From Candidatus Moraniibacteriota bacterium (GTDB taxonomy: Bacteria > Patescibacteriota > Minisyncoccia > Moranbacterales > UBA11712): a stretch of DNA of 61,799 nt. The translations under genes were made by a program, and so were the position numbers. Shown here piece after piece: positions 1-61,799 of the stretch. Within the stretch, counting starts at the first letter, position 1; each line of letters begins with the position of its first letter. The notes beneath the pieces are model-generated. The model had not been told where the DNA came from. It saw only the letters and a program-made list of their open reading frames with translations, and did no database searches. The DNA lies in contig JAQUQQ010000001.1 of the NCBI GenBank assembly GCA_028716005.1, positions 1-61,799 of the forward strand, in the 5' to 3' direction.

Positions 1-195
1 AGCCTCGATTTCGCTTTTGGAAAATATCTCCGCGTGACAAACCGCGCCAATGGCAAATCGGTGATTGTGCAAGTGAATGACTCGGGACCATACGGCAAAG
101 GCCGCATCATCGACCTCAACAAAAAAGCTTTCCAGAAGATCGGTGACATCGGCGCGGGAGTGATCAATGTCAAGGTGGAAGAAATACTGAACTAA
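1..195 (+). CDS. RlpA-like double-psi beta-barrel domain protein, C-terminal fragment (5' end outside window)
   Basis: Frame 1 is open from the window edge to TAA at 193-195. Translation ..LRVTNRANGKSVIVQVNDSGPYGKGRIIDLNKKAFQKIG.. resembles the RlpA/DPBB signature. Confidence 0.55.
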   Translation, partial: SLDFAFGKYLRVTNRANGKSVIVQVNDSGPYGKGRIIDLNKKAFQKIGDIGAGVINVKVEEILN

Positions 196-309
196 TTTTT
201 AATTTCTAATTCTGAATTTTGAATGAAATTCTAATAATTGAATGTTTGAAACATTAAAAATTCAGTAATTCAAAATTGATTCAAAATTCGAGTTTCAAAA
301 TTAAAAATT

Positions 310-1089
310 ATGCCTACTAAACTTGGTCAAAATTTTCTCACGAGCGATGATATATCCCGAAAAATCGCCGATTCGGCTGGTTTATCAACCAAAGATAATG
401 TTCTCGAAATCGGCCCGGGAAAGGGCATGCTCACCAAATATCTTGCCGAATACGCGGGGAAAATATTGGCGCTGGAAATAGACCGCGCTTTGGCAAGCGG
501 GCTGCAAAAAGAAAATTATAGAAACACAAAGATTATCGAGGGAGATATTTTGAAAATAAATTTGCCAAAATTGATTGAAGAAAATGATTTCCAAAATTAT
601 AAAATCGTTGCCAATCTCCCTTATTACATCACTTCAAAAATCATCCGCTTGCTTCTGGAAACAAAATACCCACCGCGAAAAATGATTTTGATGGTCCAAA
701 AAGAAGTCGGGGAGAGAATTGTGGCGCTTGATTCAAAAGAGAGTATTTTATCCATCTCCGTGAAATTCTATGCCGAGCCGGAAATCTTATTTTATGTCGC
801 AAAAGAAAACTTTGATCCCGCTCCGGAAGTAGATTCCGTGGTCATCCGGATAAAAAGAAAGAAGGAAATTCCAAAAATAGATGTAAAAAAGTTTTTTTCC
901 ATAGTAAAAGCCGGATTTTCATCAAAGAGAAAAATGCTCGTGAACAATTTATCTGCAAGTTTTTCCGTTCCCAAAGCCGAGCTTTTGAAACAGATGAAAA
1001 AAGCCGGCCTGGATCAAAAAATCCGCGCCGAGAAATTGAAGATTGAAGATTGGCTGAAGCTCCAAAATTTTCTTAACGCGAAAAAATAA
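310..1089 (+). CDS. rsmA: 16S rRNA (adenine1518/1519-N6)-dimethyltransferase RsmA/KsgA
   Basis: 259 aa. N-terminal LGQNFL, SAM-binding EIGPGKG and NLPYYI motifs are typical of KsgA. Confidence 0.9.
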   Translation: MPTKLGQNFLTSDDISRKIADSAGLSTKDNVLEIGPGKGMLTKYLAEYAGKILALEIDRALASGLQKENYRNTKIIEGDILKINLPKLIEENDFQNYKIVANLPYYITSKIIRLLLETKYPPRKMILMVQKEVGERIVALDSKESILSISVKFYAEPEILFYVAKENFDPAPEVDSVVIRIKRKKEIPKIDVKKFFSIVKAGFSSKRKMLVNNLSASFSVPKAELLKQMKKAGLDQKIRAEKLKIEDWLKLQNFLNAKK

Positions 1090-1383
1090 ATGAATCCTGC
1101 GCCATTGATTCCCCTGAAATATGCTTATCTGACTGGCAGTTTATATTTTCTGGCAATCTGGTTTCTTCTTTTTCAAAAATGGCCGAACCGGAGAAAACAT
1201 ATGCTTGTCGTCGGCGTTGTTTTTTTATGGATTGGGATTTTCGCCGAGTATTTTTGGTGGACCAGAGATTGGTGGCGGCCCATGACAATTACCGGAACTC
1301 GAATTGGCATCGAAGATTTCATAATGTCTTTCACCCATTCCGCAATTGCGATCTTGGTCTATAAATATTTTTTTAATAAATAA
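1090..1383 (+). CDS. small membrane protein, lycopene-cyclase-domain-like (first half)
   Basis: 97 aa, about 3 TM segments. W-rich segment ..AEYFWWTRDWWRP.. followed by IGIEDFIMSF resembles the PxEE-type motif of CrtYc/Yd-like domains. The ATG directly follows the rsmA stop. Confidence 0.35.
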   Translation: MNPAPLIPLKYAYLTGSLYFLAIWFLLFQKWPNRRKHMLVVGVVFLWIGIFAEYFWWTRDWWRPMTITGTRIGIEDFIMSFTHSAIAILVYKYFFNK

Positions 1384-1527
1384 CTTGACCGGCAGTTTGA
1401 AGTAAATGATAAAATTATTTTTTCATCTGCCTCAAGATTTCTTCCTCTTTTCGCAGTTTCTTTTTTACCGACCGCCTTTTCAATTCATTTTTTTCATCTC
1501 AATTCGTTCACAAGCACCTGCTTTGGA

Positions 1528-1884
1528 ATGTTTTTGGGTGGAATTTTCATATCCGCAATCCGTTTTGATCTTTTTCGCGCCCAATTATGGAGTGCTTTTT
1601 TGATGGTTTTGATTTCGCTGCCAGTCTATATTCTCGGGAACATCACATCTCCTGAAGCGATAACTTCATTTTGGATTCTTCCAGGATTTGCGACACAGAA
1701 AATAATCGGCATCCCGATTGGAGATATCCTTTGGTATGCTTTGTTGGGCTTTTTTCTTGGAGGGATAATCGAGTATGTCTTTGATTACCGGCTGGCGGAC
1801 AAAAAAGGCCCGCCTCGAGCGGGGGGTGCGGGCGGAGAAGCTGGAAGTGGAGGATTGGGTGAGGTTATACGAAGTAATTGGTAA
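1528..1884 (+). CDS. small membrane protein, lycopene-cyclase-domain-like (second half); same frame as 1090..1383
   Basis: 118 aa, hydrophobic, IGIPIGDILWYALLGFF motif, Gly-rich tail. Frame 1 is open from 1384 to 1527, so only the single TAA at 1381-1383 separates it from the upstream ORF. Confidence 0.35.
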   Translation: MFLGGIFISAIRFDLFRAQLWSAFLMVLISLPVYILGNITSPEAITSFWILPGFATQKIIGIPIGDILWYALLGFFLGGIIEYVFDYRLADKKGPPRAGGAGGEAGSGGLGEVIRSNW

Positions 1885-1935
1885 TTGGTAATTTCGCTCG
1901 CTACGCTTGCTGTAATCTGGATAACAAAATTCGAA

Positions 1936-3588
1936 TTACGAATTACTGATTGCGAATTGCATATTTTTCCAAAAGAGAAAATAAGCCATCAGCAAAACAT
2001 AGAGGAAAAGCAGTCCAAACACGAAAATATGCACCTTCCGGGCGCTTATTTTTTTGTTCTGGAGAATCCAGAACGAGACTGCGCCGAGAAGCATCGCCGG
2101 AAAAAACAAAATTTTGGCGTTGAGCCAGACGACGCTCAAAGCATAGGAGACGAATATGCCAAGACCGATGAAAAATCGCGCCCAGGTTTCGCCGAGGAGA
2201 ACGGGGATTGTCCAAACCCCGTTTTTTTTGTCGCCTTCAATGTCTTTGAGGTCCTTTATCGGAAGGGAAATCATGAAAGCGATGATGAGAAGCCAAAAAA
2301 CTTTGATCGGAAGCTGCGCAATGTTTTGCCCGTCGGCGAGAAGCATGAAACCGCTTATAAAAAGCAAATTTAGCGCAAGAGCCGAAAGAAAACCGGCCAC
2401 AATCGGAAATCTTTTGAGCCGAAACGGCCAGCCGGAATACACCCAGCCGATGACTTGATACACAAGGACCAAAAGAAAAAATTTCACCCCGACGGTGAGC
2501 GCAAGAACAAGAGACACGAGAAAGCTGACCAAGAAATATTGCTGGTATTCTTCGGTCGAAACCTCTCCGGTGGCCGTCGGCCTTTTTTGGTTGGTGATTT
2601 TGTCGATATCAAGGTCAACAATGTCATTCAAAAACACCGAGGCGAGCCAGGCGAAAACCGCTGCCAGAATAAGATTCGCAAGAGCGAAAAAAGAGAAGAT
2701 GTCTATGGTCAGATTTTTTGGAAAGTAGAATGCTCCCAACCCCGCGCCAAAAAGAATGAGCCCCGCGTGGATGGAAATTTGGATCCAGCGGACATTTTTT
2801 GCCACCGCCCAGAATTTTTTTCTGAAGTGAAACCAAAAGAAAAATACTAAAAGAAAAGAGATTAGGAAAGCATATATCAAATTCATCTTGGCATTGAGCG
2901 CGTTCAAAATTTCAGTACCAGAGTGTGAGAAATAGTGGATCGGAGAAAGAAAAAGTCCGGCCACATCAAGTCCTTCGATTCTGGTAATATTTTTTTCAGG
3001 TGCCAAGAACAAAAAAGAAAGCCACGAAGGGAATGAACCGAGGATAAAGAGAATCGCGTAAGCAGCCAATCCTCCCAGAAATGCCTTGAGGGCATTTTTG
3101 GTTTTGAGGAATATATAGAAAATCAGAAAAAGAACCGCGAGAGCCACTTCAATCCGGACGCCGTAGGTGATTCCAACCACCGGATCGCTTCCGAAAAAAG
3201 TGAGGAATCTTTTCCCCAGCCCCGTCAGGCTGTCAAAGGCATAAAAACTCCAACACCGCTGGGCCCCGCAAAAATATTTGTCGAGAATCGGCGGTGTGAT
3301 AATCAAAAAGAATCCCCAGAGCAAAAGATTTGATATTTTTTGGAAAGATTCCCCGAGATACGCGCTCAAAAACAAAATCAGGAGGATCAACGAGAACAAA
3401 AAAAAGAGCGTGGTGGCCAGGATCGACCCGACAATGAATTCCGCCGGCCGGCTCCCAAGATTCGACAAAAGATTTTCACCCAAAATCCGAAGCGCGATGA
3501 GAGCCGAAAAGGCGAGAAGGAATTGAGGAAGGGAGAGGGGATAATTCTCGATGTGCGTGACAACTTTTCTGACGCGATACATGACCAT
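1936..3588 (-). CDS. UbiA-family prenyltransferase fused to a large N-terminal polytopic membrane domain
   Basis: 550 aa and very hydrophobic. C-terminal half carries NDIVDLDIDK (NDxxDxxxD) and a second Asp-rich motif, KDLKDIEGDKKNG. Confidence 0.6.
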   Translation of the reverse strand: MVMYRVRKVVTHIENYPLSLPQFLLAFSALIALRILGENLLSNLGSRPAEFIVGSILATTLFFLFSLILLILFLSAYLGESFQKISNLLLWGFFLIITPPILDKYFCGAQRCWSFYAFDSLTGLGKRFLTFFGSDPVVGITYGVRIEVALAVLFLIFYIFLKTKNALKAFLGGLAAYAILFILGSFPSWLSFLFLAPEKNITRIEGLDVAGLFLSPIHYFSHSGTEILNALNAKMNLIYAFLISFLLVFFFWFHFRKKFWAVAKNVRWIQISIHAGLILFGAGLGAFYFPKNLTIDIFSFFALANLILAAVFAWLASVFLNDIVDLDIDKITNQKRPTATGEVSTEEYQQYFLVSFLVSLVLALTVGVKFFLLVLVYQVIGWVYSGWPFRLKRFPIVAGFLSALALNLLFISGFMLLADGQNIAQLPIKVFWLLIIAFMISLPIKDLKDIEGDKKNGVWTIPVLLGETWARFFIGLGIFVSYALSVVWLNAKILFFPAMLLGAVSFWILQNKKISARKVHIFVFGLLFLYVLLMAYFLFWKNMQFAISNS

Positions 3589-3690
3589 AAATAGGGGAAA
3601 AAATGGTTATTTTTCACCGATGAAGGTTTTTCTTCTTGTATCTAAACCTTACCAGCAAAACCACGATTTATCAACACCCCGAAAACTTTG

Positions 3691-3716
3691 TTGACAACAA
3701 AATATTATGGTATAAT
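3691..3716 (+). promoter_or_regulatory. candidate sigma70-type promoter for the plus-strand secretion cluster
   Basis: TTGACA at 3691-3696. Extended -10 TGgTATAAT with TATAAT at 3711-3716. The spacer is only 14 nt, so the extended -10 would have to compensate. About 95 nt upstream of the ATG at 3812. Confidence 0.35.
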
Positions 3717-3811
3717 TTTTGTATATTTACCCCGTTATAAATCCGGTGAGGAAAATCATTGGCGGGGAAGTTTTGCTGCAGCTATAAAACAAAATTAACG
3801 AAAATAAAACT

Positions 3812-4948
3812 ATGCTTCCCAGCGGAATAAAAAAATCAAATAAGAGAAAAATCATCGCGATGGGAATCGCTACCCTGGCCGTTTTTTTCTGGACGCTTTT
3901 TGCCATGGCGGAAAACAAAAACAGCAACTCTCTTTTTCTCGACTCCGACCAGGACGGCCTCACCGACCAGGAGGAGAAGATGATCGGCACTGATCCGCTC
4001 AACCCGGACACGGACGGAGATGGATATTCCGACGGAAAGGAAGTCTCAAGCGGATACAATCCCTTGAAAGCCGCTCCGGGAGACCAGATCGTGGCCGAAA
4101 CCAATCTCTCCGCCAGCCAAGACACAAGCAACGGAAATGCCGCCGTTCAAAATCCGACAGCTTCGGGAGCGGCGTCCGGTTCAGGAAGCCTTTCCGGCGC
4201 GTCCAGCCTTCTGGGTCTCGGGAGCTCGGCTCTCACCGACAGCACTCTGGCTGATTTTTCTTCCGATCCCCAAAATCCGAATCTGACCAACGAGATGATC
4301 GGCCAGTTGATGACTCTGACAAAAGATAAAGCCGGGAGCTCCGCAGACTTTGCCAGCAACCCGACTTTCTCCACTGACGACCTTTCGGCTGTCACCCAAA
4401 ACGCTCTTCAGTCCGCAGATATCACTCAAGAACTTCCCAAGATCCGTGACGACGAGGTGAAACTTCTTCCACCGGTTGACGAAAAAAGCCTCACGCCCGA
4501 GGAGGTGAAAGAGAAGCAAAAAGCGGAAATCGAAAAATACCTGGCGTCTCTCGCTTTCGTGTTCGCTTCCAACGCCCCTTTCACGGTTGACCAGCCGGAA
4601 AATCTCGCCTCGAACCTCGAAAAAGAACAGGGAAATCTTCTCGCAGCTCTCACCAGCGGAAACAAAGCCAAAATAGACGACTACGCCCAAAAAGCCCGAA
4701 CCGCGGTTGACCAAATCAAAAAAATAGAAGTGCCCTATGTTCTTGAGAACGTCCACAAGTCGGCGCTGCAACTCGCGATTTACACCATGGATCTCAAAGA
4801 CAAAGCGGTCATCGACCAGAGCGATCCGCTCAAAAGCCTCACCGCTTTCAGTCAGCTCCAGGCCGTGGGCCAAGCCGCGTCAAAACTTGGAAGCGAAATG
4901 CAGTCTGTCGCCAAAGAATACGGGATTAGTTTTATAAATTTCCCCTAG
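3812..4948 (+). CDS. secreted/anchored protein with thrombospondin-type-3-like Ca-binding repeat
   Basis: 378 aa. N-terminal TM/signal anchor (IAMGIATLAVFFWTLFAMA), then DSDQDGLTDQEEKMIGTDPLNPDTDGDGYSDGKEV and a Ser/Ala/Gly-rich linker. Confidence 0.5.
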   Translation: MLPSGIKKSNKRKIIAMGIATLAVFFWTLFAMAENKNSNSLFLDSDQDGLTDQEEKMIGTDPLNPDTDGDGYSDGKEVSSGYNPLKAAPGDQIVAETNLSASQDTSNGNAAVQNPTASGAASGSGSLSGASSLLGLGSSALTDSTLADFSSDPQNPNLTNEMIGQLMTLTKDKAGSSADFASNPTFSTDDLSAVTQNALQSADITQELPKIRDDEVKLLPPVDEKSLTPEEVKEKQKAEIEKYLASLAFVFASNAPFTVDQPENLASNLEKEQGNLLAALTSGNKAKIDDYAQKARTAVDQIKKIEVPYVLENVHKSALQLAIYTMDLKDKAVIDQSDPLKSLTAFSQLQAVGQAASKLGSEMQSVAKEYGISFINFP

Positions 4949-4951
4949 TTT

Positions 4952-5076
4952 TAGTTATGGGTAACAAGGCTGTGAGCAGTTGGTCTGGTTGTGGGTCATA
5001 AGTCAATGGCTAGCTTATCCAATGACTAAAGACTAACGACCTGTCCCACCGCCAATAACCTAGTTACCAAAGACTA
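4952..5076. repeat. ~125-bp imperfect intergenic palindrome
   Basis: Left arm tagttatgggtaac...gtcataagtcaatgg pairs imperfectly with right arm ccaatgactaaagac...gttaccaaagacta. About 12 of 15 positions pair in the inner stem when checked by hand. Confidence 0.5.
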
Positions 5077-5087
5077 AAAACAAAAAT

Positions 5088-6128
5088 ATGTTCAAAAAAC
5101 TCACCGCAACAATCCTTCTCCTGTCATTTTTGAGTTTCGCGCTGCCGCGCCCGGCTCGAGCCGGATCCTGGGGAGAGGATCTTGCGGCTGCCTGGCAGGA
5201 AGTGACCCTCACGAAAATGCTCGATACAATTGAGAAAACGCTGGTTGCCAATTTGAAAATCATGGCTATTCGAGTCATTCAGGGAAGAATGCAGGTGCTT
5301 CTCACGGGAAGTTGCGGGTCATACTGTATCGGCGGCTCGTCCGGGTTCATCACTGATTGGCAGGATTATATTTTCGGCTCGGCGCAAAGGACGGCCGAAA
5401 ATACCGTCAACACTTTTTTCAACGGCATGCGAAGCGGCGTCGGATCGGGCATGGAGCGAGTGGTCAACAACGCGCAAAAAAGAATGGATGCCGACGTGAT
5501 AAACACAAAGTCCGATCTTGCAAATTATGTCAGCGAGGGAAAAGCGACTCTTATATTCGATGCGACAAAAACAAGCAATAGCTGGGTGGCTTCCCGGAAA
5601 AAGTGGGAGCCCCAAAATGACGAGGCTATGATCTTTTTATACGCCACCGCTTTGGACAAAACGGCTCGCGAGTCGCGGGAAGAAATGCAAAAGACAGAAG
5701 GCGTCGCCGGAAAGGGTTTTCTGCCAACAAGGGGGAAAACAACCACTCCGTCGCCAAAACCGCAACAAGTTGTTGCTTCCAACGGAAAAATAGTATCTGT
5801 CCCATCGGGTTCAGACTATACTGGAATAGCGCCTGTCGCGGAAGGCCCCGTCACCCTGCCCCCTTCGTTGAAAGAAGACATAATGGCAGAAGTTTATAAT
5901 ATGGGAACAAACATGATTACGTTCGCCAAATCTATCCCGGAAGTGGTTGCCAATATGGTCGCCCAGACACTCACCAATGTCATCACTTACGGCATCCGCC
6001 AGGTGACCGACCCGGTTGACAAAGCCATCACGGATACCCGGAACAAAGTCGGAACAAGCATCAACCAGGCCCAAAGCGACATTCAATCGGGCATGAGAGA
6101 TTCGATTTATTTCAATAACAAGAAATAA
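5088..6128 (+). CDS. secreted hypothetical protein
   Basis: 346 aa. Signal peptide MFKKLTATILLLSFLSFALPRPARA. No recognisable catalytic motif. Confidence 0.5.
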   Translation: MFKKLTATILLLSFLSFALPRPARAGSWGEDLAAAWQEVTLTKMLDTIEKTLVANLKIMAIRVIQGRMQVLLTGSCGSYCIGGSSGFITDWQDYIFGSAQRTAENTVNTFFNGMRSGVGSGMERVVNNAQKRMDADVINTKSDLANYVSEGKATLIFDATKTSNSWVASRKKWEPQNDEAMIFLYATALDKTARESREEMQKTEGVAGKGFLPTRGKTTTPSPKPQQVVASNGKIVSVPSGSDYTGIAPVAEGPVTLPPSLKEDIMAEVYNMGTNMITFAKSIPEVVANMVAQTLTNVITYGIRQVTDPVDKAITDTRNKVGTSINQAQSDIQSGMRDSIYFNNKK

Positions 6129-6180
6129 CGCTAACTCGGCCGGCAAAAAGAAAATTTTCGGAACACCTAAAATAAAAATC

Positions 6181-8565
6181 TTGAATAGCCAAGAACCAAC
6201 TTCAAAAATTTACGGATTTCAAAAAATAAAGCCACGCAAGAGGCGAATGGCTTTTTTTGTTTTGCTGGGAATGGTAGCGTTTCTTTTTCTTTCTCCTTCT
6301 TGCCATGCTGAACTTTCGAAACAACAAGAAGAGACCTTGAAAAAAGACTACGGACTCACGGATAGCGAAATAACAAATTTAGGAAAAACACCTGGCGCAT
6401 CTTTTGAGGGATTTTACAACGTTTATAAGGGCCAAATATCGAAAGGCCAGTCGGGAGAAGATGCGGCAGCGTTTGCTTATAAAGATCTGACAAACCCTTC
6501 CGCAAGCTTATCGGGTGAAGCCGCGATGGTCAACCAGAATTCAACCATCGGCAACTGGATAGCAGATAAAGCTTCGTCATGGATTGGCGCCGTAATTTTT
6601 GCTCCAATAATAGCCGTGCTGTATATAATCGGACTGTTCTGTATGTTATTTGTCAACATCGCCGCCTATTTCCTGGATTCGATGGTGAACCCCGCCCTCT
6701 ATCATTTCACGAGCGAGACAATAATCACCACCGGTTGGACGGCCGTCCGGGATGTCTGCAATCTTTTTTTCCTGCTCATTCTCCTTTTCATCGCCTTTTG
6801 CACCATCCTTCAGATTGAAAAATACCACGCCAAAAAAACTCTCCTGATTTTCATTTTGATGGCGCTTCTCGTCAATTTCTCGAAACCAATCGCTATTTTC
6901 ATTTTCGACGGCTCCCAACTCCTCATGAATTTTTTCCTGAACAAGCTGTCAAGCGGCGGTTCATCACTTTCGGTCACTCTCACCAACACATCAGAGGTTG
7001 CAAAAGTAATTTGGAACGATTCGAGTCTTGATTACTGGAAAAATGATAGCAGCGCAGCGCTAGCGGCAAAATACATAATGACAATCATATTTTTGTTCAT
7101 GCTTGGAGTGGCCTACATCGTTATGGCCATTTTTCTGCTCATTCGAATTGTCGCTTTGTGGATCTTGATCATCTTGTCTCCTTTGGCTTTTTTGTTCAAC
7201 GCCGTTCCCGATTTCAAAAAAATCTCCTCCCAATGGTGGGACGCTCTTTTCAAATACTCCTATGTCGGCCCGGCTATCGCTTTTTTTCTTTGGCTTTCCA
7301 CGTTGCTGATGGATACCTCTTTCTACAAATCATTGAACAGCATGCAGCCAAGCGGCCCCAGTGATCCTTTATTCACTTGGGTTGTGCAACGCATCATTCC
7401 GTTTTTTGTCATCCTCGTTTTTCTCTACGCCTCCATTATCGTCTCACAAAAATTCGGCATTGCTTTCGCCAGCGCCATCACCAGCCGGGCGAACAAGGCT
7501 TTGTCCTTCTTCCCGCGGCAAGGCTGGGCAGCGACGAAGTATGGCGCCAAAGCTGGACTCAAAATGTTTGACCGAGATGTACTAATGAAGCAACGGAAAT
7601 TCAAATGGGGAGATAAAGAATACAAATTTAATTTGAGCCCTCGCGCCTGGAAACAGGGATGGAAAGAACGGGCTGAAGAAATGGACAAGCGAGCGCTATC
7701 GCAAGCCGCGGGAAGCAGCCGAGACAATCTCAATAGTTTTTTCAAGGGCACCCGCGGGACAAAACCGGAAGGGTTTCACGGTGACCTTGCTTTTTCGCGT
7801 CTGGAAGAAGAAATGAAAAAAGAAATTTCCTCTATTTCCACCGAATCCGGGTATCTTTGCAAAATCATTGAAGATGCGGAAAAAAAGGAAACAAAAACCG
7901 ACGAAGATCGCGCTCGTGTTGCCGCCGCCTTAAAAATGCTATTTGAAAGCAATGACCAGGATGACTTCATGCTGGATTTCCGGGATTATGCTGATTTTGA
8001 TCCATTTCAGCTGCGAGATGAAATCAGGAAAACCCTCGAAGGCATGGGGATGAGCACGCAAGAAGCAGCCCGGCAGGCATATCAGTTGGGATCCATAGCT
8101 CTGTCCAAGGGAAATTTGGGACACTACGGCATGGGCAAATTCAACTCAGATACGGGACAATACGAATTCAATGATGACGACGGCCAGATTGCTAAAATTG
8201 TCGGCAAGTACGGAACGATGGAGACTCAACAAAAAGCGAAAATACTTCACCGAAATGCTCTTATCACCGAAGGAAAAGTTAGGGCCGGGGAAGTGGATCC
8301 TCTAACAGGCAAAACAGCCACAAAATATACCCGCACCTATGGCAAGATGCATAGGGTGGGCCAAGAATTGGCTCGGGAAACCGCAGCGGCAGAATTAGGG
8401 CAAATGAACCGGGCCAGAGGAGACACTTTGAATGCGGTTTCCAAAGCTTACAGCATCATTCAGAACCAGGCGGTCAATATCATGGAAACTGATGCAGAAT
8501 TGGCTACCAAGATGGCAGAGCTTGCCAAAACTTTGCATGAATTCAAAACATCGAAACCGAAATAA
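6181..8565 (+). CDS. polytopic membrane protein, possible VirB6/TrbL-like channel component with a long hydrophilic C-terminal domain
   Basis: 794 aa. Signal-like N-terminus and at least 6 hydrophobic segments between about aa 130 and 440. Sits in a cluster with VirB3-, VirB4- and VirB2-like genes. The track start is TTG at 6181; an alternative ATG is at 6247. Confidence 0.35.
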   Translation: MNSQEPTSKIYGFQKIKPRKRRMAFFVLLGMVAFLFLSPSCHAELSKQQEETLKKDYGLTDSEITNLGKTPGASFEGFYNVYKGQISKGQSGEDAAAFAYKDLTNPSASLSGEAAMVNQNSTIGNWIADKASSWIGAVIFAPIIAVLYIIGLFCMLFVNIAAYFLDSMVNPALYHFTSETIITTGWTAVRDVCNLFFLLILLFIAFCTILQIEKYHAKKTLLIFILMALLVNFSKPIAIFIFDGSQLLMNFFLNKLSSGGSSLSVTLTNTSEVAKVIWNDSSLDYWKNDSSAALAAKYIMTIIFLFMLGVAYIVMAIFLLIRIVALWILIILSPLAFLFNAVPDFKKISSQWWDALFKYSYVGPAIAFFLWLSTLLMDTSFYKSLNSMQPSGPSDPLFTWVVQRIIPFFVILVFLYASIIVSQKFGIAFASAITSRANKALSFFPRQGWAATKYGAKAGLKMFDRDVLMKQRKFKWGDKEYKFNLSPRAWKQGWKERAEEMDKRALSQAAGSSRDNLNSFFKGTRGTKPEGFHGDLAFSRLEEEMKKEISSISTESGYLCKIIEDAEKKETKTDEDRARVAAALKMLFESNDQDDFMLDFRDYADFDPFQLRDEIRKTLEGMGMSTQEAARQAYQLGSIALSKGNLGHYGMGKFNSDTGQYEFNDDDGQIAKIVGKYGTMETQQKAKILHRNALITEGKVRAGEVDPLTGKTATKYTRTYGKMHRVGQELARETAAAELGQMNRARGDTLNAVSKAYSIIQNQAVNIMETDAELATKMAELAKTLHEFKTSKPK

Positions 8566-8609
8566 CGACCGAAGTCTCTCACCCACATCAATAAATCTAA
8601 ACGAAGCAA

Positions 8610-10175
8610 ATGCTCAATCCACTCGTAGAAAAGAAAATTGAAAATTTCTCTGGACTCTCCGACCAAGAATGTGCCGCCATTGTCCAAAATTATCTGCTGG
8701 AAACTCTTGATAGCGAAACAAATTTTGAGTGGGAACTCCTGACAAAGTTCATTGAGAAACCATATGAACTCCGAGAACCGCTCTGCACTCTTTTCAATTC
8801 CGCCGTTAGGCATAATCAGCAGATTCTTGGCGAAAGGTCTGTCTCCGAATGGATTGACATCTATCGAGTGACATACAATGAGCGGGAGAGAGGCCCGGGC
8901 ACATTTTTTGAATTTGTCTCCGGCAGCAACAGCGCGAAACTATTGTCGCAAAAAGAACAAGTCAAGCTGATGAGAATTTTGCGAATTTTTGATTATCTTT
9001 TTATCGAACCATTCTTTGACGTCGAGGAAGGGCCGGCAGCCGAGTTTATGCGACATATTATTTATCCCTCAACAACGCCGAATGAGATTCTTTCTTGGAT
9101 TCCCGAAATCTCTGGTTCAGCTCCTGGGCCAAGCAAAAAAAATGCCGCATTGCAGCTTAAGCAGGCTCTGCAAAAATTTCCCAAAATCGGCGAGCAGACA
9201 ATCACCTCGTCACCTTTGAATATCAAATCTTTCGACCGGCCCGTCCGCCCATCGATCAAAAATTGGCTCTACGATTACACTTCTGTTTTCGGACAAGGAG
9301 CCCACGATTCGATGCAAAGAACCAATTATCTTTTCCGATCGGAAAACGCGAAGAATCTTTCCTCGACTGAACGGGAAAAATTGGGTATAATATTGAAGTC
9401 ATTCGACGAAAACACGCCGCTTCCAATTGACACAAAGAACAATGAAGTAGTGTTTGAGGTTCGCGAAACGTATAACGTAGAACCTGCCCCCCGCATTGCT
9501 GCGCAAAGCGCTGCAGGCGGGCGTAGAACGCAAAGCCCCACTCGAAGTCCGGAAAAGGAGACATTTATCAGGCCTTATCCGCAGTCCGTGGCAAAGCCGA
9601 CAGCGCCGCCTAACCCAGTTGAAAATAGTTTTGTCAGGCCGTATCCGCCCATATCCCGCCCTGCGGGAAATGTAGCCGATAGGTCCACTGCCACAGAAAA
9701 ACCTCCAGTTCCGCCACAACCAGCCCCCAAACAAATGCCAGATCCCGCATTATCCAAAGCTCGGCTTTTCCCTTCCCCGACAAGTCGGGGAATTCCTCAA
9801 AGCCAAGCTTTTCCGGATACTGAAAAGATACAGTTCGTGAATCCTTATCCCAAGCCAGGAACTCACGAAGTGATAGATTCCCGCCCGGAAATGGCCGGTG
9901 AAGCACCGGTGAAGCTCAAGGGATTTTCGGAGGGCGCTCCGAAGGACAATCAAGGTTCGGCTCCTCCCGTATTATCCAAAGCTCGGCTTTTTCCTTCCGG
10001 CAAGCAAGTTGCCGGAATTCCTCAAAGCCAAGCTTTAGCTCCTCCCGAACCGCCAAAGCCCTACGCCCCCAGCCGTCCCAAAAATGTCATCTATCCCCAC
10101 TACGGAGCGGGAAGAGAAAACCAGCCGGAACCGAAGATTGACGGAAACGTTGTTGATCTATCTGGAGAGAAATAA
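8610..10175 (+). CDS. hypothetical protein with Pro-rich repetitive C-terminal half
   Basis: 521 aa. Internal repeats LSKARLFPS..GIPQSQA (x2) and F(I/V)(R/N)PYP (x3). Confidence 0.5.
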   Translation: MLNPLVEKKIENFSGLSDQECAAIVQNYLLETLDSETNFEWELLTKFIEKPYELREPLCTLFNSAVRHNQQILGERSVSEWIDIYRVTYNERERGPGTFFEFVSGSNSAKLLSQKEQVKLMRILRIFDYLFIEPFFDVEEGPAAEFMRHIIYPSTTPNEILSWIPEISGSAPGPSKKNAALQLKQALQKFPKIGEQTITSSPLNIKSFDRPVRPSIKNWLYDYTSVFGQGAHDSMQRTNYLFRSENAKNLSSTEREKLGIILKSFDENTPLPIDTKNNEVVFEVRETYNVEPAPRIAAQSAAGGRRTQSPTRSPEKETFIRPYPQSVAKPTAPPNPVENSFVRPYPPISRPAGNVADRSTATEKPPVPPQPAPKQMPDPALSKARLFPSPTSRGIPQSQAFPDTEKIQFVNPYPKPGTHEVIDSRPEMAGEAPVKLKGFSEGAPKDNQGSAPPVLSKARLFPSGKQVAGIPQSQALAPPEPPKPYAPSRPKNVIYPHYGAGRENQPEPKIDGNVVDLSGEK

Positions 10176-10178
10176 AGC

Positions 10179-10258
10179 ACTCGCTAATCGGAGCGAATTA
10201 CAGCTAATTTGAGCGAATTCGCACTCATTCGCTTTCTATTAGCTCCACATTCGCGAGT
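10179..10258. repeat. ACTCGCGAAT-family palindromic element, compact copy A
   Basis: actcgctaat..gagcgaattcgcactc..cattcgcgagt. Arms made of CGAAT/CTAAT units about 10 nt apart. Lies between the stop at 10175 and the ATG at 10266. Confidence 0.75.
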
Positions 10259-10265
10259 CAATATT

Positions 10266-10682
10266 ATGCACGCCAATGTCCCCCAATTTATAGAAATGGA
10301 AGACAAGATCGCTTTCGGGCTCACCTCGAAGCAGCTTTTGTGGATGGGCGGAATGGCCGCCTGTCTCATCGTCCTCTACGGACTCGTTGACCGCCAGATT
10401 TTCCTCTTTGTCGCCATTTTTATCGTTATTATTTTCGGGACTTTTACTTTCTACCGCCCGCAGGGAATACCCTTTATATCTTTTTTCGGTTTTATGGTTC
10501 AGTATTTCACCAGTCCCAAAAAATATATCTGGAGAAGAGTATACGATACAAAGGAATCAGCCTTTTCCAAATCCCTCCAGGAAGCCCAAAAGAAAAGAAC
10601 GGGATCTGCGACGCAGATAAAAAGGATCCCCAGCCAAAGCCAGCTGAAAAGGATTGCATGGGTATTGGATACTAAAAAGTAA
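10266..10682 (+). CDS. PrgI/VirB3-like small membrane protein
   Basis: MHANVPQFIEMEDKIAFGLTSKQLLWMGGMAACLIVLYGLV.. followed by a second TM segment, just upstream of VirB4. This is typical of PrgI-family proteins in Gram-positive-type T4SS. The track ORF starts at 10209 inside the repeat; ATG 10266 is preferred. Confidence 0.55.
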   Translation: MHANVPQFIEMEDKIAFGLTSKQLLWMGGMAACLIVLYGLVDRQIFLFVAIFIVIIFGTFTFYRPQGIPFISFFGFMVQYFTSPKKYIWRRVYDTKESAFSKSLQEAQKKRTGSATQIKRIPSQSQLKRIAWVLDTKK

Positions 10683-10684
10683 TA

Positions 10685-10789
10685 ACTCGCGAATTAAAGA
10701 ACGAATGGAAAGCGAATGCGAACGAACTTGCTGACACGGAAAAAATCATTCGCTCTAATTCGTTTCTAATTCGCTCCTCATTCGTGAGT
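10685..10789. repeat. ACTCGCGAAT-family palindromic element, copy B (105 bp)
   Basis: actcgcgaattaaagaacgaatggaaagcgaatgcgaacgaa..loop..ttcgctctaattcgtttctaattcgctcctcattcgtgagt. Starts 2 nt after a stop and ends 7 nt before the next ATG. Confidence 0.85.
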
Positions 10790-10796
10790 TGCTATC

Positions 10797-11492
10797 ATGG
10801 AAAGCTTACATTCCAAAAATTTAACCAAAAACGAAGCACTGGGAAAAGCAGCCCAGGAATTTGTTGATATCGCTGAAATCAAAGACGGCGTGGTCATCCT
10901 CAAAAATAACTCCCTTCGGGCAGTGCTTATGGTGTCTTCCATAAACTTCGATCTGAAATCCACCCAGGAGCAGGAAGCGATCGTCTCCGCCTATCAGGGA
11001 TTTTTGAATTCTCTCGATTTCCCGCTTCAAATTATCATCAGCACCAGAAAACTCGACATCAACCCCTATCTTGAACTGCTCACCGAAAAGGAACACACCC
11101 AAGCCAACGATCTGCTTCGCTTTCAGATCAGCGAATATCACGCTTTCATCAAAAATCTGGTCAACACTTCAAACATCATGGCCAAAAATTTCTATATTGT
11201 CGTTCCCTTCGCCCTGACGGAAGCAAAAAAAGGCGGATTTTTGGAAAAATTGAAGATTGCCCTCAATCCCAAGCAGGCCCAGGTTGAGCGGGAAATGGAA
11301 TTTGAAAACTACAAGAGCCAGCTTTGGCAGAGAGTGGACCACATTGTCGCCGGACTTTCCGGAACCGGGATAAAAATCGCCCCGCTTGGGACAGAAGAAC
11401 TAGTCGAGCTCTATTACAACGCCTATAACCCGAAAGTGACCGAATCGGCGGAAAAAATAGAAGCGGAGAAGCTGGATATCAATAGAATTTAA
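10797..11492 (+). CDS. cytoplasmic T4SS-associated protein, possibly VirB4 N-terminal-domain-like
   Basis: 231 aa. ..VDIAEIKDGVVILKNNSLRAVLMVSSINFDLKSTQEQEAIVSAYQGFLNSLDFPLQIII.. has the same pattern as the N-terminus of the adjacent VirB4 (..ITDLIAPSALDIGSNFIQVGETFAKTIFVTTYP..). Flanked by repeat copies B and C. Confidence 0.4.
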   Translation: MESLHSKNLTKNEALGKAAQEFVDIAEIKDGVVILKNNSLRAVLMVSSINFDLKSTQEQEAIVSAYQGFLNSLDFPLQIIISTRKLDINPYLELLTEKEHTQANDLLRFQISEYHAFIKNLVNTSNIMAKNFYIVVPFALTEAKKGGFLEKLKIALNPKQAQVEREMEFENYKSQLWQRVDHIVAGLSGTGIKIAPLGTEELVELYYNAYNPKVTESAEKIEAEKLDINRI

Positions 11493-11493
11493 T

Positions 11494-11598
11494 ACTCGCG
11501 AATTAAAGAACGAATGGAAAGCGAATGCGCACGAACTTGCTGACACGGAATAAATTGTTCGCTCTCATTTGTTTCTAATTCGCTCCTCATTCGTGAGT
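11494..11598. repeat. ACTCGCGAAT-family palindromic element, copy C (105 bp, near-identical to B)
   Basis: Differs from copy B at only a handful of positions. Starts 1 nt after the stop at 11492 and ends 4 nt before the ATG at 11603. Confidence 0.85.
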
Positions 11599-11602
11599 TA
11601 TT

Positions 11603-13429
11603 ATGTTAGATTTTCTCAAAACAAAAAAGGAGGAGGAAAAAAAACCGGCGGAGCTTTTCGCCGAGGGCGCCGACGCGGAAAAAATCTTCCGCGAAGGTCT
11701 CGCCACCATCACCGACCTCATCGCGCCGTCGGCTCTTGATATTGGCTCAAATTTCATCCAGGTCGGCGAGACATTCGCCAAAACTATTTTCGTCACCACC
11801 TATCCGAGATATCTCCACACAGCCTGGTTCTCTCCGATTATCAACCTCGATGTCCCGATGGATATCTCCATGTCCATTTACCCGGTGGAAAGCGCCAATG
11901 TGATGAAAAGCCTGCGCCGCCGGATCACCCAGGTCGAATCGGAAATTCACCTTGAGGCCGAAGCCGGCAAAGTCCGCGACCCGGCCCTTGAAACAGCCCT
12001 CCAGGACATTGAACAACTGCGAGACCAGCTCCAGCAGGGAACCGAGCGCTTTTTCCGGTTCGGGCTCTATCTCACGATATATGGAGGAAGCAAAGAGGAG
12101 GTGGAAAAATCGGCCCAATTCATCGAATCCCTTTTGGAATCAAGGCTGACTTACGTCAAGGAAGCTGTTTTCCGTTCCGAGCAGGGATTTTCTTCCACCT
12201 TGCCGCTCGGGAACGACGAGCTGAACGTGAACAACAACATGAACAGCCAGCCGCTTTCGACCACTTTCCCTTTCGTCTCTTCGGACCTCTCCTCCTCAAC
12301 TGGCGTTCTCTACGGCATCAACCGGCACAACAACAGCCTGGTTCTTTTTGATCGGTTTGAAATGGAAAACGCCAATATGGTCATTTTCGCCAAGTCCGGC
12401 GCGGGGAAAAGCTACGCCGTGAAACTTGAGATTCTTCGTTCTCTCATGTTCGGAACAGACGTGATTGTGCTTGACCCGGAAAATGAATACCAATTTCTTT
12501 GCGAGGCCGTCGGGGGAAGTTTCGTGAATATTTCCCTCACTTCCAACTATCATCTCAATCCTTTCGACCTTCCCAATATCGGGGAGGATGAAGACTTGAA
12601 AGACATTCTTCGGAGCAATATCGCGAGCCTCTTGGGACTTCTGCACATCATGCTCGGGAACATCACGCCCGAAGAAGATTCCATCCTCGACCGGGCCATC
12701 AGTGAGACCTACGCCATAAAAGACATCTCTTTGGAAAGCACCGTGCGCATTTTCCCGAAAGACCAGGTTCCGACAATGTCCGATCTCTATGAAGTGCTCC
12801 GGAATATGGAAGGCGGGGAAGATCTCGCCACGCGCCTTGAAAAATATACCCAGGGAATTTTTTCCGGATTCCTCAATAGCCCAAGCAATATCAGCCTTGA
12901 AAACCAGATGGTTGTTTTCAATATCCGCGATATGGAAGAGGAGCTGCGGCCGGTGGCCATGTATGTCGTCTTGCATTTCATCTGGAACGAAATCCGCTCG
13001 AAGCTCAAAAAAAGGATGATTGTCGTTGACGAAGCCTGGGTGATGATGCAGCACGAGGACGCCGGATCTTTCATGTTTTCGATCGCCAAGCGCTGCCGCA
13101 AGTATTTCGCCGGCCTCACGACCATCACCCAGGACATTTCCGACTTTTTGGCCTCGCGCTATGGAAAGCCGATTGTCACCAATTCTTCGATTCAGCTCCT
13201 TCTCAAGCAGTCCCCGGCGGCAATCGATATCATTGGCGACACTTTTTATCTCACCGACCAGGAAAAATTCATGCTGCTTGAGTGTGGCGTTGGAGAAGGG
13301 ATATTTTTTGCCGGAACGAAACATGTGGCGATCCAGGTTGTGGCTTCCTACTCCGAAGATCAATTGGTGACAACAAACCCGGAGCAGATTTTGAGAAGGA
13401 AAGAGGAAGCAGCGGAAAAAGCGAATTGA
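11603..13429 (+). CDS. virB4: VirB4/TrbE/PrgJ-type type IV secretion ATPase
   Basis: 608 aa. Walker A FAKSGAGKSYAVK, DPENEY, Walker B MIVVDEAWVMM, then ..TTITQDISDF... Confidence 0.85.
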   Translation: MLDFLKTKKEEEKKPAELFAEGADAEKIFREGLATITDLIAPSALDIGSNFIQVGETFAKTIFVTTYPRYLHTAWFSPIINLDVPMDISMSIYPVESANVMKSLRRRITQVESEIHLEAEAGKVRDPALETALQDIEQLRDQLQQGTERFFRFGLYLTIYGGSKEEVEKSAQFIESLLESRLTYVKEAVFRSEQGFSSTLPLGNDELNVNNNMNSQPLSTTFPFVSSDLSSSTGVLYGINRHNNSLVLFDRFEMENANMVIFAKSGAGKSYAVKLEILRSLMFGTDVIVLDPENEYQFLCEAVGGSFVNISLTSNYHLNPFDLPNIGEDEDLKDILRSNIASLLGLLHIMLGNITPEEDSILDRAISETYAIKDISLESTVRIFPKDQVPTMSDLYEVLRNMEGGEDLATRLEKYTQGIFSGFLNSPSNISLENQMVVFNIRDMEEELRPVAMYVVLHFIWNEIRSKLKKRMIVVDEAWVMMQHEDAGSFMFSIAKRCRKYFAGLTTITQDISDFLASRYGKPIVTNSSIQLLLKQSPAAIDIIGDTFYLTDQEKFMLLECGVGEGIFFAGTKHVAIQVVASYSEDQLVTTNPEQILRRKEEAAEKAN

Positions 13430-13452
13430 TTTATTGTTATTTTATTTTGATC

Positions 13453-14094
13453 ATGAGCGCGGCTCCAGCGACAACAGCCAATTCGAAGGGAAATGCCGGC
13501 AATTCTGGCACAAATCCCGCCCACGGGGGAAATTATGTCTCTCCCCGAGATCAGTCTGATGTCGGAAATATGCTAAACCGGCAAAGGCGGCAAGAAAACG
13601 GCGATGGACCCGGCCAGGGAAAAGCTGATTCTCCCAACCTCCAAAATCTGGCCAAAACAGCCGCCGCAAGCCCTCAATCGGCCGCGCGGCAAGCTGCCGA
13701 ATTGGTCTTGAGTATGTTTCGACAAATTGAGCCGACCAAAGACTGGCCTTATCTATTCATGACTTTGCCTTTTTCCCTGCTAAAAGATTTGCTCGATCTC
13801 GGTTGCGCCGGTCTTGATGCGACTGTTCCGGGGCTGGGAACCGTCGTCCTTTTCATTCTCTCATTGATGCTTACGATTCTCACAATTATCAGCCTTATCC
13901 TTATCGGGGAAAAACTTTCATCGAGAAAAAGCGGGAAATATTTCGCCGGATTAGGGATTGAATTTGTTTCAGAAGCTCTCCCTGGTCTCGGCTGGCTGCC
14001 TCTTGCTTTTTTTGAGACTGCCGCGATCTATTCTTTTGTCCTTTACGACCGCGCCACAGCTCCCGAACCCCAGAGCGAAGAAGCTACGGCGTAA
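13453..14094 (+). CDS. membrane protein, hypothetical
   Basis: Start taken at MSAAPATT (ATG 13453), because the upstream part of the track ORF overlaps virB4. Hydrophilic N-terminal half, then 3-4 TM segments with PGLG motifs. Confidence 0.45.
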   Translation: MSAAPATTANSKGNAGNSGTNPAHGGNYVSPRDQSDVGNMLNRQRRQENGDGPGQGKADSPNLQNLAKTAAASPQSAARQAAELVLSMFRQIEPTKDWPYLFMTLPFSLLKDLLDLGCAGLDATVPGLGTVVLFILSLMLTILTIISLILIGEKLSSRKSGKYFAGLGIEFVSEALPGLGWLPLAFFETAAIYSFVLYDRATAPEPQSEEATA

Positions 14095-14136
14095 TCGAAG
14101 CGGAAAAAACCTAAACAACCCCGTTCTGAAAACAAA

Positions 14137-14817
14137 ATGGCTATAAATCTCAAAAAAATATCCCCAAAGACTCCTTTCCCGAAAAAGCATCGGCGTGAAA
14201 TTCTGATCGGTTTTTGCGCCCTGCTTGTCCTTCTCGTCAGATTTATTTTCCCGGCGAATTTGAGCGGCGAAGTTTTTTGGATGGTTCTGGCTTTGTTTTT
14301 TGTTTTTCCTTTCCTCATTGTCAGTTTTGTGATCAAAGAAAGTCCGCGAAATTTTGGATTGCAGGCTGGAAACGTCAAGCAAGGGATTATTTTTTCTGTG
14401 ATTCTTCTTCTTGTTCTCGCGGCCGCCGGCTATTTCATCGTTTCGAAAACCCCCTGGCGCAACCAGCTTCTTGTTCCCTCCGGCATCGCCCAAAATTTTT
14501 GGTATTTTTTGTGGTTCGAGCTCATTATCGCTCTGCCTCTCCATTTTTTCTGGGAATTTTTCTTCCGGGGATTTATTCAGCTGGGACTCGAAAAAAAACT
14601 GGGGATATTTTCCCTTTTTCTCCAGGGGATTCTCCAAACCGCGCTCGCTCTCAAGGGACCTCGTCCCATGATTTTCCTTGTTCTGGGCTCGTCCCTTCTC
14701 TCCGGTTTTGTTGTCTGGAAAAGCCGATCGATATATTATTCCGCCGCGGCTATGTGGCTTGTTTCTCTGGGCTTGGATATAATACTCATAAGATACATAA
14801 ACTTTGGAGGCCTCTAA
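14137..14817 (+). CDS. CPBP/CAAX-type intramembrane protease-like membrane protein
   Basis: 226 aa and polytopic. WEFFFRGF resembles CPBP motif 1 (EExxxR). The downstream His motif is not evident. Confidence 0.4.
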   Translation: MAINLKKISPKTPFPKKHRREILIGFCALLVLLVRFIFPANLSGEVFWMVLALFFVFPFLIVSFVIKESPRNFGLQAGNVKQGIIFSVILLLVLAAAGYFIVSKTPWRNQLLVPSGIAQNFWYFLWFELIIALPLHFFWEFFFRGFIQLGLEKKLGIFSLFLQGILQTALALKGPRPMIFLVLGSSLLSGFVVWKSRSIYYSAAAMWLVSLGLDIILIRYINFGGL

Positions 14818-14828
14818 GCGCTAAATAT

Positions 14829-17800
14829 ATGAAAACAAAGAGAAACAAAAAATTATTTTCCGCGACCACGCTATTTATTTTTCTTTTTTTGAATTTTGTT
14901 TCGTTCAGCCCCAAAGAGGCCGAGGCTTTCTCTTGCTCTTTTGGCGTCGGCGCCAGCTGCACTGTAGACGTGGCCCAGGAAACAAACACCGCCCTGAACC
15001 AGGTTCTGACCCGCACGGGGGACATCACGGGAAGTTTTATGGGTTCTTCCGAAGAAAGATACGGCCTCACAAAAAATATCTGGCGAACGGCCCAGAACAA
15101 ATCCAGCGCTCCCAAGGCGGAAATCTTTTTTGATAACACCAACCCAAAGGCCGGCGAAAAGGTGACGGCCCACGCTATGCCGGAATTTTTCAAAAATGAT
15201 CCGCAGAATCTCTATTATACCTGGTATCTGATCCATACATCGAATGGCACTCCCCAAACCGCCACCAATTCCATTGAATCGGGGAAAAAAGAAGCCGCGA
15301 GAATTATGGCCCGGGGAGATTATGACCCCAACCTCGACGGACAATACTACACTTCAAGCGCCAGCAGCGACCCCGATCAAGACGGCTGGCCGGCAATTGA
15401 CAGCAGCTACGACGAAGACAAAACTGCGGCTCCAATGGGAGGTTCTGACGGAGTCGGAGGCCTGACAGAGGAAAGCGATAATATCGAATCCTACAACACA
15501 GCTGAGGGTTATTGCGACTCCAAGGGCGACCATACCGCAGACAGCTGCAATCTCAACACCGATAAAAGCAGTTTCAACAGCTACTACACCATGAAATCCG
15601 ACCAGTCAGGAGACTACTGCGCCTATTGCCAGGCAAATACCACTTTTTCCGCGACCTTGTCTTCGAACAACCAGTGCTGCTATCTTGTCACTTCTCCGGA
15701 TGATACCGACTATTCAGAATACAACAGCAGCGTGAGTTATTGCCCCAGCTCCTACAACGCAACCTATGAGGGCTGTTTCGACTACAGCACTCTCCAGTCC
15801 ACAAACACGAGTTTGATCACCAGCTGCCTTGACAGCCAGTATAGCGCTTGCGAAGAAAATTGGAATACTGTTCACGCGAGCAGCTCAATCGACAACTCCA
15901 CGGAAGCAAGAAGCTCTTCCGGCGACAGCGCGTCCTATTCAAGATGTTTCGAGCATAATTTTGGAACAAACGCCGACCCTCTCGGCTATCAGGGCTATTC
16001 CGGGTCTTCCGATGAATACGGAAGCGACCCGTCAGGAAAAGACTTTCGCGTGGCCTGCAAGCACAGATGGCCAAACGCGCCGGGCTATAAAAGCGGTTCC
16101 GGAAAATTTCCGACCGGCGAGGAAAAATACTGGAAAACCGACCCCACTGATCCTGATACGGACGGAGACGGCTTCAAAGACGAAGCTGACGTCATTGGGC
16201 TCGGCCAGCAAGACTTCACTTGGACATATCAGCCCGGCGACCGCGTCGGGGTCATGGTTGAGGGGACCTCGATGACACCCACTGACGAGCAAAACGCCTA
16301 CTACAAAATTATGTGGGGCTATCTCGATGTTTGCGACTCGACCAAAGCCAAGCTTTTGAAAAGTGACCTGTGCGACGACTCCGGCGATTATGGCTACGGC
16401 TTCATGGCGACTGAATCTCCCAACGAACAGGGCAGCGAACAACTGAAAATTTCTCTCTCTTTTTCTCCCGACAGCCCCGTGGCTGACCCCAGCGATGAAA
16501 ACAAAGACAATATCAGCGGCAGCGGAAGCATTCTCGACGCCGACCAGATTTCAGTCGCTTCTTCCCTCGACAATACCCAATTCGACCCCAACGTTCTCTA
16601 CTATAACTGGCAAATCCAAAGAGGCGACCCAAAAAATGATGACTGGGGCGACGCTTTGAATATCAACGACAACTTTGACACAGCTTCCAAGCCCTCCGGA
16701 ATGGGAATCACCGCCTTCAGCTTCACCCCCAAAAAGAAAGCGCTGACGTCTTCGAGCGACGACGTCGTGTATTTCAAAGTGACTGCCACCGTGGCCCAAG
16801 CCTCGGGCGTTGAGTCAAGCCGGGGAAGATCAAGCGTTATTGTCCCCATCAACAAAAACGGCGTCAAAGTAGATTTATACAAAGTCGACATCTCGGGCGG
16901 GAAAGCGACTCTGGGAGAAAAGATCTGCACCGAAGGCCTTTACGCCGCCCTTTGCCCGGCTGTCAAAGGCCAGATGCTCGCCGCCAAAATTTCAGGCAAT
17001 CGCTACAACACCACGAACAGCGAATTCGCCTGGCAAACCAACGGGAATCCTCTCAACCCGCCGACAAATGTTTCTGATTATTTCGATGGCTGGTCGAACA
17101 CGGCCGTATTTTTCCCGATTACGAAACAAGAGCAGCAGCTCGAAGAGGTTTCCGTCACCTTGACCCCCAAAGACAAACTCGAGCCGGTGAAATCCAGCCG
17201 GCTTGTCACCGTTGTCGAACCAGTGGCGCTTATCCGGTCGTCTGACGAAAGCACCGCCTGGCCGAAAACCATAACTGAAAAAATTGGATCGACGAAGGAT
17301 TCCTTTCAAAACGTGAGCAATCTCTCGATGCTCGAAACTTATCCCGGGTCAGAAGTTTCTCTTTATCTCGACTACGTGCCGTATTATCTTCTCAAGGACG
17401 ATGAAAACACCATCGTTGACTGGCAATTCGGAGGAATGAGCTTAAGCGACGAAAGCTTCAACGGAACATACGGCGATCTCAACGTTCTCACCACCGGAGG
17501 AAACGACTTGTCGTTCACCGCGCCCGCGAGCGTCGGCGCCTATCAGAACATCTCGGTCAATTTGAAAAAATACTGGTCCGAAGACGAGGCCAACATCATG
17601 TTCAACACCTGGGATATCGTCCCGCGCCCTCTCGAAAGCGATCGCTCCATGACCATCACCACTGCCACAGCGCCGGTGGATAACACGATCAGTTCAGCCA
17701 AACCAACCCAGCTCCTGGCCGCCATTGGAACTCATCTCCCGCATTATTTGATGTATAATCTGCGCCTGGCGCTCACTCTTCTGGTCATGCTTTTCGCGAG

Positions 17801-17852
17801 TTTCTGGCTCTATTCCCTAATCCAAAAATTTACAAGCCATGAAGAAAGGTAA
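14829..17852 (+). CDS. large Cys-rich secreted protein with TSP3-like Ca-binding repeat and C-terminal TM anchor
   Basis: Start taken at MKTKRNKKLFSATTLFIFLFLNFVSFSPKEAEA (ATG 14829). DPTDPDTDGDGFKDEADV motif, many Cys in the first 450 aa, C-terminal LRLALTLLVMLFASFWLYSLI. The 5' 615 nt of the track ORF overlap the CPBP gene out of frame. Confidence 0.6.
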   Translation: MKTKRNKKLFSATTLFIFLFLNFVSFSPKEAEAFSCSFGVGASCTVDVAQETNTALNQVLTRTGDITGSFMGSSEERYGLTKNIWRTAQNKSSAPKAEIFFDNTNPKAGEKVTAHAMPEFFKNDPQNLYYTWYLIHTSNGTPQTATNSIESGKKEAARIMARGDYDPNLDGQYYTSSASSDPDQDGWPAIDSSYDEDKTAAPMGGSDGVGGLTEESDNIESYNTAEGYCDSKGDHTADSCNLNTDKSSFNSYYTMKSDQSGDYCAYCQANTTFSATLSSNNQCCYLVTSPDDTDYSEYNSSVSYCPSSYNATYEGCFDYSTLQSTNTSLITSCLDSQYSACEENWNTVHASSSIDNSTEARSSSGDSASYSRCFEHNFGTNADPLGYQGYSGSSDEYGSDPSGKDFRVACKHRWPNAPGYKSGSGKFPTGEEKYWKTDPTDPDTDGDGFKDEADVIGLGQQDFTWTYQPGDRVGVMVEGTSMTPTDEQNAYYKIMWGYLDVCDSTKAKLLKSDLCDDSGDYGYGFMATESPNEQGSEQLKISLSFSPDSPVADPSDENKDNISGSGSILDADQISVASSLDNTQFDPNVLYYNWQIQRGDPKNDDWGDALNINDNFDTASKPSGMGITAFSFTPKKKALTSSSDDVVYFKVTATVAQASGVESSRGRSSVIVPINKNGVKVDLYKVDISGGKATLGEKICTEGLYAALCPAVKGQMLAAKISGNRYNTTNSEFAWQTNGNPLNPPTNVSDYFDGWSNTAVFFPITKQEQQLEEVSVTLTPKDKLEPVKSSRLVTVVEPVALIRSSDESTAWPKTITEKIGSTKDSFQNVSNLSMLETYPGSEVSLYLDYVPYYLLKDDENTIVDWQFGGMSLSDESFNGTYGDLNVLTTGGNDLSFTAPASVGAYQNISVNLKKYWSEDEANIMFNTWDIVPRPLESDRSMTITTATAPVDNTISSAKPTQLLAAIGTHLPHYLMYNLRLALTLLVMLFASFWLYSLIQKFTSHEER

Positions 17853-18219
17853 AAAAATATTTCTCCATGTCGCTGTTTTTCTGTGCATTATTGTTCTTTT
17901 CGGCTCTTCGGCTTTAGCCCAATATACGAATCAGGAAAAAATTCCGGGAGCTTCCCAACAGCAGTCGGAATTTGTTCCCTATGTCAAAGACATCATCGGT
18001 TTCGGCTACGCGACGATCGGGATTCTGGCTATGTTCATGCTTTGCATCGGCGCCTATCAGTATCTCATGGCCGCCGGAAACATCGGCAAAGTGGAAAGCG
18101 CCCGAAATACGATCGGCTCGGCCATTTTCGGCCTCGTCCTCGGCCTTCTTTCCTGGATAATCCTTTCCAAAATCCATCCGGATCTCGTGGCTTTCAAAGC
18201 CATCTCGGGGGGGAAATAA
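17839..18219 (+). CDS. TrbC/VirB2-like T4SS pilin
   Basis: 126 aa. Signal peptide, then two TM helices: ..IIGFGYATIGILAMFMLCIGAYQYLMAAGN..ARNTIGSAIFGLVLGLLSWIIL.., a typical VirB2-like hairpin. Confidence 0.6.
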   Translation: MKKGKKIFLHVAVFLCIIVLFGSSALAQYTNQEKIPGASQQQSEFVPYVKDIIGFGYATIGILAMFMLCIGAYQYLMAAGNIGKVESARNTIGSAIFGLVLGLLSWIILSKIHPDLVAFKAISGGK

Positions 18220-18254
18220 GAAAAGCCTCGCAAAAATTTCGCAGCACAAGAAAA

Positions 18255-19157
18255 ATGAAAAACAAAAAAACAATTTTCCTGGCAGCCGCTATTTTTTTTA
18301 TCAGTATTTTTATTCTCCGGCCGGTTTTTTCCGCGGAAGTCAATCTTTATTCCAACCAGCAGATGATTCCCGGCGCGACTTCCCGAACTTGCGACGTGTC
18401 AACTTATATCCAACAGATTATTGGCTTTGGCTATGCCACCATCGGCATCCTCACCATGTTCATGCTCGGCATTGGTGCTTTCCAGTATATTATGTCCATC
18501 GGGAACACGGCTAGGATGACCAGCGCTAAAAATACCGTCAACTACGCGATCCTCGGACTTGTCCTGGGACTGCTTTCCTGGATCATTCTCTACACGATCA
18601 ATCCCAATCTCGTGAAAGTCAGCCTCGGAGAAACGGTCCCGTGCACGATTCAATGGGGAAGCACCGGGACAGGAACAACCATAACCGGGACCACGACTGG
18701 AAAATATGATGCCATCTCTCTCAAGAACTCAATCAGAGACAGGATAAATTCCTACAATGACATAATCAAAGAAGCTTCTGAAAAGTACGGGGTGCCGGAA
18801 TATATGATAAAAGCCGTTATCTATCAGGAAAGTAGGGGAGTTTATGACGCCACTGGCCCCATGACAAAATATGGGCAAGCTGTGGGCCTAATGCAACTGA
18901 TACCAAGCACGGCTAGCGGACTTGGTGTTGCGAACAGCAAGGATCCCTATCAGAATATCATGGGAGGAACCAAGTATCTTAGCCAACTCTATAACAATGA
19001 AAAATACGGAAATAAAAATTGGGAAAGAACTCTAATCGCCTATAACTGGGGAGAGGGAAATCTAACAAAAAAATATGACAACGGATCTGCTCTTCCGGCT
19101 GAAACAGCCAAATATGTTCCGAGTGTTTTAGGGCTGGCGGAGTCGTTCAAAAAATAA
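18255..19157 (+). CDS. VirB2-like pilin fused to an SLT-type lytic transglycosylase (VirB1-like) domain
   Basis: Start at MKNKKTIFLAAAIFF (ATG 18255). The N-terminal half is paralogous to 17839..18219 (IIGFGYATIGILTMFMLGIGAFQYIMSIGN). The C-terminal half has VIYQESRG, GLMQL and AYNWG, the SLT motifs. Confidence 0.7.
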   Translation: MKNKKTIFLAAAIFFISIFILRPVFSAEVNLYSNQQMIPGATSRTCDVSTYIQQIIGFGYATIGILTMFMLGIGAFQYIMSIGNTARMTSAKNTVNYAILGLVLGLLSWIILYTINPNLVKVSLGETVPCTIQWGSTGTGTTITGTTTGKYDAISLKNSIRDRINSYNDIIKEASEKYGVPEYMIKAVIYQESRGVYDATGPMTKYGQAVGLMQLIPSTASGLGVANSKDPYQNIMGGTKYLSQLYNNEKYGNKNWERTLIAYNWGEGNLTKKYDNGSALPAETAKYVPSVLGLAESFKK

Positions 19158-19226
19158 TGATTCTCACTGACAAGTATTTTTTCATATTTTTTCAGAGTTA
19201 TAAATGAAAATTATATTGTAAACATA

Positions 19227-19772
19227 ATGAATGCCGTATCAAAAAAAATAGTTCTCTTTATTTCCTTAGCAATTTTTGCCATCTTGCTGGCCTCGATTTT
19301 TTTCATTTCAAAAAAGAATCAATCCGTCCCCGAAGAGCAAAAGATTCCAGAAGAAACCGACCAACCTATCCCGCTCCCGCCTCCTTCAATTTCCTCAGAA
19401 TTGGAGAAGAAAAAACAGGAAAACAAATATCAGCCCTACAAACAGGAACAATATTCCTATGGCCTTCTGAAAAACAGTCCGAATATCATCGGCCAGGCCA
19501 AAGAATTGATGAATGATTTTTCAATCGACAAAATGGCGGTATCGACTCCAGTGGTGGACATGAAGCTGGATGACGGCCGGGAAGTGCTTCTCCTCTCCGG
19601 ATGCGAAGAACACAATTGCGGCGGAACGGGAATCATCATTGCCTACGACAAAGCCGCGAACAAGGTATATCTTCTCACGGAAGAAACCGGCTCGAGCGAG
19701 GAATACAAAATTTTGGGTAACCCAGACGATGAAATAAAAAATTTGCTGATAGATTATTACAAAAACGGATAA
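19227..19772 (+). CDS. membrane-anchored hypothetical protein
   Basis: 181 aa with one N-terminal TM segment. No recognised motif. Confidence 0.45.
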   Translation: MNAVSKKIVLFISLAIFAILLASIFFISKKNQSVPEEQKIPEETDQPIPLPPPSISSELEKKKQENKYQPYKQEQYSYGLLKNSPNIIGQAKELMNDFSIDKMAVSTPVVDMKLDDGREVLLLSGCEEHNCGGTGIIIAYDKAANKVYLLTEETGSSEEYKILGNPDDEIKNLLIDYYKNG

Positions 19773-19793
19773 CCCGCGAGATCTCGCACTCCA

Positions 19794-20960
19794 ATGACCA
19801 AAAAAATATTCGCCATTTCAACTTTGCTTCTCGTGCTCGTTATTGGAGCTATTTTTGCCTACAATTTTCTTTTCAAAGCGCCGGCTGCCCAAAAAAACAG
19901 CGCCGATACGGCCAAAACCGCGGATGAAGGAAAGCTGGGCGGAACAGATTCCTCGGGAAAAACAGCCGGAACAAGCGCCTCCGTCAAGGCCGTCTCAGAC
20001 GAGCCGGTTTTTGGCGCGACTCTTTCGCCGGATGGAAGCTATCTCTACGCTTTTCTTTCCGGAAACGGGCAGCTCAACCAGTTCGACTTGAACGGAAAAC
20101 TGGACAAGATCCTCTCCACTGAAAAATTTGAAAACATAAAAAAAATCGTCTGGAACAAGCCGAAAAACAAAGCGATTATCAAGCTCGAGCCCAGCCCCGG
20201 CACGGTAAAATTTCTCTATTTCGACATTTCCGGGAAAAAGGTGTCTGTCCTCAAAGAAAACATTGACGCTGTTTCCTGGTCAAATTTGGGAGACAAAATC
20301 ATCTACAAACACTATGATCCAAAGACGAAAAAAAGAACGGTGAATGTCGCTGATCCGGACGGCAAGAATTGGCATGCCGTTGCCGAAACAAATTATCGCA
20401 GCGCTGAAATAGCTCCCATACCCGGTTCGTCTGATATTTCTTTTTGGCCGAGCCCCAACGCCTTCACCGCGACCTCCGCCGCTTCCGTGACTTTCGGCGG
20501 GGAAAACCAAAAAGAGCTTCTCAAAGACCGCTATGGAGTTGATCTTCTTTGGGCGCCAAGCGGTGCCCGCGCCGTTTTGAGCGCTTCCGATTCGAAAGGC
20601 GGCCACAAAATCGACCTTCTCCTTATGAACCGGCAGGGAGGCGAGGTTCAATCTCTGGTATTCCCGACTTTTGCTTCAAAATGCGTTTGGTCGTCCGATT
20701 CGAAAACTCTTTATTGCGCCGCGCCCGGAGACATTCCCGATTCGGCTATCCTTCCAAACGACTGGCAGGAAGGAAAAATCACCACTTCGGACACCTTTTG
20801 GAAAATCGACGTCGCCAGCGGCAAAAAAGAAAGGCTGGTCGACCCGGAAAAAATCGGCGGATCCTATGACGCGCTCAATCCTTTTCTCTCTCCAGATGAA
20901 AAAACCTTGTTTTTTGTGAACAAGGCGGACGGGAAGCTTTATAAGCTATCGCTAAACTAA
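19794..20960 (+). CDS. membrane-anchored protein, possibly TolB-like beta-propeller (PD40-like repeats)
   Basis: 388 aa with an N-terminal TM segment. Recurrent LSPDGSYLY / WAPSGARAV / WSSDSKTLY / LSPDEKTLFF blade-like motifs. Confidence 0.45.
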   Translation: MTKKIFAISTLLLVLVIGAIFAYNFLFKAPAAQKNSADTAKTADEGKLGGTDSSGKTAGTSASVKAVSDEPVFGATLSPDGSYLYAFLSGNGQLNQFDLNGKLDKILSTEKFENIKKIVWNKPKNKAIIKLEPSPGTVKFLYFDISGKKVSVLKENIDAVSWSNLGDKIIYKHYDPKTKKRTVNVADPDGKNWHAVAETNYRSAEIAPIPGSSDISFWPSPNAFTATSAASVTFGGENQKELLKDRYGVDLLWAPSGARAVLSASDSKGGHKIDLLLMNRQGGEVQSLVFPTFASKCVWSSDSKTLYCAAPGDIPDSAILPNDWQEGKITTSDTFWKIDVASGKKERLVDPEKIGGSYDALNPFLSPDEKTLFFVNKADGKLYKLSLN

Positions 20961-21007
20961 AAGTTTAAATATAAAATGAAAAAGGAATAGCTAAAAATTA
21001 AAAGCTT

Positions 21008-22288
21008 CTAGTTTTGCGTCGTAGTTTTTAGATTTTCGCTTTTAGATTTTTGATTGGAATTTGACGATTTATCGAGAGAGAAATCTGCGAGGTAAATATT
21101 CACCACAACCACCGTCCAAAAAACCACCGCCATATCATTTCGCCAATAGGTTGTGTCAACGAGGCCGTGAACGAGGAAATACAGGATTATCGCCAGACAC
21201 AACAAACCCGCTTCGAGATTGTGTTCGCGGGTTTTTTTGTTATCTTTGAAAAACAACCAAATGACCCAAAAAAATCCCGCAAGGCCCGCGAGGCCCGACT
21301 CAAGCCAAAAAGCGAGGTATAAATTGTGGGGCTGGGGCACCGCCCATTCAAGATAAGGCGGAAAATATTTCTGATATTTAAGATATTTGTTTTGAAAATT
21401 ACCCGGTCCTATGCCGAAGACCGGATTTTTCTCGATCATCAGCCCCGCTGATTTCCAGATCATGACGCGCGACGCCAATGAGGAACGGCTGCCAAGATTT
21501 TTTATATTTTCGAACTTCGCATAGCTTATGGCTGATATAATTGTCAAAAAAAATATTATCATCATAGCCGCATATCTTCTCCCTATTTTTTTCCTATACT
21601 TAAGCCAAAATACGACAATCAGCGCCAAGCCAATCGCAAGCCACGCCCCGTATGATTTCGTCAGATAAAGATTGAAAAGTATTAAGATCAATCCGAGCAT
21701 TATTCCCATTAATTTCCAAAGTTCGACTTTTCCCTCCCGACAACAGAGTTGTCGGGATTCCTCAAATCCAAACTTTAATATTCCGATCAGGAAAACCGGC
21801 GCGAGAAACATTGCCAGCTGGTTGGGGGAGTCAAAAAATATCCGAAGTCTCCCGTCATACGTGAGAAGCCCGGAAAGCCAAAAATATATTCCTTCGGCCG
21901 CCACAAAGACACCTGAAGCGAAAAGAGCGACAAATATCTTATTCGGCAATTTTTCGTCTTTTTTGAGATTATCAAACAAAATAACCGCGAAAATTATCGG
22001 AAAGATAAACCAGCCCTTTATCACTCCGAGGCCAACATAGTAGTTTTTATTTGCGATAACAGACAAAAGAAGGCCAGTGAAAATTAAACCGATAGGAATT
22101 GAGAATTGAGAATTGAGAATTGAGAATTTTTTTTCTTTGCCAAGAAACCATGCAAAAAAAAGTATAATTATCAAAATTTCAACCAGATTCAAGGAGGCCC
22201 AGTTGTATTCAAACTTGATAAAGTAAAAGGGCAGCAAAAATAAGGTCGACAGAATTAAAATTTGTTGCAAACGTTTCAGAAACGACAT
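21008..22288 (-). CDS. O-antigen ligase (Wzy_C)-like polytopic membrane protein
   Basis: Polytopic, with ..LTKSYGAWLAIGLALIV.. typical of the family. Start chosen at ATG 22288 (MSFLKRLQQIL); the track start at 22333 is a TTG. Confidence 0.55.
   Translation of the reverse strand: MSFLKRLQQILILSTLFLLPFYFIKFEYNWASLNLVEILIIILFFAWFLGKEKKFSILNSQFSIPIGLIFTGLLLSVIANKNYYVGLGVIKGWFIFPIIFAVILFDNLKKDEKLPNKIFVALFASGVFVAAEGIYFWLSGLLTYDGRLRIFFDSPNQLAMFLAPVFLIGILKFGFEESRQLCCREGKVELWKLMGIMLGLILILFNLYLTKSYGAWLAIGLALIVVFWLKYRKKIGRRYAAMMIIFFLTIISAISYAKFENIKNLGSRSSLASRVMIWKSAGLMIEKNPVFGIGPGNFQNKYLKYQKYFPPYLEWAVPQPHNLYLAFWLESGLAGLAGFFWVIWLFFKDNKKTREHNLEAGLLCLAIILYFLVHGLVDTTYWRNDMAVVFWTVVVVNIYLADFSLDKSSNSNQKSKSENLKTTTQN
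22096..22134. repeat. tandem heptanucleotide (GAATTGA)x4 plus a partial unit, followed by a T8 run, inside a CDS
   Basis: gaattga repeats at 22096-22102, 22103-22109, 22110-22116 and 22117-22123, then gaatttt. T-run at 22127-22134. Encodes KKFSILNSQFSI on the minus strand. Confidence 0.9.
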
Positions 22289-22329
22289 ATAGCAAAAAGT
22301 TTTTAGTTTTACGCTGTAGTTTTTCGTTT

Positions 22330-23631
22330 TCAAATTTTACTTTTTCGTTCGGCTAAAATCCGCTTTACCATTTTTGCCCTAGAGGGTTGAGCCGCGCCTA
22401 TCGCCAACAAAACCAGCAAGATCACCATCACTTGCGGCGACCAAATCGGCGTGTCGAAAAATCCGTGAACGAGAAAATATACCAGCCCCGAAGCTATCCC
22501 CAGATTCAGAAAATTTTTCGAAGCAACGTTTCGCCAAAGGCCAGCCAAAATCAAAGCGCTGAAAACAAGCCCGTTCAAAATTCCAGTCTCTGCCGATATG
22601 TCGAGAAAAGTGTTGTGGGCGTAAATTGAGGAGCGCTCTCCTGAAGCCGGGGCTATATACGAGGCATAGTTCCCCAGCCCGACCCCCGAAAGAGGATAGT
22701 CCCTTGTCACGCCAAGGGCTTGCTGCCAATTTTTTGCCCGTTCCGCGTTGGATCCTTCTTTGAGATTGAACGCTGACGCAAGCCGGCTTTGGATTGTTCC
22801 TTGAAAAAAAACGGACGCCAAAAAAAACAAAATGGCTCCTCCTGCCGCAATCTTCCCCGCGTTGCCGGACCTTATCGCCAAAACGGCGAGAAAGAACAGG
22901 CTCCCCATTATCACTCCGAGATAAGCTCCCCTTGAGAAAGAAAAGATTATTGCAAAAAACATGATAGCTATGCCAATTCCTGCCAAAATTTTCCATTTCC
23001 GTTTTTTTTCCCACGCGAAGTATCCTAATCCGACGAAAAAACACAGGCTTGTAAATATAGAAAACATATGCGGATCCGAAAAAAAGCCAAAAGCCCGCAT
23101 CCAGGTCTTGCCGGAGACATTCACCAGCCAGCTCGGATTGTCCGTGACCAATTTTCCGAAGGAGCTCCCCAAAAAAAACGGGGCTATTTTTCTCCAAGCG
23201 GCAAGCGTCGCATCAAGACCAACCAAAAAGGGAAGCGAAAATTGCCCTATTCCAACCGCGGCCGCCAGCGCTCCGCTTGCCCAAACAGCCCTGATCATTC
23301 TGACACGAAACTTTGCGTCCCGGGCAAAATCCGCTGCCGCAAAGTAAACCGGAAAAATTGAAAGCAAATACAAGATTTTTCTCGTTCCTTTCCCCGGATC
23401 AATTCCCGTCCAAAGAGAAAGCGCGGACAGAACCAAAAACGAAAGGACGAGCCAGGTTTCCGCCTTGTTCGCCGCCCAAATTTTTTTTTGGGCGAGCCCG
23501 CCCAAAAGCCAGAGCAAAAAAACAGCCGGAATCAAAACCCGGGTTGTCACCAAATCAATATTTTCACCCATGTTAAGCGCGAACTGAAACGGGAGAAGTA
23601 TGAGAATGCCTAAAAAAAGATATCTTGTCAT
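22330..23631 (-). CDS. O-antigen ligase (Wzy_C)-like polytopic membrane protein
   Basis: 433 aa and polytopic. ..FSFSRGAYLGVIMGSLFF.. and ..HNTFLDISAETG.. are typical of the family. Confidence 0.6.
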   Translation of the reverse strand: MTRYLFLGILILLPFQFALNMGENIDLVTTRVLIPAVFLLWLLGGLAQKKIWAANKAETWLVLSFLVLSALSLWTGIDPGKGTRKILYLLSIFPVYFAAADFARDAKFRVRMIRAVWASGALAAAVGIGQFSLPFLVGLDATLAAWRKIAPFFLGSSFGKLVTDNPSWLVNVSGKTWMRAFGFFSDPHMFSIFTSLCFFVGLGYFAWEKKRKWKILAGIGIAIMFFAIIFSFSRGAYLGVIMGSLFFLAVLAIRSGNAGKIAAGGAILFFLASVFFQGTIQSRLASAFNLKEGSNAERAKNWQQALGVTRDYPLSGVGLGNYASYIAPASGERSSIYAHNTFLDISAETGILNGLVFSALILAGLWRNVASKNFLNLGIASGLVYFLVHGFFDTPIWSPQVMVILLVLLAIGAAQPSRAKMVKRILAERKSKI

Positions 23632-24422
23632 CGTTTCCTACAATATACGTTCCGGACATAAAAGGGAAATCTCAATATTTTCACCAGCTCCGCCCACAAG
23701 GAACCGAAGTTTTTTCTTATGTAGTGGTCTTGGGACTGATAATAATATTTTTTCTTGACGCGATTGTCCGAAAAGCTCTGTCCGCTTTTGTGAAAAATTT
23801 TCGCCCCGGGGTGAACGATTATTTTCCACTCTTTTTTCTTGGCTTGGAGACAAAGGTCAACATCCTCAAAATACATGAAATAATTTTCGTCAAATCCACC
23901 AAGCTCTGAAAACAAATCTTTCCTTATCATCATTGCCCCGCCGCTTACCCAATCCGTCTCAAAAATATTTTCTGTCTCTGCTTTTTCTTTCCGGCGAGAG
24001 ATTTTTTCCCTAATCGTCGACAGGGGAGTTCTTTCCGCCCCATAATGATCCTCGCCAGAAATATTTTCTTTCCCGACGTGAATCGGCCCGACAATCCCCG
24101 TTCTTTCATTCGAAGAAAAAACCTCAAGCATTTTTTCGACCGTTTCCGGAAAAATTTTTGTGTCTGGGTTTAGCAACAAGATGTATTTTCCCCGAGCCCT
24201 GTCCAGGGCCAGATTATGCGCCTTCCCAAAGCCCACGTTTTCGTTTTTTTCAATCAGCTCAACGCCAAATTCTTCCGGAAATTTTTCCAGTTTGTCTTTG
24301 TCGTTGTTGATGACAACAATCTGAAGGTTTTCTTGGTCAAAAACATGTTCCCGTATCGAACGGAGGCAGGCTCGAAGATTCTCGCGGCTGTTATAATTTA
24401 CTATTTGAATCGTGAGAAGCAT
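23628..24422 (-). CDS. family 2 glycosyltransferase
   Basis: 264 aa. IVNYNSRENLRACLRSI, VVINNDKD, GFGKAHNLAL, LLLNPDT. Confidence 0.8.
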   Translation of the reverse strand: MLLTIQIVNYNSRENLRACLRSIREHVFDQENLQIVVINNDKDKLEKFPEEFGVELIEKNENVGFGKAHNLALDRARGKYILLLNPDTKIFPETVEKMLEVFSSNERTGIVGPIHVGKENISGEDHYGAERTPLSTIREKISRRKEKAETENIFETDWVSGGAMMIRKDLFSELGGFDENYFMYFEDVDLCLQAKKKEWKIIVHPGAKIFHKSGQSFSDNRVKKKYYYQSQDHYIRKNFGSLWAELVKILRFPFYVRNVYCRKR

Positions 24423-24429
24423 TGATTTT

Positions 24430-24471
24430 CCTAAAGCTAAACTTTAGGAAATCCTAAAGTTTAGCTTTAGG
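24430..24471. repeat. perfect 19-bp inverted repeat between the flippase and GT2 genes
   Basis: cctaaagctaaactttagg (24430-24448), spacer aaat, cctaaagtttagctttagg (24453-24471). Each arm is itself nearly self-complementary. Confidence 0.85.
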
Positions 24472-24479
24472 ATTCCAAG

Positions 24480-25931
24480 TCACGCCATCGGTTCATATTC
24501 CCGCATTTCCGGCCCCTTTCGGCTGATGAGACTCAAGACTTCGTGGGTGCTGACCGCCCGGAAAATCCAGAGAAACACGAAATAAAGAGCCACGCCCGCC
24601 GCCGCCCGCACCAAAAAATTGAGATCCGAAAAAATATAAAAAAATACTCCCATCATAATCCCCGAAAACGAAATGGCGAAGAATTTTTCAAAAGAAGGGA
24701 TGTATTTCAGCAACCTCCAGCAGGCCGCTCCGGAAAGAATAGCGACCAAAAATTCCGTGAGGCTCGACGTCACCGCCGCGCCCCGATAGGAAAACCGCGG
24801 AATGAGAATCAGGTTCAGGGAGATATTGAAAACAGCGCAAAAAAGCAAAATGGCAATCAATTTTTTTTGCTGATTTCCGGCGATTATCACGTTCGTGAAA
24901 AAATTCCCGAAAAATATAAAGGCCATGGCAAAAGCCAATATCTTGAGGACCAGCACCGAATCTTCGTATCCCGCCCCGCCAATGAGACCGATGATGTTTT
25001 TGGCGAAAAAAACGGAACCGACCACCAGCGGCACGGCAATGATCAGAAAAACTTTGAATGTTTTGTCAGCCACTTTTTCAAACTTCTGGCGCTCGTGGAA
25101 AATATAGCGGGACATTATCGGCATCACCAGCCCCACAAACATCGCCGGAAAAAAAGCTATGTTCTCAACCACTTTATAGGCCGCGTTATAGATTCCCACA
25201 TCGGCGTTTGTTTTGAGGATCGAAAGAAGAATCGTGTCCAGCTTGAAATAGGCGAAAACAATGACCGCCGAAATTCCCACCGGGTATGATTCTTTCAAAA
25301 ATTTCTTCCAGGCTTGCCAGTCGAAACGAAGAGAAAAGGAAATGTATCTTTTCGAAAAAAGATAAACGACGGCAAAGCTTGCCAACATGTTGAAAAGAAG
25401 CGAGCTTATGATCGCCAAAAACCCAAAATTGCTTTTGACCGCCAGCACCACTATGATGAGCTGAACGATTTTTCCGACAAATTCCCCAATAGCCACTTTA
25501 TCCATCGCCAGCCTTTTTTGGAAAAGGCCGATCAAAACCGAATATCCCGAAGCGAAAAAATAGGCCGAGGCGGCAATCACCACCCCAACCTTCACGCCCC
25601 CTGAATAGGGAAAGAAAAAGATAAAAAGAGGGGAAACAAGAAGAATAAAAAGGGAAACCGCCAATCGGATGGCGAAAACATTCCCGAGAATATTCTTTTC
25701 GTCGCTTCCCGGCCTTGATATTTCCCGCGTTGAAATAGCATAAAGCCCCAAATCAGCAACAGCCGAAAAGAAAGCGAAAAAGGCCAAGACCGTGGAATAA
25801 TCCCCAAAGCCTTCCTTCCCCAGATAGCGGGTGATGAACCCAATGCTGATAAGCGCCAAAACAGTGCCAAGGATTTTGGCCGCTGAAGTGAAAACAGCAT
25901 TATACGCGATGCGACGGGGAAGAGAAGACAT
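24480..25931 (-). CDS. MOP/Wzx-family polysaccharide flippase
   Basis: 483 aa, about 12-14 TM segments. N-terminal ..NAVFTSAAKILGTVLALISIGFITRYLGKEGFGDY.. is typical of the polysaccharide biosynthesis protein family. Confidence 0.7.
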   Translation of the reverse strand: MSSLPRRIAYNAVFTSAAKILGTVLALISIGFITRYLGKEGFGDYSTVLAFFAFFSAVADLGLYAISTREISRPGSDEKNILGNVFAIRLAVSLFILLVSPLFIFFFPYSGGVKVGVVIAASAYFFASGYSVLIGLFQKRLAMDKVAIGEFVGKIVQLIIVVLAVKSNFGFLAIISSLLFNMLASFAVVYLFSKRYISFSLRFDWQAWKKFLKESYPVGISAVIVFAYFKLDTILLSILKTNADVGIYNAAYKVVENIAFFPAMFVGLVMPIMSRYIFHERQKFEKVADKTFKVFLIIAVPLVVGSVFFAKNIIGLIGGAGYEDSVLVLKILAFAMAFIFFGNFFTNVIIAGNQQKKLIAILLFCAVFNISLNLILIPRFSYRGAAVTSSLTEFLVAILSGAACWRLLKYIPSFEKFFAISFSGIMMGVFFYIFSDLNFLVRAAAGVALYFVFLWIFRAVSTHEVLSLISRKGPEMREYEPMA

Positions 25932-26093
25932 AAAAATTTCTAATACCTAATGTCTAATTTCCAATAAAGCCAAAATGTCTAATACAAAAGTTTCGAAATT
26001 AGACATTCAATCATCCTAAATTTTTTTGGGTATCAGAAATTGGATATTGGATATTTGTGAAATATGCTGAATTTTCATACTGCCTGCCGACGT

Positions 26094-26582
26094 TTATTCA
26101 CTTTCGATATTTCCGACTGGCTTGATCACAACTTTCCTTTCTTCTCCTTCTCCGATGCTTTCTGTTTGCACCTGGTCATTCTCCGCCAGCGCCAAATGGA
26201 CAATTCTCCGTTCATAGGCGGTCATCGGCCGCAAAACCGCCGGGCGCTTGTCGTTTATGGCTCGCCGGGCCATATTTCTTGCCAGATCTTCAAGGGTTCC
26301 GATTTTGCTTTTGTTATAATCATTGACATCCACCGAAAATTTCAGTTTTTCCTCGGTTTTTTTTCGGGCCATAGCCCGAAGAATATGCTGGAGAGCCCGC
26401 AGATTTATCCCATATTGGCCGATGAGAAGATCCGACTCGCGGGAGCTGATGTTGAAAATGATATTTTCTCCATCCGGCCCGTCTTCTTCCCGAAAGCCCA
26501 TCGTGAAATCGGAAAAAGTCATTTTCTCGAGAGTCTCTTTTATGATATTTTTGAGCATTTCCACGTTTTCCGGTTTCATCAT
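26094..26582 (-). CDS. jag: Jag-like KH/R3H RNA-binding protein
   Basis: 162 aa. R3H-type ..RPMTAYERRIVHLAL... Located immediately downstream of yidC, as in many bacteria. Confidence 0.7.
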   Translation of the reverse strand: MMKPENVEMLKNIIKETLEKMTFSDFTMGFREEDGPDGENIIFNISSRESDLLIGQYGINLRALQHILRAMARKKTEEKLKFSVDVNDYNKSKIGTLEDLARNMARRAINDKRPAVLRPMTAYERRIVHLALAENDQVQTESIGEGEERKVVIKPVGNIESE

Positions 26583-26595
26583 ATTTTTTCGAAAT

Positions 26596-27318
26596 CTACT
26601 TGTTATCGCTGGCTGCCAGCTCCGGTTTTTTCATCGTCAAATACTGCTGAACTATCGCGAAGAGGGTATTCACCACCCAGTAAAGAGCCAGCCCCGCCGG
26701 AAATTTCATTCCGATGAAAAGCGTCAGCAGCGGCCCGAGATAAAGCATCTGCTTGGTCATAATCGAAGAAAAATCGTCTTTTTTCACCGGGGCGGGGTTT
26801 TTGGTCATCATCATTTTCGTTTGGACAAACTGTCCGGCCGCGGCGATGACCGCGAGGACGACATTGGGTTTCGCGAGATCCAGCAATCCAAAAAATTTCA
26901 CATTGATGCTGCTCGGGCAAGTCACGAAGCCATAGAGGTCGCTGCAAGCCGAATTGAAGTTTATTCCGGCGATAAACGCCCGGTAGAGAGCGATGAAAAA
27001 AACTATTTGAACGACCAGAGGCAGGCAGCCGGAGGCGGGATTCACCTTTTTTTCCTTATAAAACTCCATCAGAGCCCGCCCCTGTTTTTCTTTATCGCCT
27101 TTGTATTTGTCTTGAAGCTTTTTTATCTCCGGCTGAAGATCCTGAAGTTTCTTTTGGGATTCTATCTGCTTTTTTGAAATAGGATAGAGAATAAGGCGGA
27201 CAATCACGGTCAGCAGAATAATCGCCACGCCCAAATCATGGCCCGGAATGATATTATACAGCAAAATCAGCGCGTTATAGATCGGCTGATACACGAAAGA
27301 ATGAAAAATTTGGCTCAT
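26596..27318 (-). CDS. yidC: YidC/Oxa1-family membrane protein insertase
   Basis: 240 aa. ..LGVAIILLTVIVRLILYPISKKQ.., ..NPASGCLPLVVQIVFFIALY.., and conserved rnpA-yidC synteny. Confidence 0.85.
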   Translation of the reverse strand: MSQIFHSFVYQPIYNALILLYNIIPGHDLGVAIILLTVIVRLILYPISKKQIESQKKLQDLQPEIKKLQDKYKGDKEKQGRALMEFYKEKKVNPASGCLPLVVQIVFFIALYRAFIAGINFNSACSDLYGFVTCPSSINVKFFGLLDLAKPNVVLAVIAAAGQFVQTKMMMTKNPAPVKKDDFSSIMTKQMLYLGPLLTLFIGMKFPAGLALYWVVNTLFAIVQQYLTMKKPELAASDNK

Positions 27319-27662
27319 TCGATTAGTTTTGCCCGCATAAGCAGATCTTTTGTTTTCTCTTCGATAAGTGGGTAGCTTATCTGCTCGTATGGAAATTTAG
27401 AATTTATCAAAAATATAATCTGATGGCCTGTTCTTATTTTTCTCAAAAGAAGTTTTGTCGCTTCCCGGAGCCATCTCTTTACCCCGTTTCTTTCTGTCGC
27501 CTTTTTGGAGAGCTTGATCCCGACTGAAAAACCAATCTTGAGCTCACCGCCCCCAGCTTTTTCATATTTCATTATCAAAACTTCATTAGACACCGTTTTC
27601 CCCCGGCGAAAAACCTCATTGAAGTCTTTCTTGTTTTTCAATCTGAATTGGACTGGCAGCAT
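27315..27662 (-). CDS. rnpA: ribonuclease P protein component
   Basis: 115 aa. FRLKNKKDFNEVFRRGK.. Sits between rpmH and yidC. Confidence 0.8.
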   Translation of the reverse strand: MLPVQFRLKNKKDFNEVFRRGKTVSNEVLIMKYEKAGGGELKIGFSVGIKLSKKATERNGVKRWLREATKLLLRKIRTGHQIIFLINSKFPYEQISYPLIEEKTKDLLMRAKLIE

Positions 27663-27665
27663 TTC

Positions 27666-27800
27666 TTAAACGCTTAGTTTTTTGCGGCCTTTTCTGCGCC
27701 TCCGCGCCAAAACCGCCCGACCGTTTTTGGTCCGCATTCTTTTTTGGAAACCGTGCCTTCTCACTCTTTTTCTCTTTTTCGGCTGATATGTTCTTTTCAT
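27666..27800 (-). CDS. rpmH: 50S ribosomal protein L34
   Basis: Not in the ORF track because it is under 60 aa. Hand translation of the reverse strand gives [44 protein letters not shown]. Confidence 0.9.
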
Positions 27801-27920
27801 CTTTGTTGCCTATTTAGTCTCTTATTAGCTTCTGAAAGTTTACCAGCAAAAACCGCTTTGGTCAACGTATCTGGAAAGTTCCTTGATTTTTTCGTTTCCC
27901 TCCGCTACCATTTCAACAGG

Positions 27921-27968
27921 TTATCAACATAATTATCAACACATACCCCGTTTCCCATATTATCCTTG
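27921..27968. promoter_or_regulatory. DnaA-box cluster upstream of dnaA
   Basis: TTATCAACA at 27921-27929 and 27933-27941, and TTATCCTTG at 27960-27968. These are 1-2 mismatches from TTATCCACA. Confidence 0.55.
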
Positions 27969-27999
27969 TGCTATAATTAGAGAACTCAATTTCCAAACA

Positions 28000-29394
28000 A
28001 TGACAAACAACGAAATTTGGCAAGCGGTTCTAGGAGAAGTCGAGCTGGCTATTTCACCCGCCAGCTTTACTACTTGGTTTCGGAATACTTCCATAATCGA
28101 GTTTGAAAACGACGCGGTGATCGTGAGCGTTCCCAACGGATTTGCCAAAGAATGGCTGGAAAACAAATACAATCAGTTCATATTGAAAGCAATCAAAAAC
28201 TTTCAGGACAACACGCGGAAAGTCCGCTGCATTGTTTCAACGAAGAACGCCCAAAGAGCGTCTCTCGCACCCAAAAAAGACGTCGATTCTGTCCTTTCGG
28301 GGGGAGGAGAAAGCCTGATCGACCTTCGCGATGCGGAAACCCCCGCCCAGCGGGCAGAAGGAGGGCACATCGGCCTCAACTATCGCTATACCTTTGAAAA
28401 TTTCATCGTCGGCTCAAACAACGAACTGGCCCATGCGGCCTGCCTCGCCGTCTCAAAAAATTCCGGCCGGACATACAATCCTCTTTTCATTTATGGGGGT
28501 GTCGGGCTTGGAAAAACCCACCTTCTTCAGTCAGTCGCCAACTCGATCCTCGCCCAAGATCCCAAAAAAAGGATTATCTATTCAACCGCTGAATTTTTCA
28601 CCAATCGCTATATTGATATGGTGAAAAACCAGCAGGCCCGGGAATTCAAACAATCATACCTCGACACTGACCTTCTTATTATAGACGACATCCAATTTAT
28701 CGCCGGAAAAGAGAAAACCCAGGAGGAGTTTTTCCATATTTTCAATACCCTTTACCAGCTCGAGAAGCAAATTATTCTATCGAGCGACCGGCCGCCAAAA
28801 GCCATCGCCACGCTCGAAGACCGCCTCCGCTCCCGCTTCGAAGGAGGAATGATCGCCGATGTATCGCGGCCGGACCTCGAGACCAGAATCGCCATTTTGC
28901 AGCACAAAGCCGCCCAAAAAGACTTTGAAATTGAAAATGACGCCTTGAATTACATCGCCTCCAATATCCAAAACAATATTCGGGAGCTAGAAGGCGCCTT
29001 GAGCCGCATCATCGTTACCTGCGAGCTTAAAAATGCCGAGCCCACGTTGAATTATGTGAAAAAAACCCTCTCTGACATCATTCACTCCGGCAGAAAAAAG
29101 GGGACTGGGTTCAAGCAGGTTCTTGAAGCCGTGGCTGATTTTTACGACATCAATCAGCAAGAACTCGTGAACCGGTCGAGGAGAAAGGACATCGTAAAGC
29201 CCCGGCAAGTTGCCATGTATCTCATGCGTGAAGAACTTCGCGCTTCTTTTCCGGGGATTGGCGAGCAATTGGGCGGGAGAGACCACTCAACAGCTATGCA
29301 CGCTTATGAAAAAATCAGTCGGGAAATCGAGCAGGACGAGGTTCTAGAGCAGGAACTCCAAAACATCAAGGGAAAGATGTATAGCAACAACTGA
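28000..29394 (+). CDS. dnaA: chromosomal replication initiator protein DnaA
   Basis: Start taken at [15 protein letters not shown] (ATG 28000). Walker [17 protein letters not shown], and C-terminal ..[13 protein letters not shown]... Confidence 0.95.
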
Positions 29395-29676
29395 ATTTCA
29401 CCAAAAAATGGGGATAAGGTGTGGAAAAGCCTCCTTTTTATCCTCATTGCGCCGATATTTTAGTGGAAAAAACAACTAATAAGTCCAGGAAAAATCGCCG
29501 AAGACTAAATACGCCGAAAATACACCCAACTTATACCCATTTATCAACACCCCTGTCAACTTTTTTTGCAAGTGAAATTACCCTTATTTAAGCCCAAAAA
29601 AAGACTTAACCCCACAATACACCGCCCTATATAATAAATAACTATCTAATATTATAACTATTTATACTTAAATATT
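29395..29676. other. candidate oriC (DnaA boxes plus AT-rich unwinding region) between dnaA and dnaN
   Basis: Boxes: TGTGGAAAA 29420-29428, TTATCCTCA 29438-29446, AGTGGAAAA 29462-29470, TTATACCCA 29531-29539, TTATCAACA 29541-29549. Very AT-rich stretch at 29625-29676. Confidence 0.6.
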
Positions 29677-30828
29677 ATGAAACTTCAGGCCTTATCAGAA
29701 AATTTTAAAAGGGGCATACTGATCGCCGAAAAAATAATAGGGAAAAACCTGACTCTGCCAATTCTCTCGAATATTCTGCTCGAGGCGGAAAAAAGCCGGC
29801 TGAAAGTTTCAGCAACAAATTTGGAGATAGGGGTGGTTTGTTCCCTCCGGGCAAAAATTGAAAAGGAGGGGAAACTCGCTGTTCCGGGCAGAATTGCGGG
29901 GAGCTATTTGAGCAATATTCCGGACGGCTCAAAAATGAGTATCGAAGCTAAAAATCAAACACTTTATTTGACGAGTGAAGGCAGCCGAGCGGTTATAAAG
30001 GGGGTTGATGCTAAAGATTTTCCAATTATGCCCAAGCCCCAATCTGAATATTTATTTGAAATTGATGGCCCTGCTTTTCAAGATAAAGCCGTCAAAGTGC
30101 TTACCTGCGCGGCCGCTTCAGAGACAAGACAGGAGCTCACCGGAATTTATTTTGGTTTTGAAAAAGATAGCCTTATCCTTGCGGCGACGGACAGTTTTCG
30201 TCTGGCGGAGGCTCGAATAAAGCTCGGGAAAAATGACGTAGGGACAAGTTACCCGAAATTTATTTCAAAAAATTCCGCTATTATTGTTCCAGCCAGAACT
30301 CTCCAGGAAGTGGCAAGGAGTATCGGCAACGAGAGCGGCCGGGTAAAAGTTTATATCGGTGAAAGCCAGATTTTTTTCGAGATTGACGAAATCATGTTTG
30401 TTTCGCGGCTTATTGACGGAAAATACCCGGAATACAAACAGGTGATACCGAAAGAATTTTCTTCAGGCGTTTTTGTCGGCCGGGAGGATTTGGCCAAAGC
30501 GGTTCGGACGGCCAGTATTTTTTCAGACAGCAAAAGTCGAGAAGTGAAGCTTCTTATAAAAGAAGGCGGTGGCAAAATGAAGATTGAATCCCAGTCGGTT
30601 GAGACGGGAGAAAATATTGCTGAAATTCCTTGCCAAAGCAAAACCAAGGGAGAAAATATTATCGCTTTCAACAATCGCTATCTGGTGGATGCCCTTAACT
30701 CTTTCTCAAGCGAAACAGTTTATATAGGTTTTAACGACAGCTTTGGGCCGGTGGTTTTTCGGGAAGTCCAGGAAAAAGAAAAACTTATTGAAGATTATCT
30801 TCATATCGTGATGCCAATTCGGAACTAG
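29677..30828 (+). CDS. dnaN: DNA polymerase III beta sliding clamp
   Basis: 383 aa. Immediately follows dnaA/oriC. ..ILSNILLEA....L.VSATNLEIG.., ..LAATDSFRLAE.. and a C-terminal ..MPIRN tail are typical. Confidence 0.9.
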   Translation: MKLQALSENFKRGILIAEKIIGKNLTLPILSNILLEAEKSRLKVSATNLEIGVVCSLRAKIEKEGKLAVPGRIAGSYLSNIPDGSKMSIEAKNQTLYLTSEGSRAVIKGVDAKDFPIMPKPQSEYLFEIDGPAFQDKAVKVLTCAAASETRQELTGIYFGFEKDSLILAATDSFRLAEARIKLGKNDVGTSYPKFISKNSAIIVPARTLQEVARSIGNESGRVKVYIGESQIFFEIDEIMFVSRLIDGKYPEYKQVIPKEFSSGVFVGREDLAKAVRTASIFSDSKSREVKLLIKEGGGKMKIESQSVETGENIAEIPCQSKTKGENIIAFNNRYLVDALNSFSSETVYIGFNDSFGPVVFREVQEKEKLIEDYLHIVMPIRN

Positions 30829-30871
30829 CGCAAAGCTCGGCCTTGAGGAATCGCGAGCTTTTGAAAAGAAA

Positions 30872-31159
30872 ATGAAACAAATTGCCGATTTATTGGGAGA
30901 AAGAAAGGCTTTTAGCAATCACGTGCGGGAAGCCGACGAAAAATCCGTCGAAAGCATTTTTTTCAGCGCTCTCAAGAAAAATTTACCGAATATTGCGCGG
31001 GCGGATATTACGAATTTTGTTTTAAGGGATAAAAAAATATATCTGCGGACGACCCATCCGGCGATAGCCGGCGAGATCTGGAGAAAGAGAGAAAGACTGA
31101 AAAACGAAATCAACGATTTTTTTGGCGGCGAAGACATCAAAGAAATAAAAGTAAAATAA
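30872..31159 (+). CDS. DUF721/DciA-like protein
   Basis: 95 aa. ..FVLRDKKIYLRTTHPAIAGEIWRKRERLKNEIN.. matches the DUF721 pattern. Position after dnaN is conserved. Confidence 0.5.
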   Translation: MKQIADLLGERKAFSNHVREADEKSVESIFFSALKKNLPNIARADITNFVLRDKKIYLRTTHPAIAGEIWRKRERLKNEINDFFGGEDIKEIKVK

Positions 31160-31161
31160 AA

Positions 31162-31187
31162 CCCCGACATAACGTCGGGGTTTTTTT
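31162..31187. terminator. bidirectional rho-independent terminator
   Basis: Stem ccccgac (31162-31168) / gtcgggg (31174-31180), 5-nt loop, T7 run at 31181-31187, A-rich tract on the other side. Lies between convergent genes. Confidence 0.8.
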
Positions 31188-31196
31188 GAAACAATA

Positions 31197-33455
31197 TTAC
31201 TGGCAGTCTCCAATATCACCTTTGATATCAAGTTTTTCCTTCTCGGCCCATTTTTGGACACCCTTTTCCCAGGCATCAAATTGGGGATCTTTCTGGGGCT
31301 GTTTCGGGGTGTCACCACGGGGGTTGTCTTTGTCCACCCAATAAAGGATATCATGGGCGCTAAACAGTTTCTTTTTCTTTTCGTCTGTGCCGTCGGGGCA
31401 ACTATCGCCGGTCGGAACGCAATATTTATTTTTTTTGATTTTGCAGACCTTCACATCTTTTTCTTCTCCGTTTATCGTTCCGTCGAGAACGGGTTTCCCG
31501 GTTTTTTCGTCTTTGGCTTGAGGGAAGCTCTCAACGGCCATATTGGAAAACGCCTTGTCCATAAACTCCCGCCAGATTGGCGCGGCGACGAACACGCCGT
31601 CAGCTCCCTGCGCCATCGGAGCGTTGTTGTTGTTTCCCGCCCAGACGCCAGCCACGAGGTTCGGCGCGTATCCCACCGTCCAAGCGTCCCGCCATTCATT
31701 GGTGGTCCCGGTTTTCACGGCTACCGGCCGGCTGTCGAAGCGGAGAGGGCTGTTCGACCCGAAAACTGAAGAGCGCAGGCTGTTGTCGGAAAGAATGGAA
31801 TCAATCTTGGCGCAAACATCCTGGTCGAGCACTTTTTCGCCGGCCGAATTTTTATACTCATCCAAAACGTTTCCTCGAGAATCAGTGATTTTGAGAATAG
31901 CTGTTTTGTCATGCCGAAACCCTCCCGTGGCGAAAGTTCCGAACGCGTTTACGTGGTCAACGAGTTTCACCTCGCCGCCGCCGAGAACCAGAGCCAGGCC
32001 GTAGCGGCTGGGATTTTGGAGGGTCGTGATTCCCATGGATTGAGCCGTATTGATCGAATTTTGCACGCCGGCAAGATAGAGGGTTTTCACGGCCGGAATA
32101 TTCAAAGATCTCGCGAGCGCCTCTTTCATTTTCACCGGTCCGCTGAATTTGTTGGAATAGTTTTGGGGTGTGTAGGGCTGGTCCTTTGTTCCGAAATTTG
32201 TCTCAACGTCAAAGAGGACTGTGTTTGGAGTATAACCTTTTTTGAAAGCCGTCGCGTAGACATACGGCTTGAAACTTGATCCTGGCTGACGGTCGCGAAT
32301 AGCCACATTCACGTTCCCGTCGATGGTTTTGTCAAAATAATCGCGAGAACCAACCATGGCGAGAATTTGTCCGGTCTTTGGATCGATGGCAACAAGGGCC
32401 GCGTTTGAGGCTCTGTATTTAGCGTTTGCCGCGGCTCCTTTTTTCACGGCCTCATCCGCGATTTGCTGCTTGTCCCAGTCAAGAGTGGTATAGACTTTCA
32501 TGCCTCCTTCTTCAACTTGCTGCTCGCCGTATTTGTTCACCAGAAGATCCTTCACATACATCACGAAATGGGGCGCTTGGATATTTTCTTGAAAAGGCCT
32601 GACTTCCGAGATTATATCAACTCCTTTGGCCGCGTCGGCTTCTTCTTTGGTGATATAGCCGAGCTTTGTCATTTGATCCAAAACATATTCCTGCCGGCCC
32701 TTGAGATCATCCGTGTTTGTGCCGTAGGGGGAATAATAGGTCGGGGCCTTGGGAAGAGAAGCGAGAAGCGCAGCTTCGGCGAGAGTCAAATTTTTGGCGT
32801 CTTTTCCAAAAAAAGTTTGGGCGGCAGCCTGGACCCCGTAGGCGTTGGAGCCGTAGGGGATCTCGTTGAGATACATTTCAAGAATTTCGTCTTTCGTGAA
32901 TCTTTGTTCAAGTTCGACGGCGAGGATCACCTCTTTTACTTTTCTGGTGAGGGTCTGCTCCGGAGTCAGCACCGTGTTTTTGATGAGCTGCTGGGTGATG
33001 GTCGAGCCTCCCTGGCTGACGTGGCGGCCAATAAGATCATAAACCGCGGCCCGGGCAATGGATTTGAAATAAATTCCGTGGTGCTGGTAGAAACTCTGGT
33101 CCTCGGCGGAAAGAGTGGCGGCCTTGATGACTTCGCCCATGTCTTTTATGGGAATCGTGGTGCGTTTTTCCTCGCCATGGATTTCATAGAGCAGGTGATC
33201 GCCCGTGCGGTCGTATATTTTGGTCGATTCAACCACCTGCCGCTTGTTGAGTTTTCCGGGGCTGGGGAGGTCTTTCGCGTAATAGGCAAAAACGCCGATA
33301 GCCAAAAGCAGCCCGGCGACAAAGCACCAAACAAAAAATTTGAAAATCCGCCGGAGCCATTTTCTCTTCTTTTTTGGCTTTTTCAAGGCGTTTTTCGTAT
33401 TATCGACGAGATCGTTTTTCATGCTTGCTTGCCCCGTGCCACAAAAAATAGACAT
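31197..33455 (-). CDS. class A penicillin-binding protein (PBP1A: transglycosylase + transpeptidase)
   Basis: GT51 motifs EDQSFYQHHG, GGSTITQQL and RKVKE. Transpeptidase motifs SSFKP, SLN and KTGTT. The start may instead be the internal MKNDL. Confidence 0.9.
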   Translation of the reverse strand: MSIFCGTGQASMKNDLVDNTKNALKKPKKKRKWLRRIFKFFVWCFVAGLLLAIGVFAYYAKDLPSPGKLNKRQVVESTKIYDRTGDHLLYEIHGEEKRTTIPIKDMGEVIKAATLSAEDQSFYQHHGIYFKSIARAAVYDLIGRHVSQGGSTITQQLIKNTVLTPEQTLTRKVKEVILAVELEQRFTKDEILEMYLNEIPYGSNAYGVQAAAQTFFGKDAKNLTLAEAALLASLPKAPTYYSPYGTNTDDLKGRQEYVLDQMTKLGYITKEEADAAKGVDIISEVRPFQENIQAPHFVMYVKDLLVNKYGEQQVEEGGMKVYTTLDWDKQQIADEAVKKGAAANAKYRASNAALVAIDPKTGQILAMVGSRDYFDKTIDGNVNVAIRDRQPGSSFKPYVYATAFKKGYTPNTVLFDVETNFGTKDQPYTPQNYSNKFSGPVKMKEALARSLNIPAVKTLYLAGVQNSINTAQSMGITTLQNPSRYGLALVLGGGEVKLVDHVNAFGTFATGGFRHDKTAILKITDSRGNVLDEYKNSAGEKVLDQDVCAKIDSILSDNSLRSSVFGSNSPLRFDSRPVAVKTGTTNEWRDAWTVGYAPNLVAGVWAGNNNNAPMAQGADGVFVAAPIWREFMDKAFSNMAVESFPQAKDEKTGKPVLDGTINGEEKDVKVCKIKKNKYCVPTGDSCPDGTDEKKKKLFSAHDILYWVDKDNPRGDTPKQPQKDPQFDAWEKGVQKWAEKEKLDIKGDIGDCQ

Positions 33456-33534
33456 TGATTGGGGTATGGGGTTTATTACGAAGTTGGCAAGTTTATATTT
33501 TCCGCTATTTTTCCACTGATGTCAATATGATACA

Positions 33535-34872
33535 CTATTTTTCCAAATTCTCTAAATCCCCATCATTTATACCAAGTTGTTCCAGCACCCACAGGTGCCG
33601 GGGATTCGTTGGGTCATATTTGCCTATCGAAAATTTTATTTCTGCGCCTGGCTTTTCTTTTAATAATCGCCACACACCTATATTCCCTTCCCTATAAACC
33701 ATATCCCTCGAAAGGCAAGCGCCTGGAGTTTTGCAGGTCGTTCCTCGAAAAATTCTAACGCAATCAGCCCAAGCATCATTTTTTGCGGTTTCGAGCGCGC
33801 TAGGCTTTTCTTTTTTGGATCTTATAAAATAATAGTCCTTTAAAATTTCAAATACCCGGCGAAAATCTCTCTTTTTTCCATCGACTCCTCGAGCCAAGGA
33901 AATGGCAAAATGGTAGTCTAATCCGCGAAAGCTCTTTGCTCCCTTTATTTTTTGCTCCCGATAGGTGGCAATCCCCTCCTCGCCTTTCAGTGACCTATCA
34001 AGCCCCAAAGCAAGCAGTTTGAGCTTTGAGCGTTCTCCTTTTTCTCTTTGCAAGACATGCGTTCTAAGCTCATGCTCCATCAGCGCCAGTAAGTCTGAGT
34101 GCTTTAGTTTTCTTATTGAAGGTATGTTTACGACTCTCTTCTGCTGACTGACACTAAGATTGGCAATTTTGCCTTCTCTTTCAACAACCACTCTCCATCC
34201 AGCTATCTGAAGTTTTTGCAAATACTCCTCGAAAGCAGACTTTATTTTTTCGGCCGAATAAACTTTTTCATCCCCGAATGATTTTATCTCAGGCAGATTA
34301 AATTCCTCAGGTCTTATCGAATTTTCATTATTCATCAAAACCTCAAACAATTCTGCATTGAGTCGTTTTGCCGCAGAAGAAATCTCCCGATCAGGATCAA
34401 ATATTTTCTGGTCGATGACTGCTTTAATTTGATAAATTGTGTGTTGATAAAATTCATTATCTGGTTTTCCATAAATAAAGGTTGAATATCTTGCGAATCT
34501 TCGGTCATCACCATTGCGTGCGGCTTTTAGCATACGCAATACAGCCAGCTGCTCGTTGACGCGAGTGCGGTAAGATTCTCTAACTGGCAGGTTCTTCTCC
34601 TGGGAAAGAATATCTCTTTTGAGAAGCAAGAGCCTTTGCTCCTTCTGATCAAAGCCGAAGTTTTCCAAGTCAGGTAAATCGAGGGACGGGTTTTCTATTT
34701 CTCCCGAGAGAAATTTATTTTTTTGCTCACTGCGGATTTCTTTCTTTCCGGATAAATATTCAAAATCCATAAAAGCCCCGACACTTTTGAATCTTTTATA
34801 CCAAAGGTCATCGAAAGCGCCTGGAACATTTTCCGGTTTATTCCGATGATCTGAAACTTCAAGCTTGTTCAT
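33535..34872 (-). CDS. DUF1704/MATCAP-like metallocarboxypeptidase family protein
   Basis: 445 aa. MEHELRTHVLQREKG (HExxH), followed by ..GLDRSLKGEEGIATYREQ.. (QEGLA-like motif). Confidence 0.65.
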   Translation of the reverse strand: MNKLEVSDHRNKPENVPGAFDDLWYKRFKSVGAFMDFEYLSGKKEIRSEQKNKFLSGEIENPSLDLPDLENFGFDQKEQRLLLLKRDILSQEKNLPVRESYRTRVNEQLAVLRMLKAARNGDDRRFARYSTFIYGKPDNEFYQHTIYQIKAVIDQKIFDPDREISSAAKRLNAELFEVLMNNENSIRPEEFNLPEIKSFGDEKVYSAEKIKSAFEEYLQKLQIAGWRVVVEREGKIANLSVSQQKRVVNIPSIRKLKHSDLLALMEHELRTHVLQREKGERSKLKLLALGLDRSLKGEEGIATYREQKIKGAKSFRGLDYHFAISLARGVDGKKRDFRRVFEILKDYYFIRSKKEKPSALETAKNDAWADCVRIFRGTTCKTPGACLSRDMVYREGNIGVWRLLKEKPGAEIKFSIGKYDPTNPRHLWVLEQLGINDGDLENLEK

Positions 34873-35494
34873 AATTTATTGGTGTAAAATTTTCTAATAT
34901 TTTTTCGAAATGCTGACTTTCTAATGCCTTCAGTTCTTTTTCTCTTTGTTTGTTATAGCTAGTGGTTGCTTTTGAATCGTAATATCCCGGGTGACAAAGC
35001 AATTCGATTGTTTCACCTCGGGCACTTTTCAGATTTTTGAACAGTTTTTCTTTTCGATTTGGATGCCAGCTGATGAATTGATCAGGGGTTTTTATCCCCG
35101 CCGCCTGCATCATTTTTTGATCAATGGAAGAAGCGGAGCGAACAGGCAGTTTGTATTTTTTCGCTATTTTCAAGACTTTTGAAAAGTTTCCAGGAAGCAA
35201 GTGATAATATTTGTGTCCGTCGAGGTGAGAAGGGAATCGGCCAAATAATTTTCTAAATATTTTTATCTGATTTTCTATTTCCTTTGCTGGTGTCTCAAGA
35301 GAAAGCTCCAAATGAAGGCCGATGGAAATATTTTTGTGCTTTAACAGATCTTTCGGATTGATAAATTTTCTTTTTATCATCACTGTCGTACTTGTGACAA
35401 TGCCTCTTTCGATCAATTCCAAAATTCCTCTGTTGAATTGTTTTGACAAGCCGTAATCGTCCGCGTTAATTATTATTTTTCGAAGCAATGTCAT
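34859..35494 (-). CDS. YdjC/ChbG-family carbohydrate deacetylase
   Basis: 211 aa. N-terminal IINADDYGLSKQFNRGILELIERGIVTSTTVM and HLDGHKY. Confidence 0.75.
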   Translation of the reverse strand: MTLLRKIIINADDYGLSKQFNRGILELIERGIVTSTTVMIKRKFINPKDLLKHKNISIGLHLELSLETPAKEIENQIKIFRKLFGRFPSHLDGHKYYHLLPGNFSKVLKIAKKYKLPVRSASSIDQKMMQAAGIKTPDQFISWHPNRKEKLFKNLKSARGETIELLCHPGYYDSKATTSYNKQREKELKALESQHFEKILENFTPINYEQA

Positions 35495-36389
35495 TTTTTT
35501 TCTCTATAAGATTGATTATATTTTTGGCAACATTTATTTCGGGAAAGGCCTTTTCAAAGCCGCTAAACTGGGCAAAGGGGTTGATTTCTATAATATATAA
35601 TTTGTTTTTATGGCGGAGTATATCCACTCCGACATAATCCAACTTCATTTTTTGAGCTACACGCAGAGCAAGATCGACCATCTCCTTATTTTTTTCCGCT
35701 CTCGAGACTGTTCCTCCCAAGGAAAAGTTTGTTCTCCATTCGCCTTTTTTAGGGCTTCTTTTCATGACGCCGGCAACCTTATTTCCTATCACTAAAACCC
35801 GATAATCTTCGCTAATTTCCAAATATTTCTGGAATAGAAAAAACTCTCCGTCGTGATGCCTGTCTCTCAAGAAAGAATAGAGTTCCTTTTTTTTGTTTAT
35901 CTTATATACCTGGGCGCCGAGGCTGCCGTCGGCTATCTTGGCAACTGTTGGGTATTCAACTTTCAACTTTCCGATATTTTTTTTGTTGAAAAAATAGCAG
36001 GAGGGTATTCCGGGGAGATCGTTTTCAGCTAAAAAAAACTGCTGGGAAAGCTTATCAAGCTTTTGATAGCCGGACAAAAAATTTTTATTCAATAAAAAAA
36101 AGCCGTGCTTGTTCGAAAACTCAACGAGAAGATCCAAAAGCGTGTTTCGCCGGAGAGTCACTTTTTTCTCTTTTGGTCTGATTATGCATTTGCAATTTCG
36201 GGGAATGATGGCGTCAAACTGGGCAAAAGATTTGCCGCCATCTCCAAAATAAATATCTTTTTTGTTAATTTTCAGAACAATATCATCCCACGTAGTTAAA
36301 TACATGGAGTGTCCAGCTTTTCCCCCCTCGTCGTATATTCGCTTTGGAGCGTAATCTTTTTTTCCTAAAGCAATAATGCAGATTTTCAT
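35466..36389 (-). CDS. RimK-family ATP-grasp ligase (alpha-L-glutamate-ligase-like)
   Basis: 307 aa. ..YRVLVIGNKVAGVMKRSPKKGEWRTNFSLGGTV.., ..DYVGVDIL.. and ..YIIEINPFAQF... Confidence 0.75.
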   Translation of the reverse strand: MKICIIALGKKDYAPKRIYDEGGKAGHSMYLTTWDDIVLKINKKDIYFGDGGKSFAQFDAIIPRNCKCIIRPKEKKVTLRRNTLLDLLVEFSNKHGFFLLNKNFLSGYQKLDKLSQQFFLAENDLPGIPSCYFFNKKNIGKLKVEYPTVAKIADGSLGAQVYKINKKKELYSFLRDRHHDGEFFLFQKYLEISEDYRVLVIGNKVAGVMKRSPKKGEWRTNFSLGGTVSRAEKNKEMVDLALRVAQKMKLDYVGVDILRHKNKLYIIEINPFAQFSGFEKAFPEINVAKNIINLIEKKNDIASKNNN

Positions 36390-36407
36390 TTGGAATGTTT
36401 GATTTAT

Positions 36408-37367
36408 TTAATCAAATAGAGCCTTTATCATTTCCTCTCCGATATCCCGCACTTTTCCTTTTGTCGGCTTGAGGTGGAAAACAAATTCGGGAGCCCCGTT
36501 GATTTCCAATAAATACCCGGGAGACGCGGGTGATGTTATCGGCCGGGAAATATCCGAGGCAATGAGATCGACGCTTACGACATTTAAATCCAAATATTTA
36601 GAAAGTTTTATCAGAAGATTTTTGTTCTCTCTGGAAATTTCGTCTGTCCGGTCAATCCATTCTCCGCCATCTGCTCCGCTAAAGCTGATAATAAATTTCT
36701 TGTTCTTTTTTGGGACACTATTAAGCTTCAAGCCTTGGAATAGCAATATATCCTTTGTCTTATTTGTTATTACAGAAGTATTGCCGGTATCTTTCTCGTA
36801 TTTTTTGATCAAGTTCTTGGCTGTATTTTTTCCATCACCAATCAAGCAGATACTTTCCGTTTCCAAAATACCTGCTACTTTATTACTCACCAATGTTATG
36901 CGGTAATATTTTCCAAAAACCTGTTTCTCGACAAGAATATTCTTATCATACTTCAGGGCATGTTTGAAAAATTTTTTTACCGCTTCCGGCGACCTGATAT
37001 CCAAAAAGACACCCTTGCCCCCCTCGTGGCTTCTTGGCTTGACGACAACGGGATATCCTATCCTTGCCGCCGCTCCGGCTGCCTCTTCAGCGGTTGTAAC
37101 CGAAATGCCTTTTGGGAAAGGTATGCCGACCTCTTTGAGTATCTCTTTGGTCAAAAATTTATCCTTGACAAGCCACAGAGAGACTGGGTTTGATACAGAA
37201 AGACGAGGCCCACGAAACCAAACGGTTTTAGTACCCTTTTTCAGAATAAAAATTCGCTCATTTTTGAGCAGCTTATAAACTCTTACCTTTCGCTTAAAAG
37301 CGGCGTTCAAAATTGACTGGCTTCCCGGATGATATTGCTTGATTTCTCTTTGTTTTAATTCTCTCAT
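36408..37367 (-). CDS. ATP-grasp ligase (resembles the cyanophycin-synthetase N-terminal/RimK type)
   Basis: 319 aa. ..KDKFLTKEILKEVGIPFPKG.., GYPVVVKPRSHEGGKGV, ..YLLEINGAPEF... Confidence 0.6.
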   Translation of the reverse strand: MRELKQREIKQYHPGSQSILNAAFKRKVRVYKLLKNERIFILKKGTKTVWFRGPRLSVSNPVSLWLVKDKFLTKEILKEVGIPFPKGISVTTAEEAAGAAARIGYPVVVKPRSHEGGKGVFLDIRSPEAVKKFFKHALKYDKNILVEKQVFGKYYRITLVSNKVAGILETESICLIGDGKNTAKNLIKKYEKDTGNTSVITNKTKDILLFQGLKLNSVPKKNKKFIISFSGADGGEWIDRTDEISRENKNLLIKLSKYLDLNVVSVDLIASDISRPITSPASPGYLLEINGAPEFVFHLKPTKGKVRDIGEEMIKALFD

Positions 37368-37371
37368 ATGT

Positions 37372-38778
37372 CTATTTCACTTCAATTAAAAATTTCTTGA
37401 GATCTCGTTTTCCAATTATCAAGGGGTATTTTAAGTTTTTTCGGTCTACAATATTTATTTTTGAAATCACTTTTTCGTTATCCATTTCAAATTCGAGCCT
37501 TACTACCGGACGGATGGACGAACCACTAGCCGCAAAAACAACAGCAACGTCCTCGATATCTGGCATTTTCTCTTTATATTTTTCTAGAATATCTTTTTTT
37601 ATCGAACTCTCATTTTCGGGAACTAATTGATATTGGGAGAAGTCAATTGAGAAAAATTTAGCAATTATTTCTTCATAGCCTAGCTGCTTTGCAACCTCAA
37701 TGTCAATTGATGTTGAATAAGCCCCTGTGTCGATTTTTGCTTCAACCTCGATTTCTTTTTCATTTTTTCCGATCAGTTTTATCTTTTCCACCGTGCCGAT
37801 TATTTTCTTTCCCGAAATTCCCTCAATTTCATCCTCAATTTCTCCGCCGAAAAGATTCATTCCGACTGACACGCCCTTTTCGGCGGTCTTGATTTTGAGA
37901 TCCTCGACACGGCGCAGACGCCCGAGGAGCCCGTCAGTGTTCGCGATTTGGATGGAAAGCCCCGGGCGGGCATTGAGCTCCAAAAAGACCGGACCGCGGT
38001 CGCGGTCGATGGAAACGTCGGCTCCCAAAAAACCCAGGCCGGAAATTTCCTGGGCCCGAACGGCCATTCGGAGCATGTCCTTCCAATAGGGGATTTTGAT
38101 ACCGGAAAGCAGAAGGCGGGTTCCGGGAATATAGTCAATCATCTTTCCTTTCCCGAGGACAGAAGTGGTGGTCACCCCCGTGGCCATATCAATTCCCACG
38201 CCGATCGCTCCCTGCTGGAGGTTGGCTTTCCCGTCCGATTCGCGCGTCGGGAGGCGCAGCATGGCCATCACGGGCACTTTGTTGTATACGATTATCCGGA
38301 TATCCGGGATGCCTTTATAAGCATAGGGCTTGAAAAGCTTCAAAAGTTTGAGCCGCTCCTCAAAAAAAGCGATGTCCGGAACGCCGGCCAGAGAAAAACT
38401 TCCGTCAAGAATGTTTCTTATGTGTGTTTTTATGTCCTCTATCAGAACGAGAGATCCATCCGCTTTGATCCAGGTGTTCTCCATGTTTTTTTTCTTTCCG
38501 TAAACAACCAAAATACCTTCTCCGCCGAATCCGCGGTTTGGCTTCAGAACAAAACTTTCCGGAAGAAGACTCCAATCGAAATTTTCGAGTTCCTCGAAAT
38601 TTTTTATTTTCGCGATAAGTTTCGGGACGGGGAGCTCGGCTTTCGCGAGAAATTTTTTGCTCAAGAGTTTGTCGTCGGCCAGTTTTTTGGCGCGACGAAG
38701 ATTGTTCGGGCGGATAAACCGAAGATTGCGGGCATTCATGCCCAAAATATTTCGTCGAGCTTTCGAAAAAGAAGTCAT
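37372..38778 (-). CDS. alpha-L-glutamate-ligase-like ATP-grasp fused to a C-terminal retropepsin-like (RimK-associated putative protease) domain
   Basis: 468 aa. N-terminal ..ILGMNARNLRFIRPNN..A..LADDKLLSKKFLAKAELPVP.., ..LKPNRGFGGEGILVV.. and FLELNARPGLSIQ. C-terminal ..IEVEAKIDTGAYSTSID.. is a DTG-type motif. Confidence 0.6.
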   Translation of the reverse strand: MTSFSKARRNILGMNARNLRFIRPNNLRRAKKLADDKLLSKKFLAKAELPVPKLIAKIKNFEELENFDWSLLPESFVLKPNRGFGGEGILVVYGKKKNMENTWIKADGSLVLIEDIKTHIRNILDGSFSLAGVPDIAFFEERLKLLKLFKPYAYKGIPDIRIIVYNKVPVMAMLRLPTRESDGKANLQQGAIGVGIDMATGVTTTSVLGKGKMIDYIPGTRLLLSGIKIPYWKDMLRMAVRAQEISGLGFLGADVSIDRDRGPVFLELNARPGLSIQIANTDGLLGRLRRVEDLKIKTAEKGVSVGMNLFGGEIEDEIEGISGKKIIGTVEKIKLIGKNEKEIEVEAKIDTGAYSTSIDIEVAKQLGYEEIIAKFFSIDFSQYQLVPENESSIKKDILEKYKEKMPDIEDVAVVFAASGSSIRPVVRLEFEMDNEKVISKINIVDRKNLKYPLIIGKRDLKKFLIEVK

Positions 38779-39428
38779 CTTGGTTTTATAATTTGGCGAA
38801 ATCTGAAATATTCAGAAAGGCGAAGTCCAGTCCATTTTCCCAAAAAGATATTTATCGGAATCGTGAGAAGGCTAATCCACGGATAGTTCAAAATCATCTT
38901 GATAAGCAGCGGCCAGCTGGCGATATAATATCCGATGATGGAAATGAAGAGGGTTTCCAGCGAAAGAATAACAGCGGCGCGGTTTCCCTTTTCAATTTGG
39001 ACGGCTATGAATTTTTCGACCAAAGTTATCATAATGAGAATCGGAAAAATGGAAACGCCCGCGAGGCCGGTCCGGTTCCAGGTTCCCCCGACAAAAAGGA
39101 GAAGCAGGATTGAAAATCCAACGACGGTGATCATTATGGCTACGCGGGGAAGATAAAGAAGCCTTGCTTTTTTGAGAAGATAGCGGGTGATTGTTCCCAC
39201 GACTATGACGGTCACAAAAATCGTGATGCCGTATTTGAGTTGGCTGGTGGCGAGCAGAGCGAAGGTGATGATGGCTGGCGTATAGATGCCAAAAGCTTTG
39301 ATCCCGATGACTTGACGAAAAAAAGCGATCATGGTCACGATAATCGGGAGGATCAAAACCAAGACCAGGGTGTCGAGCGGCACCCCGTTGGCAGCCGCAA
39401 GGGTGATGAACGGGTTTACGTTATCCAT
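38775..39428 (-). CDS. 7-TM membrane protein of the type associated with inactive-transglutaminase/ATP-grasp systems
   Basis: 217 aa, about 6-7 TM segments. ..FRQVIGIKAFGIYTPAIITFALL... Overlaps the downstream ATP-grasp gene by 4 nt. Confidence 0.45.
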   Translation of the reverse strand: MDNVNPFITLAAANGVPLDTLVLVLILPIIVTMIAFFRQVIGIKAFGIYTPAIITFALLATSQLKYGITIFVTVIVVGTITRYLLKKARLLYLPRVAIMITVVGFSILLLLFVGGTWNRTGLAGVSIFPILIMITLVEKFIAVQIEKGNRAAVILSLETLFISIIGYYIASWPLLIKMILNYPWISLLTIPINIFLGKWTGLRLSEYFRFRQIIKPR

Positions 39429-39466
39429 AGGGTTTTTCGCTTAAATTTAGGCAAAACGCTGATTAA

Positions 39467-39495
39467 AAAATACCGCTTTTTGGCGGTGTTGTCAA
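39467..39495 (-). promoter_or_regulatory. candidate sigma70 promoter for the 7TM/ATP-grasp operon
   Basis: The minus strand reads TTGACA (39495-39490), a 17-nt spacer, then TATTTT (39472-39467), about 40 nt upstream of the ATG at 39428. The spacer contains a small accgc/gcggt hairpin. Confidence 0.4.
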
Positions 39496-39501
39496 TAAAA
39501 A

Positions 39502-39606
39502 ACTCGCGAATTTGAGCAAATGCGAAGCGAATACGAGCGAATAATATTGTGTCTTGTTATTGAGTCCGCTCTGATTCGCGATTAATTCGCTCTCTCATTC
39601 GCGAGT
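39502..39606. repeat. ACTCGCGAAT-family palindromic element, copy D (105 bp)
   Basis: actcgcgaatttgagcaaatgcgaagcgaatacgagcgaat..loop..ctgattcgcgattaattcgctctctcattcgcgagt. The right arm overlaps the last ~16 codons of ruvC. Confidence 0.85.
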
Positions 39607-40069
39607 TGAGGTGGCATATCGCAATTGCTACCGCGTCTGCCGCGTCATCCGGTTTCGGAACGCATCGAAGCTTCAAAATATTTTTCACCATTTCCTGGAT
39701 CTGTTTTTTTTCGGCGCGGCCGTATCCGGTGAGGGCTTGTTTTACTTGAAGCGGGGTGTAGTTTTGAATTGGAATTTTATTTTTTTTTATTTCATACAAA
39801 ATTACTCCGCGGGCCTGGGCGACGGTGATAGCGGTTTTGAGATTCTTGAAAAAGAAAAGATCTTCGATAGCCGCCTCTTCGGGTTTGTATTTTTTGATGA
39901 GCGAGGAAATGTCTTTTCCAATCTCAACCAGTCGTTCCGCGTCGGAATTCAATTTGCTTGTGTTGACGCACCCGCAAGCAATGAGCCGCGGATTTTTGTT
40001 TATTTCCTCAACGACGGCCCAGCCAGTCGTCGCCGTGCCGGGGTCAATACCTAAAACTCGCGAATGCAT
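39557..40069 (-). CDS. ruvC: crossover junction endodeoxyribonuclease RuvC
   Basis: 170 aa. MHSRVLGIDPGTATTGWAVVE.. and ..ADAVAIAICHL... The first 4-5 codons and the last ~16 codons lie inside repeat copies E and D. Confidence 0.9.
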   Translation of the reverse strand: MHSRVLGIDPGTATTGWAVVEEINKNPRLIACGCVNTSKLNSDAERLVEIGKDISSLIKKYKPEEAAIEDLFFFKNLKTAITVAQARGVILYEIKKNKIPIQNYTPLQVKQALTGYGRAEKKQIQEMVKNILKLRCVPKPDDAADAVAIAICHLNSRMRERINRESERTQ

Positions 40070-40161
40070 GAGCTAATTAATCGCGAATCAGAGCGAACTT
40101 GCTAAGATGCGAATTGTATATTCGCTCTAATTAGCTTTAGGTTTGCTCTCTATTCGCGAGT
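40056..40161. repeat. ACTCGCGAAT-family palindromic element, copy E (106 bp)
   Basis: actcgcgaatgcatgagctaattaatcgcgaatcagagcgaac..loop..attcgctctaattagctttaggtttgctctctattcgcgagt. Fills the yebC-ruvC junction. Confidence 0.85.
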
Positions 40162-40163
40162 TG

Positions 40164-40880
40164 TTACAAGTTATCGTAAATTTCTTGAACGTCATCCAAT
40201 TCATCCAGTTTTTCCAGAAGTTTTTCATAATCGATTTTTGTTTCCGGGTCGATTTGAATCGGGGAGAGGGGCATGAACATAAGCCCGGCGTTGTCAATTT
40301 GGATGCCTTTTTTCTCAAGATTTTCCTTGATCTCTTTCAGATCACGCGGGTCGGTGAAAATTTGCAAGACCTCGCCTTGGAAAACGGTGTCCGCCGCTCC
40401 GGCGTCTATCGCCTGGAGTTCGATATCGTTGGCGTTTTCCTTGTTGGTTGTCGTGTATATCACGCCTATATTTTTGAATAGATATTGCAAGCTTCCGGCC
40501 GACGCCATTTTTCCGCCGGATTTTTCAATTATATTCCGAACTTCGCCGAGAGTCCGATTTTTGTTGTCGGTCGCGGTTTTCACGAGCATCGCGATGTTTC
40601 CCGGCGCCATAGCTTCGTAGACGACTTCCTCGATCGCGGCCGCGTCTTTCAGCTCGCCGGTTCCGCGCTTCACTGCCCGGTCGATATTTTCTTTTGGCAT
40701 GTTCACCGCGCGCGCCTGGTCAATGGCGAGACGCAAGCGAAAATTCATATCAGGGTTTCCTCCGCCCTCTTTCGCCGCGAGCGTCACCAGCCGCGCGACT
40801 TTGGTAAAAACGCCGGCGCGTTTGGCGTCTTGAGCCGCTTTTTTGTGTTTTATCCCCGCGAAATGTGAGTGTCCGGACAT
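40164..40880 (-). CDS. yebC: YebC/PmpR-family DNA-binding regulator
   Basis: 238 aa. MSGHSHFAGIKHKKAAQDAKRAGVFTK.. is the canonical YebC N-terminus. Confidence 0.9.
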   Translation of the reverse strand: MSGHSHFAGIKHKKAAQDAKRAGVFTKVARLVTLAAKEGGGNPDMNFRLRLAIDQARAVNMPKENIDRAVKRGTGELKDAAAIEEVVYEAMAPGNIAMLVKTATDNKNRTLGEVRNIIEKSGGKMASAGSLQYLFKNIGVIYTTTNKENANDIELQAIDAGAADTVFQGEVLQIFTDPRDLKEIKENLEKKGIQIDNAGLMFMPLSPIQIDPETKIDYEKLLEKLDELDDVQEIYDNL

Positions 40881-40947
40881 AATTGCATTTATTACCTTGA
40901 TTAGCGTAATATAATACTAGCCTCTTAAGACACATATTTCAAGGAAA

Positions 40948-41739
40948 ATGGGAGCTATTATTTCCGGAAAAGTTATTAAAGGCAAAGGAAAGGGGAAAAT
41001 ATTGGGTTTTCCGACGGTTAATATTGTGTTAAAGAAAAAAATTGAAAGCGGAGTTTATAAGGGAAAAGTTAAAATAACAACTCGCGAATGCGGAGCGAAT
41101 GGAAAGCGAATCGGAGCGAATGAGTGGTTGGCGGGGATTTTTATTAGTCCGGATGGGAAATCGCTTGAAGCGCATGTGGTTGGGTTTTCGGGAAATTTAT
41201 ACGGGGAAGAGATAGAGATAGAGATTGGAGAAAAAATTAGGGAAGCCATGAAGTTCGAAGATGATGAGGAATTAATAGAACAGATAAAAAAAGATATTAA
41301 AAGAATAACTCGCGAATATGGAGCTAATGAAAAGCGGATTGGAGCGAACAAAGGTTTGGTTTATCCGGAGTTAAGTTATAAGTTAGTCGGTTTGGCTATG
41401 GAAGTGCACAATGAACTTGGAAATATTTATCAGGAAAAGCATTATCAGAAATTGTTTGAGGAAAGACTAAAAAAGATCAAAATGCCTTATGAGAAAGAAA
41501 GACAAATGGTGATAAAAACCAAAGATAATTCTGAAATAGGAGAATTTTTTGCAGATTTTGTTATAGATAATAAAATTTTGCTGGAGTTCAAACGGGTGAA
41601 TTTTGTACATTACAATGATGTTAAACAAGTGCTAAGATATCTAGACGCGACAGGTTTAAAGCTCGGCATAATAATAAATTTCAAGTTGAATAAACTGCAG
41701 TATAAACGAATCGTGAATCCAAGAGTTCGCTCATATTAG
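40948..41739 (+). CDS. riboflavin kinase domain fused in frame to a GxxExxY-type (PD-(D/E)XK-like) protein
   Basis: aa 1-~125: GKVIKGKGKGKILGFPTVNI..LEAHVVGFSGNLYGEEIEIEIGEKIREAMKF (riboflavin kinase). aa ~137-263: ..ELSYKLVGLAMEVHNELGNIYQEKHYQ..GEFFADFVIDNKILLEFKRV..VLRYLDATGLKLGIIINF (GxxExxY family). Two repeat arms are translated (TTRECGANGKRIGANEW, ITREYGANEKRIGANKG). An in-frame TTG at 41356 could be an independent start. Confidence 0.6.
   Translation: MGAIISGKVIKGKGKGKILGFPTVNIVLKKKIESGVYKGKVKITTRECGANGKRIGANEWLAGIFISPDGKSLEAHVVGFSGNLYGEEIEIEIGEKIREAMKFEDDEELIEQIKKDIKRITREYGANEKRIGANKGLVYPELSYKLVGLAMEVHNELGNIYQEKHYQKLFEERLKKIKMPYEKERQMVIKTKDNSEIGEFFADFVIDNKILLEFKRVNFVHYNDVKQVLRYLDATGLKLGIIINFKLNKLQYKRIVNPRVRSY
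41080..41121. repeat. solo left arm of the ACTCGCGAAT element (copy F), in frame inside the riboflavin kinase domain
   Basis: actcgcgaatgcggagcgaatggaaagcgaatcggagcgaat. Four CGAAT units spaced 11, 11 and 10 nt. No matching right arm nearby. Confidence 0.75.
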
Positions 41740-41764
41740 CTATAATTTGCTCAAATTCGCGAGT
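41308..41764. mobile_element. composite ACTCGCGAAT element (copy G) whose loop carries the GxxExxY coding segment
   Basis: Left arm 41308-41349 (actcgcgaatatggagctaatgaaaagcggattggagcgaac). Right arm 41725-41764 (gttcgctcatattagctataatttgctcaaattcgcgagt). The GxxExxY-like coding sequence lies between them. Mobility is inferred, not shown. Confidence 0.5.
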
Positions 41765-41769
41765 TGATT

Positions 41770-42372
41770 ATGTTCACAGGAATAATCAAAAAAGTTTCGA
41801 GAGTTGAAAACGTTTTCCAAAAAAATGGAAGTTTTTTTGTTGAGATAAAAATTCCGAAGGGATGGAAAATTAAACTCGGAGAAAGTATTTCGGTGAATGG
41901 GGTTTGCTCGACGGCTAAAAAAGTTAGTAAAAATAATTTTACGGTTGAATATATGCCCGAAACGGTCAAAAAAACGACCGTTGGAAATTTTGCGAAAGGC
42001 AGGGAAGTAAATCTCGAGCGGAGTTTGCGCCTCGGAGATCCCATTGACGGGCACATTGTGCAGGGGCACGTGGATACGACCGGAAAAATAATCGGAGTCG
42101 ATAAAGTAAAAAGTTCTAAAGTTTTGAAAGTAGAAGTTCCGAAAGAGTTTATGAAATTTCTGGCGCCGAAGGGGTCGGTTTCTATCGATGGGACAAGTCT
42201 CACCATAGTTGACGCGAAAAAAGATTGGTTTTCTGTATCGCTTGTGAGCTATACGCTCGAAAATACAAACCTTGGAAAAATAAAAGTGGGAGAAAAAGTG
42301 AACATTGAAGTTGACGCGCTGGCGAAATATATTTTTAACATATTAAAATCGAACGGTTATGTTAAACGCTAA
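41770..42372 (+). CDS. ribE: riboflavin synthase (alpha chain)
   Basis: Canonical MFTGII start (ATG 41770; the track start at 41764 is a TTG inside the repeat terminus). ..SISVNGVCSTA.., ..GHIVQGHVD.. and ..GSVSIDGTSLT... Confidence 0.9.
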   Translation: MFTGIIKKVSRVENVFQKNGSFFVEIKIPKGWKIKLGESISVNGVCSTAKKVSKNNFTVEYMPETVKKTTVGNFAKGREVNLERSLRLGDPIDGHIVQGHVDTTGKIIGVDKVKSSKVLKVEVPKEFMKFLAPKGSVSIDGTSLTIVDAKKDWFSVSLVSYTLENTNLGKIKVGEKVNIEVDALAKYIFNILKSNGYVKR

Positions 42373-42820
42373 AAAAGGTAAAGTAAAAAAAATAGACGGG
42401 TCGAAACTGAAGATTGGAATCGTGGTTTCACAGTTCAATGACAACATCACCGGTCCGATGCTTGAAGGCGCGCTCGAAACACTCAAAGAAAACCAAGTCA
42501 AAGAAGAAAATATTGAAATAGTCTGGGTACCGGGTTCATTTGAGATTCCACTGGCTTGTCAAAAATTGGCCGAGACGAAAAAATACGACGCGCTGGTCGC
42601 CATTGGCTGCGTGATCAAAGGAGAAACTGATCATTACTATTACATCTGCAATGAAGTTTCGCGGGGAGTGATGGATGTGATGCTGGAATATAATCTTCCG
42701 ATCGGATTCGGGGTGCTCACCTGCAATAACTTGAAACAGGCCCAGGTCCGCTCCCGCGGGCGTGAAAACAAAGGCCGCGAAGCGGCTGTTGCGGCGCTCG
42801 CGATGGCCGACGTAAAGTAA
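42359..42820 (+). CDS. ribH: 6,7-dimethyl-8-ribityllumazine synthase
   Basis: 153 aa. LKIGIVVSQFN, VPGSFEIP, GCVIKGETDHYYYI. Confidence 0.9.
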   Translation: MLNAKKGKVKKIDGSKLKIGIVVSQFNDNITGPMLEGALETLKENQVKEENIEIVWVPGSFEIPLACQKLAETKKYDALVAIGCVIKGETDHYYYICNEVSRGVMDVMLEYNLPIGFGVLTCNNLKQAQVRSRGRENKGREAAVAALAMADVK

Positions 42821-42824
42821 ATTT

Positions 42825-44336
42825 ATGGCCAAATGGGAAAAAATCGCCAGTGACTATCACTGCAATTTCTGGAAAAACTATTGTTTTGTGAAAGGAGCGG
42901 CTCTTCAGCCGGAATTGATTGATATTCAGCAGGTGCATCTGGGCATTCGGGCTTGGCCCAAAACAATTGATTATTTGTATCTTCCGGAAACGTGGAAAAG
43001 GGGCCACAGAAAACTTGCCCAATTGGCTAGCCGGGATGTTTCGCTGGTTGAAAAAATCCTGAAGAAAACAAAATTAAACGGAGAGAGAATGAACGCTTTC
43101 ACGGAAAGTTTTGTTCGCGAAAATCTCACAAAATATTCCAACAAAAAAATCGTCGAGTCTCTCAAAAAACATGCCAATTTCAATTCGTTGGAATACGCCT
43201 GGGGAATTTTGATTCCCATTCTGGATTTTCAGGACGTTCACTATATTGAAGACAATCTCAAAGCGATTCTTGGGAGAAAATTGAGCAAGGCCCAGGCCGA
43301 GCGCGCGTTTTTCATCTTTACTCAGCCGCTTCATGACTCATTTGCTCTTGAGCAGGAAAAGTCAATTTTGAAAATATTTCAAAAAATACCGAAAAAACTT
43401 TTGGAAAAAGACGCAAAAGATATCTTGGAGAAACTCGAGGCAAGATACCCGGCCATATCGCGAGAATTAAGGAATCATGTGAAAAAGTATGCCTGGGTTT
43501 TTTATGTTTACTCCGGACCGGCGGCGACGGAAAAAGATTTTGTCGAAACGCTGAAATTTTACGCCAAAAAGAAAACCAATGCCGTAAAAAAATTGAGAAA
43601 AATGGAAAATGGCAGGAACAAACTGCTGGAGGAGCGCGAATATTTTTTTCAGAAAATGAAATTGGGAAAAAAAGAAAGAAAAACCGTGGAGCTTGCTGCC
43701 GAAGTTGTATATCTCAAGCCGCGTCGGAAAGACTATCAGACAAAATCATATTATCATCTCGAATTTTTGCAGCGGGAAATTGGAAGGAGGCTTCATTTGT
43801 CGCTCAGCCAAGTGAGAAGCTGCGCCTTCCAAGAGATAAAGTCTTCTCTTCGTGGGAGAAAAATTGACGTTCATGAGATAAACAAGAGGACGGAATATCA
43901 CATTGTTGTTCCTTCTGGGAAAGAAATCAAAATATATTCAGGGAAAAAGGCAAAAGAATTTGAGAAAAATATCAGAGAAGAGAGGGTGGAGATAGGTATA
44001 AAGAAAGAAATAGAGGGTCAGTCAGCTTTCCCCGGAACGGCGAGAGGATTGGTGAAAAGAGTGGATATACCTGGAGATATGAAAAAAATGAAAGAAGGCG
44101 ATATTCTGGTTTCCACCGCCACAACCCCGAGCATTATTCCGGCGATTAGGAAAGCAGCGGCCATTGTGACGGACGAAGGCGGGCTCACCTGCCATGCGGC
44201 GATTGTGAGCCGGGAATTTGAGATTCCGTGTGTAATCGGGACGAAATTCGCTACCAAAATCTTGAAAGACGGGGATTTAGCGGCAGTGGATGCTACCACT
44301 GGAAAAGTCAAAATTATAAAAAAAGCTAAAAAATAA
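42825..44336 (+). CDS. PEP-utilizer swivel (phosphohistidine) domain protein, paralog P1, long N-terminal domain
   Basis: 503 aa. C-terminus ..GDILVSTATTPSIIPAIRKAAAIVTDEGGLTCHAAIVSREFEIPCVIGTK... The N-terminal ~390 aa are helical and Lys-rich with KYAWVFYVYSGPA. No ATP-grasp motifs seen. Confidence 0.8.
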   Translation: MAKWEKIASDYHCNFWKNYCFVKGAALQPELIDIQQVHLGIRAWPKTIDYLYLPETWKRGHRKLAQLASRDVSLVEKILKKTKLNGERMNAFTESFVRENLTKYSNKKIVESLKKHANFNSLEYAWGILIPILDFQDVHYIEDNLKAILGRKLSKAQAERAFFIFTQPLHDSFALEQEKSILKIFQKIPKKLLEKDAKDILEKLEARYPAISRELRNHVKKYAWVFYVYSGPAATEKDFVETLKFYAKKKTNAVKKLRKMENGRNKLLEEREYFFQKMKLGKKERKTVELAAEVVYLKPRRKDYQTKSYYHLEFLQREIGRRLHLSLSQVRSCAFQEIKSSLRGRKIDVHEINKRTEYHIVVPSGKEIKIYSGKKAKEFEKNIREERVEIGIKKEIEGQSAFPGTARGLVKRVDIPGDMKKMKEGDILVSTATTPSIIPAIRKAAAIVTDEGGLTCHAAIVSREFEIPCVIGTKFATKILKDGDLAAVDATTGKVKIIKKAKK

Positions 44337-44345
44337 TTTTTCTAT

Positions 44346-45905
44346 ATGAAAACAGATTTGTGGGTCAACAATTTTTCGGTCCATCGCTCCGGTTATCACC
44401 TCGCCGCGCCGGTTCTCTATGGCATAATCAATTCCCAGAAAATATTGTTTGGGAAAAAGAAACCGCCGGTTCTTAGAAATTACTTCATGATTTTCGAGGG
44501 CCCGAATATGATTCAAGCGATTCACAAGAAAGAAGAATTACGGGAACTGATAGAAAATACAATAAAAGAAATATTCAAAAATCCAAAAAAACTCAACAAA
44601 ATTCACAAAGAAACCTACAAACTCAATGACCAATATCTTTCTTTTGCCAGGTACTGTGCCAAAATAAATTTGCGGGAATTGTCCGATGCGGAACTCGGTA
44701 AAATATATTTGAAACTGATTGATTGGCAAGAAAGAGCGCACCAGCATGCCATGGCGACGACCTGGTATCTCGATAGCGATGGCGAAGATTTTTCCAAGTT
44801 GCTTATCGAAAAAACGAAAGAGTTCTGCCACTCTTCCGGGGCGAAAATAAATTTTGCCGATGCTTTCAGTGTTTTGACGACTTCAACAAGAGATACTTTA
44901 GGGGCGAAAGAAGAGATGGAATCTCTGGAGGTGATGCGCTTAATTTTGAAAGACAAGCAAGCCAAAAAAATCTTCCAAAATTTGAGAAACTTTCAAATTG
45001 TTCCCGTCGGTCTTTCGGAAAATCTTGCCAGAGCCATTCAAAAACATTTTGAAAAATGGCGTTGGCTGGCTTTCAATTATATGGGACCGGCTTACGAGAT
45101 AGATTTCTTTCTCAAGATGTGGTCAGATTTGGTAAAACAAAAATTTGATGTCAAAAAAGAGATCCAAAAGAAAAAAAATTGGGCGGGGAAAATAATGGAT
45201 CAGAAGAAAACAATTATCCGAGAGCTGAAAATAGACAAAAAATGGCGAACCATATACAACATCGCGGCTGACGTCGTGAATCTCAAGGGATACCGCAAAG
45301 AGTGCTGCTTTCACGGATTTTTTGTCATGGATGCGATGCTACGGGAAATGGCCAAGCGGCTCAATCTGGCCCGCAGTCAAATGTATCTGCTCACTTTTCA
45401 AGAAATTGGCGACATCTTTTTGAAAGAAAAAAAAGTTGATGCCAATCAGATCAACAAAAGAAACGGTTTCACTATTCTGGATTTCAAAAAAGGAAAAATC
45501 CGCGTGTTTACGGGAAACCAAGCCAAAAAATATTTTTCGAAAATCAATCTTGAAAAAGAAATAATCGACAAGAACGTCAGTGAGCTTCAGGGAACGTGCG
45601 CCTGCAGCGGCCAAGCCAAAGGGATTGTTAAAATGATAAACTTTGTCGAAGATATGCCCAAGATGAAAAAGGGGGACGTCATGGTCGCCCACACCACGTT
45701 TCCCAATCTTGTTCCGGCCATGAAATTGGCCTCGGCCATCATCACGGAAGACGGCGGAATGACGTGCCACGCGGCGATTGTGGCGCGGGAGCTTGAAACG
45801 CCGTGCATCACCGGAATTAAAACCGCGACCAAGGTTCTGAAAGACGGTGATTTGGTCGAAATCAATGCGGATGAGGGATTGGTGAAAATAGTCAAGAGAA
45901 AATAG
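44346..45905 (+). CDS. PEP-utilizer swivel domain protein, paralog P2
   Basis: 519 aa. ..GGMTCHAAIVARELETPCITGIK... The N-terminal domain is homologous to P1 (KWRWLAFNYMGPA, ..LREMAKRLNL..). Confidence 0.8.
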   Translation: MKTDLWVNNFSVHRSGYHLAAPVLYGIINSQKILFGKKKPPVLRNYFMIFEGPNMIQAIHKKEELRELIENTIKEIFKNPKKLNKIHKETYKLNDQYLSFARYCAKINLRELSDAELGKIYLKLIDWQERAHQHAMATTWYLDSDGEDFSKLLIEKTKEFCHSSGAKINFADAFSVLTTSTRDTLGAKEEMESLEVMRLILKDKQAKKIFQNLRNFQIVPVGLSENLARAIQKHFEKWRWLAFNYMGPAYEIDFFLKMWSDLVKQKFDVKKEIQKKKNWAGKIMDQKKTIIRELKIDKKWRTIYNIAADVVNLKGYRKECCFHGFFVMDAMLREMAKRLNLARSQMYLLTFQEIGDIFLKEKKVDANQINKRNGFTILDFKKGKIRVFTGNQAKKYFSKINLEKEIIDKNVSELQGTCACSGQAKGIVKMINFVEDMPKMKKGDVMVAHTTFPNLVPAMKLASAIITEDGGMTCHAAIVARELETPCITGIKTATKVLKDGDLVEINADEGLVKIVKRK

Positions 45906-45906
45906 A

Positions 45907-47400
45907 ATGAAGAAGAAAACCTGGACAAAAATGTGGTCGGACCGGCCGTATTCCTTGCATCTCATGAGCATGGTGAACGAAGCCACGATTTTTGGTTTCA
46001 AAAAAATTTTCTGGCAGAGCAAAATCACCGGGGGCTTTAACTATTGGGAGGATGGCGCAAGCAGCTATTTTTATGAAACCCACGAACTACGGGAAACAGC
46101 CCGGCTGCTCGCGGAAAAATCTTTGAAGTTTCCCAATTTCCTGCTGGATTTTTTGGAAGATGTTTATCAGAGAGCTAGGCGTCTTCGGAGGACGACGGAA
46201 AAATACAAAAAAATAAATCTGGCAACCTGCCCATCCGAAAAGCTCGTGAAGTTTATTGAGAAATATTCCCGAGAGTTTCTTGATTTTTATGCTCGCGCTA
46301 CAGTCGCCCCGATTCTTGGATATCAGGATGAAAATCCAATCTACAAAAAAATGGATGAATTGATCCGATCAAAAACAAAAGATCATCCCGAAAAATATTC
46401 AGGCTATTACACATGCCTTACAAATCCGCCGAAGAAGCTCAAAAACAATTTTATGGAAATTGAGACTTTGAAATTGGCTAAAAAGGCAAAAAAAGCGGGC
46501 GTGAGGTCGAGAAGCCAGTTGATTAAAAATTTCAAAGACGAGCTTCAAGCCATTGCGGATAAATATAAATTTATGTCTTTTGATTTTTGCGATTCGGCGT
46601 CCTGGAATCTCGAGTATTTCGCGAATTTAGCGCTGGAAAAAATGAAAGCGAATATCAATTCCGAATTGAAAAAACTGCTGAATCTTGAAAAAATATCCGC
46701 CAAAAATTTCAAAAAAGCGGCAGGGGAGCTGAAACTTTCAAAAAAAGAAAAAGACATTTGTAACCTCGTGAAATATTTGGGCTATCAAAAATGGGCGCGG
46801 GAACATGAATTTCAAGAAGCGCAATATAACCTGAAGCCCGTTCAGGACGAACTGGGGAAAAGAGCGGGACTTTCAACGCTTGAAGCAAAATATTGTTTGG
46901 CGGATGAATATGGGAAATTGCTCAAGAGTTCGGAAGGATATAAGAAATTGACTCAGGCCAGAATAAAAAAATCCCTGTGCCTTGTAAAAATTGGAAAAAA
47001 AACAAAGGTTTTTCTCGGCCAAGACGCGCGAAATATATTTTCGAGGATGAAAAAAGAAGAACCAACGAAAATTGACAAAAAATCAGAATTCAAAGGCATG
47101 CCGGCTTTTCCCGGAAAAGTTTTGGGAAAAGTGAAAATAATTATCACCGTGAAAGACGCGGGGAAAATGAAAAAAGGAAACATTCTGGTTTCTCAAGCGA
47201 CCGGTCCGGATCTTCTCCCGGCCATGAAAAAGGCCGCGGCGATTGTGACGAATGAAGGCGGCATCACGGCTCACGCCGCGATAGTCTCTCGCGAGCTCAA
47301 AATTCCTTGTGTAGTCGGCACCAAAATCGCAACGAAAGTTTTGCAGGATGGAGATCTCGTCGAAGTGGATGCGAATAAGGGAATTGTTAGAAAAATATGA
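45907..47400 (+). CDS. PEP-utilizer swivel domain protein, paralog P3
   Basis: 497 aa. ..GGITAHAAIVSRELKIPCVVGTK... The ATG is 1 nt after the P2 stop. Confidence 0.8.
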   Translation: MKKKTWTKMWSDRPYSLHLMSMVNEATIFGFKKIFWQSKITGGFNYWEDGASSYFYETHELRETARLLAEKSLKFPNFLLDFLEDVYQRARRLRRTTEKYKKINLATCPSEKLVKFIEKYSREFLDFYARATVAPILGYQDENPIYKKMDELIRSKTKDHPEKYSGYYTCLTNPPKKLKNNFMEIETLKLAKKAKKAGVRSRSQLIKNFKDELQAIADKYKFMSFDFCDSASWNLEYFANLALEKMKANINSELKKLLNLEKISAKNFKKAAGELKLSKKEKDICNLVKYLGYQKWAREHEFQEAQYNLKPVQDELGKRAGLSTLEAKYCLADEYGKLLKSSEGYKKLTQARIKKSLCLVKIGKKTKVFLGQDARNIFSRMKKEEPTKIDKKSEFKGMPAFPGKVLGKVKIIITVKDAGKMKKGNILVSQATGPDLLPAMKKAAAIVTNEGGITAHAAIVSRELKIPCVVGTKIATKVLQDGDLVEVDANKGIVRKI

Positions 47401-48869
47401 AGAAAAAATTGTATAAAATCCTGGTCAAAGAATCAAATATCAATTTTCACAATTGGTATTCAACAGCCGAAGGATTTCATCATCCCGTATTCAAAAAATT
47501 TGTCGGTGCAGTCATTTCAAATTGGCTCATCAAAATAGAAAAAGATCGAGGAGAATGGGGCATAGTAGAAAAGGAGTGGGAGAATGTCGGCGCAATTTTC
47601 GCAAAAAGATTGGCAGCGGGGAAAATTGATATTTTTGACATCGAACAAAAACACTATCAAATAGGGGAGAAAATCTGGAGGCTAACTGATTTTGTTTATC
47701 AAAACAAGCTTGAGAGCGTACCCCTATCTCGTTTGCTGACGACTCTCAGACAAATGTGGAAATATTATTGGTATTTAAATGGTATTGGTTATATTGCAGT
47801 AATCAGCGATTTGGGCCACGGCTATCTGATGGGCCAACTGTCCAAAATTCTTTTGCAAAAAAAAGTTTCTTCTAATAAAATCCAAGCTTATCAAAGCCTG
47901 TTGTCCAGCCCCAATAAAAGAACTTTGTTTTGGCAAGAAAACCTGGAACTTCTGCAATTGTGCGATAAACACAAATTAGCGACAAAACTATCAGGCAGCC
48001 AAGATTTTGATAAGCATGTAGAGAAATGGTTTTGGCTCAATTATGGCTATCAGGGACCGGCTTGGAACGGGGATGATTTTTTGATGAGAGTAAAGGAGAT
48101 TTTCAGAAACAAAAACATTAAAAAGGCATTGGCCGAACATCAAAAAAATTTCCAAACACTAGTTTTGAAACAAAGGGCGCTAAGCAAAAAGCTCAAGATC
48201 ACACGAAAGGAGAATTACTATTTTGAAACAGCCAGGCTATTCACACATTTGAAAGGATACCGGATAGAAGTCAGGCACCGCTACAGCTGGGCTTTGGATC
48301 AAATATTTTCAGAACTTGGCAGACGTCTCAATTTGCCGCTAACCTTTTTCAGATATGCCACGAGGGAAGAGATTATCAGTGCTGCAACAAAAAAAAGTTT
48401 TCCAAGCGAGACGGTTTCAAAACGCAAACAAAAAATGCTTTATGTTTTTAAAAACTTAAAAGGCTCATTTATAAAAATCGACTCGGTGGATAAAAATTTT
48501 CAATCTTTACTGGAAGATGAAAAAATTGAAGCTTCCGAAGCTATTTCGGGGCAAACAGCGTATTCTGGCAGAGCGATAGGCAAGGTTAAAATTTTAGAAC
48601 ACGAAAAAGATGTGGCCAAGATTCGAAAGGGCGACATTTTGGTTACTTTTGCAACTACTCCGGATTTTTTGCCAGCAATGATAAAAGCATCCGGCTTCGT
48701 CACCGATCAGGGTGGAATAACATCGCATGCAGCAATCACTGCCCGTGAGCTCAAAAAACCCTGCATCATCGGCACCAAAATCGCAACGAAGGTTTTGAAA
48801 GACGGAGATCTCGTGGAAGTGGACGCGGACAAGGGGGTTGTGAAAATAATCAAGAAAAGAAGAAAATGA
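47397..48869 (+). CDS. PEP-utilizer swivel domain protein, paralog P4
   Basis: 490 aa. ..GGITSHAAITARELKKPCIIGTK... ATGA overlap with P3. Confidence 0.8.
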   Translation: MKKKLYKILVKESNINFHNWYSTAEGFHHPVFKKFVGAVISNWLIKIEKDRGEWGIVEKEWENVGAIFAKRLAAGKIDIFDIEQKHYQIGEKIWRLTDFVYQNKLESVPLSRLLTTLRQMWKYYWYLNGIGYIAVISDLGHGYLMGQLSKILLQKKVSSNKIQAYQSLLSSPNKRTLFWQENLELLQLCDKHKLATKLSGSQDFDKHVEKWFWLNYGYQGPAWNGDDFLMRVKEIFRNKNIKKALAEHQKNFQTLVLKQRALSKKLKITRKENYYFETARLFTHLKGYRIEVRHRYSWALDQIFSELGRRLNLPLTFFRYATREEIISAATKKSFPSETVSKRKQKMLYVFKNLKGSFIKIDSVDKNFQSLLEDEKIEASEAISGQTAYSGRAIGKVKILEHEKDVAKIRKGDILVTFATTPDFLPAMIKASGFVTDQGGITSHAAITARELKKPCIIGTKIATKVLKDGDLVEVDADKGVVKIIKKRRK

Positions 48870-49912
48870 ATAAATGGATAAAAACTTGGGATGGAAAATG
48901 GGGGGTGCTATCATCCTCATACCCTGGATATCTTTATACAAAAGGGATAAGAAAATACCTGGGCGCCTCTTTTGACAATTATCTTGTGATAGGCGCTAAA
49001 GGCTTAGGCGCCGGCTTCGTGCCACAAAAGGAAATAATCAGTTTTGGAAATAAGCTAGCGGGTAAAATAAAAACAAAAAGAAAAATAGCTTTGCTTTGGA
49101 TAAAAAATCTCAGAAAACAAACCGATTATATAAATAAACTTCTAAAGAAAATATATAAAGAAGAAAAACTAACAGAGAAGCACTACTATACAGTGCTGGA
49201 AGCAATGAAAAAATATGTTGCTTGGCACGCGGCGATAAAGTTTTCCGGTGATCATTTGTTGGGAGATGAACACAAAAAAATTCTTTCCGAATTTAGCAGA
49301 GCCAGGGTTTATTCAGAAAATATTTATGTTGAAGTCGAGAATTTTTTTCAGAAGCATTTATTTGTGATTTCCCGAAAGATCTCCTGTCCAATTTTTCTAA
49401 TAAACCAATTGACTGAAGTTGAAATAGATCGTTATCACAAGAAAAATATAATTCCCGAGAGAAAAGTACTCAAAGAAAGATTCAGAAAAATAGCAATAAT
49501 ATTTAAACGAGGAAAATATAAGATACTGTCAGGTAGGAAAGCCGGACTTTACGAAAAGAGAATTATCGGAAATAATATTACGAAAATTCTGAAAGGGCAA
49601 CCAGCCTTTCGCGGAACAGTTAGGGGCCGAATTAGAATTGTTTTGGATCCCGCGCTTCAGGCGATCAAAAAAGGTGAAATACTGGTTGCCGGAATGACAA
49701 GGCCGGCCTTCTTGCCTCTCATAAGAAATTCGTCGGCATTTGTCACGGATGCTGGCGGGACGCTCTCTCATGCAGCTATAACAGCAAGAGAATTGAAAAA
49801 GCCTTGCATAGTCGGAACCAAAATCGCGACCAAAGTTTTGAAAGACGGCGATCTCGTGGAAGTGGACGCGGATAAGGGGGTTGTGAGGATAATACAGAAA
49901 ACAATACTATGA
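48866..49912 (+). CDS. PEP-utilizer swivel domain protein, paralog P5, short N-terminal domain
   Basis: 348 aa. ..GGTLSHAAITARELKKPCIVGTK... ATGA overlap with P4. Confidence 0.8.
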   Translation: MNKWIKTWDGKWGVLSSSYPGYLYTKGIRKYLGASFDNYLVIGAKGLGAGFVPQKEIISFGNKLAGKIKTKRKIALLWIKNLRKQTDYINKLLKKIYKEEKLTEKHYYTVLEAMKKYVAWHAAIKFSGDHLLGDEHKKILSEFSRARVYSENIYVEVENFFQKHLFVISRKISCPIFLINQLTEVEIDRYHKKNIIPERKVLKERFRKIAIIFKRGKYKILSGRKAGLYEKRIIGNNITKILKGQPAFRGTVRGRIRIVLDPALQAIKKGEILVAGMTRPAFLPLIRNSSAFVTDAGGTLSHAAITARELKKPCIVGTKIATKVLKDGDLVEVDADKGVVRIIQKTIL

Positions 49913-50925
49913 AAAAGAATTTTTTTGAACTTATATTTACGCGTGATCGTCAGATTATTACGCAGTATGCATGGCAAGACGCGAATCGTGACGGTATGGA
50001 GAAACTTCTAAAAATTAAATTGCCCTCTCGTGTCGGCATGGTCGTTTATGTCAACAATGGTGCGATAGAATGTTGGGATAGCATAGATGGGGTGAAATTT
50101 ACGGAAAGGAAAGTTTTAGAGGCAAATAAAAAAAATCCTGAATATTTATTAAACTTGATTCGAAGATTTGATATAAAAAATGAAAAATATTTTTTGCCGA
50201 CCTGCAGGAAGGAAACTAGCAGTATCATAAAAATAAAAGAGTTTATAAAAAAATTTGATGAATATTCTGCATTGTTTGCGTATATTTGGATTTCGATGCT
50301 TAACCCTAGAACACCTGCCGCACTTTTAAAAAAAATTAATGAATGGAGAGATAAAGATGATTTTTTCGGTTTGGGATCGCAATTTCTAGACAAAAGTCTG
50401 GAAAATATCTACCCGGAATTGAAAGGGCTTACAAGCTACATCATGAAGGAAGAGGTTGAAAATCCCCCCTCAATAGACATCCTTAAAAAGAGGCAAAGAA
50501 ATTTTTTACGAGTTTCTCGAAAGAGTCCGGAAATAATTTCAATGGAAAAGTTTGCGAAAAAGCGTAAGGATATGATTTTCTTGTTTCCTGAGATTGTGGC
50601 TAGGAAGAAAATTTTAGGGCAAACTGGATGCAAGGGGAACATCAGAGGAACAGTAAAGGTGCTGAGGACAAAGGCAGAGATAGGAAAAGTAAATAGGGGT
50701 GATATTATAGTTTCGCCGATGTCCGTCCCGGAATTTATACCTGCGATGAAAAAAGCGGCTGCCATTATTACTGACGAAGGCGGGTTTTTATGCCATGCGG
50801 CAGTTGTTTCCCGAGAATTGAAAAAGCCCTGCGTCATCGGCACGAAGATTGCGACGAAAGTCCTGAAAGACGGGGATCTCGTGGAAGTGGATGCGGATAA
50901 AGGGATTGTGAGGATAATAAAATGA
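49909..50925 (+). CDS. PEP-utilizer swivel domain protein, paralog P6
   Basis: 338 aa. ..GGFLCHAAVVSRELKKPCVIGTK... ATGA overlap with P5. Confidence 0.8.
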   Translation: MKKNFFELIFTRDRQIITQYAWQDANRDGMEKLLKIKLPSRVGMVVYVNNGAIECWDSIDGVKFTERKVLEANKKNPEYLLNLIRRFDIKNEKYFLPTCRKETSSIIKIKEFIKKFDEYSALFAYIWISMLNPRTPAALLKKINEWRDKDDFFGLGSQFLDKSLENIYPELKGLTSYIMKEEVENPPSIDILKKRQRNFLRVSRKSPEIISMEKFAKKRKDMIFLFPEIVARKKILGQTGCKGNIRGTVKVLRTKAEIGKVNRGDIIVSPMSVPEFIPAMKKAAAIITDEGGFLCHAAVVSRELKKPCVIGTKIATKVLKDGDLVEVDADKGIVRIIK

Positions 50926-51980
50926 AGAACAATAAAAAGCGAAAAAAGATAATCTTTGAAAAAAACTATACCCGGGACTGTTCTTTGGTTATCCAAGGTC
51001 TTTGGCTCCAGGTTTCTAAGGATGCAGTAAAGGAAATTCTCGGAGAAAAATTTTCCAGTGAAGTTTACGGTTTCGATTACCTGAATAAGGGAGTCACTGA
51101 AATTTGGGAAAATAAAAAATTGGTGAAAAAAATAAAAGCGGCGTTGGTAAAACAATCTTTTCAACCCGATTCAAAAATATATAAATCTTTGGTTGAAGCT
51201 CAGGACAGGCTTGAGTATTTCAGGAAAGTGTGGCAAAAAAAGTATTTGTCGACTTGGAATGAATTAAACGGTTTCATGGATGAAATTGAAAGAGAAATGA
51301 GAAAGAATTTGCTCTATACGTATTTGGGTGTTCAAGAAACAGCCGAAAAAAGAACATATCAATTGGCGAAAAAAATGCGGTCAGAGGATCATTTTTTCGC
51401 TTATAACGACAGATTGGTTAGGGATACTTTAAATAAACTATATCCCTCTTCGAGAAGTTTCGAAGTTGCATTGACAGTCGACGAAATAAAAAGTGGCAAT
51501 CTTCCGAGGAGAGAAATGTTGAAAAAACGCTTCGATTCTTTTTTTCTGGATTCGGAAAATCATAAGATGTTGTGGAGCTCGAAAACATTCAGGGGAAAAT
51601 ATCCACATTATGTTTTGGCAGGGAAGGACGATATAAATTTCGGTGGAGTTTTGAAGGGAATCGCAGCAAGCAAAGGAAGCGCTATCGGACCCACGAGAAT
51701 TGTAAGGTTAAATCGCGAGGTAAATAAAATAAAAAAAGGGGACATGGTTGTGGCTTCAATGACCACGCCGGTATTAGTGCCGGGTTTAAAAAAGTCAGTG
51801 GGGATAGTCACAGACGAGGGTGGAATTCTGTGCCATGCTGGTGTAATTGCCCGGGAATTGGGCATACCTTGCGTCATCGGCACGAAGATTGCGACGAAAG
51901 TTTTGAAAGACGGGGATCTCGTGGAAGTGGATGCGGATAAGGGATTGATAAATATTTTAAAAAAATATGGGAGAAATTGA
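50922..51980 (+). CDS. PEP-utilizer swivel domain protein, paralog P7
   Basis: 352 aa. ..GGILCHAGVIARELGIPCVIGTK... ATGA overlap with P6. Confidence 0.8.
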   Translation: MKNNKKRKKIIFEKNYTRDCSLVIQGLWLQVSKDAVKEILGEKFSSEVYGFDYLNKGVTEIWENKKLVKKIKAALVKQSFQPDSKIYKSLVEAQDRLEYFRKVWQKKYLSTWNELNGFMDEIEREMRKNLLYTYLGVQETAEKRTYQLAKKMRSEDHFFAYNDRLVRDTLNKLYPSSRSFEVALTVDEIKSGNLPRREMLKKRFDSFFLDSENHKMLWSSKTFRGKYPHYVLAGKDDINFGGVLKGIAASKGSAIGPTRIVRLNREVNKIKKGDMVVASMTTPVLVPGLKKSVGIVTDEGGILCHAGVIARELGIPCVIGTKIATKVLKDGDLVEVDADKGLINILKKYGRN

Positions 51981-52743
51981 ACAATTTGGCATGATTCGGC
52001 ATGGTGCCAAACAAAAAGGAGGGGAAATAAGAAAGCCACTCGAGGAATCAGGGCTATCAAAAGAGCAGCAACGAAAATGGAGCGAAGCGGTTGAGGCTTT
52101 AAAGTTAGTAGACCCGGAGCTTTCCCATGAAACAGTTCCAGGAATTGAGAAATTGGCGCGGCATATATATGACGGGCTTCCAAAACATGCCCTTGTGATT
52201 TTTGTTTCAACAGACACGCCCAGGACGAAACTGACGGCTGACTTGCTTTCAATGGAGATACTAGAAATAGAGAATAGTGGGGGCAATAAAAAAGATGTGG
52301 CAGTAGCCTTTATTTGGGAACCGGAAGAAATAAAAAAGCAGCCGAACAGCCTTTCTAATATTCCGATATGGCCTCCTGAAATTATGAAAACAATGAGAGA
52401 GATAATCATGCAAGACGCAAGGGATGATGAGGTAATGGAAGCATATCTCAAGAGTGACGGAAATTTTGAGATTCCCAATGAAAACGGCATCATGTTCAGG
52501 GCGATAAACAACGATCTTTCCAATGAGGAATCTAGCCTCAAAAGAAGGGCTGAAGAGCTCATGATTCAGTATGAAAAATTGAAGAATACTTTTGTGAACG
52601 AAAAAAGGCCAATATTTTTTTATGGACTTGGGCATCATTCAAGCCTGGTTGCTCTTGATATCGCGTTTAATGGAAGAGAGGAATATATATCAGTGGATGA
52701 AATACCTAATCCCCTGGATCTATGGCACGCAAAAAAACAATAA
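51967..52743 (+). CDS. histidine phosphatase superfamily (PGAM-like) protein
   Basis: 258 aa. N-terminal MIRHGAK (RHG motif), ..STDTPRTKLTADLL.. and C-terminal ..FFYGLGHHSSLVAL... Overlaps P7 by 14 nt and P8 by 22 nt. Confidence 0.55.
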   Translation: MGEIEQFGMIRHGAKQKGGEIRKPLEESGLSKEQQRKWSEAVEALKLVDPELSHETVPGIEKLARHIYDGLPKHALVIFVSTDTPRTKLTADLLSMEILEIENSGGNKKDVAVAFIWEPEEIKKQPNSLSNIPIWPPEIMKTMREIIMQDARDDEVMEAYLKSDGNFEIPNENGIMFRAINNDLSNEESSLKRRAEELMIQYEKLKNTFVNEKRPIFFYGLGHHSSLVALDIAFNGREEYISVDEIPNPLDLWHAKKQ

Positions 52744-53789
52744 AGATCTCAATTCCGAAAGACGTTCACATTGCTTGGGAAAGGGATTTCTCCTTTTTGG
52801 GTTGCTATATGATCGCCGAGCAGCACCTCAAAGAATTAAAACGCTACATAGATGTTGGTTACACGATGTGTGCGTTCTATCACAAAAACGGACATGTCAT
52901 ATTTTACAGAAGCGAATCGGATGAGAAAAATTTCGATAGCCGAATTGCAGGCAGATGTCTGGAAGAAGAAGGTTTCGCGAAGCACGCTACGGAAAAGCTA
53001 AAGAAAATAACCGATGAGTTCAATGCTTTCTTTAAAAAACAAAAGCGTCTATCGAAAGATAACGTCAAGCAGTTTTTCCGGATGGCTAATGAGCATTTCG
53101 CTTATCATCTGGCAGTATTCTGGTCGGCTGATTATATAAGAAAAAACAATTTGGATAAAAGAAACAAGAAAATTTTCGGAATGCTTGAGAAGGCGCGAAA
53201 ATACAATGAAAATATTTTGCCCAACATTGAGAATTGGATTGCAAAACAAGATCCGATTTTTTCGGTGATGCGTCCGAAGGAGTGCGTGGATTATTTATGG
53301 AAAGAATGGAAGCTGCAGTCCTCGGTCCTTAGCGCTCGCGATGAGGCTTCTTTTGTGTATTTCGATAAAAAAAATAAATATGTATCCACCGGAAAACGTG
53401 CTATTGAGTATAAGAAAAAATTTGATAAATCTTTTCTAAGGAGGTTTAAGCTTTCTGAAAATATATTAAAAGGCAGGCCGGCTTACAAGGGTCGCTATAA
53501 AGGAAAGGTTCGCGTCATTGAAAGATTCGAAGATTTCAAGAGAGTGAAACGAGGAGAAATCATTGTTGCGCCGGTAACGCGTCCGGCATATAGTTCATAT
53601 ATAAGGAGAGCAGGAGCAATTGTGGCCGATGAAGGAGCAATTCTTTCTCACACGTCCATTATTGCGAGGGAATTCAAAATTCCCTGTGTTATTGGGACAA
53701 GAATTGCAACCAAAGTTCTCAAAGACGGCGATCTCGTAGAGGTGAATGCGGATAAGGGGATAGTTAAAATAACCAAAAAATCGAAATAA
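52722..53789 (+). CDS. PEP-utilizer swivel domain protein, paralog P8
   Basis: 355 aa. ..EGAILSHTSIIAREFKIPCVIGTR... Confidence 0.75.
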   Translation: MARKKTIKISIPKDVHIAWERDFSFLGCYMIAEQHLKELKRYIDVGYTMCAFYHKNGHVIFYRSESDEKNFDSRIAGRCLEEEGFAKHATEKLKKITDEFNAFFKKQKRLSKDNVKQFFRMANEHFAYHLAVFWSADYIRKNNLDKRNKKIFGMLEKARKYNENILPNIENWIAKQDPIFSVMRPKECVDYLWKEWKLQSSVLSARDEASFVYFDKKNKYVSTGKRAIEYKKKFDKSFLRRFKLSENILKGRPAYKGRYKGKVRVIERFEDFKRVKRGEIIVAPVTRPAYSSYIRRAGAIVADEGAILSHTSIIAREFKIPCVIGTRIATKVLKDGDLVEVNADKGIVKITKKSK

Positions 53790-53790
53790 T

Positions 53791-54729
53791 ATGGAAAAAT
53801 TCAGACCTTCCCGTACCGATACGCGTCAAATACCTCCGTTGAGTCCCGACAAAGATATGCCTGCACCGGTAGAATTAGAGAAAAAGGAAGACGAGCCTCG
53901 TCTTCTGAAATTTTCAATTCTGGCGGATGTCCATAAAGGTCCCGTGTCCTATTACAAAGGAGCTCTGCGGAAAATAACTCAAGGAGCGAAGGAATATCTG
54001 GATGCGTATATCGAGGAGATGAACGAGAGAGTAAAGCCCGCTTTTGTAATGGCTCTAGGAGATATTATTGAGGACGACGGTCTTGAAAATGACCGTCGGA
54101 ACCTAAAAGAAGTGATTGACGGACTAAAAAAACTAAACTGCCCGGTTTACTATGCTGCCGGAAATCATGATCTTCGCAACGTATCCGAAGAGGAACTAGC
54201 GCAGACTTTCAATCGGGAAAAACTATATTATTCATTCGACTCCGAAGATTATCACGGTATAGTCCTTTATTCAAAGGCTATTGAAGATAAAATAGCTGTC
54301 ATCTCGGAGGATCAGCTGACGTGGCTGAAGAAAGATCTTGAGTCGACGGACAAGAGATGTCTCGTATTCGTCCATCATGGTTTGTCTGACCAGGATATGA
54401 CCGGAAACCCGTGGTTTGAGGGTGCGCCATTCCCCAGCCTTGTGGAAAATCGGAGCGAGGTCCAAAAAATTCTCGAACAATCCGGAAAAGTTGCGGCGGT
54501 ATTTCAAGGGCATCTGCATTGGGACAAAATGGAAGTTCAAAATTCTATTCCATATTTCACCCTGCAGTCTCCAGTGGAAAATGAAGATGATCTTGGATTT
54601 GCCAGCGAAGCGCGGCATATTGTGGAAGTCAACGGAAAGGCAGTGAGCATGGAAGTGAGAGGGAGATACCCCAAAAAATTCAGGCACGAATTTTCTTTTG
54701 GAGAACGGCCTGAACTCGGGAGAAAATAG
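53791..54729 (+). CDS. calcineurin-like metallophosphoesterase
   Basis: 312 aa. ILADVHKG, LGDIIED, AAGNHDL, VFVHHG, FQGHLHWD. The ATG is 1 nt after the P8 stop. Confidence 0.8.
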   Translation: MEKFRPSRTDTRQIPPLSPDKDMPAPVELEKKEDEPRLLKFSILADVHKGPVSYYKGALRKITQGAKEYLDAYIEEMNERVKPAFVMALGDIIEDDGLENDRRNLKEVIDGLKKLNCPVYYAAGNHDLRNVSEEELAQTFNREKLYYSFDSEDYHGIVLYSKAIEDKIAVISEDQLTWLKKDLESTDKRCLVFVHHGLSDQDMTGNPWFEGAPFPSLVENRSEVQKILEQSGKVAAVFQGHLHWDKMEVQNSIPYFTLQSPVENEDDLGFASEARHIVEVNGKAVSMEVRGRYPKKFRHEFSFGERPELGRK

Positions 54730-54749
54730 TGCTTAAATGGGAAAATTAA

Positions 54750-54845
54750 AGTGTCGTTGGCACCAAAACCGCAACTAGAATAATCAGGAATGGCGATCTC
54801 GTGGAAGTAGACGCGGATAAGGGGGTAGTGAAAATAATTAAGAAA
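54750..54845 (+). pseudogene. 3' remnant of a ninth PEP-utilizer swivel paralog
   Basis: Reads SVVGTKTATRIIRNGDLVEVDADKGVVKIIKKEK directly after a TAA at 54747-54749. It corresponds to only the last ~30 codons of P3-P8 and runs on in frame into the ORF ending at 55253. Confidence 0.7.
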
Positions 54846-54917
54846 GAAAAAAATAAAGTAGAAAAAGTTCTGGCATATTGTATAAATAATAAGCATTTAC
54901 AATTAATTTTAATTAAT

Positions 54918-55253
54918 ATGAATAAAAGAGAAATGCCTTCTTCCCGAGAGAGAGAGGACCTGACAAAAGAGTTGCTTGACAAAGAGCTAGATGGGTTTGG
55001 AAAAGTCGTTCGCATTTACAGTGAAAAAACCGGTCAAAATATGCCCCCTGCGACTCAAAAATATCTCGAAGACATGCAGCACTCGTTAGATAATACGCAA
55101 GAAAATGATGTTGATAAATTGAGTGAAATTAAAGATGCAATTTTACGCGAGGCGGAATTTCATAGCAGAATAGCCGGTTTCGATTTGTGGGATGAAACTC
55201 GCGAAATTAATAACATAATCTCCAGATTGAAATCAGTAAAAGAATCAAAGTAG
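54918..55253 (+). CDS. hypothetical acidic protein (start uncertain; the ORF is continuous with the remnant upstream)
   Basis: MNKREMPSSREREDLTKELLDKELDGFG... No recognised motif. The track ORF 54801..55253 starts with a GTG inside the remnant. Confidence 0.3.
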   Translation: MNKREMPSSREREDLTKELLDKELDGFGKVVRIYSEKTGQNMPPATQKYLEDMQHSLDNTQENDVDKLSEIKDAILREAEFHSRIAGFDLWDETREINNIISRLKSVKESK

Positions 55254-55366
55254 TTGAGAGCATGAAATGGTTTAGAAAAAAAGAATCTAGAAATGTTATG
55301 AAACATGGCTTGGGATGCAATGGCGGGAAAAGACAGAGAGAATATATAAGTGCTAAAATCTAAATT

Positions 55367-56365
55367 ATGTATACAAAAACATTCAAAGAAATATCAAAAA
55401 AAGATGTCGGGATCGCTGGTGGAAAGGGGGCGTCTCTCGGCGAAATGTCTGGGTCTGGTATTCCCGTGCCGCCGGGATTTGTTATCACAATCGATGCTTT
55501 TGACCGGTTTCTCGAAGAAACCGATCTCGGAGTCGATATTGTTTCAATCCTCAAAAATATAAACTATAAAGATATGAGCTCGGTGGACAAAGCGTCGCAT
55601 GAGATCCGCGATATGATCCACGATGTTCCGATGCCGAAAGACCTCGCGAAATTATTTTTAGGAGAATTCAAGAAACTCAAGGCGCCATACGTCGCAGTCC
55701 GCAGCAGCGCAACGGCCGAAGACTCGGCGGTGGCTTCCTGGGCGGGAGAACTGGAAACTTATCTCAACACTACGGGGAAAAAGATTTTTGAAAACATCAA
55801 AAAATGCTGGTCCTCGCTTTTCACCCAGCGAGCGCTCTTTTATGCCTTTGAAAAGCAAGTGTTCACGAAAAAACATCAGCAGAAAATCAGAGCTGGAACG
55901 TCCAAAATCAAAGATTCTTACCCGGTGAGCGTGGCGGTGGTCGTTCAAAAAATGGTGCAGTCGGACATTTCGGGGATTTGTTTCACCGTCCATCCAGTGA
56001 CGGAAAACAAAAAACAAATGGTGATTGAAGCCGGGTATGGGCTTGGGGAGGCAATTGTTTCCGGACAGGTTACACCCGACACGTATGTTGTCGATAAACA
56101 AGATTTCTCGATTGCGGACATCAATTTCTCTGAGCAAACAAGAATGATTGTGAAAAAGAAAGGCGAGGGCGTGGAGTGGAAACCGGTGCCGAAGAAGACG
56201 CAAAATCGGCAAAAATTGACCGGCAAGCAGATTGTCGAGTTGGCCAAGCTTTGCGACAGAATTGAAAAACATTACAAAAAACCTCAAGACATCGAATGGG
56301 CGCTTGAGAAAGGGAAATTCTATATAACGCAGTCGCGGCCGATAACTACTCTCACTCGCGAATAA
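55367..56365 (+). CDS. stand-alone PPDK_N-type ATP-grasp (nucleotide-binding) domain of PEP synthase/pyruvate phosphate dikinase/rifampin phosphotransferase-like enzymes
   Basis: 332 aa. GIAGGKGASLGEM..GIPVPPGFVIT, VAVRSSATAEDS, VAVVVQKMVQSDISGICFTVHP, EAGYGLGEAIVSGQVTPD, DIEWALEKGKFYITQSRPIT. Ends at the domain boundary; the last codons and the stop lie in repeat copy H. Confidence 0.85.
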   Translation: MYTKTFKEISKKDVGIAGGKGASLGEMSGSGIPVPPGFVITIDAFDRFLEETDLGVDIVSILKNINYKDMSSVDKASHEIRDMIHDVPMPKDLAKLFLGEFKKLKAPYVAVRSSATAEDSAVASWAGELETYLNTTGKKIFENIKKCWSSLFTQRALFYAFEKQVFTKKHQQKIRAGTSKIKDSYPVSVAVVVQKMVQSDISGICFTVHPVTENKKQMVIEAGYGLGEAIVSGQVTPDTYVVDKQDFSIADINFSEQTRMIVKKKGEGVEWKPVPKKTQNRQKLTGKQIVELAKLCDRIEKHYKKPQDIEWALEKGKFYITQSRPITTLTRE

Positions 56366-56395
56366 TGAGCAAATGACGAGCGAATCAGAGCGAAT
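56354..56395. repeat. solo left arm of the ACTCGCGAAT element (copy H)
   Basis: actcgcgaataatgagcaaatgacgagcgaatcagagcgaat. Supplies ..TRE and the TAA stop of the ATP-grasp gene. No right arm follows. Confidence 0.75.
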
Positions 56396-56413
56396 GTTCC
56401 GTTAGACAGCAGT

Positions 56414-56965
56414 TTATTTCTTCTTTCTATATTCGAAGCCGATTATTTTTACCGGTTCAATCCGGTCTTTTTCAACAAGGCGCTTGATGGCATCGAAGAT
56501 GATTTTGAATTTCCCATCGCATTTTCGTTCTATGGCCTCTATTTTTTCGCGAAGTGCCCTATTGCTCGCAACCATTTCCCGAATTTTTGTGAAAGTTCGC
56601 ATAATTTGAATATTTACCCGAATCGCCCGTTCACTTCTCAAGACAGAGGAAAGCATCGCAACTCCCTGTTCGGTAAAAACATAAGGTAATTTTCTTTTTC
56701 CGCCCCATCTTGAAGTCACAAATCGTGACTTCAAGATTTCATCAGAAATCACAGATTGCGATTTCAAAATTTTCGCCTCTTGCTTTGTAAGTTGAAACAT
56801 AAAGTCGACTGGGAAGCGTTTCGCATTTCTTTTTGCTGCCTGATTGAGCACTTTTACTTGAACCCCATAAAGCCTTGCCAAATCGTCATCGAACATCACT
56901 TTCTTCCCGCGAATCAGATATATTTTGTTTTCGATTATTTCATTCGGTATAATTTTGTTTCGCAT
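56414..56965 (-). CDS. ORF6N (KilA-N-like) DNA-binding domain protein
   Basis: 183 aa. IYLIRGKKVMFDDDLARLYGVQVKVLNQAAKRNAKRFPVDFMFQLT and ..RWGGKRKLPYVFTEQGVAMLSSVL... Confidence 0.75.
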   Translation of the reverse strand: MRNKIIPNEIIENKIYLIRGKKVMFDDDLARLYGVQVKVLNQAAKRNAKRFPVDFMFQLTKQEAKILKSQSVISDEILKSRFVTSRWGGKRKLPYVFTEQGVAMLSSVLRSERAIRVNIQIMRTFTKIREMVASNRALREKIEAIERKCDGKFKIIFDAIKRLVEKDRIEPVKIIGFEYRKKK

Positions 56966-57024
56966 ATCATTTTCATTTATCCTCGTTCAAGGTCACAAAT
57001 TGCGACCTTGGAGAGGTTTAGATA

Positions 57025-58965
57025 TCAAAAATAAGCGAGGGTGTTTTCAGGCTGAAACGCAGGGCAGTATTCAGCTTCGTGCGGTTCGTATTCCAGCAGG
57101 CCGAAGAGCTTAAAAAAGATGAATTTATCTTCGGGAGAGTATAGGGCCGATTTTGGAGCAAGATCTGTTTGATTTTCATCCGTTGCTCCCAGAATCTCTC
57201 CGTCATCACTCGAACCGTTCTCCTCATTTTCATTATTGTCAGAATCTTCTTCGAAAGATTCTTCTTTTTTCGAAGGATTATCCGATGGGGCGATCCATTG
57301 CCACTCCCCATTGATTTTCACATAAGCTTCGCCCTCAGCAATCTTTTCGTTCGAGTATTCAACCTCGTCGATAATATTTTCGTTTGGAGAAAGAAGACGC
57401 ACTTTCCCGGCTTTGTTGTTGAGAGAAAATTTAGACACTTTACGGGTGATTGCTTTTGTTTCGCCTGGGGCCAAAGTAATCCCGGCGCTTATCGGATGAT
57501 TATATATTTTGTCTCCCGACCCCGTCGCGATTTTCCATCCTTCAAGATCAACCTTCTTCCCCGAGTTGTTTTTTACGTCAATGGTTTCTCCGTCTGAATC
57601 ATTTCCGGCGGGGTTGGGAACAATTTTCGCGATTTCGAGATCGGGCCGGGGATAATTTTTTACGGAAATGACAAAGCTTTTTCCGACTGTCTGTGAATCG
57701 TCACTCACGGAAAGCGTCACGGTATATTTTCCAGTATCAAGATATTTGTGCGAGGTTTTCGCGAGGTAGCTTTTCTTTCCATCTCCGAAATCCCAAACAT
57801 ATTTCAATTTTTTGGTTTCTTTGTCCTTGGCTTTGGCGGAAAATTCCGTGTAGAGATCTTTGTAAGTGGTCTTGATCTTGGAAATCTTCACAACTGGTAG
57901 AGAATCAAACTTGTTTTCCTTTCCGGGCGTCAAATATTTGCTCCATTTCCAGCTTGCGCCGTCGAAATTATATGATGAACCTTCAGTAGTCTTATTCCAA
58001 GAGACACTCGAAGTGATTTCTCCTCGTGGGTTGAACAGAGTGACGGTTTCCGCTGAATTATTGAGAGCCAGTTTGGACTCAGGGCGGTATATGGAAAAAT
58101 ATTCGCCGGATTTTATTTCCGCGTGATTCTTGAAAACATATTTTCCGGTTTTGGATCCATCGCGGATTGTCCAGCCAAAAAGATCAACCGGGCCATTCTC
58201 CTGGTTCATGATTTCAATATATTCTTCATTTTTTTCGTCGCCCTTGGGATGAGGAAGTATTTCATTTAGATAAACTTTTTCAGCGGCGGCTGTATCGCTG
58301 AAATTCGTCGTGTTGGTATTTTCGGAGCCGGTGCTGGTGTCGCTCACGTTTGCTTCGCTGGATGTGTTTTCCGCGGATGGACTTTTCACATCTTCGCACT
58401 TTCCAGATTCTTTTCCAGGGGTGCCTCCAGCTTCGCAACTCTCCTGCCAGTCGGGTCCGTTTTCGATTCTTTCCAAGCTATAGTTTTGTTTTGGGTCTGG
58501 CAATGGGAAAGAGCATTTTGCGGAAGTGCCCCAGCAAATGGAATCGATGATACTCGAATCCTTGGTTGCCGAAGTGCTTATATAGACAGCGCCATTCGAA
58601 ACCAGCGCTGCTGAGTATGTCGCGCCGATAGCAATTTCACTGTGTTTCTCTCGAAAAGTAGCGGAACCCAAGAGAAAATAGCCTTGAGATTTTATGGTGG
58701 GATTCAAAGTTACGTAGGCCAGTGTTTTTGAAGTGTCAGTTCCGGCGGAATTCACGATGTGTAATTTGAGCGGCAGCGATTTCAAATCGATATCCGCTGA
58801 AGTCGGGTTGTATAGCTCAATAAATTCTTCGTCAGCCGAGGTCCCTCCAACCAAAACTTCCGAAATTATCAGGCCGTTTTCCGCCGCCCGGGCGATATTC
58901 GCGCAAGCAGAAAATCCGAACGAGCCCGCGACCAGAAAAACAAGAAGAAAAAATATATTTTTCAT
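57025..58965 (-). CDS. secreted protein with three lamin-tail-domain-like modules and a PKD domain
   Basis: 646 aa with a signal peptide. ISEVLVGGTSADEEFIELYNPT, LNEILPHPKGDEKNEEYIEIMN and IAKIVPNPAGNDSDGETIDVKN are LTD-like. YVWDFGDGKKS..GKYTVTLSVSD is PKD-like. Confidence 0.7.
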   Translation of the reverse strand: MKNIFFLLVFLVAGSFGFSACANIARAAENGLIISEVLVGGTSADEEFIELYNPTSADIDLKSLPLKLHIVNSAGTDTSKTLAYVTLNPTIKSQGYFLLGSATFREKHSEIAIGATYSAALVSNGAVYISTSATKDSSIIDSICWGTSAKCSFPLPDPKQNYSLERIENGPDWQESCEAGGTPGKESGKCEDVKSPSAENTSSEANVSDTSTGSENTNTTNFSDTAAAEKVYLNEILPHPKGDEKNEEYIEIMNQENGPVDLFGWTIRDGSKTGKYVFKNHAEIKSGEYFSIYRPESKLALNNSAETVTLFNPRGEITSSVSWNKTTEGSSYNFDGASWKWSKYLTPGKENKFDSLPVVKISKIKTTYKDLYTEFSAKAKDKETKKLKYVWDFGDGKKSYLAKTSHKYLDTGKYTVTLSVSDDSQTVGKSFVISVKNYPRPDLEIAKIVPNPAGNDSDGETIDVKNNSGKKVDLEGWKIATGSGDKIYNHPISAGITLAPGETKAITRKVSKFSLNNKAGKVRLLSPNENIIDEVEYSNEKIAEGEAYVKINGEWQWIAPSDNPSKKEESFEEDSDNNENEENGSSDDGEILGATDENQTDLAPKSALYSPEDKFIFFKLFGLLEYEPHEAEYCPAFQPENTLAYF

Positions 58966-59005
58966 AGATTTTTTGATTAGATATTAATCTTTGCTCCAAC
59001 ATAAC

Positions 59006-59037
59006 AAAAAAGACCGTAATAAACTCGTATTACGGTC
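59006..59037 (-). terminator. rho-independent terminator downstream of 59074..60369
   Basis: Perfect 10-bp stem gaccgtaata/tattacggtc (59012-59037), followed on the minus strand by a T6 run (59011-59006). Confidence 0.75.
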
Positions 59038-59073
59038 AAAATAGTTTGTTTAAAGTAAATTTTCTATGGTGTA

Positions 59074-60369
59074 TTACTCATCTTTTGCGCAGCGAAAGCC
59101 AACATCAACGTCCTTATAATCCTTTTGGTAGCCAATTCTTGAGGCGGGACGCTGGTCGCTTTGCCCGTCGGTATATGCTCCGCCTTTTATGACTTTGAAA
59201 CCTTTTCCGAAATCTTGCTGAATGAATTTGTCGTTTCCCGAATAAGCATTGAAATCATCAGCCACCCATTCATATACATTGCCGGCAATATTGAGAATCC
59301 CGTAGGGACTCACGCCAATTTCAGCGCCGACCGGGGCGGTGTATTTCCAGCCGTCGCTTTCGTCAAAGCCGTATTCACTGCCGTTTCCGTGATTGTCCAA
59401 CGTTTCATTCCAGATATTCCCCCAAGGCCAAATTCTGCCGTCTGTTCCGCGAGCGGCCTTTTCCCATTCGGCCTCTGCTGGCAATCTTTTTCCGAGCCAT
59501 TGGCAATAGCCGTTGGCATCGTTCCAATCAACTCCGACAATTGGCTGATTCGGCGAATTGAGGTTTCGATCATTCCAAAGAGCCGGGGCGCTATGATTTG
59601 TCGCGCTGACAAACATTTTATAATCACCGTTCGATACTTCTTTTTTATCGATATAAAAATTTCCAAGCATAATCTTTCGCTGGGGATATTCCGAAAGATA
59701 ATCTTCTTTGCCATAACCGCCGTCGTTTTTTTGCCAGGCTTCGATGGCTTCTTTCTCGGTGCTTCCCATGACAAATTCTCCGGCTGGAATCAGCACCATA
59801 TCATTTTGAGGCTTTGGGCCGGAGTTTTCTGCTTCATCGGCTAAGCTTGATTTTGTGGCCACACCGGCATCTTTGTTTTTGTCATTGAGAACAACCACGC
59901 TGAAAATAATGAGCAGAAATATCGAAGAAAAAATAACCAGTTTTTCTTTGCTGGATAATTTTTTTCTCCACCATTGAGATTTTTCGTATGCGTCTTCGCC
60001 TTTTTCTTCTTCAGACGGATCTTTTTCAGTTGCCCGTGCTCTTGAAAAGGATGGCTCCAGGGTTGTTCCACTTTCGTTTTTCGAAACCGCGCCTTTTATC
60101 GAATAAATGTTATTTTTATAGGCAATCACATGGCGACCCACGATGGAATTTATTTTATAGCGATATTGCCGAACATGATTTTCAGTATAATTTTTGGATC
60201 CTGCAGGGTCGAAGTAGTCATTGATATCAGTTAGGGTAGCGTTTTTTTTGCCGCACAAAAAAGCCAGCAAGCGGTAGGCGTTGCCTGTCAGAATGAGCTC
60301 CTTGCCGTTTTCGTCAAAGACCTTTTTGCCTTCGTTATCGAGCTTGAAATACGGATGTTTATATATCAT
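59074..60369 (-). CDS. membrane-spanning protein: N-terminal OmpR/CadC-type winged-helix domain, one TM, C-terminal FGE/SUMF1-type domain
   Basis: 431 aa. N-terminal ..LILTGNAYRLLAFLCGKKNATLTDINDYF..VRQYRYKINSIVG..IYSIKG (wHTH-like). TM segment LVIFSSIFLLIIFSVVVL. C-terminal MVLIPAGEFVMGS, VDWNDANGYCQWLGKRLPAEAEWEKAARG, GNVYEWVADDF, VGFRCAKD. Confidence 0.7.
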   Translation of the reverse strand: MIYKHPYFKLDNEGKKVFDENGKELILTGNAYRLLAFLCGKKNATLTDINDYFDPAGSKNYTENHVRQYRYKINSIVGRHVIAYKNNIYSIKGAVSKNESGTTLEPSFSRARATEKDPSEEEKGEDAYEKSQWWRKKLSSKEKLVIFSSIFLLIIFSVVVLNDKNKDAGVATKSSLADEAENSGPKPQNDMVLIPAGEFVMGSTEKEAIEAWQKNDGGYGKEDYLSEYPQRKIMLGNFYIDKKEVSNGDYKMFVSATNHSAPALWNDRNLNSPNQPIVGVDWNDANGYCQWLGKRLPAEAEWEKAARGTDGRIWPWGNIWNETLDNHGNGSEYGFDESDGWKYTAPVGAEIGVSPYGILNIAGNVYEWVADDFNAYSGNDKFIQQDFGKGFKVIKGGAYTDGQSDQRPASRIGYQKDYKDVDVGFRCAKDE

Positions 60370-60501
60370 TTTATAATCAAAAAACAGCTCAAAAATGGCT
60401 GCTGAAAAATAAAATTTTTGTTGTATGGTTCAGCCCAAGCATGGCTTTAGGCCTTAAGTATAAATTTTCCTGTCCGAGTCTCGATCATTTTGGCAGATTA
60501 T

Positions 60502-61068
60502 TTATGGATTGCCCCGGATAAAGCTTCCCAGTTCTTCTTCTTCAGACTCTCTTTCCTTTTCCTGGAGATCGACAATCACATTTTTCACATAGTTTGGGTT
60601 GGGGATCTGAAAAAAAGTGAAATTGTCTATTTCGCCGGCCGTTTGGACGCAGATGTTCCCATAGTTGAAAAGGGTTGGAATGACGCCGACTATTTCAGAA
60701 GAAACATCCTGAATCTTGGTGAGCTTCAACTCCGAAATTTTTCGAATGAAGAATCCCCGCTGCTCGATGTTTATAATCCGCTCATTGGTGACAATCCAGG
60801 CATCGAGATAGAAATCCAGCCATAAAATGAAAAAGAAATTCCAGATGAAAAGAGTCGCCAGACTTTCGCCAAAGAGCAGGAGATTATAAAAAGCGCTTTC
60901 TTTGAAATTGGAATTGACTGTGCTGAAGAAAACATAAATTGTCACGAGCGCGACAATGGCAATCAGGATAAAAAGAATTCTCATGAAAAAAATGAACCAG
61001 TGGCGGCGGAGGAACAAGATTATTTTTTCATTTTCATGCTGACCGGGAAATTTTATTTCTTCGAACAT
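60502..61068 (-). CDS. membrane-flanked bacterial PH (YdbS/YdbT-like) domain protein
   Basis: 188 aa. Two TM segments, then ..DAWIVTNERIINIEQRGFFIRKISELKLTKIQDVS... Confidence 0.55.
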   Translation of the reverse strand: MFEEIKFPGQHENEKIILFLRRHWFIFFMRILFILIAIVALVTIYVFFSTVNSNFKESAFYNLLLFGESLATLFIWNFFFILWLDFYLDAWIVTNERIINIEQRGFFIRKISELKLTKIQDVSSEIVGVIPTLFNYGNICVQTAGEIDNFTFFQIPNPNYVKNVIVDLQEKERESEEEELGSFIRGNP

Positions 61069-61104
61069 TTTGTGAATTTTAATATTTTCAAAAGCGTAAT
61101 AGAA

Positions 61105-61323
61105 TCAGAATCCCGCGCCGGAGAAAATATCGTTCCAGCTGACGGATTGGAATAAAGAATAATTTGAAACAAGGAGCAAAATGCTCCCGGCGATATAGAT
61201 GGAAAACATGATTATGGCCACGCGACGGTTTATTTTGTAATAAAGCATGTGAAAAACAATCGCCGCGCCGATGACCAGGTAAATGAAGATGATTATTGAA
61301 TAAAAAAGAGAAACTAGCGACAT
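61105..61323 (-). CDS. small two-TM membrane protein, hypothetical
   Basis: 72 aa, two hydrophobic segments, tightly spaced after ruvB. Confidence 0.4.
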   Translation of the reverse strand: MSLVSLFYSIIIFIYLVIGAAIVFHMLYYKINRRVAIIMFSIYIAGSILLLVSNYSLFQSVSWNDIFSGAGF

Positions 61324-61332
61324 ATTTTCAAT

Positions 61333-61799
61333 TTAGAACAAATTGTCTTGATTTTCTTTATTATACTTCATTCCCAAATGTTTGTAAGCCTGCTCCGTGG
61401 CGACCCTTCCGCGGGGCGTGCGGGCGAGAAAACCGATCTGAAGAAGAAAGGGTTCATAAACGTCTTCGATTGTTTCAATTTCTTCCATGGTGGCGGCAGC
61501 CAGAGTCTGGATTCCAACCGGTCCGCCGGCAAATTTTTCGATAATAGTTTTGAGAATATGACGATCGGTCGGTTCGAGTCCCAGTTCGTCAATTTCAAGA
61601 TTTTTGAGGGCCTGGCGGGTCAAATTTTCGGTTATTTCTCTCTCGTTTTCCACTTGAGTGAAATCACGGACTCGCTTCAAAAGCCGGTTGGCGACGCGGG
61701 GGGTCCGGCGGCTGGAGCGGGAAATTGATTTCGCGCCGGCGCTGTCGATGGGTATCTCAAGAATTCGCGAGGAGCGGTGAAGTATTTTTTCAATATCTT
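61333..61799 (-). CDS. ruvB: Holliday junction helicase RuvB, C-terminal part (5' end outside window)
   Basis: The frame stays open to the window edge. ..LGLEPTDRHILKTIIEKFAGGPVGIQTLAAATMEEIETIEDVYEPFLLQIGFLARTPRGRVATEQAYKHLG... Confidence 0.85.
   Translation of the reverse strand, partial: DIEKILHRSSRILEIPIDSAGAKSISRSSRRTPRVANRLLKRVRDFTQVENEREITENLTRQALKNLEIDELGLEPTDRHILKTIIEKFAGGPVGIQTLAAATMEEIETIEDVYEPFLLQIGFLARTPRGRVATEQAYKHLGMKYNKENQDNLF

Follow-up and report, generated by a model that had tools for sequence, protein, structure and literature searches.

Rickettsia palindromic elements (RPEs, reportedly described by Ogata et al. in 2000) are palindromes of about 100 bp that can lie within essential protein genes, in frame and translated; no gene is associated with them and they are not built of units. 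Some transposons carry subterminal repeats (for example, the TnsB sites of Tn7 or the TNPA motifs of En/Spm), and free-standing homing endonuclease genes, such as seg and mob of phage T4, lie between conserved genes. REP sequences are defined by a GTAG or CGTC head (PMC3733652). Intervening sequences (IVSs) of rRNA are bounded by a hairpin, may carry an ORF and are cut out by RNase III (PMC4990558), and ORFs for the IVS protein (IVP) are present in rRNA insertions of CPR bacteria (PMC11270868). The 23S-rRNA-IVS protein family and the GxxExxY/PDDEXK_3 family are both abundant in bacteria and both listed as of unknown function (PMC3424549; PMC11270868; PMC4990558); PD-(D/E)XK proteins of the GxxExxY family are without demonstrated activity (PMC3424549).

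We have analysed a stretch of 61,799 nt from a Candidatus Moraniibacteriota bacterium (the window) that contains a repeat family with five complete copies, two solo arms and one composite copy, for a chance expectation of 0. A sequence-only reading had proposed these eight loci, and the coordinates of all of them were confirmed on the sequence:

10179..10258, no strand: copy A, ORF-less hairpin of 80 bp with 4+4 units, at the junction of the 8610-10175 gene and the PrgI-like gene
10685..10789, no strand: copy B, ORF-less hairpin of 105 bp, at the junction of the PrgI-like gene and the 231-aa gene
11494..11598, no strand: copy C, ORF-less hairpin of 105 bp, at the junction of the 231-aa gene and the VirB4-like gene
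39502..39606, no strand: copy D, ORF-less hairpin of 105 bp, whose right arm contains the stop codon of RuvC (minus strand)
40056..40161, no strand: copy E, ORF-less hairpin of 106 bp, at the junction of YebC and RuvC, both minus-strand genes
41080..41121, plus strand: solo arm F, 42 nt (14 codons), in frame within the flavokinase ORF
41308..41349, plus strand: left arm of composite G, flanking the nuclease ORF
41356..41739, plus strand: cargo of G, GxxExxY/PDDEXK_3 nuclease ORF with a putative TTG start at 41356
41723..41764, minus strand: right arm of G, terminus 5 nt upstream of the riboflavin synthase (Lum_binding) ATG
56354..56395, plus strand: solo arm H, at the 3' end of the PPDK_N gene, to which it supplies a TAA stop; the next gene is convergent

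The terminal sequence ACTCGCGAAT occurs 21 times at no more than one mismatch, against 5.3 ± 2.6 in shuffled sequence. The pattern ACTCGCKAAT-N58-88-ATTCGYGAGT picks out copies A to E and no other locus and was found 0 times in 100 shuffles, and an nhmmer arm profile recovers 14 arms in the window and none besides. The family has the terminal inverted repeats, small size and multiple copies of a MITE (ACTCGCGAAT/ATTCGCGAGT termini, 80-106 bp, eight loci in 62 kb); composite G is 457 bp in total. That the copies might reflect chance similarity or purely local duplication is suggested by B and C, which are adjacent and, as had been noticed, nearly identical (93%). This explanation is refuted, its probability being next to negligible: no complete copy appeared in the 100 shuffles, copies lie 28-46 kb apart, and the genome-wide search that had been called for placed the family in at least six other genomes, including several Patescibacteria. 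Local duplication and folding no better than that of shuffled sequence had been named beforehand as outcomes that would count against a mobile repeat. Neither was found, the arms folding better than dinucleotide shuffles both as RNA (z -3.2 to -6.1) and as DNA (z -1.9 to -4.1).

Each arm is 42 bp long, moderately AT-rich, has an AACTC head and comprises four units with a GCKAAT core. The unit sequence is constant and the spacer sequence variable (conservation of 0.8-1.0 in units versus 0.4-0.5 in spacers). The unit positions counted by hand in copy B are correct (CGAA at 6, 18, 29 and 39; TTCG at 65, 75, 86 and 97), and there is an extra CGAA at 35. Among the unit spacings in 14 arms, 10 and 11 each occur 19 times and 12 occurs four times (mean 10.64, sd 0.65). 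The proposed helical phasing, 10.6 bp, is real here, but it is not a general property because sister families have periods of 7-9 bp. Similarly, the arms are inverted as described, their units being 82-88% complementary, but they are not plain mirror images: complementarity in the spacers is 0-25%, which is chance level. Copy A belongs to a T/G-alternating subfamily (fold z -3.4 as RNA and -3.3 as DNA).

Copies A, B and C do occupy three successive junctions of a T4SS-like operon (the 8610 gene, PrgI (PF12666), the 231-aa gene and a VirB4-like ATPase). A stop codon precedes the left terminus by 1-3 nt and the next ATG follows the right terminus by 4-7 nt, within the 4-8 nt that had been claimed. 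Copies D and E overlap a gene: RuvC starts inside E (ATG at 40069, in its left arm) and ends inside D. In relatives, the junctions are polymorphic. Junction C is empty in L180, L132, L134, L187 and others, while other relatives have at least six different unit families there. At these junctions, relatives with 92-94% identity in VirB4 have unrelated unit sequences and more distant ones have nothing. In L128, the copy at junction A shares 93.6% identity with copy B of the window, which occupies a different junction, while the flanking genes share 77-86%. Some elements of other families at a junction of the VirB4 operon carry an ORF for the 23S-rRNA-IVS protein (PF05635) instead of GxxExxY; the IVP of these sister elements is a non-catalytic four-helix bundle and the element architecture is identical.

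These data bear on whether the repeats are a host-beneficial intercistronic module, providing phased sites for a host protein or tuning mRNA stability or translational coupling. The 10.6-bp phasing, which would place the units on one DNA face, the constant distance to the next ATG and the occupation of three successive operon junctions in several relatives are what such a module might be expected to produce. A conserved host factor cannot, however, read all the units because their sequences in close relatives are unrelated at the same junctions; some copies are found within ORFs or where convergent genes end, and promoter-like or terminator-like signals are lacking. We consider this explanation very improbable. 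The sequence-only reading had offered an intercistronic RNA structure or protein-binding module as an option, which is weak and not supported as a primary explanation: spacers are non-complementary, in-register positions show anti-covariation, there is no sense-strand G-U bias, and at the same junction close relatives have unrelated units or none.

Composite G was correctly recognised as a composite locus, but the full-length GxxExxY PD-(D/E)XK ORF between its arms was overlooked. The product, about 127 aa, matches PF13366 with 88.1 bits (cutoff 22; positions 2-117 of 117) and TIGR04256 with 92.9 bits (cutoff 35; positions 1-116 of 116). Residues D67, E77 and K79, forming the D ... E-x-K core, are invariant across 41 homologues. 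No PDB sequence homologue was found. An AF2 model (pLDDT 93.7) has a Cas4/lambda-exonuclease-like fold, its best structural matches in the PDB being Cas4 SSO0001, LHK-Exo and lambda exonuclease (TM 0.5-0.58). The cargo is thus a member of the GxxExxY/PDDEXK_3 family with a PD-(D/E)XK core, and the model gives it a predicted alpha-beta-beta-beta-alpha-beta nuclease fold. The ORF lacks its own ATG, its reading frame is continuous with that of the flavokinase ORF upstream (40948-41739), and it ends at a stop codon inside the right arm. G is orthologous to the copy at locus L117 and is therefore old rather than recently moved.

The same layout of arms and GxxExxY gene recurs at unrelated junctions of other Patescibacteria and, with different unit sequences, in Bacteroides, Bernardetia, Sphingomonas and Gemmatirosa. 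Six such loci are as follows:

L117: arms and GxxExxY at the flavokinase/ribE junction
L121: arms and GxxExxY at the ABC/MacB junction
L124: arms and GxxExxY at the GT4/IleRS junction
L199: arms and GxxExxY at the RF1/ABC junction
L201: arms and GxxExxY at the CobO/ComEC junction
L203: arms and GxxExxY at the dUTPase/GatB junction

In these six, the upstream stop codon lies in or a few nt from the left arm and the next ATG 0-6 nt past the right terminus. All cargo ORFs seen are co-directional with the neighbouring genes. Matches in the genome-wide search for the arm pattern were mostly due to chance or to coding sequence, approximately 12 loci being real; the coding matches correspond to a conserved RTREFEQME motif in many CPR genomes, which we take to be GlyRS-like, and to a conserved gene of Microcoleus. 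In each of the four contigs examined (the window, L128, L178 and L212 of B. finegoldii), an ORF-bearing copy has ORF-less copies of its own unit family in the vicinity. There are three non-CPR exceptions, the GxxExxY genes of Prevotella, Fusobacteria and Persicobacter, whose flanking repeats are direct and not inverted.

The arm and the gene also overlap in sequence. An (A/T)N dipeptide is found in the leader before the conserved domain in 72 of 120 GxxExxY homologues (60%), and the N-termini sampled read M-(G/R)-(A/T)-N, which corresponds to an arm unit, ATG-GGA-GCG-AAT. This is consistent with a start codon lying inside a left-arm unit in most homologues. Unit sequence varies with the protein: GxxExxY proteins that are 65-83% identical have GCGAAT units, those of about 53-55% identity have CACTAAT/CACGAAT units, and C(A/G)CAGAGGA units are found in a Bacteroides-type clade (48-55% mutual identity), in three genera from two phyla. 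Such a parallel between arm and protein divergence is also expected from plain co-descent.

A different relationship between arms and gene can be envisaged, in which the hairpins are independent repeats and the GxxExxY and IVP genes are separate, homing-endonuclease-like selfish ORFs that insert into existing loops, the arms being their target. It would account for two unrelated ORF families at one position in hairpins of one design, and for the greater number of ORF-less than ORF-bearing hairpins; there is also the precedent of homing endonuclease genes standing free between conserved genes. We nevertheless judge it improbable, since the ORF start codon of most homologues appears to be built from an arm unit, the unit sequence follows the protein clade from phylum to phylum amid unrelated host flanks, and the ORF-less loops have no visible homology with the ORF ends.

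Arms are also present inside genes. Both solo left arms that had been listed are real: F is translated in frame as TRECGANGKRIGAN within a loop of the flavokinase domain, and H provides the stop codon of PPDK_N. Arm F is kept in the syntenic locus L117, at 9767. In L124, an arm-encoded stretch lies within the IleRS reading frame, and atpA of L004 is interrupted by an arm-encoded, in-frame insertion of about 12 aa, as judged by comparison with E. coli AtpA. Within genes, single arms only were observed and never the whole palindrome.

Both the fold of the elements and their cargo invite comparison with IVSs. RNA folding was carried out on intergenic gaps. Covariation supports a hairpin staggered by one unit over an in-register hairpin, and the staggered fold leaves the termini unpaired. 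If the elements were of IVS type, the selected feature would be an operon RNA stem, processed by RNase III or by the cargo protein, with the ORF as a passenger and spread by recombination between strains. In keeping with this, the IVS protein PF05635 occurs in sister elements at the same junctions, known IVSs are hairpin-bounded, RNase III-excised and have an optional ORF (PMC4990558), and IVP ORFs occur in CPR rRNA insertions (PMC11270868); moreover, complementarity, not sequence, is common to every family, the arms in Bacteroides form near-continuous stems of about 27 bp, and the elements always lie within transcription units with the ORF co-directional. Against it, spacers of the window family are non-complementary, in-register pairing shows anti-covariation and is worse than in shuffles, compensatory changes are Watson-Crick and not G-U, sense and antisense strands do not differ in fold stability (18 vs 15, p = 0.92), solo arms persist without a partner, and a stem does not require an identical unit repeated eight times. 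An IVS-type RNA element is, in our opinion, unlikely. Selection on the sense-strand RNA was rejected, as there is no G-U bias.

Other candidates were also discarded. No promoter-like or terminator-like site was detected on the sense strand of any element, and a terminator or promoter reading was rejected for this reason; of the sites listed, only two weak minus-strand terminator-like ones overlap an element, in the left arm of copy A, and an intrinsic-terminator-like site follows copy D (39487-39472, minus strand). An integron attC reading was rejected because there is no integrase and the arms flank ORFs instead of trailing them, homing to one specific sequence because the flanks are unrelated, and derivation of the ORF-less loops from ORF ends because inspection revealed no similarity. 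The sequence flanking about 25 copies is AT-rich and shows no target-site duplication, and neither a transposition event nor an excision footprint was seen. The 62-kb window contains no transposase or integrase domain, no Y1 (HUH) transposase and no rRNA, all copies being at mRNA junctions or inside ORFs; a faint PF01797 match at the edge of L124 is not arm-flanked. Rfam gave 0 matches at the gathering score for the window and for L212 of B. finegoldii, with only microRNA-precursor noise below threshold. No arm match was found in IMG/VR and no GxxExxY match in the phage collection. Literature searches on GxxExxY, PF13366, PF05635, CPR palindromes and the Bacteroides unit sequence retrieved no description of these elements.

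We therefore favour, with moderate confidence, the interpretation that all the loci represent a single selfish hairpin cassette, with G as the complete form, A to E as ORF-less derivatives and F and H as remnants of one arm. The copy with the nuclease probably acts as the master, and the copies of about 100 bp, which retain all eight units, are probably ORF-less derivatives. The nuclease may recognise the phased units and/or the slipped hairpin, and would drive the copying of full and ORF-less copies, in the manner of a master element and its non-autonomous partners. By folding, as RNA or as DNA, the arms would bring the flanking cistrons together and could make insertion tolerable. The cassettes fill the few nucleotides between a stop and the next start in compact operons and are co-transcribed with their host operon; the gene upstream often ends inside the left arm. 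The ORF need not be the mobilising enzyme because architecturally identical sister elements carry the non-catalytic IVP. The earlier suggestion of a REP/BIME- or MITE-like element was sound as regards multiple copies, occurrence in several genomes, presence or absence at an orthologous junction and folds that beat shuffles, but it missed what decides the matter, the nuclease cargo.

A wider proposal can be put forward tentatively, and we hold it to be rather doubtful as a whole: GxxExxY genes would be the dedicated genes of a superfamily of hairpin cassettes that crosses phyla, with IVS (Avd-like) proteins in a parallel role in sister cassettes. These cassettes would colonise operon stop/start junctions and multiply by way of a single-stranded hairpin, staggered by one unit and recognised by a small Cas4/lambda-exonuclease-like nuclease. 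This slipped-hairpin, nuclease-driven mobility would be distinct from that of DDE, HUH, serine and tyrosine recombinases and from classical homing, and rRNA IVSs would be a special case, such elements having landed in rRNA.

GxxExxY genes consistently, and IVS protein genes recurrently, are nested in inverted unit arms with ORF-less copies nearby, which leads to the hypothesis that they are hairpin-cassette genes. This offers a first genomic role for the very common GxxExxY family, and the common design may underlie rRNA intervening sequences. The mechanism is directly testable because the design also occurs in Bacteroides, which is culturable and genetically tractable. Even the ultra-reduced genomes of Patescibacteria carry fast-turnover selfish DNA in their few neutral intercistronic nucleotides, and this extends into atpA, flavokinase and possibly IleRS. 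Such elements are a source of annotation artefacts (mis-called starts, gene fusions such as flavokinase-GxxExxY, and C-terminal extensions, as in RuvC) and may serve as recombination breakpoints.

Among known systems, rRNA IVSs (Leptospira, Coxiella, CPR) share with the window family a selfish insert whose complementary termini form a stem, ORF-bearing (about 430-750 nt) and ORF-less (about 100 nt) forms, sporadic presence and absence, and the IVP ORF of sister elements at the same operon junctions. The window family differs in occupying stop/start junctions of protein operons and the inside of ORFs rather than rRNA helices, in carrying a PD-(D/E)XK nuclease rather than S23p/IVP, and in having arms that are arrays of short units with non-pairing spacers. 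Free-standing homing endonuclease genes are likewise small nuclease genes located precisely between housekeeping genes, co-oriented with them and polymorphic among relatives, but here there are many unrelated junctions with no single homing site, flanking inverted arms and multicopy ORF-less derivatives. MITEs and transposons with subterminal repeats resemble the family in their terminal inverted repeats, in having a small non-autonomous and a larger gene-bearing form and in having several phased, protein-binding-like repeats at each end. Here, however, there is no target-site duplication and no recognisable transposase or integrase, the sole gene between matching arms being a GxxExxY nuclease of only about 127 codons.

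REP/BIME-REPIN sequences and RAYT are similar in that short palindromic repeats are scattered between genes, one small gene is flanked by inverted copies of the repeat, and singlets and doublets occur together without target-site duplication; here too, a single-stranded DNA hairpin could plausibly leave a conserved terminal motif free, since the staggered fold leaves the termini unpaired. The window gene is, in contrast, a PD-(D/E)XK nuclease and not an HUH Y1 transposase, the arms have no GTAG/CGTC head and consist of 42 bp with four phased units instead of a single GC-rich stem of 20-40 bp, and the ORF-bearing form is itself found at many junctions across genomes. With RPEs the family shares an in-frame, translated repeat in protein genes (flavokinase, and atpA in L004), although only single arms (42 nt, 14 codons) are found in genes here and the sequences are unrelated. 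The best reading of these comparisons is a cassette that combines IVS-like, REPIN-like and RPE-like traits.

The window contains a repeated hairpin family with a gene-bearing form. The five complete palindromes, two single arms and one composite described in the sequence-only reading were borne out, with their coordinates, when the sequence was read again:

Copies of the hairpin family in the window, as read from the sequence
A, 10179-10258: complete palindrome
B, 10685-10789: complete palindrome
C, 11494-11598: complete palindrome
D, 39502-39606: complete palindrome
E, 40056-40161: complete palindrome
F, 41080-41121: single left arm
G, 41308-41764: composite
H, 56354-56395: single left arm

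The terminus ACTCGCGAAT, allowing at most one mismatch, occurs 21 times in the window against 5.3 expected. The pattern ACTCGCKAAT-N58-88-ATTCGYGAGT matches A to E and nothing else, and is absent from 100 shuffles, and a 14-arm profile recovers the same 14 arms and no others in the window; that such a family arose by chance is unlikely. The arm consensus is (A)ACTCGCGAAT - GAGCGAAT - AAGCGAAT - GAGCGAA(T/C), with a unit spacing of 10.64 ± 0.65 bp. Placement is also as had been claimed, a stop codon preceding the left terminus by 1-3 nt and the next ATG coming 4-7 nt past the right. Conservation per column is 0.8-1.0 in the units and 0.4-0.5 in the spacers. The left and right arms of one element agree at 82-88% of unit positions and at 0-25% (chance level) of spacer positions; the hairpin thus consists of four short helices with internal loops between them and is not a designed stem. 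The right arm of D (39562-39606) and the left arm of E (40055-40099), which flank RuvC and face it from either side, are 89% identical, spacers included, far above the two arms within either element. E supplies the ATG of the window RuvC, and D its last 17 codons and stop.

The arms of composite G enclose a complete GxxExxY / PDDEXK_3 ORF (PF13366, 88 bits, positions 2-117 of 117; TIGR04256, 93 bits, cutoff 35). Its D..ExK residues are invariant in 41 homologues, and its AlphaFold model is confident (pLDDT 93.7), the nearest solved folds being Cas4, LHK-Exo and lambda exonuclease. The flavokinase and the GxxExxY domain share a single open frame of 263 codons (40948-41739) that includes F and G's left arm, and an annotator would take it for a fusion protein; the G ORF may have a start of its own in the TTG at 41356. 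No transposase gene is encoded in the window.

This association of arms and nuclease is conserved across genomes and phyla, every comparison drawing on contigs from metagenomes and on a small number of plasmid or chromid records. Close GxxExxY homologues (65-83% identity) occupy unrelated junctions:

Junctions holding close GxxExxY homologues
L117: flavokinase ribE junction, syntenic with the window
L121: ABC MacB junction
L124: GT4 IleRS junction

In all three loci, four units stand on either side of the ORF, the upstream gene stops within the left arm, and 0-6 nt separate the right terminus from the next ATG. Sampled GxxExxY N-termini read M-(G/R)-(A/T)-N, the translation of an arm unit; the (A/T)N dipeptide is found in the leader ahead of the conserved domain in 72 of 120 homologues, and some homologues terminate in (I/V)RS, which corresponds to ATTCGCTC. 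Homologues of about 53-55% identity (L199, L201, L203) have the same arm design with units drifted to CACTAAT/CACGAAT, the L199 terminus being ATCGCTAAT. Such co-variation of arm and protein could reflect co-descent alone.

Outside the candidate phyla, a tblastn search of PLSDB identified inverted arms with GxxExxY genes in four genera:

Inverted arms with GxxExxY genes outside the candidate phyla
Bacteroides finegoldii: gene order radA, GxxExxY, FAD protein; arms of three tandem 9-nt units, CACAGAGGA/CGCAGAGGA/CACGGAGGA
Bernardetia: arms of CACAGAGA units
Gemmatirosa: 3+3-unit CGCAGAGGA hairpin immediately 3' of the gene; full arm pair enclosing the gene not established
Sphingomonas: gene between fabD and fabG; CGCGAAG units

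The B. finegoldii sequence (L212, NZ_OY725952.1; 24.8 kb, from a cultured gut Bacteroides) carries three ORF-less hairpins (5401-5585, 8746-8893 and 12836-12905) and one GxxExxY cassette (about 15185-15650), all with CACAGAGGA-type 9-nt units. Two of the three ORF-less hairpins stop 4 nt upstream of an ATG. One hairpin falls within the 5' end of a CDS annotated as 'zinc ribbon', the start of which is probably mis-called. The Treponema gene has only an 11-bp inverted repeat, and in L206 (Fusobacteria), L210 (Prevotella) and L205 (Persicobacter) GxxExxY has 24-70-nt direct repeats on its flanks in place of inverted arms; the inverted-arm rule is therefore frequent, not universal. These direct repeats duplicate the stretch that precedes the start codon, in Prevotella as tandem GAACAAAT units.

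We infer that the copy with the nuclease acts as master and that the copies of about 100 bp are its non-autonomous derivatives; the units may be recognition sites of the nuclease. On a further rival reading, the ORFs would target hairpins already present.

The chief alternative is an element of IVS type acting purely at the RNA level. Compared with dinucleotide shuffles, the copies fold more stably as RNA (z -3.2 to -6.1), a check that the sequence-only reading had proposed, and also as DNA (z -1.9 to -4.1); sense and antisense RNA folds are equally stable (18 vs 15 of 33 structured junctions, p = 0.92). From one unit to the next, the variable base of the core alternates, and the two arms are out of phase:

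Pairing of arms by register in 15 complete copies, which are kin with about two independent subfamily patterns beneath them
In register: 84.8% of cells paired; shuffled mean 86.4%; 492/500 shuffles at least as high; 3 double-change cells
Staggered +1: 95.5% paired; shuffled mean 90.1%; 0/500 at least as high; 14 double-change cells
Staggered -1: 92.0% paired; shuffled mean 86.5%; 0/500 at least as high; 16 double-change cells

Folded with DNA energy parameters, B and C reach their lowest energy in the staggered form. Another reading of the register data is that selection maintains two alternating classes of unit. Bacteroides arms pair in register. No Rfam family matches the elements and no promoter-like or terminator-like site lies on their sense strand; that the elements are a host regulatory module is unlikely.

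The hairpin family also shows insertion polymorphism. Among 71 related metagenome loci collected through the VirB4-like protein, the junction upstream of VirB4 (occupied in the window by copy C) differs widely:

Occupancy of the VirB4 junction
Empty: L180 (TAA-TTTT-ATG), L132, L134, L187, L137-L141 and others
GCGAAT family: window, L130
AAAATG family: L128, L131, L152
TACGAAT family: L129, L192
CCTAAA family: L135
GGTAACAAGG/CCCACAGCC family: L136, L178, L189
TTAACGA family: L167
AGCTAAAAG family: L171, L174

Even in genomes with VirB4 92-94% identical, all three junctions (A, B and C, successive gaps of the T4SS-like operon) differ from the window. At junction A, L128 has a copy that shares 93.6% identity with window copy B, from another junction, while the flanking genes reach only 77-86%. 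Several sister families carry between their inverted arms an ORF for the 23S-rRNA-IVS protein (PF05635; L128 773-1151, also L149, L178, L175, L158, L173 and L172). These arms consist of tandem 7-9-nt units (types including AAAATG, AAGCACA, CCTAAA, CATGAGA and AGCTTATAG) and the cassettes sit at junctions of the same operon in relatives; L128 and L178 have ORF-less copies of the same unit family on the same contig. The window itself has a second, AT-rich palindromic element (193-310; 55-nt arms, 76% complementary, units like GAATTTTGAA), alike in design to the GCGAAT family but with different units, spanning the gap from stop codon to ATG (310) before the rRNA adenine dimethylase gene.

Arms also occur in frame within genes. 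A single 42-nt arm is translated in a flavokinase loop in the window, as in L117. In atpA of a Moranbacteria MAG an arm encodes LANEERMTANKSEL, an insertion of about 12 aa when judged against E. coli AtpA. In L124 an arm lies within the IleRS reading frame, possibly as an insertion. Other solo arms provide the stop codon at 3' ends of genes with convergent neighbours. The arm fold might make insertion tolerable by bringing stop and start together or by being processed.

Gene order differs between window 40948-56395 and L117 2796-11545. In L117 the block of PEP-utilizers to PPDK_N is found upstream of flavokinase; in the window it has ribH on one side and solo arm H on the other. In both, a solo arm adjoins a convergent LTD/PKD gene cluster, which points to the arm terminus as a likely rearrangement breakpoint. 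In the window, 8-9 tandem paralogues (42825-54853), each ending in a PEP-utilising-enzyme mobile domain and 63-84% identical across 100-246 nt at their 3' ends, are followed by a separate PPDK_N (ATP-grasp) gene. A direct repeat of 34-68 nt (TCCCGNATTATCCAAAGCTCGGCTTTT...) has two copies at 9743-10037, close to where the 8610-10175 gene ends, and a third 11.7 kb off (21705-21777), in an O-antigen-ligase-like gene region. The window is chromosomal (dnaA, dnaN, RuvC, T4SS-like operon) and looks like Patescibacteria/Moranbacteria; it probably spans the replication origin region, since dnaA adjoins dnaN (28000-30828).

DNA-pattern searches for the GCGAAT family are prone to false positives: many CPR genomes (L012, L015, L016, L028, L050, L052-L055, L057, L062, L073, L095, L105) encode a conserved motif, RTREFEQME(I/M)(E/Q)(Y/F)F, whose coding DNA fits the arm pattern too. 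We take this protein to be GlyRS-like.

The open-access literature searched holds no description of the cassettes or of a role for GxxExxY, although one may exist elsewhere. The window elements lack some defining features of each system to which they can be likened, and neither a target-site duplication nor a known transposase was found for them. Like IVSs they are hairpin-bounded and sporadic with an optional small ORF, but they are not in rRNA. As in REPIN/RAYT systems, a small gene has a dispersed repeat on its flanks, but without an HUH transposase or GTAG head. With Rickettsia RPEs they share in-frame insertions that are translated.

Follow-up and report, generated by a model that had tools for sequence, protein, structure and literature searches.

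The window, the whole 61,799-nt stretch of Candidatus Moraniibacteriota DNA that was analysed, contains a Candidate Phyla Radiation (Patescibacteria) version of the Rim/Rlo ATP-grasp peptide-ligase/peptidase systems, encoded by six co-directional, overlapping or tightly packed minus-strand ORFs (33535-39428). From its gene content, we tentatively propose that the locus makes an acidic peptide or glycopeptide at the membrane, independently of a template, and trims it, a reading to which we give a probability of roughly 0.45. With exchangeable ligases and trimming enzymes in these uncultured, ultra-small Moranbacteria, the acidic peptide probably differs in make-up from strain to strain.

Gene organization and transcription of the locus

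The features of the locus and its borders, all on the minus strand, are as follows.
40164-40880, minus: YebC (Pfam), upstream border
39557-40069, minus: RuvC (Pfam), upstream border
39467-39495, minus: promoter candidate TTGACA-17-TATTTT upstream of g1 (scan)
38775-39428, minus: g1, 7TM protein, 217 aa
37372-38778, minus: g2, RloC-type ATP-grasp fused to a DTGA retropepsin, 468 aa
37894-38757, minus: g2 N-terminal domain (aa 8-295), RloC-type ("alpha-L-glutamate ligase-like") ATP-grasp, PF14397
37810-37893, minus: g2 linker (aa 296-323), conserved acidic stretch FGGEIEDEIEGISG, predicted to be disordered
37378-37809, minus: g2 C-terminal domain (aa 324-467), RimB/RloA-type retropepsin, PF05618, DTGA active site (D350)
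35483-37372, minus: swapped module g3+g4, 1.9 kb, with blastn breakpoints at gene borders
36408-37367, minus: g3, cyanophycin-synthetase-G-domain-like ATP-grasp, 319 aa
35466-36389, minus: g4, RimK-family ATP-grasp, 307 aa
34859-35494, minus: g5, YdjC deacetylase, 211 aa
33535-34872, minus: g6, MATCAP/DUF1704 metallopeptidase, 445 aa
34057-34074, minus: g6 HELRTH motif (aa 267-272), HExxxH
33973-33981, minus: g6 EEG motif (aa 298-300)
31197-33455, minus: PBP1A, class A PBP with transglycosylase and transpeptidase (Pfam), 79 nt downstream and co-directional

All six ORFs described in an earlier sequence-only reading were found where it had placed them, with junctions of -4, +4, +18, -29, and -14 nt from g1 to g6, and its domain assignments stand; every one of g1-g6 exceeded the curated Pfam cut-off. 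Its long start codons were also preferred to the NCBI calls, which are shorter at 411 and 455 aa, because conserved N-terminal residues of the homologues favour them. In the five soluble proteins, no signal peptide or transmembrane family was matched and no N-terminal hydrophobic stretch was seen by eye, so that all enzymes of the locus appear to be cytoplasmic.

The promoter scan showed no overall enrichment compared with shuffled sequence. The previously proposed site upstream of g1 was nevertheless recovered at 39495-39467, and TTGACA, the 17-nt spacer length, and TAnnnT are kept in 10 close relatives (L007, L008, L009, L010, L011, L014, L017, L026, and L053 among them) while the spacer sequences diverge, which supports a real promoter. 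A short hairpin with a T-run after it lies in the spacer and could double as the ruvC terminator. In distant relatives, the gap between RuvC and the 7TM gene is just 10-26 nt, implying co-transcription with ruvC. No terminator was found between g6 and the PBP1A gene in the window, and the transcription unit may thus exceed the six genes first proposed and run on into PBP1A, for which the scan gave a separate promoter-like site at 33525-33497.

The core pair is a fused, truncated variant of RloABC

The Pseudomonas aeruginosa RloABC operon encodes a 7TM-transglutaminase, an ATP-grasp, and a retropepsin, and has been studied genetically, structurally, and by in vitro protease assays (PMC12239564); the earlier statement that such systems are uncharacterised is therefore outdated. 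The core of the present locus is a fused, truncated variant of this system. The g1 protein, with seven hydrophobic segments, matched 7TM_transglut (PF14402, 103 bits), aligned to positions 309-507 of 508 of the NCBIfam RloB model, and was 28% identical to aa 310-507 of a Legionella RloB-type protein (E 5e-21). Thus, it is the equivalent of the transmembrane module of RloB without the inactive-transglutaminase ectodomain.

The start of g2 overlaps the g1 stop (ATGA), and the RloC-type ligase is translationally coupled to the 7TM gene. Its N-terminal domain scored 234.5 bits with ATPgrasp_ST (PF14397) and 292.6 bits with TIGR02291 (cut-off 314.2), and aa 3-292 were 43% identical (E 4e-76) to a Legionella RloC-type ligase that belongs to a canonical operon of retropepsin, inactive-transglutaminase/7TM protein, and ligase. 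K79, G83-G86, E140/E141, D254, E267, N269, and R271 were invariant among 29 homologues. The nearest folds were ArgX, LysX, RimK, and Ddl, of which ArgX, LysX, and RimK all work on protein C-termini. In the linker, G302, G306, L309, F310, G311, G312, E313, E317, E319, S322, and G323 were invariant despite a pLDDT of only 27-40.

The C-terminal domain of g2 matched Zn_protease, a retropepsin family (PF05618, 38.2 bits), the NCBIfam RloA1-3 models (E 1e-9 to 3e-10), and PDB entries 9g58, 9g59, and 2pma (E 8.5e-5 to 1.5e-3), with D350, G352, A353, R423, P424, R446, I454, and G456 invariant. It was modelled at pLDDT 75-92 within a moderately confident whole-protein model (67.8). Since neither inspection by eye nor family search revealed a signal peptide, this retropepsin is presumed cytoplasmic like RimB, whereas in Pseudomonas the product is removed by secreted proteases, implying an exported product there (PMC12239564). 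RloA and RimB cut runs of at least eight glutamates. Mutants without any of the three RloA proteases have defects that are suppressed when rloB or rloC is also lost, indicating that the protease acts on a product of the ligase and the membrane protein and removes it (PMC12239564).

Ligases and trimming enzymes of the cassette

In Pfam, g3 matched generic ATP-grasp families. It scored 208-217 bits against the NCBIfam cyanophycin synthetase models (about positions 153-472 of 862-871) and aligned with PDB 7wac (E 2e-37) and 7lg5 (E 7e-34), including at the lysine and E-x-N motifs. It is thus a stand-alone homologue of the backbone-extending G domain of cyanophycin synthetase, without the N or M domain, and its closest homologue among 5.8 billion proteins is just 63% identical. 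The g4 protein matched RimK (PF08443, 105.8 bits) and the RimK pre-ATP-grasp N domain (Rimk_N, PF18030, 28.4 bits), and scored 139.6 bits against TIGR00768 (cut-off 143.4) and E about 1e-16 against the RimK structures 7qys, 5zct, and 4iwx. Its identity as a RimK orthologue was rejected, as it reached 79 bits with the S6-glutamate ligase equivalog (cut-off 331).

The g5 protein, whose gene shares 29 nt with g4 and 14 nt with g6, matched YdjC (PF04794, 147.7 bits), scored below the cut-off of the chitin disaccharide deacetylase model (122.6 bits), and carries an N-terminal NADDYG motif. The g6 protein matched MATCAP (PF08014, 84.3 bits; MATCAP/DUF1704, QEGLA family) and scored below the TIGR02421 cut-off (67 bits). 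Its metal-binding motif, previously given as HExxH, is HELRTH, that is, HExxxH as in MATCAP; HExxxH, EEG, and CVRxxRG align with human MATCAP (7z5g, E 0.013), and H267, E268, H272, E298, E299, and G300 were invariant in 33 homologues. The solved MATCAP structure was not among the Foldseek hits of the AF2 model of g6 (pLDDT 89.9), and the nearest solved folds were M32 carboxypeptidases at low TM-score. All three ligases (g2, g3, and g4) and both peptidases (the g2 retropepsin and g6) retain their catalytic motifs.

A constant core and an exchangeable cassette

The sole constant genes were g1 and g2, present in 57/57 related genomic loci, g1 being found in every related locus that extends to it. 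The pair lies behind YebC-RuvC, the conserved upstream border (39557-40880) in nearly all related loci, and beside dnaN/dnaA; the conserved block around the core also keeps DciA. PBP1A forms the conserved downstream border in about 50 of the 57 loci and also in L144, and in other lineages (L005, L054, L056, L058, L088, and L141) the 7TM-fusion pair lies away from a PBP. The stretch between the fusion gene and PBP1A is a variable cassette of 1-7.5 kb. Among 45 complete cassettes, 44 contain one to three further ATP-grasp ligases, an ATP-grasp of about 317 aa being the first gene after g2 in 38; MATCAP occurs in 10 and YdjC in 6. Occasional members are a GT4 glycosyltransferase, GNAT, Mur-ligase-like, and DUF3541 genes, and a cyanophycin synthetase, whole or split, is present in some cassettes. 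Therefore, the six genes are not the co-conserved operon that had been supposed, and the exact combination of the window was found in none of the 137 loci surveyed.

The cassette of the window is composed of two modules, the g3 ligase with the RimK-family ligase, and YdjC with the MATCAP-type HExxxH carboxypeptidase. In blastn comparisons with L007, L065, L008, and L026, homology stopped at 37373 and restarted at 35481, 35482, or 35575, breakpoints that correspond to the g2 stop codon and the g5 start. The nearest relatives hold different ligases in place of g3+g4, and the GC content is 0.38-0.41 in this module versus 0.45-0.51 for genes of the backbone. Such cassette exchange between close relatives should give strains products of different composition. 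In addition, at least four distinct gene orders link MATCAP homologues with the 7TM/ligase-retropepsin pair: that of L005, the canonical cassette, MATCAP-7TM-fusion in L141, and that of L088 and L108.

A possible route of peptide synthesis and trimming

We propose that the three ligases would work on the cytoplasmic side of the membrane, where they would extend an acceptor at its carboxyl end, without a template, by amino acids that are most likely Glu and Asp, giving a short acidic chain of mixed composition. The retropepsin would cleave within long acidic runs and the MATCAP-like enzyme would take off C-terminal residues, so that together they could fix chain length and recycle the product. 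YdjC may bare a hexosamine amine, as a site for amide linkage or in editing of a sugar moiety, and the 7TM partner may anchor the machinery and probably hand the product to the envelope. The full cyanophycin synthetase, Mur-ligase-like, GT4, GNAT, and YdjC proteins of related cassettes are enzymes of free poly-amino-acid and sugar chemistry. Of the write-and-erase system claimed earlier, the ligase-plus-peptidase logic holds, given the intact motifs and the recurrent MATCAP link. The earlier amino-sugar idea gains support from GT4, GNAT, and YdjC in related cassettes and from the position of YdjC directly after a RimK-like gene in five of the seven YdjC-bearing cassettes, the window included. 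Against our reading, the retropepsin appears cytoplasmic like RimB, which together with RimK acts on a protein, S6; no glycosyltransferase is present in the window's cassette for the sugar step, and many MATCAP homologues are solitary and may therefore serve a general role apart from the locus.

Alternative explanations

We consider it unlikely that the locus instead reversibly tails one specific protein, at the C-terminus or on side chains, as a bacterial equivalent of the tubulin/S6 'tail code', a scheme in which the ligases would add Glu or other residues to an acidic tail, the retropepsin and the MATCAP-like enzyme would erase them, and the 7TM protein would be target or scaffold. The RimK-family membership of g4 and the C-terminus-acting enzymes nearest to the g2 fold are consistent with this; to our knowledge, RimK/RimB has no proven target other than ribosomal protein S6. 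Furthermore, a cytoplasmic retropepsin fused to a ligase resembles the RimK-RimB complex that acts on S6 (PMC12239564), and eukaryotic MATCAP/TMCP enzymes strip C-terminal residues from acidic protein tails and shorten polyglutamate chains (PMC10499314). However, a fixed target should need conserved enzymes, yet close relatives swap their ligase set; g4 lies far below the S6-ligase cut-off, no candidate substrate gene or small ORF was found in the locus, and the poly-amino-acid and sugar enzymes of related cassettes fit tailing poorly.

More doubtful is a cytoplasmic buffer of osmolarity or charge, or a storage polymer, such as poly-alpha-Glu or a cyanophycin-like chain, made and depolymerised so as to tune how many osmotically active particles the cell contains or to keep a nitrogen reserve, with the 7TM protein as an assumed sensor of membrane tension or osmolarity balancing ligase against protease. 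Rlo mutants show defects specifically under hypo-osmotic stress (PMC12239564). In Photobacterium damselae, induction at low salinity is 52-fold for RimK and 27-fold for the QEGLA (MATCAP-family) gene, with a GshB-annotated gene at an adjoining locus tag (PMC10308900). The cytoplasmic appearance of the enzymes, the cyanophycin-G-like g3, and the cyanophycin synthetases of some cassettes also agree with this possibility, but the secretion of the Pseudomonas proteases points to an exported product there, and the hypervariable ligase set, GT4, YdjC, and GNAT would be left unexplained.

We regard as quite improbable the modification of peptidoglycan precursors or another wall polymer in functional connection with the adjoining PBP1A, the ligases adding amino acids to a stem peptide or a deacetylated hexosamine and the peptidases trimming them. 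GlcN amines are the products of YdjC-type deacetylases, some cassettes carry Mur-ligase-like genes, and the cassette immediately precedes PBP1A, in the same orientation, in most loci, with no intervening terminator in the window. In addition, Rlo mutants show phenotypes in cell shape and with beta-lactams, and the authors of that work suspect a connection with peptidoglycan homeostasis (PMC12239564). However, the adjacency may be near-origin synteny, as the block also keeps the unrelated YebC, RuvC, DciA, dnaN, and dnaA; PBP1A has its own promoter-like site, and the 7TM-fusion pair occurs without a PBP neighbour in the six loci of other lineages.

Compared with the proposed synthesis and trimming of an acidic peptide, it is highly improbable that there is no single system but a conserved 7TM-fusion unit beside a recombination hot spot gathering unrelated ligase, sugar, and peptidase genes: variable accessory genes, solitary MATCAP homologues, and the differing cassette GC would agree with this, but the cassettes are strongly biased to ATP-grasp ligases (44/45) and the same few partner families, overlapping or abutting genes suggest translational coupling, and the MATCAP linkage recurs across several independent gene orders.

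Organization of the six-gene locus

The sequence-only reading had described six co-directional minus-strand open reading frames, and all six are present, in transcription order, at the positions listed here.

Genes of the locus, in transcription order
38775-39428, minus strand, g1, 7TM protein, 217 aa
37372-38778, minus strand, g2, ligase-retropepsin fusion, 468 aa
36408-37367, minus strand, g3, ATP-grasp protein resembling the cyanophycin synthetase G domain, 319 aa
35466-36389, minus strand, g4, RimK-family ATP-grasp protein, 307 aa
34859-35494, minus strand, g5, YdjC-type protein, 211 aa
33535-34872, minus strand, g6, MATCAP-type protein, 445 aa

Neighbouring genes overlap or nearly abut, the junctions from g1/g2 to g5/g6 being -4, +4, +18, -29 and -14 nt in order. 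The public annotation gives shorter starts for g6 (411 aa) and g2 (455 aa), but conserved residues upstream of these starts and the ATGA overlap between g1 and g2 favour the longer forms; the shorter start codon in the public record also accounts for the empty result of an exact-sequence look-up of g6. The domain assignments proposed for g1, g2, g4, g5 and g6 were each recovered above the curated Pfam threshold. The promoter candidate TTGACA-17-TATTTT (39495-39467) was found again in a promoter scan, although the scan as a whole gave no enrichment compared with shuffled sequence. Phylogeny supports the candidate better than the scan itself does, since TTGACA, the 17-nt spacer length and TAnnnT are kept in front of the 7TM genes of ten close relatives with divergent spacers. 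In more distant relatives, the gap between ruvC and the 7TM gene is only 10-26 nt, indicating that the 7TM genes there must be co-transcribed with ruvC. The RuvC-7TM intergenic regions of four other loci (L010, L017, L026 and L053) carry a hairpin and T-run, AAGCC...GGGGCTTTTTTT, in the 5' leader after the conserved promoter; this terminator-like element is absent from the window. No terminator was found between g6 and the start of the PBP1A gene 79 nt downstream, no minus-strand small ORF that might encode a precursor peptide in the 128-nt gap upstream of the locus, no Rfam riboswitch or leader RNA family at threshold within 31-41 kb, and no tRNA gene as an integration marker within the window.

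The core proteins resemble those of the Rlo operon

g1 matches 7TM_transglut (PF14402) and contains seven hydrophobic segments. It aligns only with residues 310-507 of a 508-aa Legionella 'inactive transglutaminase family protein' (28% identity, E 5e-21) and so comprises the membrane module only; it gave no match to PF14400, the inactive transglutaminase ectodomain. g2 combines ATPgrasp_ST (PF14397; 234.5 bits, cut-off 31.4) with the retropepsin family PF05618. Its residues 3-292 are 43% identical to a Legionella 'alpha-L-glutamate ligase-like protein' (E 4e-76); it scores slightly under the cut-off of TIGR02291 (292.6 bits, cut-off 314.2) and reaches 43 bits against the RimK family model. Residues 324-467 match RloA-type retropepsins in NCBIfam and PDB (9g58, 9g59, 2pma). 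The Legionella operon that holds the g1 and g2 homologues also has a separate retropepsin gene. Among 29 homologues of g2, the ATP-grasp residues K79, G83-G86, E140/E141, D254, E267, N269 and R271 and the retropepsin residues D350, G352, A353, R423, P424, R446, I454 and G456 are invariant; g2 itself keeps the DTGA motif. Because the retropepsin is a C-terminal domain behind the ligase, where a signal peptide is impossible, it is predicted to be cytoplasmic. The linker between the two domains (aa 296-323, 37810-37893) is predicted to be disordered, yet it bears the invariant acidic motif FGGEIEDEIEGISG, which may serve the polyglutamate-type protease as a self-cleavage site or as a tethered pseudo-substrate. 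The structure model of g2 is of moderate confidence only.

In Pseudomonas aeruginosa, the rloABC operon encodes the retropepsin RloA, the 7TM and inactive transglutaminase protein RloB and the ATP-grasp protein RloC, and a triple protease mutant shows hypo-osmotic, shape, biofilm and beta-lactam defects that deletion of rloB or rloC suppresses (mBio 2025, PMC12239564). The secreted retropepsins of this bacterium cut runs of at least eight glutamates (PMC12239564). A canonical RloABC copy is annotated on Legionella adelaidensis plasmid 5. The core of the present locus, g1 and g2, is a variant of this operon. Like rloABC, it unites retropepsin, 7TM and ATP-grasp families in a single operon; the ligase domain of g2 shares 43% identity with the RloC-type protein of Legionella, g1 can be aligned to the 7TM region of RloB, and the g2 retropepsin retains DTGA and the conserved arginines. 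On the other hand, the retropepsin is here fused to the C-terminus of the ligase and is predicted to lie in the cytoplasm, whereas RloA is a separate, secreted protein with an N-terminal signal peptide; g1 lacks the N-terminal part of about 300 aa that bears the inactive transglutaminase ectodomain of RloB; and the 7TM gene comes before the ligase-protease gene, where rloABC has the protease first, then 7TM and ligase. In addition, a variable cassette of further ligases, undescribed for Rlo, accompanies the core, and the variant occurs in Patescibacteria, whereas RloB was reported to be 96% proteobacterial (PMC12239564).

The locus also shares features with other ligase-protease systems. The joining of a cytoplasmic ATP-grasp ligase to a cytoplasmic polyglutamate-type retropepsin, and the presence of a RimK-family protein with a RimK N domain (g4), recall RimK-RimB(-RimA), which carries out poly-alpha-glutamylation of ribosomal protein S6 and its trimming. 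However, the g2 ligase is of RloC type, not RimK, a 7TM partner is present, and the S6 ligase equivalog cut-off argues that g4 is not a RimK orthologue; rpsF was not found within the window. The Pfam families ATPgrasp_ST, 7TM_transglut and Transglut_i_TM originate from Iyer, Abhiman, Burroughs and Aravind 2009 (Mol Biosyst), who reportedly described ATP-grasp/7TM-transglutaminase/peptidase peptide-tagging systems computationally and predicted a role in peptide or cell-surface modification. To our knowledge, that description does not cover the CPR fusion, the constant position on the chromosome or the exchangeable ligase cassette. No paper on a 7TM/ligase-retropepsin system in Patescibacteria was found in our literature search. 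The locus is a new architectural variant of a known system.

Cassette ligases and the YdjC protein

The Pfam match of g3 is a generic ATP-grasp, and its best NCBIfam and PDB matches are to the cyanophycin synthetase G domain (aa 63-318 against PDB 7wac, E 2e-37). Against the NCBIfam cyanophycin synthetase models it reaches 208-217 bits at model positions of about 153-472, with full-length cut-offs of 850-877; neither the N domain nor the Mur-ligase-like M domain is present in its 319 aa, which comprise the G-domain region only. It resembles CphA1 in its ATP-grasp G domain, the part of that enzyme by which the Asp backbone is lengthened at its C-terminus, and related cassettes contain a full-length CphA-like gene (locus L008) or separate Mur-ligase-like M-domain genes. 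It differs from CphA1 in lacking the N and M domains, in scoring about 210 bits, in the absence of a cyanophycinase and in sitting inside a 7TM, ligase and protease system. g4 matches RimK and Rimk_N in Pfam, falls short of TIGR00768 (139.6 bits, cut-off 143.4) and scores 79.1 bits against the S6--L-glutamate ligase equivalog PRK10446 (cut-off 331). Aligned with CphA1 and RimK respectively, g3 and g4 both retain the lysine and E-x-N motifs that mark active ATP-grasp enzymes. Identity as an ordinary RimK, Ddl or cyanophycin synthetase was ruled out by the curated equivalog cut-offs. g5 scores 147.7 bits against PF04794 (YdjC; cut-off 29.7), carries NADDYG, with the DD metal/base motif, at aa 10-15, and stays under the cut-off of the ChbG equivalog (122.6 bits, cut-off 227).

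A constant core is followed by a variable cassette

The g2 fusion matches more than 7,800 database entries, and the best 120 of these, at 67-100% identity, are nearly all from CPR bacteria. Scanning one genome per species gave 57 loci, mainly from Moranbacteria and Parcubacteria; a few came from bins of Doudna-, Dojka- and Saccharibacteria. In the tblastn survey, the backbone consisted of YebC, RuvC, 7TM, fusion, a variable stretch of 1-7.5 kb and PBP1A, and the 7TM and fusion genes were found in every locus reaching them. ORFs of the variable stretches were called and clustered, the cluster representatives were scanned for domains, and families were counted in 45 complete cassettes.

Gene families in the complete cassettes
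YheCD/GshB-like ATP-grasp, 30/45
CphA-G-like ATP-grasp (g3 type), 17/45
MATCAP, 10/45
GT4 glycosyltransferase, 10/45
RimK-like ATP-grasp (g4 type), 7/45
YdjC, 6/45

Further RimK-like groups also occurred, and the rarer genes were GNAT, DUF3541 (once as a RimK-like fusion), Mur-ligase-like, an ATP-grasp of about 490 aa and one full-length cyanophycin synthetase. All but one of the cassettes (44/45) contained one to three extra ATP-grasp genes, and an ATP-grasp of about 317 aa was the first gene after the fusion in 38 of the 45. The cassette order of the window (g3 type, g4 type, YdjC, MATCAP) was seen in none of the 57 and 80 loci surveyed; the six genes are not conserved as a unit, and only the 7TM/fusion pair is constant. 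The window cassette looks like two recurring modules joined, with g3-like and g4-like genes right after the fusion gene as one module (loci L012 and L144 and contig P0242) and RimK-like, YdjC and MATCAP genes as the other (loci L007, L026, L037 and L065).

DNA homology with the four closest relatives stops exactly at the g2 stop codon (37373) and resumes at 35481-35575, at the start of g5, in three of them, and only at 33776, inside g6, in the fourth (L008). The cassette genes have a GC content of 0.36-0.41 (GC3 0.35-0.43), compared with 0.45-0.51 (GC3 0.51-0.60) for the backbone, and g3 is at most 63% identical to any known homologue, compared with 91-95% for g1 and g2. Like the breakpoints, the divergence of g3 and the difference in GC are signs that the cassette has a history separate from that of the backbone. 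Alignment scans with the g2 and g6 families found no phage-borne copies in the viral contig collection. None of the six proteins has a PADLOC match, and an anti-phage defence system was rejected.

g6 and its MATCAP relatives

g6 matches the MATCAP/DUF1704 family (PF08014, 84.3 bits, threshold 27), but the HExxH motif attributed to it had to be corrected: the actual HELRTH (aa 267-272) is a MATCAP-like HExxxH. This motif and EEG (aa 298-300) align with the HExxxH and EEG of human MATCAP, with weak pairwise similarity (E 0.013), and H267, E268, H272 and E298-E299-G300 are invariant in 33 homologues. Against the NCBIfam equivalog TIGR02421, the QEGLA family, g6 scores 67.4 bits with a cut-off of 338.65; the Vibrio member of this family is fused to an N-formylglutamate amidohydrolase domain, unlike g6. 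With the structure model of g6 (pLDDT 89.9), Foldseek returned M32 carboxypeptidases first among PDB entries (probability 0.96, TM 0.25-0.29), with ACE2, like M32 a gluzincin carboxypeptidase, and DUF885 also at low TM; the MATCAP structures 7z5g and 7z5h were not listed in this result. The assignment of g6 to the MATCAP family thus rests on sequence, not on fold.

A second survey was anchored on the g6 family in metagenome contigs. Among the 26 loci whose upstream sequence reached 6 kb or more, about 10 had the canonical arrangement of 7TM, fusion and cassette; many MATCAP homologues were solitary, and one 288-kb contig held both a cassette copy (L137) and a solitary copy (L127). Other arrangements were as follows.

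Gene orders linking MATCAP to the core
L005: 7TM, fusion, three ATP-grasps, DUF3541, MATCAP
L141: MATCAP, 7TM, fusion, as three overlapping genes
L088: RimK-like, MATCAP, second MATCAP-like, then fusion and 7TM on the opposite strand
L108: one more MATCAP-core arrangement

The linkage in varied gene orders, together with the many solitary homologues, makes MATCAP a recurrent but optional accessory of the core. In loci L009, L016 and L020, the usual slot of MATCAP, the last or second-to-last large cassette gene, is held by a 620-aa family without Pfam match. This family carries HExxxH and gave a weak hhalign match to the MATCAP profile (E 3e-4, probability 38%) with HExxxH, E-G-G and D-x-V-Y in register, and it may be a very divergent MATCAP relative. 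The plasmid collection yielded a single distant QEGLA match, without an ATP-grasp neighbour: at 4750-6741 of a Vibrio sp. HDW18 plasmid (NZ_CP049914.1, L145), the QEGLA gene adjoins nagB.

In eukaryotes, MATCAP/TMCP enzymes trim acidic tubulin tails by taking off C-terminal residues, and they also shorten chains of polyglutamate (PMC10499314). g6 keeps the HExxxH and EEG metal and catalytic motifs of this family, and its genomic pairing with ATP-grasp amino-acid ligases mirrors the ligase/carboxypeptidase cycle of TTL/TTLL and MATCAP on tubulin tails; there is, however, no tubulin here. In Photobacterium at low salinity, RimK was induced 52-fold and a QEGLA (MATCAP-family) gene 27-fold, and the neighbouring locus tag belongs to a gene annotated as GshB (PMC10308900). 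Our literature search found no paper on bacterial DUF1704/MATCAP operons. The repeated occurrence in bacteria of ATP-grasp ligases paired with MATCAP homologues appears to be undescribed, as does a fixed core with a swappable ligase cassette.

Proposed function of the system

From homology and gene linkage, we infer the functions set out in this section. The reading we regard as most likely, with a probability of about 0.45, is that a template-independent acidic peptide is made at the inner membrane face and elaborated by the cassette ligases. Chain length would be set by the retropepsin, as an endopeptidase, and by the MATCAP-like protein, as a C-terminal exopeptidase; the product might be joined to, or edited on, a hexosamine deacetylated by YdjC, and would probably reach the envelope through or alongside the 7TM protein. 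Since ligase and protease form one polypeptide in CPR bacteria, both must act on the same cytoplasmic substrate, a constraint on the product of a system whose loss in Pseudomonas alters cell shape, the formation of biofilm and the tolerance of osmotic conditions and beta-lactams. The CPR partner genes (cyanophycin- and RimK-type ligases, Mur-ligase-like, GT4, YdjC, GNAT and MATCAP-type) narrow the chemistry to a template-independent acidic peptide, possibly with an amino sugar.

The sequence-only reading had proposed either the writing and erasing of a C-terminal amino-acid tail or the synthesis and trimming of a membrane-associated polymer; its observations stand with small corrections, and its interpretation is only partly supported. 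Reversible tailing of a protein is doubtful: the ligases are swapped between near relatives, which a protein tail code should not tolerate, and cassettes elsewhere include whole or split cyanophycin synthetases and Mur-ligase-like, GT4 and GNAT genes, both of which favour a non-protein product. We consider it unlikely that the product serves in the cytoplasm to buffer osmotic changes or as a storage polymer, the 7TM protein acting as the sensor, and improbable that the system modifies peptidoglycan in a manner tied to PBP1A; the adjacency of PBP1A is the sole hint here toward an Rlo-like role in osmotic behaviour, shape or beta-lactam response. Mere adjacency of these genes at a recombination hot spot would be very surprising.

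The core is very well conserved, at 60-95% identity, among organisms with genomes of about 1 Mb, and this conservation suggests that it is important to them. A broader proposal, against which we would place the odds, is that the core, together with a cassette that recombines and supplies amino-acid ligases, sugar enzymes and a MATCAP-type trimmer, gives episymbiotic ultra-small bacteria an acidic envelope peptide or glycopeptide that is non-ribosomal and differs from strain to strain, and that operonic ATP-grasp/MATCAP pairs are prokaryotic forerunners of the eukaryotic tubulin ligase/carboxypeptidase cycle. If so, the envelope product would parallel, in peptide form, the variation of O-antigen or capsule and would bear on attachment to the host or escape from phages. 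Exchange of a ligase cassette precisely at gene borders would be a new way for strains to vary, and the bacterial ATP-grasp/MATCAP pairing could offer a tractable model for the origin and chemistry of tubulin tail-modifying enzymes.

Genomic setting

The window is an entire contig, 61,799 bp long, of a metagenome-assembled genome of Candidatus Moranbacteria (Patescibacteria/CPR). RuvC and YebC genes lie upstream of the locus, and the genes on its other side are as follows.

Genes downstream of the locus
27883-29394, dnaA
29677-30828, dnaN
30872-31159, 95-aa ORF, probably DciA by its position relative to the syntenic contig L144
31197-33455, minus strand, PBP1A

The cumulative GC skew reaches its minimum at 36-38 kb. 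With dnaA and dnaN beside the PBP1A end, this would place the operon at or very near the replication origin.

Several other regions of the window were recorded. On the plus strand, 3812-20960 encodes large proteins, most without Pfam match, including one with TSP3 repeats and a 1212-aa ORF, together with a TraG/VirB4-like P-loop ATPase (11603-13429) and an SLT lytic transglycosylase (17883-19157); this block may represent a type IV secretion, conjugation or pilus-like apparatus. A surface polysaccharide set on the minus strand (21008-25931) comprises two Wzy_C proteins (O-antigen ligase/polymerase-like), a GT2 glycosyltransferase and a Wzx-type flippase. At 40948-41739 (plus strand), a riboflavin kinase domain is fused to a PD-(D/E)XK nuclease-superfamily domain (PF13366), an unusual fusion that is followed by riboflavin synthase (41764-42372). 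The plus-strand array at 42825-53789 consists of eight tandem paralogues of 503, 519, 497, 490, 348, 338, 352 and 355 aa with 30-60% mutual identity, each having a C-terminal PEP-utilizers swivelling phosphohistidine domain (PF00391) and an N-terminal part without Pfam match. In two other loci, L003 and L004, a solitary MATCAP homologue is immediately followed by a comparable set (672 aa with PPDK_N, then 434 and 502 aa). Finally, the 646-aa product of 57025-58965 (minus strand) combines three lamin-tail domains with a PKD domain and is probably a surface protein; it has a homologue at the matching end of L144.

Follow-up and report, generated by a model that had tools for sequence, protein, structure and literature searches.

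The window analysed here, a stretch of 61,799 nt from the genome of a Candidatus Moraniibacteriota bacterium, carries palindromic repeats whose arms overlap both ends of ruvC, run through a riboflavin kinase (RK) gene and coincide with the stop codon of a PPDK_N gene, which raises the question of what these repeats are and how far their DNA has become part of the proteins encoded around them. An arm profile search (nhmmer, E ≤ 0.01) over the 1.06-Mb genome detected 49 arms of about 44 nt, arranged as 20 inverted pairs and 9 solo copies. The arms are built of ACTCGCGAAT and three GCGAAT units at a spacing of about 11 bp, with ACTCGCGAAT and ATTCGCGAGT forming the termini of the family, and in the window ACTCGCGAAT occurs 11 times (0.1 expected). 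The number of profile matches is partly overstated because one of them, the in-frame arm within the gene for threonyl-tRNA synthetase (ThrRS; C30, 6551-6596), is a native look-alike sequence; it was rejected as an insertion, being length-neutral and having its IRSxIRES motif kept in five relatives. The 20 paired elements are palindromes of 82-108 bp, typically about 105 bp, with z-scores of -3.5 to -5.8 for their RNA folds, and in the hairpin base pairing is confined to the GCGAAT units, which recur with a period of 11 bp and are separated by unpaired spacers.

The gene-less paired copies are small and multicopy, with inverted ends and no internal transposase. The flanks of the 20 pairs show no consistent direct repeat of the kind left by target-site duplication, no pair of empty and filled sites with clean boundaries was found for the family, and no parent insertion sequence with matching ends was found, the sole gene-bearing copy holding a PF13366 gene and not a transposase (see below). 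A search of Rfam with positions 39000-42500 gave no match. Copies are located at stop-to-start junctions and in variable protein loops. Near the beginning of the window there is a short complete element of 82 bp (10178..10259) overlapping the 5' end of an ORF (10209-10682), followed by two complete elements of 107 bp, one upstream of a VirB4-N-like gene (10684..10790) and the other between that gene and virB4 (11493..11599), all three being defined by nhmmer arms and pairing. Fission of virB4 by these two copies was considered and rejected, as the VirB4-N-like gene is a separate ORF in five out of five relatives from four genera.

The ruvC gene (39557..40069, minus strand, 170 aa; Pfam RuvC match over residues 5-153, 2.3e-50) has a complete gene-less palindrome at each end. 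Element E (40055..40162, 108 bp; fold -39.5 kcal/mol, z -5.6) occupies the junction between the yebC stop and the ruvC start, and its terminus contains the start codon (ATG, 40067-40069) and with it the stretch that encodes MHSRV, as had been proposed from the sequence in the preliminary description. This terminus, TGCATTCGCGAGTT, recurs in copies on contigs C19 and C70. There is no net gain in length, the N-terminus of RuvC being as long as that of element-free orthologs, which begin with MHLRI or MNLRI. Element D (39501..39607, 107 bp; nhmmer arms and pairing, fold -41.5 kcal/mol, z -5.8) lies at the 3' end, where its right arm (39563-39607) encodes the RuvC residues MRERINRESERT. The earlier attribution of the last ~16 residues of the protein to this arm is thus correct for 13 tail residues, but the final Q codon and the stop are in the central loop of the element, and the residues NSR are native: they are kept in all 12 orthologs examined, with synonymous codons (AAC TCG CGA, AAT TCA CGT, AAC AGT CGT, AAT TCC AGA and others), and so represent original RuvC sequence that coincides with the terminus of element D. 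Past element D, the minus strand shows a T-run as well as a conserved promoter. Gene-less copies have diverged unevenly from those of the congener G001, with 93.5% identity for element D and 57% for element E, and by this measure element E is remodelled relative to G001.

These NSR codons (AAYTCGCGN), together with the NS codons of the MiaB-like protein, suggested TCGCGA as a target or duplicated site of the repeat. This reading was rejected on finding the motif absent from the ancestral RK loop and from the ancestral RK-ribE site.

The RK gene carries arm DNA at two places. It forms part of an ORF of 263 aa (40948..41739, plus strand; Pfam Flavokinase 2.1e-25 and PDDEXK_3 7.1e-25), in which RK (residues 1-118) is followed by an arm-coded linker (119-136) and a GxxExxY/PDDEXK_3 domain (137-263). 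A solo arm (41079..41122, plus strand) is read in frame within the RK part as TTRECGANGKRIGANEW, or TTRECGANGKRIGAN(EW), in agreement with the preliminary description. Relative to seven orthologs with an 8-residue loop it is an insertion or replacement with a net gain of 12 aa, occupying the tip of a beta-hairpin loop that aligns with a long variable loop of the C. ammoniagenes RFK. The same arm is present in G001 (42/44 nt identical), and the seven orthologs, from the same-genus G002 and six other relatives, have neither the inserted loop nor a GxxExxY part. In the AlphaFold2 model of the fused ORF, the pLDDT falls below 50 at residues 48-56 and 120-135, that is, in both arm-coded stretches, whereas the RK strands and the nuclease fold on either side are modelled with confidence, the latter at pLDDT 88-97. 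Foldseek matches for the model include RK structures and PD-(D/E)XK nucleases, with Cas4 SSO0001, LHK-Exo, lambda exonuclease and 3ijm among those to the GxxExxY domain, where a D...ExK motif (DFVIDNKILLEFK) can be recognised by inspection.

The second arm (41307-41350) was correctly described as joining RK to the GxxExxY part without an intervening stop, and it proved to be paired and not solo. It is the left arm of a gene-bearing cassette of 459 bp (41307..41765, plus strand), the inverted right arm of which lies at 41724-41765, beyond the GxxExxY body. This is the only PF13366 gene of the genome (88.1 bits, cut-off 22; 90.1 bits in the genome scan), and the arms on either side of it belong to the same family as the gene-less copies. 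The cassette sits between the 3' end of RK and the ATG of ribE (riboflavin synthase, 41770..42372, plus strand; Pfam Lum_binding 1.1e-46), two points that overlap in relatives, which is the ancestral state; here the ribE ATG is 5 nt past the terminus of the right arm. Comparison with G001 gave 445/459 identical positions (96.9%) within the cassette and 697/918 (75.9%) in the host flanks (Fisher p 1.6e-27), with dS values of 0.07 for the cassette and 1.05 for the host genes, and the identity changes sharply at the arm termini. As judged from these sequence comparisons, the cassette and the host genes are shown to have different histories, and the high identity of the cassette could mean constraint at the DNA level instead of recent spread.

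The open RK::GxxExxY frame is found in G000, in its congener G001 and in the metagenomic proteins P0001 and P0002. Logan contigs from three landfill samples span both RK arms with 0 differences, supporting the assembly of the fusion ORF, and a G001-like contig from groundwater has the same layout of RK arms. The gene fusion suggested earlier is therefore conserved as an open frame, but what it joins is a host gene and the cargo of an element, not two host genes. The 3' end of RK is occupied in four lineages and related cassettes occur at two different sites in gatB. Among relatives, whole cassettes lie in frame in gatB of G004, which has a single copy of this gene, and in recG of G037.

At the third gene considered, PPDK_N (55367-56365), the solo arm H (56354..56396, plus strand; nhmmer) contributes its first 12 nt, ACT CGC GAA TAA (56354-56365), as the final residues TRE and the stop codon, as originally noted. 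The further proposal, that such an insertion created the stand-alone ATP-grasp protein by fission or truncation, did not hold, as stand-alone PPDK_N orthologs stop 1-5 residues after RPITTL, and the arm-free orthologs of G008 (G*) and G004 (GT*) also end just past this motif.

Beyond the window, ortholog alignments revealed arm-derived, in-frame segments in isoleucyl-tRNA synthetase (IleRS), the MiaB-like protein and a 3-methyladenine glycosylase, and together with the cases described above they bear out the view that the element sits at the ends of genes or across them and that genes accommodate it as coding DNA. The case of valyl-tRNA synthetase (ValRS) is less clear, because an arm-like segment occupies this hypervariable site in G002 as well. 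Solo arms within genes substitute for host loop sequence, so that an arm of 14-15 codons adds only 3-12 aa net, and replacement of this kind is unusual for transposition. Where copies overlap ORFs the open frame continues through the arm DNA, and arms are read in three forward frames (NSR.., TRE.., LAN..) as well as in reverse (MHSRV). The impression that arms have no stop in the frame used reflects survivorship only: when all arms of the family are scored in each frame, 45% of the combinations are free of stops, as against 65% for random genomic 43-mers. An intrinsically stop-free arm was rejected, openness in all six frames being restricted to the unit core and to exactly one copy, the RK solo arm (41079-41122). 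Since arms of this family can and do contain stops, the in-gene copies appear to be survivors of purifying selection, and the stop statistics point to survivorship and not to design. From the open frames, we infer that the arms and the RK fusion are translated.

The reading that we consider likely is that the gene-less palindromes derive from the nuclease-bearing cassette and are tolerated as protein-coding DNA, in a manner resembling the Rickettsia palindromic elements (RPE). The full cassette would consist of two inverted arms around a gene for a GxxExxY PD-(D/E)XK nuclease-like protein, with a single survivor at 41307-41765, and the palindromes of ~85-108 bp would be copies of this small unit without the gene. 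Where copies overlap ORFs, arm DNA encodes the start and N-terminus of RuvC, the C-terminal tails and stops of RuvC and PPDK_N, inner loops of RK, IleRS, the MiaB-like protein and the glycosylase (less clearly of ValRS), and the linker between RK and the cargo. The phased GCGAAT arrays are probably the target of the nuclease-like cargo, and the cassette may spread or persist as a selfish unit.

A different view, and in our judgement an unlikely one, is that the hairpins are positionally conserved RNA or DNA structures (such as terminators, hairpins that stabilise mRNA, sites of processing, or arrays bound by a host protein) that are homogenised within each genome, with their overlap of ORFs arising from gene packing. 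The filling of stop-to-start junctions, the stable folds, the T-run and conserved promoter after element D, and the restriction of pairing to GCGAAT units at an 11-bp period would all suit such a role, as would the other hairpin or heptamer families that other genera carry at the 3' ends of ruvC and PPDK_N, in the MiaB loop and between RK and ribE; however, the solo arms lying mid-gene in RK, IleRS, ValRS and the glycosylase are unable to form a hairpin, the RK loop insert and cassette are missing in G002 and six other relatives, the history of the cassette differs from that of its flanks, and the repeat family is linked to a cargo nuclease gene. Mobilisation of REP-like repeats by the RAYT/Y1 transposases of the genome can hardly be credited and was rejected. 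There are six Y1_Tnp-like matches in the genome, five of them over the Pfam cut-off, yet none of these genes shares a contig with a GCGAAT arm, and five are bracketed by unrelated palindromes of their own (~20-24 nt), the sixth (on C42) meeting an unresolved stretch of sequence.

The remaining alternatives concern the fate of the arm-coded segments. It is very improbable that these are removed, either by RNase III excision and religation, as for intervening sequences, or by protein splicing, to give mature proteins without arms. A long stem of paired arms would indeed draw the flanks together, but all in-gene copies are in frame and free of stops, neither of which excision would need, solo arms are without a partner, and Pfam shows no Hint or intein domain in the fused ORF, where the cargo matches PDDEXK_3 alone; moreover, no bacterial pathway is known that religates mRNA at hairpins like these. 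Separate translation of the GxxExxY protein, with the open linker frame being incidental, is a possibility to be taken seriously, even if it is not the one we favour. It would begin at a TTG (Leu137; 41356..41358, plus strand), which on reading the sequence is the sole canonical in-frame start candidate between the end of RK and the GxxExxY domain, and would use as a Shine-Dalgarno site the GGAG located 11 nt upstream, within the left arm. The product of 127 aa would be of canonical size for the family, stand-alone relatives being 130-155 aa. Against this, 11 nt is a wide gap between a Shine-Dalgarno site and its start codon; in stand-alone relatives an ATG of their own precedes YPELSY by 8-12 codons, whereas the linker of the four RK-linked forms contains none; four lineages, with RK identity as low as 56%, have all kept the frame open; and the cargo in GatB and RecG is read through on both sides. 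Lacking its own ATG here, the cargo is most likely made either as a C-terminal fusion to RK, through the 18 arm-coded and predicted disordered codons of the linker, or from TTG 41356.

Derivation from the cassette, with tolerance as coding DNA, can be compared with several known systems. The elements of Rickettsia, described by Ogata et al. and summarised in PMC10969869, are palindromes that measure ~100-150 bp and belong to a reduced genome. They lie repeatedly in frame in unrelated housekeeping genes, and the proteins tolerate the added peptide at sites where the fold can accommodate it. They are the closest analogue, being likewise palindromic multicopy repeats in frame in unrelated genes; however, an RPE family yields one conserved peptide in a fixed frame, whereas the arms described here are made of phased 6-nt units and are read in several frames and in reverse, many are solo arms replacing host loop sequence, most copies are at gene junctions, and there is a master copy bearing a PD-(D/E)XK gene, in an ultra-small bacterium of the candidate phyla. 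MITEs that make in-frame fusions include ERIC, BOX, Correia and Anabaena MITEs (PMC10969869). The present repeats resemble these in being short, multicopy and non-autonomous, with terminal inverted repeats and an ability to provide ORF ends, fusions and terminator-like hairpins, but are without target-site duplication or a transposase parent, their gene-bearing relative having GxxExxY instead.

Homing endonuclease genes, whether free-standing or carried by inteins, offer another parallel, in that a small nuclease gene is found in four lineages at a recurrent site (the RK 3' end), lies in frame in essential genes of relatives (gatB and recG), and has a history separate from that of the gene it occupies. 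Unlike homing endonucleases and inteins there is neither a Hint or splicing domain nor an intron, and the insert appears to be retained in the host protein; the borders are without the co-conversion tracts of homing, and two different gatB sites are used, while in contrast to inteins the borders are arm-coded, low-complexity peptides. The ORF-bearing intervening sequences of 23S rRNA also have an inverted-arm stem around a small ORF whose family has no known function, but the elements described here are in or between protein genes, are read as protein and have no rRNA context. A literature search found no account of in-frame palindromic repeats for candidate phyla, and a paper that names GxxExxY uses it only as an annotation label. 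More speculatively, the GxxExxY cassette might represent a selfish element of a novel type, residing in ORFs with neither intron nor intein. It would be without a promoter and, in this lineage, also without a start codon, and would be expressed inside a host protein (as the RK fusion, or mid-protein in GatB and RecG of relatives), its arms serving both as nuclease sites and as disordered-linker adaptors, and related strains would acquire it at the same site by movement or exchange.

Repeat-derived protein segments have so far been documented mainly in Rickettsia, and the present case points to repeat DNA reshaping core enzymes (RuvC, riboflavin kinase, the MiaB-like protein and probably tRNA synthetases) at their termini and in their surface loops, in a genome of ~1 Mb. 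For GxxExxY, a very common but unstudied family, it provides a concrete, testable context, since the gene is carried here by a hairpin cassette whose arms hold phased GCGAAT units. In the annotation of candidate-phyla genomes, repeats may be the source of gene ends, of "fusion proteins" and of unusual inserts of low complexity, and where an apparent domain fission lies beside a repeat, the repeat is not necessarily its cause.

The window contains 11 occurrences of the 10-mer ACTCGCGAAT, where 0.1 would be expected. Alignment of the repeat copies gave an arm of about 44 nt, in which AACTCGCGAAT precedes three (G/A)AGCGAAT units spaced about 11 bp apart, and a profile search of the genome (G000; 1.06 Mb, 116 contigs, 45% GC) detected 49 arms at E <= 0.01. 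These comprise 20 inverted pairs and nine solo arms, with pairs spanning 82-108 bp except for one of 459 bp. RNA folding of paired copies predicted segmented stems (-32 to -41 kcal/mol, z -3.5 to -5.8), with pairing confined to the units and the spacers forming internal loops; an Rfam search of 39000-42500 gave no match. Most paired copies fill the stop-to-start gap between neighbouring genes, and the start codon of the next gene often lies just 0-8 nt past the terminus of the copy. Repeat counts should be read with caution, as native coding sequence (NSLLLAKNIRSIIRES) in the ThrRS gene (contig C30, 6551-6596) scores 31.8 bits on the arm profile; it was rejected as an insertion because the protein has the length of its orthologs and IRSxIRES is kept in five relatives.

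The riboflavin kinase (RK) gene forms part of a 263-aa ORF (40948-41739), in which Pfam assigns residues 5-121 to Flavokinase and 141-255 to PDDEXK_3 (GxxExxY). Seven RK orthologs, including that of the same-genus G002, are 109-122 aa long and terminate where the linker begins, and four of them have an RK stop codon that overlaps the ATG of ribE. The preliminary description had a solo arm (41079-41122) translated in frame within RK, and the ortholog alignment bears this out: the arm-coded KITTRECGANGKRIGANEWL replaces an 8-residue hairpin loop present in all seven. The linker to GxxExxY was also correctly read as lacking a stop; the frame is open here and in the same-genus G001, which keeps both loop arm and fusion. 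Two metagenomic proteins (P0001 and P0002) are likewise fused via this arm-coded linker without having the loop arm, so that loop arm and linker cassette represent separate insertion events. Assembly error is ruled out by independent Logan contigs from three landfill samples, which bridge both RK arms without differences (a contig-level, not read-level, check). A groundwater contig resembling G001 has the same layout at RK. The yebC-RK gap (region 40882-41071) is about 7.8 kb in the G001-like groundwater contig (run X4), compared with 67 bp in G000.

By inspection, the GFPTxN and LEAH...LYG motifs of RK are intact. In an AlphaFold2 model of the ORF (mean pLDDT 79, from an alignment of 17 sequences), strands 35-43 and 59-66 flank the loop arm, whose residues 48-56 have pLDDT below 50; linker residues 120-135 are likewise below 50, and the adjoining nuclease domain is confident (88-97). 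Foldseek matched the model to RK structures and its C-terminal domain to PD-(D/E)XK nucleases. In alignment with the C. ammoniagenes RFK module, the arm loop corresponds to a long variable loop, the mobile flap I loop. From the open frames, we infer that the arms are translated as segments of the proteins.

The linker arm (41307-41350) codes for the linker as described, but it is not a lone arm: its inverted partner lies at 41724-41765, beyond the GxxExxY coding region, giving a 459-bp cassette (41307-41765) whose right arm codes for the last GxxExxY residues, VRSY, and the stop. Tblastn and a PF13366 scan found no second GxxExxY gene in the 86%-complete genome, so the RK-fused copy is the sole cargo-bearing member of an otherwise gene-less family. 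Stand-alone GxxExxY genes of relatives have an ATG 8-12 codons ahead of YPELSY, and none of the four RK-linked forms has such an ATG. The sole canonical start candidate here is a TTG at 41356, with GGAG 11 nt upstream; GxxExxY may be made as an RK fusion or from this TTG.

Compared with G001, the cassette is 96.9% identical (445/459) and the RK and ribE flanks 75.9% (697/918; Fisher p = 1.6e-27), and identity changes sharply at the arm termini. The cargo has a synonymous divergence of 0.07, and RK one of 1.05. The solo RK arm is 95.5% identical (42/44). At equal RK distance (69% aa), cargo identity is 96% in G001 and 90% in P0001. Element D is 93.5% and element E only 57% identical between the two genomes (ruvC and yebC, 82-84%), so arms as such are not uniformly constrained. 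Our reading of these sequence comparisons is that the cassette has a history of its own, younger than that of its flanks, having spread or been exchanged into this same site. A DNA-level constraint might also explain its high identity.

The ruvC gene (39557-40069, minus strand; Pfam match residues 5-153) meets an element at both ends. The terminus of element E (40055-40162) does contain its ATG and MHSRV codons, and the TGCATTCGCGAGTT end of this element recurs in two other copies. RuvC orthologs begin with MKI, MNLRI or MHLRI, so element E gives an N-terminus of the same length with no extra residues. The C-terminal tail had been attributed to the arm of copy D, which holds for MRERINRESERT only: CH(L/I)NSR occurs in 12/12 orthologs examined, where the codons for NSR vary synonymously (AGT, AGG and AGA among them), so NSR is native RuvC sequence coinciding with the element terminus AACTCGCGA. 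The final Q and stop codon belong to the loop of element D. RuvC tails in other genera are short and basic, and are coded by unique sequence or hairpins of other repeat families. A promoter-like TTGACA-17-TATTTT with a small embedded hairpin (39467-39495, minus strand) precedes a 7TM/ATP-grasp operon, and this site is kept downstream of ruvC in several genera.

In-frame arms also occur in IleRS (C65, net +6 aa relative to orthologs), 3-methyladenine glycosylase (C7, net +3 aa) and a hypervariable loop of ValRS (C14), which is longer than in G001, G003 and G008; at this loop, however, an arm-like segment is found in G002 and a longer insert in G007. In a MiaB-like gene (C30), the in-frame copy is a complete 84-bp element, which G007 has too. 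The net gains are smaller than an arm, so arms replace host loop sequence, and the ortholog comparisons for RK, IleRS, the glycosylase and the MiaB-like protein agree with the proposal that the element is tolerated as coding sequence. Ahead of the ValRS arm (C14 3664-3720) lies a second partial terminus, ACGCGAATTAAAT; the G002 segment, RANEKRIGTN, is differently phased, and G001 has none. Two relatives have whole GxxExxY cassettes, bordered by arm-coded sequence, in frame and mid-gene within essential genes: gatB of G004 (L006 796-2781; G004 has no second gatB) and recG of G037 (L036). Among metagenomic GatB forms there are two insertion sites, the P0005 cassette occupying a different one from G004.

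The arms had been described as stop-free, yet just 45% of arm-by-frame combinations are open across the family, compared with 65% of those in random genomic 43-mers and 47% in shuffled arms. The RK loop copy is the one arm with all six frames open. It follows that the copies within genes are what selection has left, rather than the outcome of a frame-neutral design. The PPDK_N gene does end in the start of solo arm H (ACT CGC GAA TAA, 56354-56365). In five further genomes, stand-alone orthologs stop 1-5 residues past RPITTL, with no arm at the 3' end in G008 and G004 and unrelated hairpins in other genomes. The VirB4-N-like gene, which has a copy on either side, forms an ORF of its own (236-248 aa) in five relatives. 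The analysis found no instance of fission caused by the element. Of the earlier interpretation, tolerance and fusion stand and fission or truncation does not.

Junction copies may plausibly have a positional structural or regulatory role, compatible with mobility; a T-run followed by a conserved TTGACA-17-TATTTT promoter beyond element D favours this. RAYT mobilisation of the repeats is unlikely, since the Y1_Tnp-like genes are located elsewhere and 5/6 have their own palindromes. Five such genes (214-239 aa; C34 2655-3353, C102 366-1010, C32 6531-7208, C60 3107-3778 and C35 3871-4590) are each bracketed on both sides by a gene-specific palindrome of ~20-24 nt, unrelated to the GCGAAT arms. 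Excision of arms at the RNA or protein level is also unlikely, given that frames are always preserved, solo arms lack a partner and there is no Hint domain.

Other hairpin or heptamer-array families, differing by genus, occupy the same positions in relatives: the ruvC 3' end (L016, L015, L019), PPDK_N 3' end (L027, L028), MiaB loop (L054, L055) and RK-ribE junction (L008). These may be recurrent landing sites or sites of in-place repeat turnover.

The repeat behaves as Rickettsia palindromic elements do (PMC10969869), but the arms here are modular, built of phased units, and read in several frames, the solo arms are of the replacement type, and there is a nuclease-bearing master copy, itself fused to a host enzyme. 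A literature search found nothing on GxxExxY function or such repeats in candidate phyla. The preliminary observation was largely right; what is new is the proof of insertion from ortholog comparison, the correction of the earlier reading, the cassette's decoupled history and the finding that in-gene arms are survivors.
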